From assembly GCA_977017575.1 (NCBI GenBank), contig CDRNVI010000170.1:62001-126000 (forward strand): 64,000 bases of DNA, read 5' to 3'. The position numbers and the translations under genes are program-made. Positions within the stretch are counted from its first letter, which is position 1. Each line of letters begins with the position of its first letter. Of the stretch, positions 1 through 64,000 are shown piece by piece. The notes beneath the pieces were generated by a model. That model did no database searches. It was not told the DNA's origin and saw nothing but the letters and a program-made list of their open reading frames with translations. The DNA is from Paramoeba atlantica (taxonomy: Eukaryota; Protista; Discosea).

Positions 1-302
1 TGTCTGTCTGCAGCTCTGACAAACCTGAAACCCCAAGGGGAATATGCGCATAGCGCCAATCAAAACACTATCTCTTGAAGAGTTGAAACATCTTGCTGCT
101 GAGCTGTTGAGCAACAGGGATGTGTTGTTTTTATAAGGACTAACACTTGTGCAGCATCATTTGATAATTCTTTCCACCATTAAAATGAATAACTGGGAAG
201 CCATTCTCAGTTGAGACTCTGGCTCTCTCTGCTAGACTTGTGACCATCTCCCACAATATCTCATAGTCAAAGTCCTCTTCTTTCAAGAGAGAATTGTCTT
301 CC

Positions 303-706
303 TGTTATGAACCCTGTTCAGTTGTCTTCTGTTCAATTTGATGCCATCTTATTGCTCTACTCCCCCAATTGATCACCGCCCTCTCTCTCTCTCTTTCCTT
401 CCCTCTTTTCCTTTCTGATATTCCCTTTGTTTTATTTTCCCTTTTCTTGTTTTTCCTGATGTTTATTTTTTTCCTTTCCTGATTTGATTTTGTCCATGTT
501 TCCTTCCACAAAAACACCATTTCTGAATCCTTTTTGTTTCTATCACACCCCCCATCTCAACTGTCACCGCTCCCACATTTTCTCTCTTGTTCAAATGTTC
601 CCTTTGTTTGTTTATCTTGAATAAAACCCACATTTTCGATTTGATCTTTGGATTGGGTTTCGTTTTTGTTTTGTTTGTCCTTCCGGAGATCTGGTCGATC
701 CTGACA
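303..706 (-). mobile_element. Solo LTR (family A), copy 1
   Basis: The reverse complement begins TGTCAGGATCG and ends GTTCATAACA (TG...CA). It aligns along its length with 16906-17308. The flanks (cttcc/ctttg) are not a clean TSD. Confidence 0.7.
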
Positions 707-1649
707 CTTTGGGAGGTTCATCATCTTGCTGAAGATCCTTGTCATTGAGAGAGATATTCCTCTCCTCTGGGGAACTCTGTCTTCAGGAAGAGCTTCTTCC
801 CTTGGGTTGAGCTTCATTTTGGTAGCTTGCTCCAAAGTTGGTTGATTTTTCGAGGTTTTTTCGGTTTGGTGTGTGGATAATCCCAATGATCGCCATCCAT
901 GTTTACAGGCATGGCCAGGAGAGAGAAGTAAAAATAACAAGGTTGATTTCAACTCATTATTCAAATGTCGAGAGGTCCATCTCTTCTTTGACTTAGTTAC
1001 TTGATATTTTGTGTTAATGTATGTGGAGGCAAATGATTGAGAACCAGTACTTGAGTAACTTGCAAGGAAATTGAGGGTAACATTTCATAAGGTGGATGAG
1101 GTTGTTTGATGATGCCCCTCTTACTGTGGGGTGATAAGGTGAAAACACTCTTGGAAGGGTTTGTGAGGCAAAAGGAAAAAGAAAACATTTGAATGTGGAA
1201 TTTGATTTGGGAAATGAGTTGGGAAAAAGAATGAAGGTTGTTTGTTTACTTGTTGTGGTCTTATTTTTGTTTTCTTTGTCTCAAGAAACTCTTTCTTCTT
1301 CAAAATCCTTCTTCCTCTTCTTCCTCTTTTTTTTGAGAGAGAGAGAGAGGAAATTTCAAATATTTTTTTTGAAAAAACAAAAAAAAACAGGAGATGTATC
1401 AGAATGTGTGAATTTCGGAACATGTGGAGAATGAACTCGAATGTATTGTTCCAAATGTGATATGTTTATTATTTTTTTTGTGTTTTTTGGTTTTGTTTTT
1501 GAAGAGAAAACCAAAGAGAGTCAAGCCCGAGTTTTTAATGTAAAAATCGGTGGGTTGACCCATTAAAAAAACCCCATATTTTTTCAATTCAGATCAGAAA
1601 AAAAAGAAATAAATTTTTAATCAATAATTATTCAACAATTTTCTTGTGA

Positions 1650-2666
1650 CAAGCAAGAGCAAAGCGAAGGGTACAATCATGTTGATTCTCATCTTCATAA
1701 TACACACCACCAACAGATTTGAAAGTAGATTTACACCAGCCACTCGTACAAAAGCAATTTCTTCATTATTTCTTGTATCCTCTTGGCTCAACACACACAA
1801 GGGACTTTCTTCCCATCAACAATTTTTGGCCTTCCTCCACAAGACTTGTTTGTGATCAAAAAGCCTTTTTCAAGAATCAGGTCGCTTTTCGAAAATGGTT
1901 GTCAGCAACCACTGTTCCGCCCTCAAACAACCGATCAATTGTTTTGGCAGAGTAAATTAACAAATCTCCATCATACTGCTTTGGAGAGTGAGGCCCACTC
2001 ACCCACTCAGTTCCTCCTTTGGCATTACAAACTGTTACCCATCTTCTTCCTGGAGCCAGTAACTTGTGAGACCACATTTTTTTCCTCTCTTTCTTGGGAC
2101 CTTGTTTTCCCTTGATTCTAAAGTCACTCAAGTCCATCTATAAACAAACATTTTCACAAGGAGGACAGCGTTGAGTTTTTGCAGCCAGTCGTTCCACCCT
2201 TCTCCGTGAGCTCTGAACCAAGACTGTCTCTTTAGTGGGTCTAAAACAGGGGCTTGACCCTCAAACCCTTTCTTTTTGCCGCTTTTCCATGTTTTGGTGG
2301 TCACTTGGCACACCAATTCATCTTGCGAAAGGTTTTCATTAAGAGCCTCCTCAATAACCACAAAGGGTTGGGAATATATTTCCCTTTTCCTTTGGCTCTT
2401 CCAACACATTGTGGTAATGTCCTGCAACTGCATCTCAGTCGGCTTTTTTCTGAGCGTTGGGTGAGGATGTATTTACTGGTTTGGATTCCCTCAATTGCTT
2501 GCTGGTAGTTCACACCATTGTGCGTGCTCTCCTCCATTAAGTAAAAGTCCTCCTGAAGGGAAAAGGCTCGCTCTTTCCCTTTTCCTCTTGTGCTACCTCC
2601 CCCTCCTCTTCCTGATTTTTCTCTTTTTTTTTTTTGATGATCAACTTTTTTCAAACTCTTCTTCAA
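1650..2666 (-). pseudogene. Decayed DDE transposase, PIF/Harbinger-IS5 (DDE_Tnp_4)-like
   Basis: Frameshifted pieces VDLSDFRI..WSHKL..WVSGPHSPKQYD..VVADNHF..LSQEDTRNNEEIAFVR follow the order of the IDGT / YS.KK / VS..GS.HD / LAD.GY / N..I...R..VE motifs. No TIRs were identified. Confidence 0.5.
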
Positions 2667-2794
2667 ACCTGCAAATTTGTTTCTGAAAGGAGGTGTTGTT
2701 GATTTACCAAAACCAAAGAAAGGAGTGATTTATTGTGATGGTGGTGGTGATTCGATTCGATTTGTTTTCTTTATTTTCCTTTGAGGAATGAATC

Positions 2795-3330
2795 TATAGG
2801 GTGAGTGTGAACAGTGATGGGAATCTTTTTATTTGTGAAGATGATGATGATGGATTGAGTGTGAGAGATAAAGAAGGAAATGAGACAATTGAATATCAAC
2901 AAAACAATTGATTCAATTCAATTGGAATCTTATGATGGTTTCAATTGGATTGAATGATCTAATTCAGTGTTGTTCTTGATTGGTCTCAAGATTCTTTTCA
3001 GGTTGTAATCTTAAACAAAGAAGGAGATTTGGTCAAATCTTTTGGATCAAAAGGTTCTGAAGATGGTCAGTTTGATGAACCATGATGTGGTGTGGGTGTT
3101 GTGGGTGAAGAAGGTTGAATTATTGTTGCTGATACTTCCCATCATTGAATTCAAGTGTTTGTTTGATAATGATGGATCTTTTCTTCATTCTTTTGGTTCA
3201 GAACATTCTTCTGAAAGGTCAGTTTAACAATCCTTACAATGTTGGTGTTGATGGGGGGATGGGGATATTGTTGTTTCTGATGATGGGGAGGGTAGAATTA
3301 TTGTTTGTGATTCAGAAAATGTGTTTTTAG
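2795..3330 (+). pseudogene. NHL-repeat (beta-propeller) protein remnant
   Basis: Interrupted frames give GVSVNSDGNLFIC, GDLVKSFGSKGSEDGQFDEP, ADTSHH.IQVF and DNDGSFLHSFGS..GQFNNPYNVGVD, which are typical NHL repeats. Stops and frameshifts are present. Confidence 0.7.
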
Positions 3331-3551
3331 AAAGAAAGAACATTACTTTTTTCGTTTGGTGATTTTCACATAAACAAACCTCATTTTTGGGGTTGTTGTT
3401 GATTCATTTTGGATCAATTATTATTTCAGATTTTAAGAAGAATTTAAAATTGAATTGTGGAACTGATTTGGAAGAGAGGACAGGATTTTTATTATTCTTT
3501 TTCATTTTCTTCCTTTTTATTTTCTCTTCTTCAAGAGGGTTTTTGTTTTTT

Positions 3552-3565
3552 TGATTTTTTTGATT
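3552..3565. repeat. Target-site duplication (left) of CRE-like copy 1, TGATTTTTTTGATT
   Basis: An identical 14-mer lies at 6151-6164. Boundaries are slightly ambiguous because they adjoin the poly(T). Confidence 0.75.
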
Positions 3566-6150
3566 TTTTTTTTTTTTTTTTTTTTTTTTGGAGATGAAAG
3601 AGATTTTTATTCGAAAAAGATGGTCGTAAGAGAAGGGAATGGTTGCACATTTGGCAGAATATCTCACCCAGTGAGAGGAGGAACTGCAGAAAAAGGGGGT
3701 AGTACGTGTGGAAAAGAAGAGGGGGGAATGGAAATGTCATTTAGATTGAGAGATGATGAGAAGCACAGAGAATGATGGGTCAAAAGGGGGTTGCTGGGTT
3801 TTAGATTTTCCCGTATGCTCATCATGTGGTTTGCCATTGCTTTCATTAGTGCAGCTGAAATCTTCTTCTTTGCTGTTCTCAAGAAGAGGGGGAGGGGGTT
3901 GGCATCCAGGACCCGGTCGTTTTGGAGGGCAATTGAAGCGAGGGACCGTAGGAGTGCACTAATGTCAGGGGATATTCCACCACCTGAGGATGAAGATGCT
4001 GGAAGGAAGATGACTTCACCTTGGCGATCGGAAAGAGTTATTTGTTTAAGGGTCCGTTTCTCCTCAGGGGTGTCTCTGTCCCTTCCTGCATTAAAGTCTG
4101 TTTCAGTCAGACGTCTGTCCACATATTCTCTGCGTTTTATGATCCTGGCATGGTGTGCAGGTGAGAGGGTGTCGAGTGTGGGGTCAGAGTAGGTTTTGGT
4201 GGGTGTTTGGATCACACAACGAAAGCGGGGGGTTATGTGGGTTGACACAACTCGAACATCAATACACAGATCCTGGTCGCCTTGCCACTCACAGATTGTA
4301 AGATCAGGTTGCTTGTGTGACTTCCCAATTGGCTGGTAGGCTCCGTCTCGGATTGTTGTTTTTCCTGCCCAGTTGGCAATGTTCTTGAGTTCTTTCACGG
4401 AGAGCATGGTGTCTTCTCGGGTTCCTCTTCCACGACTGGTGCAGTCTGAGAGGTGGAGGGAGGATGCAGCACAGAGTTCTTTTTCACAAAATCCACACTT
4501 GACAGTCCCAAGTTCACAGAGAGCCCCAAGGTGTGGGTCAATGATGTCAAGCCTACATCGGTAGGCTGAGCGAAAATCTTCAGCATTTAAGGCTCGATAT
4601 GGCTTTGGCTCAGAGGTGTCCTTGTCTGGGTAGGCTGTCATCCACAAGTGGGTGGTGGGGCCAACCTCATTCTCACGGATTGCACAGCAGAGGTTTTTAT
4701 CTTGTGTTGGGTCCATGATCTTCTTTTTGACATCCTGAAGTTCACAGGAGGTGAACTTCTTCTGTGGTTTGTAGTTTTCTCCAGTGCCCATTGAGTCAGA
4801 TGGTGGCTCTGTCAATCGAGTTAGGAGCTCATGGACAGAGGTACCACTTGGCAGTTTCCACTCGCTCAAGATGAAGCTTTCAAAATGGTCATATGCTTGG
4901 TGGAGAGCCTGGCACTGGGGTGAGTCACTCTTCCAGAAGTCTTCAAAGAGGTTGATAAGTTCAGGTTTGAACTCAGAGCAGGATCAGTAAACTGAGATCC
5001 AGGAGCCAAGGAAGGCTGCTTGGTGGGTGTTCTGAGAGTAGCTCAAGCCACCACCACCTTTTGACTTTGGAAGGCCTGCAGCTTCTACTTGAGAGAGATG
5101 GAGTTCTTTGTTTGGATGCAGGTGGGGGACTTGGAGGAGGTTGAGGAGGTAATTGATGTTTGTTGTAGTGGTTTGCTTGATGAAGTCTTGGAAAGGGGTT
5201 AAAGAGAGAGGTGTTGTGCGACAGATGTATGTTAGTTTGGGTGTGATGGTTTTGACAAAAAGCTCAAGACTTTCATGGGGGTTGGAGAACATTATTAAAC
5301 AGTGGTCTTGCGATGCTTGTTGGTATTCTTGAGCAAGGGTATGAAGCCGCTTGGAAATTTGAGTGTTCGGCCCAATGGGTGACCCTAGAACTGTGATTAC
5401 TTCCGCCTTCCCAATGCCAAGATTTTTGAGGTCATTGCTCCTGGGCGCTTCGGGAGAGAAACAGACCATTTTGCCCCTTTCTGTGCCAAGTTTGAGGTTG
5501 GCATTTGGGAGGACACTCTGGATCTGAGTGGTGATTTCTGCAATGGCAACCAGGCTCCCACAAACAAATATATCATCAACAAAGAGGAGAAGAAGAAGTG
5601 CATTCAGTGGAGCATCAACCTTCTGAAAGATTGGATTAAGGACTCCATGAAATCCCAGACAGAAGAAAATTGTCCCGAGGGGATCTCCTTGCTGGACACC
5701 CTCCTCCATGGTGAGGGTGTGGTTCCGGTCATGAGAGAGGAGGGGTGTTGCTGAAGAATAGAAGGTGTAGAGGTATGGAAGTAATACAGGGGCCAGCTGG
5801 ACTGTGCTCTCAAAGATGGTTTTTCTTGAGATGGAATTGAAGGCATTAACAATGTCCAGTTTCGCGGCATAATGTTGTGGGTGGAGGTGGAGATAGGCTG
5901 TGATATTGCTTTGTGGACCATTTCTGCACCACTTGGCAAGCATACACCATATTGGTGGGACAATTTCTCAGGAATTCCCTCGTGTTGGACTTCAAGAACA
6001 AGTGCAATCACTGCCCACCTCTTGAGAACTTCAGCAACACCAATTGGACGGATCCCTTTGTCCCCTTTTGCCAGAGGAATGAAGAGAGAGGTTGCCATGA
6101 TGTTGTGTATGGTTTCATTGAGTCTTTGGTTGGTGATTAAGACTGTCAAT
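3566..6150 (-). mobile_element. CRE-clade non-LTR retrotransposon, 5'-truncated copy 1
   Basis: Poly(A) tail (poly-T 3564-3589) with AATAAA just upstream. RT motifs RPIGVAEVLKR, QYGV..GAEMVH, KLDIVNAFNSISR, GVQQGDPLG and FVDD are followed by CGFC..H..C and KQPDL...CIDV (RLE endonuclease). A 14-bp TSD is present. Homology to copy 2 ends at gtcaatt (~6151). Confidence 0.9.
3664..6149 (-). pseudogene. RT-zinc knuckle-RLE ORF of copy 1 (frameshift ~5900, premature TGA at 4984)
   Basis: ORF pieces 5604-6149, 4984-5943 and 3664-4869. Copy 2 has CGA where this copy has TGA. Confidence 0.85.
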
Positions 6151-6164
6151 TGATTTTTTTGATT
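6151..6164. repeat. Target-site duplication (right) of CRE-like copy 1
   Basis: TGATTTTTTTGATT, identical to 3552-3565. Confidence 0.75.
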
Positions 6165-6211
6165 GATTTTTTTAGTAATCCTTCTTATTTTTTTTTCACT
6201 CTTTCAACAAA

Positions 6212-6283
6212 TCCCCGATAGTATAGTTGGCAAAATCCCCGCCTGTCACGCGGGAGTCCCGGGTTCGATTCCCGGTCGGGGAG
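6212..6283 (+). tRNA. tRNA-Asp: tRNA-Asp(GUC)
   Basis: Acceptor TCCCCGA/TCGGGGA, anticodon arm CCCGC-CTGTCAC-GCGGG, T-loop GTTCGATT. Confidence 0.88.
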
Positions 6284-7061
6284 GATTTTTTTCTCTTTCT
6301 TTTTATTTTTATTTTTTTTTGTTCAAAAAGATCAAGTGATATGGTTTTTTCTTTTTTTCCTTTTTCTTTTTTTCTCTCCTCTTCTCTTTTTTTTCTATTT
6401 TTATTTTTTGATTCTTTCTCCTTTTTTCTGATTTCTTTGAACTCACATAATGAAAAGGGTCTCTGTTTTGCAAACTCCAATGTGTGTGACTCTATTTGTT
6501 GTGAAGGAAGTTAAATTTTGATCATAGTTCAACTTCAATTGGTTTCTTCTGTTGGAAAGTGAACAATCACCATATATTCACCCTTGACAACAATCATTCT
6601 CTTGCCAACAAAAAATTGAAATTTCGTTTCCAGATCAAAAGTTGTTTCCTCTCAATGAGTTGTTTCAAAAATTTTGGTCCATTCTCCAATCTCTTTTTCA
6701 TGAACATCAATCTCAAAACTACTTTGTTGTGCAATGGAGGAGGGAGGGCCTTTCAGTTTTTGGAGAAAGTTTTTTATCCCTTTTCTGTTTCTTTCCAAGC
6801 AATTTGTTCCCATCCCCCCCAAAAAAAGTTTTTTTTTTTCTGAGACAGAGTCAGCTAAATTTATTCAGCTCACAAATAAAATTTTAAAGAAATGTCTTCG
6901 GGGAATTTCTCCCCCCCCCCCCCCCAAAAAAAAAGAGAAAAACAGAGAAAACCAAATTTTTCCAAAATGAATTTGAGTGTCACACAAACAAACTTCAATT
7001 GGAGCAAAAGAGTGTTTGAGGAAACTTTTTTCTTTTTTCTTTTGAAAATTAAAAAAAAAAA

Positions 7062-7125
7062 GCCACTAAAGGGGCTTGAACCCTTGACCACTAGGTTAAA
7101 AGCCTAGTGCTCGAGCTATAGTGGC
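7062..7125 (-). pseudogene. tRNA-Lys(UUU) with deleted D-loop
   Basis: Reverse complement GCCACTATAGCTC^GAGCACTAGGCTTTTAACCTAGTGGTCAAGGGTTCAAGCCCCTTTAGTGGC. The D-stem halves are directly fused; the other arms pair. Confidence 0.8.
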
Positions 7126-7324
7126 ATTTGTTGAAAAAAAGGTCAAATTTTTAGTGTGATGGGGGCTGATTTTGATGGAAGAAGGAAAAAGAAGAAAAAG
7201 ATCGGCAAACAAGGAAAAAAAAAAGATTTTTAATTCCTTCTTGAGCAAAACAACAAAGACAAAAGAAAACCCATTCAGTCAGCGAGATTTATCTTTTTTT
7301 CAACTTTTTTTTCAAAAAAAAAAT

Positions 7325-7397
7325 TGCTCATTACAGGGATCGAACCTGTGACCTCCGCGTTATTAGCACGGCGCTCTACCGACTAAGCTAAACGAGC
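7325..7397 (-). tRNA. tRNA-Ile: tRNA-Ile(AAU)
   Basis: Reverse complement GCTCGTTTAGCTTAGTCGGTAGAGCGCCGTGCTAATAACGCGGAGGTCACAGGTTCGATCCCTGTAATGAGCA forms a full cloverleaf. Confidence 0.9.
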
Positions 7398-7653
7398 ATT
7401 TCTGAAAAATGACCCAATTTTTTGGCTTTCCAGCCAGAAAAATTTCTGGAGAAACAGAAAAACAAAGTGAAAAAACAAAGAAAAGAGCAGAAAAAGGAAA
7501 AAAACAAAAATGAAAAAAGTGATTGGAGAAAATGAAGGTGAAAATCACTTTTTATTGTTAATTGACTCCATTTTTTTTTCTTTTTCAAGGGAAGGGAAAA
7601 CCTTTTCAAAAGTAAAATCGAATGATTTTTTTTCATTCAAAAAAAAATAATAG

Positions 7654-7836
7654 ATGTTAATCACGTGTGAGAAAAATGGACTTTAATCGTCGAGGGTGCT
7701 TTTTGCCTCGAGACTTGGATTCTGACGTCGAGGTCCATCAACTTGTTGATGGACAGAGACCCAAAGAATCCAAGTCGAGAAAGGAAAAAAGCACCAGAGA
7801 CTTGATTGACCATTTTTCTCACACGTGATTCAACAT
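7654..7836 (+). other. 183-nt imperfect palindrome/foldback with periodic G·A internal loops
   Basis: Paired blocks: 7659-7679/7810-7830 (21 bp), 7695-7704/7786-7795, 7712-7723/7765-7776 and 7733-7742/7745-7754. The apex is C-TT-G. Confidence 0.9.
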
Positions 7837-7861
7837 TTAATCATCTTTTCCATGCTGCAAA
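7836..7861 (+). repeat. Left inverted repeat flanking the tyrosine recombinase gene
   Basis: TTTAATCATCTTTTCCATGCTGCAAA matches the reverse complement of 9197-9222 at 25/26 positions. Confidence 0.85.
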
Positions 7862-7953
7862 GGAATTTTCAAAAAAAAGTTTTCTTGGAAATTAATCATT
7901 CATGTTGGTTGTCACAATTATTTGATTTTCTTTTCATTTTCATTTTTTCAAAA

Positions 7954-9081
7954 ATGGCGCAACACCAAATGTCAACTCGAGAGGAAAGACGAAGGAGGGT
8001 TGAAAACGGGGTCCCTGACCATGCAAAAGCCCTGACTGTTGACAACTGTGGGTTTGATCGATCTCGTAGGGCTGTTGAAGACTTTTTCGATCGACGAACC
8101 CCAGCACCAACAAGACGAGCAGTTCTCCATGCGGGTGCGCGTTTCGAAAACTTTCTTCAGCTGAAGACAGATGCTGGGTTGGATTATTCAATTAACGAAA
8201 AACTTTTAATTGAGTTTTTTGAGTCGTATCTCTGGTATTTGATCCACCCCCGAACACACGTGTGTGTCTTTGACTGTGGATCTTTTTTTCCAATCGTTGC
8301 ATACACAAAACGGTTCATCTACCTAAAATACGCGGTTGACCTTGGGCCGTGTCGTGAACTCAACAGACTCTTGAAAAAGGAAACCTTTGGGCACCAACCA
8401 ATGAAAAAGGAAATCTTCACTCTTGAGGAGTTGACCAAGTTTGTGGAACGGAAACCGCAAGATGGAGGAGAAAGACAAGAGTCCCTTTTGGTGCTGTGTT
8501 CCTTTTTTGGTTTGGGACGATCTGCTGAGGTCATCATGATGACGAAAGAAACTGTTTTGGTGAAAAGCGATTCTGTTGTTTTTTCTCTTTTCCGTTGTGC
8601 GAAGTCAAGGACCTTTCGAACCACAAAAGTTGTTGTCCCAAATGTTGGAAAGTTCGATACCGCTCGTGAATTTGCTGCCCACCTGGCTTCAATTCCTGAC
8701 AAACCTCGTTTGTGGTGGACCTGGAGACAAGGGAAGTTTGTTGAGCAACCAATGGGGAAGAACCAAATCACAGTGATTGCAAAGAAGGTTGCACTCTTTC
8801 TGCAGAAAGATCCTCCACTGTATGCTTCACACTCTTTCCGCCGATCCGGGGCTACAGCAATGGTTGAAGGGGGAGCCTCCACTGATCAACTGATGGTGTC
8901 TGGGGCTTGGGCTTCCCAACGTGTTGCACATGGTTATATTCAAGATTCTGACCGAGCTGCCAGAGAAAGAACAGAGATCTTGACTTCAACTTCTTCAAGT
9001 TCTCAATCGAGCTCATCTTCTGGGGTTCAACTGACCATTAATTTGGGAGATCTTGTCTCTCGAGAGAGGTTGGGTCATTAA
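7954..9081 (+). CDS. Tyrosine recombinase (phage-integrase fold), 375 aa
   Basis: Intact ORF from ATG 7954 with the catalytic set GLGRSAE (R), AKS (K), HSFRR (HxxR), GAW (W) and HGYI (Y). Confidence 0.9.
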   Translation: MAQHQMSTREERRRRVENGVPDHAKALTVDNCGFDRSRRAVEDFFDRRTPAPTRRAVLHAGARFENFLQLKTDAGLDYSINEKLLIEFFESYLWYLIHPRTHVCVFDCGSFFPIVAYTKRFIYLKYAVDLGPCRELNRLLKKETFGHQPMKKEIFTLEELTKFVERKPQDGGERQESLLVLCSFFGLGRSAEVIMMTKETVLVKSDSVVFSLFRCAKSRTFRTTKVVVPNVGKFDTAREFAAHLASIPDKPRLWWTWRQGKFVEQPMGKNQITVIAKKVALFLQKDPPLYASHSFRRSGATAMVEGGASTDQLMVSGAWASQRVAHGYIQDSDRAARERTEILTSTSSSSQSSSSSGVQLTINLGDLVSRERLGH

Positions 9082-9196
9082 TGTTAATGAGCAATGTCAA
9101 CAATAAATACTGATAATGTCTTGAAATTCAATTATTTTTCATAATTGCAAGGGAACAAAAGACCATTTATTTCTGAATTTGGGCAAACTCAGTGAG

Positions 9197-9222
9197 TTTG
9201 CTGCATGGAAAAGATGATTAAA
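9197..9222 (-). repeat. Right inverted repeat flanking the tyrosine recombinase gene
   Basis: TTTGCTGCATGGAAAAGATGATTAAA. It overlaps a small perfect palindrome GCAAACTCA-G-TGAGTTTGC at 9183-9201. Confidence 0.85.
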
Positions 9223-9290
9223 GAAAAAATTGTTTTCAGGCAAAAAAAAAAAGAGGAAAAAATTCAAAAACAAAACAAAGAAAAAAAATT

Positions 9291-9374
9291 CGTCGGAAGC
9301 AGGATTTGAACCTACGCCCCGTTTCCAGGATGTGATTTCTAGTCACACGTCTTAGACCACTCGACCATTCCGAC
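9291..9374 (-). tRNA. tRNA-Ser: tRNA-Ser(AGA)
   Basis: Reverse complement GTCGGAA..TGTGA-CTAGAAA-TCACA, long variable arm, GTAGGTTCAAATCCTGC, TTCCGACG. Confidence 0.9.
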
Positions 9375-9379
9375 ATTTC

Positions 9380-9407
9380 ATAAAAAATAAATGAAAAAAA
9401 GGAAAGG

Positions 9408-9444
<37 letters not shown>

Positions 9445-9927
9445 GAAAAGAAAAAAAAAAAAAAAAGAAGAAAGAAAAAGAAAAAGAAAAATAGAAAAAA
9501 ATACATTTGAACAAGATTTGTGAGTTGAGTGGTCCTGTGAATGGATTCTTACTGAAATACCTACAAAGAAAAAAGAAAGAAAAAAGAAAGAAAAAAGAAA
9601 GAAAGAAGAGGGAAAGAAAAGAAATAAGAGAAGAGAAAAAGAAAAGGAAAGGAAAAGAAAGAAAAGGAAAAGAAAAAAGAAAAAATAAAAAATAAAAAAT
9701 AAAAAATAAAAAATAAAAATAAAATAAAAAAAAACATGATTTGGACCTCTAGAAAGAGAAGAGAGAGAAGAGAGAGAAGAGAGAGAGGGAGAGAAAAGAG
9801 AGAGAGGGAGAGAAAAGAGGAGATAGAGAGGAAAGGGGAGAGAGAAAGAGAGAGAAGAAAGAAAAAGTTCAAAGAAAAAGAAAAAGAAAAAAGAAAAAAG
9901 AGAGAGAAAAATTAAAAGAAAAAGAAA

Positions 9928-9959
<32 letters not shown>

Positions 9960-39226: not shown

Positions 39227-41360
39227 AAGAAAAAAAAAAGAAAAAAAAGGAAAAGGAAAAAAGAAAAAAAAGAAAGAAAAGAAAAAAAGAAAAACAAAGA
39301 CAGAAAAAAAAAGAAAAAAAAAGAAAAAAAAGAAAAAAAAGAAAAAAAAGAAAAAAAAGAAAAGAGAAAAAAGAAAAAAAAAAGAAAAAAAAGAAAAAAA
39401 AGAAAAAAGAAAAAAGAAAAAAAAAAGAAAAAAAAGAAAAGAAAAAAACTGTGAAGAAAAAGGATCTTTTTTGATACGTGATTTCACTCTTTTCTAATTC
39501 AACGACTTTGCTGTTTTAAAAGGAAAGAAAGAGAAGGAAAGAAAAGAAAAGAGAAGGAGAAAGAGGGGAAAGAGGAGAAAAGAGAAGAGGGGGGGAGAAG
39601 ATTAAAAAGAGGAAAGATAAAAGATAAAGAAGACGAAAAACAAAAGATAAAAGAAAAAAAGAAAAAAAGAAAAAACAAAAGAAAAAAAAACAAAGAAAAA
39701 AAAGAAAAAAAAGAAAAAAAACAAAAGAAAAAAAGAAAAAAAAACCAATGAAGAAAAAAGGACCATTTTTTTGATACGTGAATTACACTCTCTTCAATTA
39801 AACAACTTTCCTATGTTAAGGAAAAAAAGAAAGAGAAAAGAAAGAGAAAAGAAAGAGAAAACGAAAAAGGGAGAAAAAGAGAAGAGAGGGGAAAGATTAA
39901 AAAGAGGAAAAGATAAAGAAGAAAAAACAAAAGAAAAATCGGAAAAAAAACAAAAAAAAAACAAAAAAAAACAAAAACAAAAACAAAAAGAAAAAAAAAA
40001 GAAAAAAAAAGAAAAGAAAAGAAAAAGAAAAAGAGAAAAAAAGAAAAGAAAAGAAAAGAAAAGAAGAAAAAAAAGAGAAAGAAAAAAGAATAAACCTCAA
40101 GAACATGATTTAACTTCACCCACCTCTTCCCAACCTTCCCAACCTCCTCCTACCTTCCCCGACCTTCCCTACCTTCCCTCCTTCCCTCTTCCCTACCTTC
40201 TTTCTTCCCAACCTCCCCCTCCTTCTTCCCTCCTCCTTCCCTCTTCCCTCCTTCCCAACCTCCCCCTACCTTCTTCCCTCCTCCTTCCCTCTTCCCTCCT
40301 TCCCTCTTCCCAACCTCCCCAGCCCTCCTTCCCAACCTCCCCCTACCTTCCCCAACCTTTCCTACCTTCCCTCCTTCCCTACCTTCCCTCTTCCCTCTTC
40401 CCCCTTCTTTCTTCTTCCCTCCTTCTTCCCTCCTCCCTTCCCTCCTCCCTTCCCTCCTTCTTCCCTCCTTCTCTCCTTCTTCCTCTTTCCCTTTTTTTCG
40501 TTCTTTTTCTCTTTCTTTTTTCTTTTCTTTTTCTCTTTCCTCTTTTCTTCTCTCTCCTTTCGCTCTTTCCTCTCTCTCACCGGGGTTGCCAAGGGAAAAA
40601 AACACAATTGCAAAGGTTTTTCAGGGCATTGAAAAAAAAATTCTCATCAAAATTTCCTTGTAAAATATTTTTTCGACACTCAGAAAAACAATTGAATTGT
40701 GCTGGTTTATTTTAGCACACAAAAAAAGATTTTAGGGCTCATAATTTTTCTGGCCTCGTTGGTTTTGTTTTGCCTTTTCTCTTTCTCTCCTCTTTTTCTC
40801 TCTTTCTTTTTATCTCTTCTCTTTTTCTCTCTTCTCTTTTCTCTCTCTTCTCTTTTCTCTCTCTTTTTCTTTTCTCTCTCTTTTTTTCTTTTCCTTCTTT
40901 TTTTCTTTCTCTTTCTCGAACTTTTTTGCCCTTTGTGAATGGGACTGGATGGGGTTCTCTCTTTATTTCTTTTTATTTCTTTTTATTTCTGTTTTTTTCT
41001 TCTCTTTTTTACTTTTATTTCTTTTCTTTTTTTTTTTTTCACTTTTTCACTTTCTCACTTTTTCTCTTTTTTTTGTTCCTCTTTTTCTTGTTCCCCTTTT
41101 TCTCGTTCCCCTTTCTTCCCTTTTTTGATGGGTTCTCTCTTTTCTTTTTTCCCTTTCCCCCCTTTTTTCTTTTTCTCTTCTTTTCTTTTCTTTTTGTTGA
41201 TTTCTTTCCTTTTGTTTTCGATTTCTTCTTCGGTTTCTCATTTTTTTCTTTTTTTTTTTTTTCTATTTTCTCTTTCTCTTTCTCTTCTCTCTTCTCTTCT
41301 CTCTCTTCTCTCTTCTCTCTCTTTCCCCCCCTTCCCTTTCTTTTCCTTTTTCTTTTTTGA
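38480..41360. repeat. Large low-complexity block: A-rich (38.5-40.1 kb), CCTTCCC-type (40.12-40.47 kb), T-rich (40.5-41.36 kb)
   Basis: Directly visible in the sequence. Confidence 0.9.
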
Positions 41361-41712
41361 AAAAATAAGACAGTCTTACAGATAAGTGAATCTTCAAAAA
41401 AAAAGAAGAGACAAAAGAGATGTTTTTTTATTTGGGAAAGATGATGTATTCTCTGGGTCCGGATTTTCACAAATTAGCACCCAGAGAGTACCAAGATCTC
41501 TCCCCCAACCATCTATCTGACACATTCTTTTTGACGAAAAAGAAAGGAGAAAAATTACAATGAAATACCAACAGAGAAAAGAAGAGGAGTGAATAAAGAA
41601 AAAAGAAAGAAGAAAGAAGATAAAAGAAAAAAGAAAAGAAATAAACATTTTTCTTGATAAAAAAAGAGCACAAAAAAAAAGAAGTTTGGTTCCATTGAAG
41701 AGATTTTGTTAT

Positions 41713-42711
41713 TTATTTTCGTCTTCTCTCCTTTGAAGGAGGAGAATTGAAAAACTTCTTTTTCAAACCATGTGGTGGGGAAGAAGAACGTCGAGTTCCT
41801 TTTCTCTTATTTCTAAACATTTTGTCTTTCTCTTCTTCTTCTTCTGGTCCAGTCACCAACCTCTCTGTGATTTCTTCCAAACGTTTCTTGAGAATAATTT
41901 CTGTTTCCATCATCTTTTTTGACTTCTTTTCTTTCGCTTCAAGATTACAAAGTCTTCTTTCGATGTTTCGTCGTTGGTTTTGAAGCTTTCTTGATTGCCC
42001 AAATGATCTTGGTTTACCACAATCTTTCTCTTCTTTCTCTTCTTTCTCTTCTTCCTCTTCTTCATCTTCTTCCTCTTCTTCCTCAGAGGATTGGATTTCT
42101 TCAATCTCCTCTTCCTCTTGTTTGTTTCCAACAATGTCCTTTTGACTTTTCAAATCAACAAGATTCTCTCGAACTTGGGTTTTGTTTTCAGTCAACCGTT
42201 CCTTTCTTTGTTGGAGAACCACGATCTTTTCTTCAAGAACATCAATCTGATCTGCCAGTTTCTTGTCACGTTTACTGAGAATTTCAATCTCCTTCTCTCT
42301 CTTCTGTTGTTCCTTGAGTCTTTTCTGAGGGTTCTCAGAAACTTTATCCCCCACTTTCTCAACCTTCTTCTCTTCATCATCACCCACTCGATTTTCGACC
42401 TCTTGGATCTCCTTTTTGGTTTCTTCTTCGACTTGACTCTCCACTGCTTTTGCTGTCTCATTCTTTTTTGGGAGAACAAACAAAGCGTCTTCCAAGTCTT
42501 GGTCACGTTTCACAAAGACGACATCACACTCATCATCAAGATAGAACACTTGAACCGCAGTTGAAGTTCCGTACACATCCTGGATCTTCCTTCGGAGACT
42601 TTGAAAGTCTTGAGCTTGAACAGAACACACTCTTCCATTCTCAGTGTTTTGGGCTTCCCACCACTCTTCTTCTCTTTCGACAATCGACATCAACTGAACT
42701 CTCATCACCAT
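41713..42711 (-). CDS. PB1-domain, coiled-coil/acidic protein (332 aa)
   Basis: N-terminal FQSLRRKIQDVY...VFYLDDECDVVFVKRDQDLEDAL (PB1 OPCA motif), followed by K/E heptad-rich helices. Confidence 0.75.
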   Translation of the reverse strand: MVMRVQLMSIVEREEEWWEAQNTENGRVCSVQAQDFQSLRRKIQDVYGTSTAVQVFYLDDECDVVFVKRDQDLEDALFVLPKKNETAKAVESQVEEETKKEIQEVENRVGDDEEKKVEKVGDKVSENPQKRLKEQQKREKEIEILSKRDKKLADQIDVLEEKIVVLQQRKERLTENKTQVRENLVDLKSQKDIVGNKQEEEEIEEIQSSEEEEEEDEEEEEEKEEKEEKDCGKPRSFGQSRKLQNQRRNIERRLCNLEAKEKKSKKMMETEIILKKRLEEITERLVTGPEEEEEKDKMFRNKRKGTRRSSSPPHGLKKKFFNSPPSKERRRK

Positions 42712-43354
42712 ATTTTGATTGATTGATTGTTGTTTTTCTGTTTCAAGTTATCCAGAAAAAGAAATGTTTTGAATTAAAAACAAAACCTGAGGGTGTGGTT
42801 GATTGTGTTTGTTGTCATTCACGAGGGAATGAGAGGGGGGGGGGTGTGGTGAGAAGGAACACCAATCAAAATTGAACAAAAAAAAACAAAAAAAATCACT
42901 GAAAGAACAACCAAAAACACACACACAGAAAAAAAAAAAAAAGAAAAAAAGGGCTGATAGGACCCAAAATAGAGGTCCATCATATTTGGACCCAAAATAG
43001 AGGTCCGTTTTTCTTTTTTTGTTTTTGTTTTTTTGTTCGTTTGTTTTTTTTTGGGTTTTCCTCAGCCTTTCTTTTTCCTCTTTCTCTTTTCTTCTGTCTT
43101 TCTTTTCTTATCTTTCTTTTTGTAGGTTGTTAATTTTTTTCCTTCTCTTTCTTTGTTTTTTTTCTTTGTTTTTTTCTTTCTTTTTTTGAAATTCCACCAC
43201 TTTTTCTCTCTTTCCATTGAGGTTTTTTCTCTTTTCTCTTTTCTCTTTTCTTTTTTCTCTTTTCTTTCTTTTCTCTCATCTTTCTTTTCTCTTTCTCTTT
43301 TCTTTTTTATTAATTTGGATTGATATTAAAAGAAGAAAAAAAAGAAGAGAAAGT

Positions 43355-43473
43355 GTCTTCGGTCATACCCAGTTGAAAGCACCCGATCCCATCAGAACTC
43401 GGAAGTTAAGCAGCTGTGGGCTCGGTTAGTAGAATGGTGGGTGACCACATTCGAATCCCGAGTGCTGAAGACC
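43355..43473 (+). rRNA. 5S rRNA: 5S rRNA
   Basis: GTCTTC...GAAGAC terminal helix, CGGTCATACC, CCCGATCCCATCAGAACTCGGAAGTTAAGC and GGTTAGTA, followed by a T-rich terminator. Confidence 0.92.
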
Positions 43474-43515
43474 TTCTCTTTTCTTTTTTTTTCCTCTCTT
43501 TTCTTTTTTTTTCCT

Positions 43516-43518
<3 letters not shown>

Positions 43519-43553
<35 letters not shown>

Positions 43554-46500
43554 CAATGAAAGAGATTTTTATTCGAAATAGATGGTCGTAAGAGAAGGGA
43601 ATGGTTCTCACCCAGTGAGAGGAGGAACTGCAGAAAAAGGGGGTAGTACATGTGGAAAGAAGAGGGGGGAATGGAAATGTCATTTGGATTGAGAGATGAT
43701 GAGAAGCACAGAGAGTGATGGGTCAAAAGGGGGTTGCTGGGTTTTAGATTTTCCTGTATGCTCATCATGTGGTTTGCCATTGCTTTCATTAGTGCAGCTG
43801 AAATCTTCTTCTTTGCTGTTCTTAAGAAGAGGGGGAGGGGGTTGGCATCCAGGACCTGGTTGTTTTGGAGGGCAATTGAGGTGAGGGATCGTAGGAGTGC
43901 ACTAATGTCAGGGGATATTCCACCACCTGAGGATGAAGATGCTGGAAGGAAGATGACTTCACCTTGGAGAAACGGAAAGAGTTATTTGTTTAAGGGTCTG
44001 TTTCTCCTCAGGGGTGTCTCTGCCCCTTCCTGCATTAAAGTCTGTTTCAGTCAGACATCTGTCCACATATTCTCTGCATTTCATGATCCTGGCATGGTGT
44101 GCAGCAGGTGAGAGGGTGTCGAGTATGGGGGGTCAGAGTGGGTTTTGGTGGGTGTTTGGATCACACAGCGAAAGTGGGGGGTTTTGTGGGTTGACACAAC
44201 TCGGACATCAATACACAGATCCTGGTCACCTTGCCACTCGCAGATTGTAAGATCAGGTTGCTTGTGTGACTTCCCGATTGGCCGGTAGGCTCCATCTCAG
44301 ATTGTTGTTTTTCCCGCCCAGCTGGCAATGTTCTTGAGTTCATCACGGAGAGCATGGTGTCTTCTTGTGTGGTTCCTCTTCCACGACTGGTGCAATCTGA
44401 GAGGTGGAGGGAGGATGCAGCACAGAGTTCTTTTTCACAGAATCCACACTTGACAGTCCCAAGTTCGCAGAGAGCCCCAAGGTGTGGGTCAACTATGTCA
44501 AGCCTACATCGGTAGGCTGAGCGAAAATCTTCAGCATTTAAGGCTTGATATGGCTTTGGCCCAGAGGTGTCCTTGTCTGGGTAGGCTGTCATCCACAAGT
44601 GGGTGGTGGGGCCAACCTCATTCTCACAGATTGCACGGCAGAGGTTTTTGTCTTGTGTTGGGTCCATGATCTTCTTTTTGACATCCTGAAGTTCACAGGA
44701 GGTGAACTTCTTCTGTGGTTTGTAGTTTTCTCCAGTGCCCATTGAGTCAGATGGTGGCTCTGTCAATCGAGTTAGGAGCTCATGGACAGAGGTACCACTT
44801 GGCAGTTTCCACTCGCTCAAGACGAAGCTTTCAAAATGGTCATATGCTTGGTGGAGAGCCTGGTGCTGGGGTGAGTCACTCTTCCAGAAGTCTTCAAAGA
44901 GGTTGATAAGTTCAGGTTTGAACTCAGAGCAGGATCGGTAGACTGAGATCCAGGAGCCAAGGAAGGCTGCTTGGTGGGTGTTCTGAGAGTAGCTCAAGCC
45001 ACCACCACCTTTTGACTTTGGAAGGCCTGCAGCTTCTACTCGAGAGAGATGGAGTTCTTTGTTTGGATGCAGGTGGGGGACTTGGAGGGGGTTGAGGAGG
45101 TAATTGATGTTTGTTGTAGTGGTTTGCTTGATGAAGTCTTGGAAAGGGGTTAAAGAGAGAGGTGTTGTGTGACAGATGTATGTTAGTTTGGGTGTGATGG
45201 TTTTAACAAAAAGCTCGAGACTTTCATGGGGGTTGGAGAACATTATTAAACAGTGGTCTTGTGATGCTTGTTGGTATTCTTGAGCAAGGGTGTGAAGCCA
45301 CTTGGAAATTTGAGTGTTCAGCCCAATGGGTGACCCTAGAACTGTGATTACTTCCGCCTTCCCAATGCCAAGATTTTTGAGGTCATTGCTCCTGGGCGCT
45401 TCAGGAGAGAAACAGACCATTTTGCCCCTTTCTGTGCCAAGTTTGAGGTTGGCATTTGGGAGGACACTCTGGATCTGAGTGGTGATTTCTGCAATGGCAA
45501 CCAGGCTCCCACAAACAAATATATCATCGACAAAGAAGAGAAGAAGAAGTGCATTCAGTGGAGCATCAACCTTCTGAAAGATTGGATTGAGGATTCCATG
45601 AAATCCCAGACAAAAGAAAATTGTCCCGAGGGGATCTCCTTGCTGGACACCCTCCTCCATGGTGAGGGTGTGGTTCCGGTCATGAGAGAGTGAGGGGTGT
45701 TACCGAAGAATAGAAGGTGTAGAGGTATGGAAGTAATACAGGGGCCAGCTGGACTGTGCTCTCAAAGATGGTTTTTCTTGAGATGGAATTGAAGGCATTA
45801 ACAATGTCCAGTTTCGCGGCATAATGTTGTGGGTGGAGGTGGAGATAGGCTGTGATATTGCTTTGTGGACCATTTCTGCACCACTTGGCAAGCATACACC
45901 ATACTGATGGGACAATTTCTCAGGAATTCCCTCGTGTTGGACTTCAAGAACAAGTGCAATCGCTGCCCACCTCTTGAGAACTTCAGCAACACCAATTGGA
46001 CGGATCCCTTTGTCCCCTTTTGCCAGAGGAATGAAGAGAGAGGTTGCCATGATGTTGTGTATGGTTTCATTGAGTTTTTGATTGGTGATTAAGACAGTCA
46101 ATTCTTTGAGGGTTGAGTGGAGTTCTCGGTCTGTGCATAGGAGTGTGACAAACTCATAAGACGTGCGGCCTTTTGGAAGTCTCTGAAGGGCCAGATCAAG
46201 TGAGTCAAAGGACTGAAACTCATCTTGTTCAAGGATTGCTGGTTTCCAGTCAGGAATTTCGGCTCGATCTGGTGGAGTCCACGCCTGCTCAGATCTTGGG
46301 TAGAGGTTCTTCACAGTTTCACGATTTTCTGGGACTGAGAGATCCCTGAATCCACTCTTGGATTGAAGCTTCCTTGCAGCTTTGGAGAGATGTCCTTTTC
46401 TGACCTCTTCAATAATCTGGTCTGCCTTGGTTTTCTTGGTGGACTTCTGCCTCCTCTTTTGCTTGAGTTTGCTGAGCTCACCCTCAAGTTTTTTGTGGAG

Positions 46501-48660
46501 TCTCTCCCACTCAAAATTTCGCACCATGGTGCATCGAGATTTCACTTCTTTCATTCCTTGAGTACCCCTTCTAAGGCAGCCAAAGATCCATTTTGGGAGG
46601 AGGATCAGGAGTTGGGGTATCTTATGAAAGAGGTGTCATACAGCACAAAAAGTTTTGATGACTGTATCACGAAGGCAGAGTGGTACTGAGTCCATGTAGC
46701 AGAGGGGGATGTGTTTTGAGAAGGAGTCTCCTTCAAGAGAGAGGATGAAGTTCATTGTAGTCTCTTCTTTGCTTCCATGAGGAAGGGTTGTAGAGCGCCC
46801 ATGATTGAAGAAGAGTTGTTGGATGTGTTGTGGGTCTGGGTCAAGGATGGGTGTGATTCTCCAGGTGTTGTCAGGGCATCCTCTGTGTACTGCTAAACTT
46901 GTGATCCTATCTGCCAAAGAGTTGTTCTTGCGGTTTCTCCAGTTAATATGGTTTTCAGGGCTTGGGAGAATGGATGAGAGAGTGGACAATTTCCTTGTTC
47001 TCATGAACGACACAGAGTGATGAGCTTCCAACACACCATCCATTTGGGTTGGTAGCAACAGATCCATCCCCACAGATGAAAAAGAAGTTGTCTTTGACAT
47101 TTGTGAGCGAGATTTCGGAAGGCTGTGGTGCAGGTTTCCAGTGTTGCCAGAACTGTAGGAGAAAGGCTATTCTCCCTGTGCTACTTGCGATTCGAGAGAA
47201 GGGGGATGATATCTCATCTTGCTTTGTTTGTTGAGCATTTTTGAAATCTGAGGAGAGAATGGGAGTAAGGTCTTAGTTTTTCTGTTGGCCACCAAAGAAG
47301 TGGTTGATTCCAAGTCCAAGGAGGTCACAAGCTCTGCATGTTTGGAGGGAGCTTGTTCTTGTGCGATCCAAGTTTCTGAAGTGGGGGACAGTTAAGACTA
47401 TATCTTCAAAGGAGCCATTTTTGAAGAGTTCAAGGATAAGGGAGAGGGAGGGAGGAGTTTGTTGAAAAGAAGGTGGGCCATGAGAAGAAGGGCGGTGGGA
47501 AAGTTGTTGGGGAGGGGGAGCGAGAGGGGAGTGAGAGGGGGTGTGGGAAGGGAGGTGGTGAGGTGGGCTTGGGGGGGGGCAAATGAGGTGGATGGGAAGG
47601 AGGGTGGAGAGGTGTGTGAGGTGAGGGGTGAGATGGGGGAGGAGGAAAAGGGGTGATGGGATGGTTTTCTGTGCTGTTGTGGCATTGTGTTGAACAATAA
47701 TGCATTTGGCAGTGGTTACAGGAGATGTGGGAGCCAACTTCTGCTTTACCATTGCATTCAGGGTTGTTACATGAAGGGGGAGGGGTGCTGGAGGGATTGA
47801 GATCAGGATTAAGATTGAGATGAAGAGTGGGATAGGGAATGGGGGAGGGGAGTGGGGAGGGAGGGGGGGAGGGAAGTGGGGAGGGAGGGTGGGAGGGGGG
47901 ATTGGAGGGAGAGCAGGGAGGGGAGGTTAGGGATGGGAGAGGTTGGGGGGGGGGGGAGGAAGAGGGTGACAGAGAGTTTGTGACTTCCTGTGGTGGGAAA
48001 AGGAGCAGAATGTAAGGAGGCACTTCTCACATTGGGAGACTATTACTTTTTGGTGTTGGCCTCTGCATCTTCAGTACGAGCAATTGCCAAGGAATTTTGG
48101 AGGATGTGAAGTTGTCTTCTGGGCCTGAGGATTGTCCATTCGATTTAGTTCTTTTTCTCTTTCTTTTCTGTTTCTTTCATTCTTTTCTTTTTCTGATTTT
48201 TCTCTTTCTTCCTCTTTTTTTCCATTCTTTTTCCTTCCTGTTTTTTTTCCTCCTCTATTTTCTTTTTCTTTTTGTTCTCTTCCTTTCTTTTCTCTCTTTC
48301 TTTGTTGTTTCTGCTCCTGCTCTCTTGCTTTTTTGGGGTTCTCTTTGTCTTTTTCCTTCCTTTTCTCTTTCTCTGACCTTTTCTTTTTTTCCTTCTTTTT
48401 CTTTCTCTTGCTCTCCTTCTTGGCTGCAACTCTTTTCTGAGTGAAGTTTTGGGAACCGAAAGTTTTCTGTGCTATCTGGTTTGAGGGTGCCCAGGATCAA
48501 GAGGCATGGCTGTGGCAATCTCAAAAATCTTTTGTTATGTCAGGGGTGGGGAGCAGAGCTTTTGAAGGTGGGGTTTGAGAGGAAGAGGGGAGAGTGGGTA
48601 TTGATTCGGATGAAGTGGGAAGTGATTGGTGGTGTGGTTGGTTTGTGGTTTGTTGTTTGT
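43519..48660 (-). mobile_element. CRE-clade non-LTR retrotransposon, near full-length copy 2 (disrupted)
   Basis: Poly-T 43519-43553. Highly similar to copy 1 over 43554-46100. It continues 5' with GHLSKAARKL, LPKWIFG..RRG, an RNase H-like segment, Pro-rich linkers and two C..C..C..C...[FY]CS zinc fingers. The 5' boundary is uncertain. Confidence 0.85.
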
Positions 48661-50682
48661 TGTTTTTCAAGGGGGAAAAAGTCTTTTTTTTTTCTCTTTT
48701 TTTCTTTTCTTTTTCTTTTGAAATCTCTTTTTTTTTTCCTTTCCTCCCCTCCCTCCTTTTTTTTTTTTGTCTTTTTGTCTTTTTCACTTTGTTTTTGTTT
48801 TTCTTTTCTTTCTCTTTCATTCTTCTTCTCTCTTTTGGGATTTTTGAATTCTTTGTTTTTCTTTTGTCTCTCCTTTTTCCCTTTCTCACCACCACTCTTT
48901 CTCTCTTTCTAGAGTGCAAACATGTCCAAAGTTGTGCAGGTAGTGCCATGACAAAGACTTTTTTCTTTTTTTGTTCTTTTGTTTTGGAGTTGAATTGTTC
49001 TGGCCCTTGAAATTGCTCAAAAAAATTATTGTACAACTTTGATTAAGGCAGGTATTTCTTTCAATCCCCAAAATTTTTTTGGATTTTAAATTCAAAGACT
49101 CTCTTCTTGAAACTGATCTTTTTTTTTTTTGAAAAAAGACTCATGAAACCCATAAAGAAGCGATTCTTGAAAGTAGTGCAAGCTGAGTGTGAATATTGTC
49201 AAGGACCAGACCACAAAGCAATGACTTATGCTGGACCATTCATTGCTGTTCCTTCCTTGTCTGAGGAGAAATGGTGAAGACAATTAAAAAAGGTTTTAGA
49301 TTGAAAAATTATTAGAGAAGGACTCACCTCCTAGAACCAATGATTGAAACACTGAAAATTGTGAATTGTTGTTGAACATTTTGTTTTGAATGAAAATGGT
49401 TGTTTTTCTTTATTGGCCCCCAAATTCTTTGATAAAGTTGGGCAATCTGCTTTTGTGGAAGTGGTGGGGAATTTTCTGGTGGTTTATGAAGTGGTCATGA
49501 TTGAAACAAGGAAAGCCAACCTGCTTGTGGTTATTTTATTTGCTGCCCACCACACATCAAAGCATTTAATAACCTTGATCTTTTTGTTGATAAAAGTTCA
49601 TCATTTGATTGATCTTCCTGAGGAAATTTCATTTCATGACCTCCTTGCTTGCAAAGAAGACTGAGGAGGATGAGGAGAATGATGAAAAAGGAAAAGAAGA
49701 AGAGGAGGAGCAGGTAAGAACTCTTGAACTTGGTGCTGGTGGATTGCAATTCTCTTTCTTCCCTTGATATGGCCCAGAGAAATATTTCTCCTGCAATTTG
49801 AGAATTTTTCCGAATTTTTTTGAAAAAAGACCCTACTCTTCCATCACCAACCACAATCCAATAGATTTGTTGTGAAGGCAGCATCCAATCAAAATTAGAA
49901 GTACTACTATGAGTCCAAGAATGAAAATCCTCAACTCTCTCTCATGATGAAAGTTCATTACAAGGACAAAATCTTCTTTCTATTGGGATCCAGGGCAAAG
50001 GTAGGTATGTTAATTTAAGTATTTGAGAAACAGTTGATCATGATGCCCTGTCAATTGCAAAGGATATTTTTTCTCTTTTAAATGGTCTCCAAAATCTAGC
50101 AAAGAAATTTCCTAAAACCCAGTCCTTTTCAGATTCTTTGAGCCTCTCTTCCTTTGAATCTGTGATGGGGGATCATACTCCTTCAAACCCAGCAGCAGTT
50201 GGAGAATTGAGTCAAATGGCTGGAAAAATCCTTCAGATTCTTGGTTGCCATGCCCATAAATGTGATCTTGTTGAAGAAGCTTTTTGAAAGGTCCTAATCA
50301 AAAATCTGTCTTTTTGAGTTGAACAGGTTGTTGATGATGATAGTCTTGATTGTGGTGGTGGATCTGACTTATTGATGAAAGCTCCAACAAGAGTGAAAAA
50401 TATTCACTCTTCTTCATACTTTCTGTATCAACTTGGAAAACTTGCACTGACTTCATTAAACAAGTATGGGCATTCTGAAAAATTTCAAGTCTGGACAGCA
50501 CAACATAATTTTATCCACCACCACCTCACACCTCTCCACTCAAATCAGTTTTTAGTTTATTCATACAATAGTTTGACTTGTTATCAAGACTTACACTATT
50601 AGGAAATGTTTGTGGGAAGTTGTTTGCCTTCTTCCACTTGAACATTTGAAATAGAGAATGAACAAGAAATTATTAAAAGTGA

Positions 50683-53600
50683 TTTTTTTAATATTAATTT
50701 TTTTGTAATTTCAATTTCTTAATTATGTTTCCATATTGAATAAAATGTTTTTATTTATTTTTTAATTTTATGATATGTTTTAAATTTATTTTTCATTTTA
50801 AAAATATTTTTTAAGTTGGTTCAATCAAATTTCTTAATTGTTTTGAATTGATGTATTTGATTTATTTTTTATTTTCTTTTTTTTACATTAATTTTTTGTA
50901 ATTTCAATTTCTTAATTATGTCTCCATATTGAATGCAATTCCTTAATTTATTTTCTGATTCTGTGATATTTTTTGAATTTATGTTTCAGATCTATGATAT
51001 TTTTTAAGTTGGTTCAATCAAATTTCTTAATTGTTTTGAATTGATGTATTTGATTTATTTTTTATTTTCTTTTTTTTACATTAATTTTTTGTAATTTCAA
51101 TTTCTTAATTATGTCTCCATATTGAATGCAATTCCTTAATTTATTTTCTGATTCTGTGATATTTTTTGAATTTATGTTTCAGATCTATGATATTTTTTAA
51201 GTTGGTTCAATCAAATTTCTTAATTGTTTTGAATTGATGTATTTGATTTATTTTTTATTTTCTTTTTTTTACATTAATTTTTTGTAATTTCAATTTCTTA
51301 ATTATGTCTCCATATTGAATGCAATTCCTTAATTTATTTTCTGATTCTGTGATATTTTTTGAATTTATGTTTCAGATCTATGATATTTTTTAAGTTGGTT
51401 CAATCAAATTTCTTAATTGTTTTGAATTGATGTATTTGATTTATTTTTTATTTTCTTTTTTTTACATTAATTTTTTGTAATTTCAATTTCTTAATTATGT
51501 CTCCATATTGAATGCAATTCCTTAATTTATTTTCTGATTCTGTGATATTTTTTGAATTTATGTTTCAGATCTATGATATTTTTTAAGTTGGTTCAATCAA
51601 ATTTCTTAATTGTTTTGAATTGATGTATTTGATTTATTTTTTATTTTCTTTTTTTTACATTAATTTTTTGTAATTTCAATTTCTTAATTATGTCTCCATA
51701 TTGAATGCAATTCCTTAATTTATTTTCTGATTCTGTGATATTTTTTGAATTTATGTTTCAGATCTATGATATTTTTTAAGTTGGTTCAATCAAATTTCTT
51801 AATTGTTTTGAATTGATGTATTTGATTTATTTTTTATTTTCTTTTTTTTACATTAATTTTTTGTAATTTCAATTTCTTAATTATGTCTCCATATTGAATG
51901 CAATTCCTTAATTTATTTTCTGATTCTGTGATATTTTTTGAATTTATGTTTCAGATCTATGATATTTTTTAAGTTGGTTCAATCAAATTTCTTAATTGTT
52001 TTGAATTGATGTATTTGATTTATTTTTTATTTTCTTTTTTTTACATTAATTTTTTGTAATTTCAATTTCTTAATTATGTCTCCATATTGAATGCAATTCC
52101 TTAATTTATTTTCTGATTCTGTGATATTTTTTGAATTTATGTTTCAGATCTATGATATTTTTTAAGTTGGTTCAATCAAATTTCTTAATTGTTTTGAATT
52201 GATGTATTTGATTTATTTTTTATTTTCTTTTTTTTACATTAATTTTTTGTAATTTCAATTTCTTAATTATGTCTCCATATTGAATGCAATTCCTTAATTT
52301 ATTTTCTGATTCTGTGATATTTTTTGAATTTATGTTTCAGATCTATGATATTTTTTAAGTTGGTTCAATCAAATTTCTTAATTGTTTTGAATTGATGTAT
52401 TTGATTTATTTTTTATTTTCTTTTTTTTACATTAATTTTTTGTAATTTCAATTTCTTAATTATGTCTCCATATTGAATGCAATTCCTTAATTTATTTTCT
52501 GATTCTGTGATATTTTTTGAATTTATGTTTCAGATCTATGATATTTTTTAAGTTGGTTCAATCAAATTTCTTAATTGTTTTGAATTGATGTATTTGATTT
52601 ATTTTTTATTTTCTTTTTTTTACATTAATTTTTTGTAATTTCAATTTCTTAATTATGTCTCCATATTGAATGCAATTCCTTAATTTATTTTCTGATTCTG
52701 TGATATTTTTTGAATTTATGTTTCAGATCTATGATATTTTTTAAGTTGGTTCAATCAAATTTCTTAATTGTTTTGAATTGATGTATTTGATTTATTTTTT
52801 ATTTTCTTTTTTTTACATTAATTTTTTGTAATTTCAATTTCTTAATTATGTCTCCATATTGAATGCAATTCCTTAATTTATTTTCTGATTCTGTGATATT
52901 TTTTGAATTTATGTTTCAGATCTATGATATTTTTTAAGTTGGTTCAATCAAATTTCTTAATTGTTTTGAATTGATGTATTTGATTTATTTTTTATTTTCT
53001 TTTTTTTACATTAATTTTTTGTAATTTCAATTTCTTAATTATGTCTCCATATTGAATGCAATTCCTTAATTTATTTTCTGATTCTGTGATATTTTTTGAA
53101 TTTATGTTTCAGATCTATGATATTTTTTAAGTTGGTTCAATCAAATTTCTTAATTGTTTTGAATTGATGTATTTGATTTATTTTTTATTTTCTTTTTTTT
53201 ACATTAATTTTTTGTAATTTCAATTTCTTAATTATGTCTCCATATTGAATGCAATTCCTTAATTTATTTTCTGATTCTGTGATATTTTTTGAATTTATGT
53301 TTCAGATCTATGATATTTTTTAAGTTGGTTCAATCAAATTTCTTAATTGTTTTGAATTGATGTATTTGATTTATTTTTTATTTTCTTTTTTTTACATTAA
53401 TTTTTTGTAATTTCAATTTCTTAATTATGTCTCCATATTGAATGCAATTCCTTAATTTATTTTCTGATTCTGTGATATTTTTTGAATTTATGTTTCAGAT
53501 CTATGATATTTTTTAAGTTGGTTCAATCAAATTTCTTAATTGTTTTGAATTGATGTATTTGATTTATTTTTTATTTTCTTTTTTTTACATTAATTTTTTG

Positions 53601-54358
53601 TAATTTCAATTTCTTAATTATGTCTCCATATTGAATGCAATTCCTTAATTTATTTTCTGATTCTGTGATATTTTTTGAATTTATGTTTCAGATCTATGAT
53701 ATTTTTTAAGTTGGTTCAATCAAATTTCTTAATTGTTTTGAATTGATGTATTTGATTTATTTTTTATTTTCTTTTTTTTACATTAATTTTTTGTAATTTC
53801 AATTTCTTAATTATGTCTCCATATTGAATGCAATTCCTTAATTTATTTTCTGATTCTGTGATATTTTTTGAATTTATGTTTCAGATCTATGATATTTTTT
53901 AAGTTGGTTCAATCAAATTTCTTAATTGTTTTGAATTGATGTATTTGATTTATTTTTTATTTTCTTTTTTTTACATTAATTTTTTGTAATTTCAATTTCT
54001 TAATTATGTCTCCATATTGAATGCAATTCCTTAATTTATTTTCTGATTCTGTGATATTTTTTGAATTTATGTTTCAGATCTATGATATTTTTTAAGTTGG
54101 TTCAATCAAATTTCTTAATTGTTTTGAATTGATGTATTTGATTTATTTTTTATTTTCTTTTTTTTACATTAATTTTTTGTAATTTCAATTTCTTAATTAT
54201 GTCTCCATATTGAATGCAATTCCTTAATTTATTTTCTGATTCTGTGATATTTTTTGAATTTATGTTTCAGATCTATGATATTTTTTAAGTTGGTTCAATC
54301 AAATTTCTTAATTGTTTTGAATTGATGTATTTGATTTATTTTTTATTTTCTTTTTTTA
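50683..54358. repeat. 193-bp AT-rich tandem satellite, ~19 copies
   Basis: GTCTCCATATTG recurs at 50920, 51113, 51306, 51499 ... 54008, 54201 (period 193). The first copy (~50727) is diverged. There is one AGATCT site per unit. Confidence 0.97.
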
Positions 54359-55699
54359 TCAAAAAATTTTTTCTCTTTTTTGAATATTTAAAATCTTATT
54401 TTTTTAAAAAATATAAAAATCAAATTGAGAAAAATATTTTTTTTTAGCCAAATAAAGAAAATTAATTTTATTTCTGAAATTAATTTTAGTTTTTTGTTTG
54501 TTTTTGTTGGTTTTTGTTTCATTGCTTCATTTCACCTAAATTCATATACAAGAATCTATTATTTTCTTTCACAAAAAAAAAAAAAAATCTTTTGTCCTTT
54601 TTGTTGAAGTAATTTCATTGTAAAATTTAAAACTTCTAGTTCATGAATACATTTTTTTTTATAAAACCTTTGAATAAGAAAAGTTAACTCTTTGTTAAAC
54701 TTTAATAAAGTAATATTATTATTTTTATAAAAAATTAATTCTTAATAATCCAAATAAAAAAGAATAAATAATAACTTTCACAACTATAAGTTGTTTTTTT
54801 CAAATTGACTAACAACAAAACAGAAAACTTTCCAAAACTTGGGGTAACCTGCTTTTTGGAGTGAAATCAAAGATGTGAAAACACTTTACAAAGATTAAAT
54901 CTTTTCAAATTGATAAAATTGTTAAATATGTGTAAAAATGTAATGGAAACCAAGTTTCATTAATCCAAACCACTCTTAAGGATTGAATTAATACCACTTT
55001 CTTAAAAGCAATTTCTTTCACTTAGATTTATTTTTTTGTTTAAAGTGAAAAACAACTTTTTCTTATTGATTCAGAGCCACTTGAGGCAGAGAGGTGTAAT
55101 TTGTTTGAAGAAAAGCTGAAACAAAATATAAAAGAATTACAAAAAAAGATTGATGCTGCTCACTTTTAATTAATCATGAATATGAATAAAACTGATTTTG
55201 ATTGTAAAAAAGATACTGAAAAACTCAAAGTTGTTTTAATACATAATTGCTTCCATATATATTGTTCCTCTTGAAATAAATTCTATATCACTTTAATGCT
55301 TATAGTTGGTATTATTGGATAGAGTTTTTCAATTTTTACAATTATTAAAACAATATCCTTTGTTTCAAACTTAAAGGTGATGTATAATCTCTCAGTGAAT
55401 GAATGGTGTCATGTAATATTATTTTCATCACTAAATATCAATAATAAGTTATTTTCTTATTGAATTGATAAAATTTTTGTTCTAAAAGTGATTATAAAAT
55501 GTTGATTTTTAAAGTTCAAAGATAATGTCAAAGCTTTTCTTATCTTAAATAGTTGTTTTGCTTATAGTGTTGCAAACCTTCAAGCCTTAACTTGTAATTT
55601 CACAAAGTAATTCATTTAAAACATAATTTTTTCTAGTATGGGTTTTAAACACTGCCTTGGTAAGAATTATACAATCTCCAACAATTATAATCTCTTTTA

Positions 55700-57900
55700 T
55701 CATTGATTTAATCAAGCAGCCTGTAAATTCACCAATATTGTTAAAGCCAAGAGGAATGGTTTCAAACCCACCACATATCTCTCTTTCTTCCCTGAAAACT
55801 GCAAAACCTGCACCCTCTAGATGAGGGTTTGTATGTCTTGAACCATTCTAAAACATTTAAAAGCTTTTGAATTTAAAACTTTTTTTCTTTTTAGATCCTT
55901 TCTTGGTTTGAGTCCTTAGAGGCCAAGGGAGGATTTTATTCTTTCTCAGGATTTTTCTAAAATTTTTTTTAGTATACTAGGTTGATTTAGTTCCTTTTGC
56001 ACATACTGTGAGCCACAAACTCAGCAGGGCAGCACTCACCACAAAGGTTTCTTGCCTGGTAAAATACTTTGAGACAAGGCCACACACTCTTAGTTTCTTG
56101 TTAGTTGGGTATTTTCAGCAAAATACATTTCCTTCCTTTTGCTTGAAGAAGACCCTCAGCCACAGAGCATTTTTCCAATAGATGAGATCATAACTCCTTT
56201 TCTCAGTGACAGCTGAGCAACAATTTGAATCTTAGTTTGAGAAGTGAAACAACTTGTTTCTTGTAGATAGCTCTTTTATTAGAAATTTAAGTAAATTCCT
56301 TTTAAGCTAAGATCTAATTGCATGAGTCAAGTTGTACACCACACATTCAGCTCTTCCTTCCCCCACATACAAGTCTTTGATTTCAATTGGAATCATTTGA
56401 GACATATTGGTATATGCAACACAAGTGGTCTGACCAAACACAACTTTGGAAGAAAGGCTTTGAGTCCAAAGGGGACAGCATAAAGTAAGAACAGAGGTTT
56501 TAGTGTTGGCATAGACACCCAGGGCTGAGCAAAGGGATTTCCACATCAAAGAGGTGACAGATTTTAGGATCAACTTGAATCTCACTAAGTATCCTATACA
56601 TGGAGTTAGATAGGTATTGACCATCTTCACTCTTGAGCAAAAATTCCCACCTCTCTTTTTAATTGCTGTTCCAACTTTCTTCATCTTTTGAACCACCTTC
56701 TCCCAATCTTTGAGAGGAGATAACCATTTACTCAATCTCACTCTCAGTTTCATCACCACAGTAATTGGGTCTTGCCATCTCAGACCAGGGGTCTACTGGT
56801 TTGTAAGACTCAGTTGAGAGGACAAAGCACTTATTAAAGTTCAGTTTAGCTCCAGTCACTTCTTCATATTTCTTAAAGGTTGGAGTGAGAGAATTGATGG
56901 TTTCAGCTCTCTAAAGCACCATCCCCAAATCATCCATAAAGCCTGGCAGATCTTGGGGGTTGTGTTTCTTCTTCAAACTCACAAGGAGGATGTCAAACAC
57001 AATCACAAACAATAGAGGGGAGATTGGGCATCCTTGTCTAACTCCTGTCCATCTTTGGATTGATTCTTTGGTGCCTGCCCTCTTGGATCCACCAATATTT
57101 AGCAGCCAGGTTACATATTCACAAAGGACTTTCTCAACAACATAGATTGCTTTAGGGGGGTGTTCAAACCTTTGAGAATATGAAGGAGTGCATCACAATT
57201 CACATAATCATATGCTTTGCAAAAGTCTGTTTGGAGGAGAGTCACATCTTTCCCCTCTGCCAAAGCTTTGTAAAAAGAGTCATATACTGATTCTACTGCT
57301 TCATCAATTGATTTCCTGAAAATCCATAACCTCACTTGCTTGTTGAATTAGTTCTACCCACATATCAAAGTACTTCTCTTGTGTTGCCTTATACAAAGAG
57401 AAGGGAATACCATCAGGTCCTGTGCTGGTGTTGTTGGTTCTCTGAAGTAGTTTATTGACTTTCTTCCTGTCCACATTATGTTTCTTAACTGGGGGGAAAT
57501 GAGGTTGGTGGTCAGCAATCAGTTCATCAAGAGAATCTTTGTTATATGGTCTTTCTGTGCTGAGAAGACCCTCCCAAAAATCCTTAATTGCTTTTTTAAC
57601 CACATTATCATCATGAGAGATCACCCCATCCATGATTACATGTTGCTTTTAACAAAAAGATGAAGACCATCTTTGCTCCAAGTTAACAGATCTGTCAGGT
57701 CTGTCTGAATGAGTGTATAGTGGTGTGGTTCTACAAATTGACTTTTAGTTGAATGTTTGTTCAGAAAGAAACCATATTTTTTTGGAAATGAACTTCATAT
57801 AATTGGTTGAGGGGAGACTAAAGTGATATTTTTTCTTGAAATTGTCAAGGGAAAGTTCCATCCTCTTGAAATTCCTGAAATGGGCTTGTTCAAGTTTCAA
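55700..57900 (-). mobile_element. Decayed L1/Tx1-like non-LTR retrotransposon
   Basis: Fragments STGPDGIPF, LQTDFCKAYD, GVRQGCPISPLLF, FMDD and RVKMVNTYL, plus a CRFC knuckle. Many stops and frameshifts. Confidence 0.8.
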
Positions 57901-58457
57901 CCTCCATCAGGTTTTGGAGTGAAAACTGTTGGTTTAATGCTTTACATGAGAGTGAGCTTAAGCTGCACTTGCAATCATAGTGTTTTTAGGATTGAAGTGA
58001 CTTCAAATATTCCTTTTGAGCCTTCAAAAAAAATCTGATGTTATATCCATATGTTCACTCTTGTGGTCTCTTTTCTGATTTGTTTGTTTTTTGGTTGAAT
58101 GAAGATGGTGAAGGTTGAAGAAATGGAACAAAAAAGAAAAAGAAAAAGGAAAAAAAGTGTGTGTTTATTATTCTTTTGATGATTGGATTGTTTGATTTGA
58201 AAAAAAAGGTTATGCATAGAAGTTGAAGGTGATGATGTTGTGAAAGGGAAAAAAAGAACCTGTTTTGTTAATTGATCCAAACAGAAACTCTTTCACCAGA
58301 GACTCCCATTCCTGGATGTATTCTCAGTGATCTTGACTTGACACTGATTGTTTGAAGAAACTCTGATTCAAGTTCTTCTTCTTCTTCTTCTTCATTGTCT
58401 GGGTCAATACAACCTGATGTAAGCTCATGAAGAAAACACTGATCACAGTAATCTTCA

Positions 58458-58763
58458 ATGTCTTTGGCTGAACATTGGAAAACTTTTGAAAGTGAAAGGA
58501 ATTGGCCAGGGACACAAGACTTGGTCCTCCCTCATCTCAACTTATGGCAACATATAGCTTTTGAAATGTTCTCAAGTAATTGCATGAATCTGGTCCAGTG
58601 GTTTGCTCAATCTGACCAAACCCCTCCACCACCCAAAAGGAAAAGAGAAGAGGAAATCGACCTCCAAGCAGTAAAGAAGCAAATGCTGACACAACTCAAT
58701 GAAATGATTGAGAATTGTAAGGACCTTGATGAACTCAAAAGAAAATTGGACAAACAAAAATGA
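58458..58763 (+). CDS. Hypothetical protein or fragment with basic (NLS-like) and coiled-coil tail
   Basis: Protein-like composition (PPPPKRKREEE..). The upstream frame is interrupted. Confidence 0.3.
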   Translation: MSLAEHWKTFESERNWPGTQDLVLPHLNLWQHIAFEMFSSNCMNLVQWFAQSDQTPPPPKRKREEEIDLQAVKKQMLTQLNEMIENCKDLDELKRKLDKQK

Positions 58764-59184
58764 TCCAACTGTTACTGTTCATCATGAGCAAGATGACAGT
58801 TTCACTCTCATCATTGGAGATCTGGAAAGAGATTTGTTTTGAAACTTTGCTCCCCTGCTCAAACCAGACAAGAGTCATCAGAAAACATGAGTCAACTTGC
58901 TCCCTCAACAAACAGTCACCATTTTGGGTCTGAGGTGTTGCATGGGTCAACTTGTTCTCCAGTGTGCACTCCAAGAGCCCACATCACTCAAGGTTTCAGC
59001 ATTGGCCAAAACACTGAGTATGCAATTGATAGGTCAACTTTATATAAGACATTTGTTAATGCATTGATGGGTCAACTTTCAATTTCAGTCTCAAACACCA
59101 GGCCACTCAAGTGGTGATGCTCTCACTGAACCTTATCTGGAATGGAGGAGGATGTTGAGTGCACACACCCATGCCAAAACCAAA

Positions 59185-59492
59185 TGTAGGGCACAAAAGA
59201 GTCACCCAAAAGATTAATGCTTTATCTGAACAAGACTTAGTTTGAATAACTGATGAACAAAGTGAACGACCTCCTGACTCCACACCAGACACACAGTCAC
59301 TCCGACACACAGAGAACAATGGACTCAAGAATGGTCTTCAAGCGCTTTTTTTATTCTGAAACTCCCAAGTGAGTTTCTTTCTCTTTCTCTTCTTCAGCTA
59401 ATATCTGAACTCTACAAGTTCATAATTCTTCTCCTTCTTGAGCTTCATCTTTCACTGAATTCCCCTGGGGCTAAACTAGCACCCTGTGCACA
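59185..59492 (-). repeat. 3' LTR (308 bp) of the Ty3/gypsy element
   Basis: TGTGCACAGG...GTGCCCTACA (TG...CA) with an internal AATAAA. Directly preceded by the polypurine tract. Confidence 0.75.
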
Positions 59493-59501
59493 TCCCCCCT
59501 C
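59493..59501 (-). other. Polypurine tract GAGGGGGGA
   Basis: Lies between the pol stop and the LTR TG. Confidence 0.8.
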
Positions 59502-59522
59502 AGTGTTTTTGAAACAAAAACA

Positions 59523-62500
59523 CTACCCACGAGCAGCCTTAGGGAGATTCTTCTTAATTCTTCTTCCCGTACTCGAAAACCTCTCTGGTTCTTCTTCTTC
59601 TGATTCTTCTTCTTTCTCTTCCTCTTTCTTCTTTCTTGGTTCCTTCTTCTCTTGTTTCTTGTCTTTCTTTTTCCAATAATCTTCAATCACCTTGTATGAG
59701 TGGAAGGAACTCACAGCTTCCCACGACTCCTCCGCATTTTTCCACTTCACTAAATATTCTTGTCCATCCTCACCCATCCGATCGTCAACCACTTTTAAAA
59801 TCTCCAGTATTTTCCCTTCTCCTTCCTCCAAATCTCCTTGGATCTCTTTTAATCTCACTGCAGGTACTTCATTTTTCACCAAGGCGCATGTTGCATCAAT
59901 CAAATCGTATCCTTTTGTTGCCTGATTGTACCCCACCACTTTGAATGGTCCTTCCCAGCGCTGATCACTCTTCGCACCTCTTACATCTACCATCTTCATA
60001 ACCTCGGTTCCTGCCTCCCAAATTTTCTCTTTCTTGGCCTTATTTTTCCTCTCTGAATATTTCCTTCCTGCTTCCTTGGAATGTCCAAAAATGGCTGGAT
60101 ACACCGCATCGATCATCTTCTTATTTCGTTCAATTAAATCTTCTTCTGACACTTCTTGTAACTCTATACTCTGATAATCCTCGAACTTGTTCAACTTCCT
60201 TGCAAACATCAAGGCAAATGGACTCGACATATGTCTCCCCACAATCCGATCATTTAAGGACATTTGGACCACTGGCAACATTTTCGCCCAATTCTCCTGG
60301 TAGCCTTTCAGCAGCTTGAACAATAATCGTTTTGTTTCTCCCACATAGCGTTCTGCTGCTCCATTCTGGTTTGGGAAATAAGTCAAAACGGCTCTTGCCA
60401 CAAACTCAGCTGCCTTGCGGAACTCTTCTACAACATCATTCAAAAAGGAAGGGTCATTGTCCATTTGCAACACCTTGGGGATTCCAAAGTTAGTGAAAAT
60501 ATTCAATAGAACCCATGCTACTTGCACCGCTTCTTTTGACACTAGGGGTCGTAAAAGCACAAACTGCGTAGCCACATCAATCACTAATAGGATTACAGTG
60601 AAGCCATCTGAAGATACTTTCAAAATAATCAGATCCATTGCAATGTGATCAAACGGAAGTTTCGACAAAACTGGGGTGATGGGGTGAAATCCCACTTTCC
60701 CAACATTGTACATCAAACATTCTAGGCACCCTTTCGCTACTTTGTCACACAGGGTCCTCAATCCATCCCAATAAAATCCGTCTCTCACCATAGCTTCAAA
60801 TAGCCCGAGTCCTCCAATATGACTCTCTTTGTGTTTCGCTTTTATCAAGGCCAGTTTGTCTTCTTCTGCAGGTTCCTTCTTTCCCAAAATATCTTTCATC
60901 AACTTTTTCATTTTTTTTCCAATCCCTGTGGAAGGGACCTCATCTACCACCAGCTCATGTGAATCAAAAACACACTTAACTCCCGCCATATCTCTAACTG
61001 GTTCCCCAAAAATCCGAGAGAGAGAGTCAGGTAACACATGGTTCATTCCCTTGCAATGTATCACATAGAAATCGAAATTCAACAGGAAGTGCAGCCAATC
61101 TAAGATCATAAAGTTCTTCGATTGGTTCAAATACTCCAATGCTTTATGATCCGTCTCAATACAAAACCTCCTCCCCAACAGCAGGTGCCTCCACCTTTTG
61201 AGAGCGAATATGATTGCCAAGAGTTCTCGCTTTACCGCTGGGTAGTTCTTTTGGCCACCTTTCAATGAACCACCCCCAAAATCAATATATTTAATCTTTC
61301 CTTCGATTTTCTGATACAAAACAACTCCAATCCCAAACTGGGAAGCGTCCGTCGCAACTCGAAATTCTTCATCAAAATTTGGCTGGCTCAATGGTGGTGC
61401 TGACTCAAGCAATATCTTTAAATCTTGAAAGGCTTTCTGACAATCTGGCTTCCAATCTTTCTCTGTGATCACCTTCTTCTTTCTGAGCTCCTCAAGAGGT
61501 GCAGCAACCCTCGCATAGTTAGGGATGAAGTCTCTGAAGAAATTGAAAAAACCCAAGATTGCAGAAACCTTCTTTCCTGACGTTGGTCTAGTTATCTTCT
61601 TCAACCACCCCAACTTGTCTTTGGCCACCCATCGAGTTTCACCATCAACAATCATCCCCATAAACCAAATTCTTGTAAATCCAAACTTGCTCTTCTTCAA
61701 ATTCAGCTTGAATCCTGCCTTAGTCAGAGTTTCAATCACAACTTTCAGATGGTCAATGTGGTCTTCCACAGACTGTGAATGGGCCAACAGATTGTCCACA
61801 TAGGCTCTCAAGAAATCGAGGAAATCCGCCACCAATGAATCAATCACCCACTGAAAGTGTGTTGCTGCTCCTTTTGGACCAAAAGGCATCACCACCCATA
61901 CATACTGTTTCCCATCAGGCCCTGTAAAACCCAAGATTACTTGCGAGTCCTTCGAGAGTTTGATTTGGTGGAATGCTGCTGACAAGTCCAACTCAGAGAA
62001 AATTTTCGAACCTCTGATCCGAAAAATCAAATCAGCAATCGTAGGGAGCTGGTAGTCTGGGGCTTCTGATTTCGCATTCACCCCTCTCAGGTCCATACAA
62101 AGCCGAATATCATCTTCCTTCTTGCCACCTGAAACCTTGGGAGCTGCTACTAGAGGGGTGTTCCAGAGATTTCGCACTGAGGACACATCCTCCAGAGGAA
62201 CTATCCACCCTTTTTCCAACCATTCAGTAACTCTCTGTTGAACTTTGCCACTTAATCTTTCTGGAATCGGGTACTGTCGCGTAAAAACCGGCTTTGGATC
62301 GAGCAATGAAATCGAAAAATGCGAATTCCTGATATTACAACAAGTCCCATCAGGCAATCTCTGATTCTCTTCAAGAACTTCTTTAATCCCTCCCATTATT
62401 TTCTCAACTTCATTCTCAGGCAGGCGTGTCTCTTCAGATGGCCCACTCCATCCCTCTTTGTCCGCTAAGTTAGTCTCATGGAACAACTTCTTCCTTTCTG

Positions 62501-62555
62501 GGAACACTGGTGGGATTCCTTCGATTTCAACACCAAGTCGCTCCATCAGCCGCAC
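59523..62555 (-). CDS. pol: Pol: RT, RNase H, integrase, chromodomain
   Basis: MPFG, YVDN, TDAS, ETDHKAL, H..H..C..C, DHIAMD..DND..N...ER, and YLVKWKNAEESWE. Confidence 0.95.
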   Translation of the reverse strand: MRLMERLGVEIEGIPPVFPERKKLFHETNLADKEGWSGPSEETRLPENEVEKIMGGIKEVLEENQRLPDGTCCNIRNSHFSISLLDPKPVFTRQYPIPERLSGKVQQRVTEWLEKGWIVPLEDVSSVRNLWNTPLVAAPKVSGGKKEDDIRLCMDLRGVNAKSEAPDYQLPTIADLIFRIRGSKIFSELDLSAAFHQIKLSKDSQVILGFTGPDGKQYVWVVMPFGPKGAATHFQWVIDSLVADFLDFLRAYVDNLLAHSQSVEDHIDHLKVVIETLTKAGFKLNLKKSKFGFTRIWFMGMIVDGETRWVAKDKLGWLKKITRPTSGKKVSAILGFFNFFRDFIPNYARVAAPLEELRKKKVITEKDWKPDCQKAFQDLKILLESAPPLSQPNFDEEFRVATDASQFGIGVVLYQKIEGKIKYIDFGGGSLKGGQKNYPAVKRELLAIIFALKRWRHLLLGRRFCIETDHKALEYLNQSKNFMILDWLHFLLNFDFYVIHCKGMNHVLPDSLSRIFGEPVRDMAGVKCVFDSHELVVDEVPSTGIGKKMKKLMKDILGKKEPAEEDKLALIKAKHKESHIGGLGLFEAMVRDGFYWDGLRTLCDKVAKGCLECLMYNVGKVGFHPITPVLSKLPFDHIAMDLIILKVSSDGFTVILLVIDVATQFVLLRPLVSKEAVQVAWVLLNIFTNFGIPKVLQMDNDPSFLNDVVEEFRKAAEFVARAVLTYFPNQNGAAERYVGETKRLLFKLLKGYQENWAKMLPVVQMSLNDRIVGRHMSSPFALMFARKLNKFEDYQSIELQEVSEEDLIERNKKMIDAVYPAIFGHSKEAGRKYSERKNKAKKEKIWEAGTEVMKMVDVRGAKSDQRWEGPFKVVGYNQATKGYDLIDATCALVKNEVPAVRLKEIQGDLEEGEGKILEILKVVDDRMGEDGQEYLVKWKNAEESWEAVSSFHSYKVIEDYWKKKDKKQEKKEPRKKKEEEKEEESEEEEPERFSSTGRRIKKNLPKAARG

Positions 62556-63123
62556 TCAAAAGTACTCGATCTTTCCCTAAACCAGGTAAAGTCCAAATCA
62601 AAATCTCAGCTTGGCCTTGGATTGTTGAAACTTTGACTTTCTTTGCTGTGTCTGTTTCTTGAACACATCCAGAAATTCCTCGGACTCGAAAATTTCTCTT
62701 CACTAAATCTCCTTCTAAACGGTCAAAAACAGAAGGGTCAGCGAGTGTTGCACTTGCTCCTGAGTCAAAGATCGCCCACACTTCCACATCATTCCTCCCA
62801 AGAGAGATTGGAATCTTGGGGAGCCCATCCGTATCTTCTTCCACCCCCAAACCAAAAAATCCTTCTTCAGTTAAAGCTAAATAAGCTTCCTCATCCTCAA
62901 AATCAGATGTTGAAACATCAGTTCCAGGGACCCCCAGGTTTGATTCCTCTTCGGCAAGTCCAGCCAACCTCGGTTCAGCTTTCTTTTTTGGACACCCATT
63001 TGCATAGTGACCCTTTTCCCGACAAGAGAAACATCTTATCTTGGCCAAATCGCGTCCTCTCCTCTCTTGAGGCTCATCTCTGCGCAATTGCTGCCATGGA
63101 CCTTTACCTTCTGCTCCACCCCC
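62527..63123 (-). CDS. pro: Second CCHC knuckle plus aspartic protease (in frame with gag after a single TGA)
   Basis: CFSCREKGHYANGC and AIFDSGAS. The frame is open from the gag TGA. Confidence 0.85.
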   Translation of the reverse strand, partial: GGGAEGKGPWQQLRRDEPQERRGRDLAKIRCFSCREKGHYANGCPKKKAEPRLAGLAEEESNLGVPGTDVSTSDFEDEEAYLALTEEGFFGLGVEEDTDGLPKIPISLGRNDVEVWAIFDSGASATLADPSVFDRLEGDLVKRNFRVRGISGCVQETDTAKKVKVSTIQGQAEILIWTLPGLGKDRVLLSAADGATWC

Positions 63124-64000
63124 TCAAGCCCAACACTCTTTCTCAAGATGGCCAGGTTTCCCACAATTCCGGCAGTTTGTTGGTCTCCTTGGCTCTACAG
63201 GACCAGGGGCACAAAAATGGTTAAGCAGGGCTGAACCCTCCCTTGCAGCTCCAATATCAATCAGATTGGTTACAGAGATTCGTGGCTCAAAAAGGTAGTC
63301 ACTTCCACACAATAATTCCCAGAAGGGCTGATAACCTGGGAGAACTGCTTTTTCCAAAAGCTCCTTCGCCTCTCGAGAACGAGGATCTGTCCCTGAAGCT
63401 GCTACCAGCAGATTAAACTGATACCCAAATGCGTCGAGTCTCTCACTTGGCTTTTGCTGGAGACTTTTCAAAGCTTTCAAAATCACCAACTTCCACCTTG
63501 GACCTAGCAACTTTACTGGAACCAACGCGAGCAATTCACGGAATGGACGGTTTTCTCTCATCTTTAGAAACCCACTGATCAAACTGGGTGTGGCTTCGAA
63601 CAGATATCTCTTTCGATCAGGCTCTGGGACACATTGGTTCTCCATACAGGAATGGAAGCGAAAAACAAAATCGAGCAACTGGAAAATCGTGACTTTTTCT
63701 TGCAGTTTCGGCAAATCTTGGATTTGGGGCAGTCTTTTCTTGTCTTTTGGCTTTTGTTGTTTCTCTACCCCAATTACATCATAAGCCATCAAAGTACTTC
63801 TCAAGCTCGTCAACCTCCGGTTGACTAGTTCAACCCTCGCCCTTTCCATGGCTGACAAACTATCTTTCAACAAAAGAGCCGTATTCTCTTTTCGTAAAAC
63901 TCGACACTTCTCTTGAAGGGCCTCAGCCTCCTCAAAATCTTCCTCTTTCTCTACAGATTTGGAGGACTTCTGTACCGTCGAACTTGTACCCAGCGAACTC
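63124..64000 (-). CDS. gag: Gag (5' end beyond the window)
   Basis: Open frame to the window edge, ending CRNCGKPGHLEKECWA-TGA. Confidence 0.85.
   Translation of the reverse strand, partial: SSLGTSSTVQKSSKSVEKEEDFEEAEALQEKCRVLRKENTALLLKDSLSAMERARVELVNRRLTSLRSTLMAYDVIGVEKQQKPKDKKRLPQIQDLPKLQEKVTIFQLLDFVFRFHSCMENQCVPEPDRKRYLFEATPSLISGFLKMRENRPFRELLALVPVKLLGPRWKLVILKALKSLQQKPSERLDAFGYQFNLLVAASGTDPRSREAKELLEKAVLPGYQPFWELLCGSDYLFEPRISVTNLIDIGAAREGSALLNHFCAPGPVEPRRPTNCRNCGKPGHLEKECWA

Follow-up and report, generated by a model that had tools for sequence, protein, structure and literature searches.

A probable Crypton-type transposon with a hairpin-bearing end, sharing its layout with elements from an amoebozoan-like protist to insects

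Cryptons, whose ends have been described as difficult to delimit, are less well understood than any other class of eukaryotic DNA transposon. Several groups have been described, including the animal CryptonA and CryptonI (Goodwin et al. 2003; Kojima and Jurka 2011, PMC3212892). The published elements lack terminal inverted repeats (TIRs), their direct repeats are short or missing, and their non-autonomous copies retain several hundred bp at each end (PMC3212892). Animal Cryptons have been reported to be devoid of terminal repeats. Direct repeats of 4-6 bp, or microhomology, at the ends are a further trait of the class. The locus described here lies in a window of 64,000 nucleotides, the whole stretch of DNA that was analysed. 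It resembles the Cryptons, for which a circular intermediate is presumed, in having a tyrosine recombinase (YR) as its sole enzyme, and the animal groups in the absence of an extra C-terminal domain. It differs in carrying an AATAG core, a hairpin of 120-190 nt with G.A loops and a pair of inverted repeats (IRs), one subterminal and one terminal, whereas the Crypton papers examined report no terminal repeats or structures. No description of this shared end architecture (AATAG, hairpin and IR pair) was found for Crypton transposons in those papers.

On its sequence, the locus is a young mobile element of about 1.57 kb (about 7648-9221) whose sole enzyme is a Cre-like YR. The full reading, which is considered probable, is of an intact and recently active Crypton-type DNA transposon, similar to the animal CryptonA and CryptonI, that recombines at AATAG, its hairpin most likely being folded. 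The features of the element and its flanks are as follows.

7324..7398, minus strand: tRNA-Ile(AAT), in the flank, outside the element
7648..7650, plus strand: left microhomology TAA, repeated at the right end (9219-9221) in the alignment of the window with the L003 copy
7649..7658, plus strand: left-end core AATAGATGTT, family consensus AATAG-NNN-TT, the proposed crossover or spacer region
7651..7839, plus strand: 189-nt imperfect hairpin with perfect 21-nt outer arms (7659-7679 and 7810-7830) and the apical loop CTTG
7690..7800, plus strand: six same-strand motifs (TCGAGG, TCGAGA or CAGAGA) starting at 7690, 7708, 7728, 7754, 7775 and 7795
7831..7835, plus strand: spacer B, CAACA, between the right arm of the hairpin and IR-L, the short counterpart of the AATAG loop across the palindrome
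7836..7861, plus strand: IR-L, the subterminal inverted repeat, matching IR-R at 25 of 26 positions
7862..7953, plus strand: 92-nt leader from IR-L to the start codon, presumed from sequence to be promoter or 5' UTR
7954..9081, plus strand: YR gene of 375 aa, uninterrupted from the ATG at 7954 to the stop codon
9183..9201, no strand assigned: 19-bp palindrome (9+1+9) between the stop codon and IR-R, overlapping IR-R
9197..9222, plus strand: IR-R, within which the element ends at 9221 (...GATGATTAA)
9290..9375, minus strand: tRNA-Ser(AGA), in the flank, outside the element

Mobility is indicated by a second, near-identical copy on contig L003, which differs from the window at seven positions over 7646-9221 in a pairwise alignment. 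Identity collapses to the left of 7646 and to the right of 9221, where the flanks are unrelated, and this bears out the suggestion of an earlier note on this DNA that the unit is self-contained, recently mobile and YR-only. A 1-nt insertion breaks the YR frame of the L003 copy, and the same assembly holds further copies that are diverged or broken (L001, L002 and L004). The ends of the window's own element are defined by just two insertions, those of the window and L003. Copy comparison puts the AATAG motif, with the hairpin directly behind it, at the left end and IR-R at the right. The same ends are proven independently in the wasp Eretmocerus hayati, where two copies (L017/18), 99.8% identical over 3.7 kb, start with TAATAG and the hairpin and end at IR-R. 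Contigs L006 and L015 begin on the AATAG motif, the assembly breaking exactly at the element end. These comparisons of copies show that the entire unit is mobile, its limits being the AATAG before the hairpin on one side and the final bases of IR-R on the other. Neither a circle junction, an empty site nor a tandem copy of the window element was observed.

The same motif stands before the hairpin in each relative, being AATAGCTATT in L006, L007, L008, L014/15 and L016, AATAGTCTTT in L009, AATAGTATATT in the Planococcus locus L013 and TAATAGTAGATT in the Eretmocerus loci. The microhomologies at the ends are all A-rich, namely TAA in the window, TAATAA in L003, AAAATTA in L002 and AAACAA in L009, and the Eretmocerus copies have no clear direct repeat. 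The repeats flanking the window and L003 elements, of only 3 and 6 bp in an A-rich setting, may have arisen by chance. The CpG observed/expected ratio is 0.72 in the element, 0.35 in the whole window and 0.22-0.53 in the ORFs of neighbouring retroelements, so the earlier contrast between a CpG-rich unit and the depleted old repeats around it holds. The high ratio is counted, at the level of base composition, as a sign of youth. The position between the two tRNA genes was also as first described. Insertion targeted to tRNA genes was considered and rejected, as no tRNA gene is present at four other loci of the same assembly; the tRNA position is incidental.

The unit holds a single ORF, in which Pfam finds Phage_integrase (PF00589) alone. 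With no ORF beyond the YR in 1.57 kb, there is no room for an RT or other enzyme. The intact reading frame reported between the inverted repeats was recovered in full, together with its R-K-HxxR-W-Y catalytic set. This is read as R189, K217, H293-x-x-R296, W319 and Y328, with K217 assigned by position only; the remaining five residues align with R173, H289, R292, W315 and Y324 of Cre. The Pfam match of the window protein is weak (E 3.4e-4; 20.9 bits against a curated cut-off of 27.1), and a phmmer search of PDB with the single protein gave no match. The family profile matched Cre with an E of 1.4e-11. The AlphaFold model of the YR has a pLDDT of 85.9, and in Foldseek the top 27 matches in PDB, with TM 0.54-0.68 over about 320-350 columns, are all structures of Cre or of Tre, an engineered variant. 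The best of them are Cre-loxP structures, at TM 0.58-0.67 over about 335 columns. As modelled, the YR is a Cre-like two-domain protein, with a helical core-binding domain and a catalytic domain. It shares with the Cre-loxP and Xer-dif systems a two-domain C-clamp fold, the R-K-H-R-W-Y site and a predicted recombination site in which inverted arms of 7-15 bp enclose a spacer of about 6 bp. It differs from them in an identity of only about 12-14%, in a predicted core that would lie inside a palindrome of 240-300 bp and in a loosely defined, A-rich partner target.

The layout of AATAG, hairpin, 4-5 nt, IR-L, YR and IR-R recurs in 11 further independent elements, two insects among them, at protein identities of 23-50%. 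The hairpin and both repeats are present in L002, L006, L007, L009, L013, L016 and L017/18, and the hairpin and left end were observed in L005, L008 and L014/15. A search with a six-sequence alignment found four metagenome loci, of which L009 has the full layout. Comparison of these elements shows that the order AATAG, hairpin, short spacer, IR-L, YR, small palindrome and IR-R is conserved in a deep family, reaching from an amoebozoan-like protist to insects. The placement of the protist host is weak: for a sulfate transporter from the related assembly, the nearest named relatives are dictyostelids, at only 33% identity. Homologues of the YR retrieved by search number 1555. The named relatives of the YR are multi-copy insect proteins, and one relative comes from a transcriptome assembly. 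Viral genes are absent from the unit, which lacks the context of a viral integrase (Polinton-like virus, virophage or giant virus), and a scan of IMG/VR returned no relatives of the element.

The comparison with named groups, made by their descriptions, favours the Crypton class, since the element has a YR only, no RT and no true terminal repeats, with what may be short A-rich microhomologies. GCR1_C, the DNA-binding domain that follows the YR in CryptonF, has no Pfam match in the window protein at E <= 1, nor in 16 relatives. The termini are AATAG...TTAA(A) rather than the TATGG of CryptonS, a group that also has direct repeats of 5-6 bp and a conserved C-terminal region. DUF3504, a trait of CryptonA, is absent, PF00589 being the only Pfam match in the window protein and in the 14 of the 16 relatives that it matches. 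The description of the unit as an undescribed minimal YR element was too strong at the family level, as the Crypton class fits and the relatives include multi-copy insect elements like those of CryptonA and CryptonI.

The foldback is a strong structural signal. Folded as DNA it reaches -58 kcal/mol against -19.6 +/- 3.3 for shuffled sequences (z = -11.7), and none of 200 shuffles folds as well; with RNA parameters z is -14.6. Homologous hairpins in ten other elements give z values of -7.7 to -15.3. The earlier note placed the foldback directly against the left IR; the foldback itself is real, but its perfect arm is separated from IR-L by the 5-nt CAACA, with weaker pairing running on to 7839. 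Equivalents of this spacer are CAACA in L006, CACAG in L007, CTCT in L002 and CATGG in L005 and L014. The hairpin is part of the element, as had been supposed, for it lies inside the segment common to the copies and occupies the same place across the family. The 26-bp inverted repeats were likewise recovered at the match first given, with a self-BLAST E of 3.9e-7 within a 2.7-kb region.

The arm sequences of the hairpins are wholly different between members, yet each arm is complementary to its own partner. Pairing was judged from per-sequence folds and ladder diagrams. MAFFT failed to bring the 3' arms into register when the hairpins were aligned, and RNAalifold obtained only a poor consensus fold (-5.4 kcal/mol). 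In the folded window hairpin, the six motifs pair as three all-purine internal loops (GAG/AGA, GA/GA and GAG/AGA) about 20 nt apart. Motifs of the CGAG type occur on the same strand in all family hairpins, where they pair as tandem G.A internal loops spaced by about two helical turns. Across ten hairpins, 23 of the 26 symmetric loops (2x2 or 3x3) consist of purines only, and none of pyrimidines only. One stem, GGATTCT/AGAATCC, keeps its primary sequence in five or six members.

The proposed mechanism begins with excision of the element as a circle, a step drawn from the Crypton model and the geometry of the ends. In the circle, IR-R, the hairpin and IR-L would together make one imperfect palindrome of 240-300 bp. 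The joint between the ends would form a classical YR core site, in which two inverted recombinase-binding arms flank a spacer of about 6 bp containing TAG. For the window this site would read TGATTAA-TAGATG-TTAATCA, and the predicted circle joint runs ...GATGATTAA then TAGATGTTAATCAC..., possibly with an extra TAA. When junctions of this kind were modelled, each folded as a single unbroken hairpin in which the junction falls on the 5' edge of an asymmetric loop. The inverted arms that flank the junction, read from the sequences, match at 13 of 15 positions in L007, 9 of 11 in L009, 9 of 9 in L002 and 7 of 7 in the window. The YR would cleave at the AA/TAG boundary and exchange strands with A-rich targets that share 3-7 bp of microhomology. 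Most likely, the palindrome would act in a folded form, either as an extruded cruciform or as the single-stranded sense strand, and so present the crossover in an asymmetric internal loop of about 9 nt opposite about 5 nt. The three tandem G.A loops, two helical turns apart, may serve as recognition marks, which is the least certain step.

Use of a folded strand in recombination was suggested in the earlier note by analogy with integron attC and CTX-phi attP(+). The evidence is circumstantial: the pairing co-varies, the G.A mismatches are conserved on the sense strand and the element end falls at a conserved asymmetric loop. Folded-strand use is plausible but unproven. The likeness to the two bacterial sites is one of structure only and consists of a strand-specific imperfect hairpin with conserved unpaired bases and, as modelled here, a crossover in or next to an asymmetric unpaired region between two arms made from paired inverted repeats. 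Those sites have a known single-stranded stage (conjugation, phage or replication), which the present element is not known to have; the tandem G.A loops are a feature of its hairpin and not of attC. By this analogy, a deep Crypton clade from protists to insects might recombine through a folded site, with an AATAG crossover in the asymmetric loop and G.A identity marks, as a eukaryotic counterpart of attC and attP(+). This generalisation is tentative.

The same transposon could instead use the hairpin region only as double-stranded DNA, the six motifs serving as accessory sites of the arm or iteron type. The right arm of the hairpin and IR-L (arms 2 and 3) would then be extra recombinase sites, giving the integrated element four arms for a tetramer with no folding. 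This is a serious possibility, albeit somewhat unlikely. The motif starts give a period of 18-26 bp, ladder diagrams of L007 and L009 show a similar spacing of 21-22 nt, and motifs lying about every 20 bp on one strand could equally be an array of protein sites on duplex DNA. Conservation of the GGATTCT/AGAATCC stem suggests a sequence-specific protein contact, and the circle junction would already look like an ordinary core site on duplex DNA. Binding sites of 7-15 bp for proteins are insufficient, on the other hand, to account for arm complementarity kept over 60-90 bp while the arm sequences are unrelated from one member to another, and purine-purine mismatches on the sense strand, with no pyrimidine loops, are what a stable single-strand fold would show. 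A role of the hairpin as RNA, either as a structured 5' leader or as a non-coding RNA (regulating the YR, yielding small RNAs or helping the YR), is improbable. Lying on the coding strand in every case, 100-250 nt upstream of the start codon, the hairpin could act in this way; the relative from a transcriptome assembly is consistent with it, and tandem G.A pairs in a CGAG context are stable in RNA too. Against it, the Rfam scan found no family at the hairpin, only chance-level miRNA and snoRNA matches, and no promoter is evident 5' of the hairpin in the integrated state, as the element begins about 3 nt before it. A guide- or bridge-RNA role was dropped because neither matches nor complements of the AATAG core or flanks recur consistently inside the hairpins; L014 alone repeats 9 nt.

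The remaining explanations set aside the transposon as delimited here. YRs invert DNA between inversely oriented sites, and a gene flanked by inverted repeats recalls the 2-micron Flp/FRT system. The self-inverting switch raised in the earlier note, in which the YR would flip the segment between the 26-bp repeats, is nevertheless very improbable: in 13 of 13 elements (assembled copies) the ORF points the same way with respect to the hairpin, and both near-identical pairs, window/L003 and Eretmocerus, are co-linear. IR-R lies at the very end and abuts host DNA, so in the integrated element it offers only a half site. The element also differs from the 2-micron system in being integrated at varied chromosomal sites, in the 26-bp length of its repeats, one of which is at an end, and in that no inverted isomers are seen. 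The 25/26 match of the repeats resembles that of a TIR, and a cut-and-paste transposon ending at them, next to an unrelated foldback or MITE, would explain it. That the unit is TIR-bearing does not stand, as IR-L lies about 190 nt inside the element and the copies set the left boundary on the AATAG that precedes the hairpin; the left terminus (AATAG and hairpin) is not an inverted copy of the right one (IR-R). The hairpin sits inside the shared segment of independent copies in two species and is kept family-wide, and a search of the window and the loci then collected yielded neither solo hairpins nor MITE derivatives, the sole extra match being a second element in L008. Such a transposon is scarcely credible. 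A DIRS-like derivative that has lost its RT and is copied through RNA by an RT in trans, with the hairpin and IRs as its terminal repeats and internal complementary region, would suit a host that looks amoebozoan, a group with known DIRS1, as well as the RT-bearing elements nearby and a structure on the sense strand. DIRS1 likewise encodes a YR, has inverted repeats with an internal complementary segment and has ends that make sense only as a circle. This origin is also highly improbable, as compact YR-only units of 1.5-3.7 kb, free of RT, RNase H and methyltransferase, recur in insects and across many unrelated samples. Throughout the family the ends are exact and of the same kind, with no poly(A) tail or split direct repeat. 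The window element itself, at 1.57 kb, lacks these three DIRS1 enzymes and follows another repeat logic; the absence of RT from the shared segment and the differing repeat layout likewise separate it from Ngaro and VIPER.

For the preferred reading of a Crypton-type element, the conserved end signature of AATAG core, G.A-loop hairpin and IR pair offers a practical means of delimiting and annotating such elements. It predicts the recombination site exactly, including arms, spacer and cleavage position. As the enzyme is small and Cre-like and the site spans about 300 bp, the mechanism comes within direct experimental reach. To our knowledge, there is no eukaryotic example of tyrosine recombination that is structure-specific rather than sequence-specific, and the element would be the first should the folded form be the real substrate. 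The compact pair of recombinase and site could be of interest for genome engineering.

Elements inserted at the AATAG of one another also support the preferred reading. In L008, two elements lie head-to-head across a palindromic AATAGCTATT, and L005 probably represents a head-to-tail insertion at the AATAG of another element, as read from its arrangement. The 19-bp palindrome that overlaps the right IR, present where it was first reported, is identical in L001, a copy with 75% identity, and perfect small palindromes are found at the equivalent position in L006, L007, L009, L013 and L017. From this placement, it may be a 3'-end or terminator hairpin, or possibly a protein site.

A Crypton-type transposon, young and intact, occupies 7648-9221 of the window, in what is probably an amoebozoan genome; the feature is real and its limits are well defined. 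The parts of the element are as follows:

7651-7839: foldback hairpin upstream of the ORF, with perfect outer arms of 21 nt each
7836-7861 and 9197-9222: 26-nt inverted repeats (IR-L and IR-R), 25/26 match, E = 3.9e-7 (self-comparison over 2.7 kb)
7954-9081, + strand: tyrosine recombinase (YR) ORF, ATG to stop, 375 aa without interruption
9183-9201: 19-bp palindrome overlapping IR-R

As ssDNA the foldback has a folding energy of -58 kcal/mol vs -19.6 +/- 3.3 for dinucleotide shuffles (z = -11.7). tRNA-Ile and tRNA-Ser genes lie on either side of the unit, and its CpG observed/expected ratio, 0.72, exceeds that of the window (0.35) and of nearby retroelement ORFs (0.22-0.53). All of these features had been listed in the earlier note and were present on re-examination. 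The window is eukaryotic; its genes include eight for tRNAs, one for 5S rRNA, an rDNA unit and, from retroelements, a Ty3-type pol and a non-LTR RT.

The earlier note had also proposed a search for further copies. The relatives returned by a protein search comprised four in ENA assembly ERZ24900291 and one in a JGI metagenome; those in the ENA assembly are a second copy (L003) and three older relatives (L001, L002 and L004). The L003 copy aligns to window 7646-9229 with 99.4% identity. Compared base by base over 7646-9221, the two differ by six substitutions and one inserted T, which breaks the L003 reading frame, and by nothing else. Beyond 7646 and 9221 their flanks are unrelated. The recently mobile unit therefore starts just upstream of the hairpin, at ...TAA/TAGATGTTAATCAC... 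(the slash marking the boundary), and finishes with the last bases of IR-R, ...GATGATTAA. The hairpin is inside this unit and IR-L lies ~190 nt internal to its left end. The window copy has TAA on either side, and the L003 copy TAATAA.

The older relatives have 75% aa identity (L001, truncated), 48% (L004, frameshifted) and 47% (L002, ORF uninterrupted). Despite its uninterrupted ORF, both catalytic arginines of the L002 protein (P0003; L002:6001-7023) are replaced, with GLGH for GLGR and HSFCC for HSFRR. This copy is probably inactive, and both changes are those that CpG deamination would make. The L001 copy (L001:4400-6910) is without the hairpin, IR-L and first codons. It adjoins a second YR gene, only 30% identical, with AT-rich palindromes ~430-520 nt upstream of that gene (4417-4516); this is a different YR subfamily, nested or adjacent. 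The flank just 3' of the L003 copy (L003:5540-5600) reads ...GHYFRRS..., recalling the YR HSFRRS motif, and Pfam returned nothing in that ORF. The neighbouring ORF has a weak copia-type gag match, and the copy sits in repeat-rich DNA.

An exhaustive, profile-free homologue search gave 1555 matches at E <= 1e-3 and 288 at E <= 1e-10, and DNA was examined for part of them. The close and moderately distant relatives examined have the order AATAG-NNN-TT, 120-190-nt hairpin, 4-5-nt spacer, IR-L, YR on the same strand and terminal IR-R.

Relatives of the element: protein identity to the window YR and parts found
L002: ~47%; IR ~26 nt (92%) to 31 nt (87%), varying with the tool
L006: ~38%; IR 54 nt
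L007: ~36%; IR 58 nt
L009: 37%; IR 25 nt, no mismatch
L016: 33%; layout complete
L014/L015: 27%; left end and hairpin
L005, L008: 31-38%; left end and hairpin (L005 right repeat degenerate or unclear; L008 contig stops short of the right end)
L013, mealybug Planococcus citri: 23-29%; layout complete
L017/L018, wasp Eretmocerus hayati: ~30% (figure for its 50% cluster representative); layout complete

In Eretmocerus hayati, two copies from separate chromosomes share 99.8% identity across 3.7 kb; they start with TAATAG and a hairpin and finish at IR-R, proof that ends of this type also occur in an independent lineage. Graph assemblers break contigs at the boundaries of multi-copy elements. This is the behaviour seen in contigs L006 and L015, which open precisely at (A)ATAGCTATT, and in L006, which closes precisely at its IR-R. 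Most members also contain a small perfect palindrome with 7-12-bp arms between the stop codon and IR-R (window 9183-9201; L001:6866-6884; L007:2186-2213; L009:1715-1738; L013:4686-4708; L017:7134-7148), its centre CTCAGTGAG being common to the window and mealybug elements.

Folding z-scores were -7.7 to -15.3 in 11/11 hairpins. The arm sequences are unrelated between members, yet each is complementary to its own partner, so it is the pairing that is conserved and not the sequence. Both arms of each hairpin have CGAG-type motifs on the sense strand; in the window these are TCGAGG, TCGAGA and CAGAGA, starting at 7690, 7708, 7728, 7754, 7775 and 7795. On folding, the motifs come to lie opposite one another in purine loops of 2x2 or 3x3, for the most part GA vs GA, spaced ~20-22 nt apart, or two helical turns. 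Across ten hairpins, the symmetric loops were all-purine in 23/26 and all-pyrimidine in 0/26. Mismatches of this kind would not survive copying of one arm from the other. That they are conserved, and on the coding strand in every case, speaks either for selection on the folded form of the sense strand or for an oriented array of protein sites over the palindrome. The primary sequence of one short stem, GGATTCT/AGAATCC, is also conserved: the window, L002, L005, L006 and L007 have it, and L009 has a looser version. At L016:240-340 the stem halves are exchanged between arms (5' GAAACC, 3' GGATTTC) with the purine loops still on the sense strand, which may be the trace of an inversion of the hairpin interior. 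The hairpin apex at L014:1-135 repeats 9 nt (ACAATAGCT) of its own left-end core, as seen in no other member.

A circle-like joint was modelled by fusing the right end of each element to its left end. In the model, IR-R, hairpin and IR-L run together without a break as a single imperfect palindrome, 240-300 bp long, and the joint is on the 5' border of an internal loop with unequal sides (~9 nt with ATAG vs 4-5 nt: CAACA, CACAG, CTCT). For the window joint the global fold took a competing pairing; the geometry is the same as in the others. Read off the sequences as duplex, the joint has inverted arms round a ~6-bp spacer, the textbook form of a YR core site.

Predicted core sites: left arm, spacer, right arm, arm match
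window: TGATTAA, TAGATG, TTAATCA, 7/7
L002: GTGATAAAA, TTAGTC, TTTTATCAC, 9/9
L009: CGACACTTAAA, ATAGTC, TTTAGTTGTCG, 9/11
L007: 15-nt, ~8 nt, 15-nt, 13/15

The element boundary falls at ...AA/TAG, the position of top-strand cleavage expected for a YR on the left arm. The short end repeats (TAA, TAATAA, AAAATTA, AAACAA) are all A-rich and overlap this boundary, in agreement with the 'microhomology' described at the ends of Cryptons. Two arrangements support AATAG as the crossover, the second tentatively. At L008:150-560 two different YR elements lie head-to-head, their left ends sharing the palindromic AATAGCTATT; the second has a ~115-nt hairpin and a readable YR N-terminus, both on the minus strand, and the arrangement looks like one element inserted in the attachment site of the other. 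At L005:2240-2429 a second AATAG, followed by GTCGAGG-type motifs, comes directly after a probable degenerate right end, shortly before the contig ends, and could represent the left end of another, tandem element. There is good support for the inference that recombination occurs at the AATAG core and that the joined ends constitute the recombination site. Excision as a circle would be expected from the Crypton model only.

The enzyme is Cre-like. The window YR scores 20.9 bits against Pfam Phage_integrase, below cut-off, and 14/16 relatives match. The family profile matches Cre at E = 1.4e-11, aligning HSFRR...GGW...Y with H289/R292, W315 and Y324, and GLGRSxE with R173. The AlphaFold model is confident (pLDDT 85.9), its best structural matches being full-length Cre-loxP complexes, then XerH, XerA, Tn1549 integrase and integron integrase. 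A domain search found nothing beyond Phage_integrase; in particular, neither DUF3504 nor GCR1_C was found.

By operational definition the unit is a Crypton; the YR is its sole enzyme, RT is absent, and its ends are without true terminal inverted or long direct repeats, microhomologies being short or none. CryptonF, which requires GCR1_C, and DUF3504-type CryptonA were rejected, as was CryptonS, the TATGG termini of which are not those of this unit. By element features and descriptions, it most resembles the animal CryptonA/I pattern, and the sole named relatives of the YR are multi-copy insect proteins. CryptonA/I elements are YR-only, and terminal repeats are reported absent even among 50 copies (PMC3212892). 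Their non-autonomous derivatives retain 5' 438 bp and 3' 260 bp (PMC3212892), a long 5' requirement that is exactly the expectation for a hairpin plus left repeat. According to a 2026 paper, Cryptons have no TIRs, and for some families no repeats of any kind are described (PMC13465315). A full-text search of a limited literature collection found no description of a hairpin or palindrome in Cryptons, with earlier accounts (e.g. Repbase Reports) possible. The element, put forward earlier as an undescribed minimal YR element, is an addition to a class already known. The architecture of AATAG, G.A-loop hairpin and repeats is conserved from protists to insects; as a property of Cryptons it appears new and informative about mechanism.

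The palindrome may work in a folded form, as a cruciform or a single sense strand. Three properties characteristic of attC-like and CTX attP-like sites are all present here, namely long-range pairing without sequence conservation, strand-specific self-stabilising mismatches and conserved asymmetry (9 vs 5 nt) of the loop at the crossover, and they incline the balance to the folded form. The earlier suggestion of a hairpin used as a folded single-stranded substrate gains from this as a leaning, alongside two standing rivals: that the region works solely as duplex, an array of accessory sites repeated every two helical turns, or that the sense-strand hairpin acts as RNA.

Other readings are not supported. 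A self-inverting switch between the IRs, as once proposed, is opposed by the single ORF orientation relative to the hairpin in 13/13 elements. The alternative proposal of a TIR-bearing transposon, read as a cut-and-paste element, does not fit the copy comparison, which places the left end outside IR-L. Derivation from DIRS is countered by the absence of RT from all family units.

The rest of the window contains a complete rDNA unit at 23114-29940 (SSU 2105 nt, 5.8S, LSU 4043 nt), set among tRNA genes with retroelements around. The 5S gene (43355-43473) is 13 kb from this unit, and there is no obvious tandem rDNA array inside the window. The SSU exceeds the Rfam model by ~270 nt. A tRNA at 7061-7125 (-) was found by Rfam (59 bits) and not reported by ARAGORN. 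Strong CpG depletion (o/e 0.22-0.38) was found in the non-LTR RT ORF and in several large ORFs to which Pfam assigned nothing (3664-5943, 44161-46554), and not in the rRNA genes (0.79-0.92). This loss of CpG in repeats compared with rRNA genes suggests that the repeats of this genome are cytosine-methylated.

What the first reader, a model, noticed from the sequence alone, without database searches (positions are those of the whole stretch)
7654..7836. Foldback with three evenly spaced, all-G·A internal loops
Seen: folding the + strand gives GTC-GAG-GGTGC / GCACC-AGA-GAC, TC-GA-GAC / GTC-GA-GA and GTC-GAG-GTCC / GGAC-AGA-GAC. These are 3x3, 2x2 and 3x3 loops in which every opposition is G·A. 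They start at 7692, 7710 and 7730 (18-20 nt apart, roughly two helical turns), with a C-TT-G apex. Known: tandem sheared G·A pairs in a CGAG/CGAG context and C(TT)G mini-loops are stable in DNA hairpins. Inference: repeating the same mismatch motif is unlikely in a randomly decaying palindrome. It implies strand-specific selection for a structure with repeated protein-binding sites (ssDNA or cruciform substrate, origin, or structured RNA). Alternative: a TA-flanked MITE, since TA occurs at 7651-7652 and 7838-7839.
Basis: partly seen in the sequence, partly recalled or inferred. Interest (0 to 1): 0.8.

Follow-up and report, generated by a model that had tools for sequence, protein, structure and literature searches.

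The report
Recombinase transposon's hairpin with G·A loops
The foldback is real: it is the conserved end-piece of a small, apparently undescribed family of mobile elements in protists that encode only a Cre-like recombinase, and its three purine-purine (G·A) loops are kept on one strand across distant relatives, which points to a DNA or RNA hairpin that works in folded form.

Summary
Observation confirmed. Window 7654-7836 folds into a 183-nt hairpin (z about -11.6).

It is not a stray palindrome or a MITE. It is the left end of a 1.58-kb element (about 7646-9222). That element has two 99.5% copies elsewhere in the same assembly, with different flanks. Its only gene is an intact Cre-like tyrosine recombinase (YR, 7954-9081). 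A 26-nt inverted repeat brackets the gene.

The layout foldback + inverted repeat + YR + inverted repeat recurs in at least six diverged lineages from five or more samples (YR identity down to about 28%). In them:
- the stems covary;
- the loops stay at three sites 18-22 nt apart;
- the loops stay purine-purine, on the YR-sense strand.

The ancestral loop is a 2x2 "CGAG block". The window's 3x3 loops are a lineage-specific enlargement of it.

G·T outnumbers A·C 17 to 2, which also marks the sense strand as the folded one.

The right arm plus the adjacent inverted repeat is an inverted near-copy of the two ends joined. This is DIRS-ICR-like geometry in an element without reverse transcriptase.

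Function is inferred, not shown. Most likely it is a folded cis-acting site that gives the recombinase strand or orientation choice. I rate it a new variant of a known kind.

The parts
7646..9222 (+). Whole mobile element, about 1.58 kb (bounds good to a few nt)
   Evidence: 99.5% identity to L002 3678-5254 and to L005, with unrelated flanks beyond these points.
7654..7836 (+). Foldback: left arm 7654-7742, apex TT 7743-7744, right arm 7745-7836
   Evidence: Homologous foldbacks occur in L003, L006, L007, L008, L009, L010 and L012.
7692..7694 (+). Loop site 1: GAG opposite AGA 7796-7798 (3x3, all G·A). An incomplete CGAG block, CGAG 7691-7694 against AGAG 7796-7799.
   Evidence: The same site carries purine-purine loops in L007, L008, L010 and L003; in L009 the loop there is mixed and partly decayed.
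7709..7712 (+). Loop site 2: CGAG opposite CGAG 7776-7779, a full CGAG block (C:G, G·A, A·G, G:C).
   Evidence: 2x2 GA/GA in L006, L010 and L009, 2x3 GA/GAG in L008, and 3x3 GAG/AGA in L007.
7730..7732 (+). Loop site 3: GAG opposite AGA 7755-7757 (3x3, all G·A).
   Evidence: 2x2 GA/GA in L006, L008, L010 and L012a.
7717..7723 (+). GGATTCT stem paired with AGAATCC 7765-7771. The GGATTC/GAATCC core is invariant in seven of the eight foldbacks; the seventh base varies in L009.
7805..7861 (+). ICR-like stretch: the end of the right arm plus IR-L. It is an inverted near-copy of the right end joined to the left end.
   Evidence: 54 of 67 positions identical against a shuffled maximum of 43. The same holds in L003, L006, L009 and L010.
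7836..7861 (+). IR-L, the 26-nt inverted repeat that abuts the foldback
   Evidence: 96% complementary to 9197-9222.
7954..9081 (+). Intact tyrosine recombinase gene, 375 aa plus stop
9183..9201 (.). Small 19-nt palindrome just inside the right end
   Evidence: Also present in L002, L005 and L001.
9197..9222 (+). IR-R, the right terminus of the element

Best explanation
The foldback is the conserved cis-acting left-end module of a small mobile element whose only gene is a Cre-like tyrosine recombinase.

Shown:
- It moves with the YR gene as one unit.
- It has co-diverged with that gene through at least six lineages.
- Its stems covary.
- Three phased sites keep purine-purine loops, ancestrally CGAG against CGAG. 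These loops always lie on the YR-sense strand.
- Its right arm together with the neighbouring inverted repeat mirrors the two element ends joined together.

Inferred:
- The module works in folded form, as a hairpin on the sense strand or as one side of a cruciform.
- There the CGAG blocks form stable tandem sheared G·A pairs. The complementary strand can offer only C·T/T·C mismatches.
- That makes the two strands, and so the two orientations of an otherwise near-symmetric site, distinguishable.
- I propose the recombinase or a partner reads this asymmetry to set the polarity of recombination at the adjacent core-like site. That site has 7-8 bp inverted arms around a 6-bp spacer once the ends are joined.
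- The fold would also place the left end next to the internal copy of the right end.
For: - Unit of mobility: window 7646-9221 matches L002 and L005 at 99.5% with different flanks.
- Shared architecture: foldback + IR + YR + IR in W, L003, L006, L009 and L010; foldback upstream of the YR in L008 and L012.
- Co-divergence: foldback identity 80, 73, 62, 56, 54% follows YR identity.
- Covariation: three pair types occur at the positions next to the invariant GGATTC/GAATCC anchor, and each lineage keeps 56-71 Watson-Crick pairs.
- Loop content over eight foldbacks: A·G 42, A·A 11, G·G 3 against C·T 2, T·T 7, C·C 0. CGAG occurs 31 times on the sense strand and 3 times on the other.
- Independent strand marker: G·T 17 against A·C 2.
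- Energy: the sense strand folds better in 6 of 8 foldbacks with DNA parameters. With RNA parameters it is -101.3 against -93.4 kcal/mol.
- Site spacing is 18-22 nt throughout.
- Joined ends against the internal copy: 46-55 of 67-69 positions identical, shuffled maximum 40-43.
- A chimeric junction in L007 joins a family-B right end to a family-A foldback arm exactly at that internal site.
- The YR has its catalytic residues and models as Cre-like: pLDDT 87.7, TM 0.63/0.72.
- Literature: CGAG blocks form thermally stable DNA hairpins with sheared G·A pairs (PMC10085684). The unpaired features of attC set strand choice for an integron YR (PMC5027507).
Against: - No experiment or expression data bears on folding, binding or recombination.
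- No source of single-stranded DNA is known for a YR-only eukaryotic element.
- The DNA energy difference between strands is small (about 2-6 kcal/mol), and the parameter set may not credit G·A blocks.
- In family B, site 1 can pair fully after a register shift.
- L012 carries a second foldback with pyrimidine loops.
- L004 has the inverted repeats but no foldback. The intact family-B gene in L007 sits beside a truncated foldback. The module may therefore not be needed for everything.
- In the distant relative L011 the hairpin lies inside the inverted repeat and lacks CGAG.
- The lineages are few and partly related, so the counts are not independent events.
Confidence: 0.45

Rival explanations
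1. The folded molecule is RNA. The foldback would be transcribed with, or just ahead of, the YR message. It would act as a structured leader: a regulator of YR expression, a protein-binding RNA or a small-RNA source. The tandem G·A loops would then be RNA motifs.
For: The purine loops and G·T wobbles lie on the YR-sense strand in every scorable copy, and the foldback lies 100-250 nt upstream of the start codon. With RNA parameters the sense strand is favoured by 8 kcal/mol. Family members are transcribed: there are MMETSP and EukProt transcript entries. In the distant relative L011 a hairpin still sits upstream of the YR although the end geometry differs.
Against: A hairpin of about -100 kcal/mol in a 5' leader would block ribosome scanning. 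A 1.6-kb element has no room for a promoter upstream of its own left end. No Rfam family matches. The loops are symmetric, so they are not kink-turns. The GAA triloop apex of families B and D is a motif I know as typical of stable DNA hairpins (my knowledge).
Confidence: 0.2
2. The loops are a by-product of six duplex binding sites (core YNGAGR) kept in direct orientation about two helical turns apart. This would be an iteron or arm-site array for the recombinase's N-terminal domain or a host protein, embedded in a symmetric set of other sites. No folding would be needed.
For: The same motif reads in the same direction on both arms with an 18-22 nt phase. The GGATTC/GAATCC and T-run/A-run stems are conserved in sequence as well as in pairing.
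Against: It does not explain why non-conserved stem positions covary. It does not explain why G·T is tolerated and A·C is not. Variant sites (CAGAG, TAGAG, CTGAG) depart from the motif yet keep purine opposite purine. The shared core is only about four to five informative positions.
Confidence: 0.1
3. The pattern is neutral. The arms would be homogenised by repair of hairpin or cruciform heteroduplex, and only mismatches that repair handles poorly (stacked tandem G·A) would survive. On this view the loops are old scars, not signals.
For: The arms are almost perfectly complementary within each lineage yet 20-50% diverged between lineages. New G·A oppositions have been added independently: C to A at three right-arm sites in W and L007, and extra single G·A mismatches in L010.
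Against: The three sites, their phase and the closing C:G pairs have been held through YR divergence down to about 28% identity. On the other strand the same positions are C·T/T·C mismatches, which should be repairable. The CpG-decayed copy L003 shows what neutral decay looks like here: CGAG becomes CAAG or CGAA at five sites.
Confidence: 0.12
4. This is the reader's alternative: an independent TA-flanked foldback MITE that happens to lie beside a YR gene.
For: TA occurs at both sides. The size and hairpin form are MITE-like.
Against: The foldback and the YR gene are copied together as one unit. Seven foldback-YR pairs come from five or more samples, with matching divergence. No solo copy occurs in 138 kb. 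The left TA is part of a TAG kept at the left end in all families.
Confidence: 0.03

Closest known systems
Crypton DNA transposons (eukaryotic YR-only elements)
   Same: A tyrosine recombinase is the only enzyme. The element is small, has no reverse transcriptase, and occurs in several copies with different flanks. A circular intermediate is the usual model for Cryptons (PMC3212892).
   Different: Cryptons are described as lacking terminal inverted repeats and as having only 4-6 bp terminal direct repeats (PMC3212892, PMC13465315). This element has a 183-nt terminal foldback and 26-81 nt inverted repeats. Its YR shows none of the Crypton-linked domains in Pfam, only a weak PF00589 hit.
DIRS retrotransposons: inverted terminal repeats plus internal complementary region (ICR)
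   Same: [quoted passage not shown] That is how the DIRS-1 ICR is defined (PMC7192593). Both encode a YR.
   Different: There is no gag, RT, RNase H or methyltransferase, and the element is 1.6 kb rather than about 5 kb. The favoured folded strand is the sense strand, not the antisense cDNA strand of the DIRS model. The internal copy lies near the left end and forms one arm of a long hairpin.
Integron attC sites and the CTX-phage attP hairpin (YR substrates used as folded single strands)
   Same: Both are imperfect palindromes whose conserved unpaired features, rather than their sequence, mark one strand for a tyrosine recombinase (PMC5027507).
   Different: Those systems are bacterial. attC is 60-140 nt with extrahelical bases and an unpaired central spacer. 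Here the marks are symmetric purine-purine loops. The YR model is closest to Cre; the integron integrase ranks 46th. Use as a single strand is not shown here.
CGAG block (DNA structural motif)
   Same: Two antiparallel CGAG tetranucleotides give C:G, sheared G·A, A·G, G:C. NMR has shown them in thermally stable DNA hairpins (PMC10085684). Window site 2 and most sites in L006, L008 and L010 have exactly this sequence arrangement.
   Different: The published case is a run of consecutive blocks in a human promoter region. Here single blocks are spaced two helical turns apart inside ordinary Watson-Crick stems, in a mobile element.
Yeast 2-micron plasmid FLP/FRT and the mismatched bubbles of parvovirus terminal hairpins
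   Same: Once its ends are joined, the element would carry two inverted core-like sites, as the 2-micron circle does. Conserved asymmetric bubbles in a terminal hairpin give polarity in parvoviruses. Both comparisons come from my own knowledge and are leads only.
   Different: No inversion isomers are seen: seven of seven complete copies have the same orientation. Parvoviruses use a different class of nuclease and are linear single-stranded genomes. No viral relative of the YR was found.

Membership tests
Crypton | Tyrosine recombinase as the only enzyme; no reverse transcriptase inside the element | tested here: met
   The one long sense-strand ORF inside 7646-9222 is the YR, with the catalytic residues R, K, HxxR, W/H and Y. 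The RT at 3664-5943 belongs to a separate repeat.
Crypton | No terminal inverted repeats; short 4-6 bp direct repeats at the termini | tested here: not met
   A 183-nt terminal foldback and a 26-nt inverted repeat are present. No consistent terminal direct repeat is seen in five insertions.
Crypton | YR groups with a named Crypton clade or carries its accessory domains (GCR1_C, DUF3504 and similar) | tested here: inconclusive
   Pfam finds only PF00589 in 34 of 35 relatives. One relative is a firefly hypothetical protein. No phylogeny against named Cryptons could be made, because no reference sequences were available.
DIRS-like retrotransposon | RT and RNase H (often also a methyltransferase) together with the YR | tested here: not met
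   None lies within the element.
DIRS-like retrotransposon | [quoted passage not shown] | tested here: met
   46-55 of 67-69 positions identical in five element families or copies, against a shuffled maximum of 40-43.
MITE / foldback transposon | Non-autonomous, many solo copies, TA target duplication, unlinked to the coding element | tested here: not met
   It is always adjacent to a YR gene and no solo copy occurs in 138 kb. The whole genome could not be searched.
attC-like folded recombination site | Imperfect palindrome with conserved unpaired features confined to one strand | tested here: met
attC-like folded recombination site | Recombined as a folded single strand by its YR | not testable with these tools
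   This needs biochemical or in vivo structural data.
CGAG block | Antiparallel CGAG/CGAG giving C:G, G·A, A·G, G:C | tested here: met
   By sequence at 7709-7712 against 7776-7779, and in L006, L008 and L010. The sheared geometry itself cannot be tested here.
FLP/FRT-type invertible segment | Both orientations of the segment between the inverted sites occur among copies | tested here: not met
   Seven of seven complete copies have the same orientation. The reversed arrangement in L007 is a chimera of two families.
Kink-turn RNA | Three-nucleotide bulge followed by tandem G·A pairs | tested here: not met
   The loops are symmetric, 2x2 or 3x3. No Rfam hit.
Telomere resolvase (hairpin-forming YR relative) | Resolvase-type fold acting at the centre of a palindrome | tested here: not met
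   The model is a two-domain Cre-like fold. The palindrome centre is not conserved and is deleted in L007.

The most novel reading that the evidence does not exclude
A eukaryotic tyrosine-recombinase element may use a folded single strand as its recombination or end-joining substrate. Phased CGAG blocks of sheared G·A pairs would serve as the strand-selective marks. That would be a eukaryotic counterpart of integron attC or CTX-phage hairpin recombination, combined with DIRS-like end-splinting and no reverse transcription.
Probability: 0.22. Interest if true: 0.9.

Novelty: new variant of a known kind. Interest (0 to 1): 0.72.

Why it matters
- Eukaryotic YR-only transposons (Cryptons) are described as having no terminal repeats, and their mechanism is essentially unstudied. 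This family is compact and widely scattered, yet has an elaborate, conserved terminal structure. It therefore offers defined cis-sites to work with.
- The strand-specific conservation of non-canonical G·A pairs is unusually clean comparative evidence that a nucleic-acid fold, not only a duplex sequence, is under selection in a eukaryotic DNA element.
- If the folded strand is the substrate, structure-specific YR recombination, so far known from bacterial integrons and filamentous phages, would extend to eukaryotes.
- It would also link the logic of the DIRS internal complementary region to DNA-only elements.
- Even on the modest reading, it gives annotators a recognisable signature for a family that current transposon classifications appear to lack.

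Tried and rejected
- **DNA pattern scans.** A pattern built from the conserved left arm found nothing in the JGI metagenome or viral collections. The contig behind L008 is evidently not in that collection.
- **Protein scans.** Protein-pattern scans of the same two collections also found no relative.
- **Alignment folding.** RNAalifold on a MAFFT alignment of all eight foldbacks predicted no pairs, because the distant arms were misaligned. I replaced it with per-sequence folds and an anchor-based pair table.
- **My own scripts.** An ungapped palindrome finder and a sliding-window fold failed or timed out.
- **Known RNA families.** Rfam gave only a sub-threshold miRNA hit.
- **tRNA targeting.** The window copy lies between tRNA-Ile and tRNA-Ser, but none of the 12 other loci has a tRNA gene. 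Rejected.
- **Link to the neighbouring RT.** That RT is a separate, 5'-truncated non-LTR-like repeat. Rejected.
- **Other readings.** Kink-turn, telomere resolvase, invertible switch and DIRS-type cDNA folding were each considered and rejected. The reasons are in the membership table and full report.
- **Sample identifiers.** No paper mentions any of them. The host remains "the organism of transcriptome MMETSP0151".

Full report
**1. The observation**

Window 7654-7836 reads as the finder said.
- On the + strand, GAG 7692-7694, GA 7710-7711 and GAG 7730-7732 oppose AGA 7796-7798, GA 7777-7778 and AGA 7755-7757.
- The apex is TT at 7743-7744.
- Every opposition in these three loops is G·A.

As single-stranded DNA the region folds at -58.1 kcal/mol on the + strand and -56.3 on the - strand. 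Both have z about -11.6, and none of 200 shuffles does as well. The minimum-energy fold shows both 3x3 loops. It draws site 2 as a 3x5 loop, but CGAG 7709-7712 against CGAG 7776-7779 with a two-A bulge is an equivalent reading. Motif spacing is 18, 20 | 21, 20 nt.

**2. What the foldback belongs to**

The sequence is eukaryotic and AT-rich, with long purine tracts and several tRNA genes.

*The gene.* Just downstream of the foldback lies an intact ORF, 7954-9081, 375 aa.
- It has a weak Pfam Phage_integrase hit (20.9 bits, below the cut-off).
- It has the tyrosine-recombinase catalytic residues (alignment A2).
- An AlphaFold model (pLDDT 87.7) is a two-domain Cre-like fold. Best PDB matches are Cre at TM 0.63/0.72 and E about 1e-10, then XerH, XerA and Tn1549 Int; IntI ranks 46th.

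*The repeats and bounds.* A 26-nt inverted repeat brackets the gene: 7836-7861, touching the foldback, and 9197-9222. Two other contigs of one ENA assembly (ERZ24900291) carry 99.5% copies of window 7646-9221 with unrelated flanks (L002, L005). This fixes the element at about 1.58 kb: foldback, IR-L, YR, IR-R.

*The neighbouring RT.* The reverse transcriptase on the minus strand at 3664-5943 belongs to a different repeat (3555-6151 = 43519-46103, 95.9%). It ends in a T-run and looks like a 5'-truncated non-LTR element. It is not part of this element.

**3. Relatives**

*Searches.*
- The word-based protein search found only five clusters.
- The exhaustive profile search was justified because the family was still open. 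It found 2743 proteins at E <= 1e-3 and 18 at E <= 1e-30, mostly YR-only proteins of 270-450 aa.
- Pfam sees only PF00589 in 34 of 35 sampled relatives, with no RT and no Crypton-linked domain.

*Architecture in the twelve fetched loci* (self-comparison):
- L003 and L006 (family B, YR about 50% identical) have foldback + IR + YR + IR.
- L010 and L009 (family D, about 33%, from two other samples) have the same layout.
- L008 (family C, about 40%, a JGI sample) and L012 (family E, about 28%) have a foldback upstream of the YR.
- L007 holds a family-A-like foldback next to a family-B gene.
- L001 and L004 are degraded copies without a foldback.
- L011 (more distant) has the inverted repeats outermost and a different hairpin inside them.

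Foldback identity to the window falls in step with YR identity: 80, 73, 62, 56, 54%. The two parts have therefore diverged together. No solo foldback occurs in the 138 kb I hold, and none of the other loci has a tRNA gene.

**4. Are the loops conserved?**

Yes (folds).

| Lineage | Site 1 | Site 2 | Site 3 |
|---|---|---|---|
| W (A) | 3x3 GAG/AGA | 2x2 GA/GA | 3x3 GAG/AGA |
| L007 (A-like) | 2x2 GA/AA | 3x3 GAG/AGA | deleted |
| L006 (B) | pairs fully after a register shift | 2x2 GA/GA | 2x2 GA/GA |
| L008 (C) | AA/GA | GA/GAG | GA/GA |
| L010 (D) | 2x2 GA/GA | 2x2 GA/GA | 2x2 GA/GA |
| L012a (E) | not a purine block in the fold; CGAG on the sense strand of both arms | single G·A | GA/GA |

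- L010 also has single G·A mismatches beside its loops.
- L009 (D) has the same sites as L010, partly decayed.

The common unit is CGAG on the sense strand of both arms, which pairs with itself as C:G, G·A, A·G, G:C. NMR work calls exactly this a "CGAG block" and shows it forms thermally stable DNA hairpins with sheared G·A pairs (PMC10085684). The window's 3x3 loops arise because the right-arm C of the block is A at sites 1 and 3. The same change occurs at site 2 in L007. So the all-G·A 3x3 form is an enlargement seen in this lineage, not the ancestral state.

Counts over eight foldbacks on the YR-sense strand:
- Symmetric-loop oppositions: A·G 42, A·A 11, G·G 3, against C·T 2, T·T 7, C·C 0.
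- CGAG: 31 on the sense strand, 3 on the other.
- Site spacing is 18-22 nt in all lineages.

These counts include related copies, so they are not independent events.

**5. Is the pairing itself conserved?**

The GGATTC/GAATCC stem core (window 7717-7722 with 7766-7771) is invariant in seven lineages. The pairs just outside it change on both sides:
- TA, AT and CG at the first position;
- TA, CG and AT at the second position;
- and so on for five positions.

The outer stems have quite different sequences in families A, B, C and D, yet each lineage keeps 56-71 Watson-Crick pairs.

A second, independent strand marker is that G·T occurs 17 times and A·C twice. G·T is tolerated in a folded strand, and on the opposite strand it becomes A·C.

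The sense strand folds better in six of eight cases with DNA parameters. With RNA parameters it is better by 8 kcal/mol.

L003 shows what decay looks like here. It has 21 CpG against 61 in its 94%-identical sister L006, and five of its six CGAG sites have a G-to-A change, to CAAG or CGAA.

**6. End geometry**

If the right end is joined to the left end, the junction reads as 7-8 bp inverted arms around a 6-bp spacer, in both family A and family B. That is the usual shape of a YR core site (PMC3212892).

The stretch made of the end of the right foldback arm plus IR-L is the reverse complement of that junction, apart from three extra bases (TAG) at the left end:

| Element | Identical positions | Shuffled maximum |
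|---|---|---|
| W | 54 of 67 | 43 |
| L003 | 50 of 69 | 43 |
| L010 | 55 of 68 | 42 |
| L009 | 53 of 69 | 42 |

This is how the DIRS-1 internal complementary region is defined: outer ends repeated adjacent to each other internally (PMC7192593). Here it occurs in an element with no reverse transcriptase.

In L007 a family-B right end is fused to a family-A-like foldback arm exactly at this internal site, sharing the spacer. Recombination at that point would give this result. It is one rearranged locus, so I treat it as a hint only.

**7. Mechanism**

*Shown.* The foldback is a conserved cis-module of the element, with strand-specific non-canonical loops at three phased sites.

*Inferred.* It acts in folded form.
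- On the sense strand the CGAG blocks would be stable stacked G·A pairs.
- The other strand has only pyrimidine mismatches at those positions.
- This gives an otherwise near-symmetric site a polarity that the recombinase or a partner could read. Integron integrases read the unpaired features of attC in a similar way (PMC5027507).
- The fold also sets the left end beside the internal copy of the right end.
- I put this at about 0.45.

*Rivals.*
- An RNA leader or RNA motif (0.2). The strand is right, but a hairpin of this stability ahead of the ORF would hinder translation, and there is no room for a promoter upstream of it.
- A duplex array of direct binding sites (0.1). It does not explain the covariation or the G·T bias.
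- Repair-refractory scars in arms homogenised by repair (0.12).
- An independent MITE (0.03).

*Other readings set aside.*
- A DIRS-type cDNA fold is unlikely because the favoured strand is the sense strand.
- An invertible switch is unlikely because seven of seven complete copies share one orientation.
- A telomere resolvase is unlikely because the fold is Cre-like and the palindrome centre is not conserved.

**8. Comparison and novelty**

By content the element is Crypton-like: YR only. It fails the Crypton description of having no terminal inverted repeats (PMC3212892, PMC13465315). It meets the DIRS ICR geometry but lacks all the retro-element genes. I found no paper describing such an element, though the library is partial. 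I rate it a new variant of a known kind.

**9. State of the genes**

Counts only.

| Copy | Frame changes | In-frame stops |
|---|---|---|
| Window YR | 0 | 0 |
| L007 (family-B gene) | 0 | 0 |
| L002 | 1 | 0 |
| L005 | 2 | 0 |
| L001 | 1 | 5 (also lacks its start) |
| L004 | 1 | 3 |
| L003 | 0 | 1 |
| L006 | 1 | 1 |

**10. Host**

A neighbouring gene in L001 is identical to a protein of transcriptome MMETSP0151 in EukProt. One family-B YR cluster has an MMETSP transcript member. The host is therefore a marine microbial eukaryote. I could not verify which one; my recollection that this number belongs to an amoebozoan is unchecked.
Noticed in passing
window 3555-6151 and 43519-46103 (extending to about 48000): Two copies (95.9%) of a retroelement on the minus strand with an RVT_1 hit. 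The first ends in a long T-run at about 3540-3590 and stops about 60 nt from tRNA-Asp (6212-6283). It looks like a 5'-truncated non-LTR element placed head-to-head with a tRNA gene, as tRNA-targeting elements are in some amoebae (my knowledge).
   Followed up: partly
window 6212-9375, 15027-18483, 32224-32296: Seven tRNA genes were called. A tRNA-like stretch at about 7060-7130 was not called by ARAGORN and may be a pseudogene.
   Followed up: no
window 50683-54457: A 193-bp satellite, about 19.5 units at roughly 99% identity, with G+C of only 18-24%.
   Followed up: no
window 59523-63873 (minus strand): A Ty3/gypsy-type polyprotein (RT, RNase H, integrase core; 1010-aa ORF) with a zinc-knuckle gag ORF on its 5' side (higher coordinates, minus strand).
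   Followed up: partly
window 37039-37722: Three tandem units of 228 bp at about 92% identity, inside overlapping ORFs on both strands.
   Followed up: no
L007 1828-5479: A nest of elements. A family-A-like copy on the minus strand is interrupted just after its foldback by a family-B copy that lacks most of its own foldback. The join lies exactly at the internal core-like site. A third weak integrase ORF lies at 2787-3488.
   Followed up: partly
L012 243-362: A second foldback directly upstream of the main one, with TC/TC pyrimidine loops, that is, in the opposite orientation. No YR similarity was found in the 240 nt before it. Unexplained.
   Followed up: partly
L003 4652-6313 compared with L006 3650-5300: L003 has 21 CpG against 61 in its sister copy. 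Ten of the 11 foldback differences are transitions, most of them at CpG. This pattern suggests methylation-linked decay of silenced copies in this organism.
   Followed up: partly
L001 9188-10645: An amidohydrolase gene of the host whose next-best hits after one unnamed JGI protein (58%) are all cyanobacterial (about 50% identity). It may be an old transfer from the cyanobacterial lineage. It is identical to an MMETSP0151 transcript.
   Followed up: no
L011 44-2440: A distant relative in which 81-nt inverted repeats are the outermost feature. Inside the left repeat, a different repeat-rich hairpin without CGAG lies upstream of the YR.
   Followed up: partly
window 9183-9201; L002, L005, L001: A 19-nt palindrome just inside the right terminal repeat is kept in all family-A copies. 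Its role is unknown.
   Followed up: no
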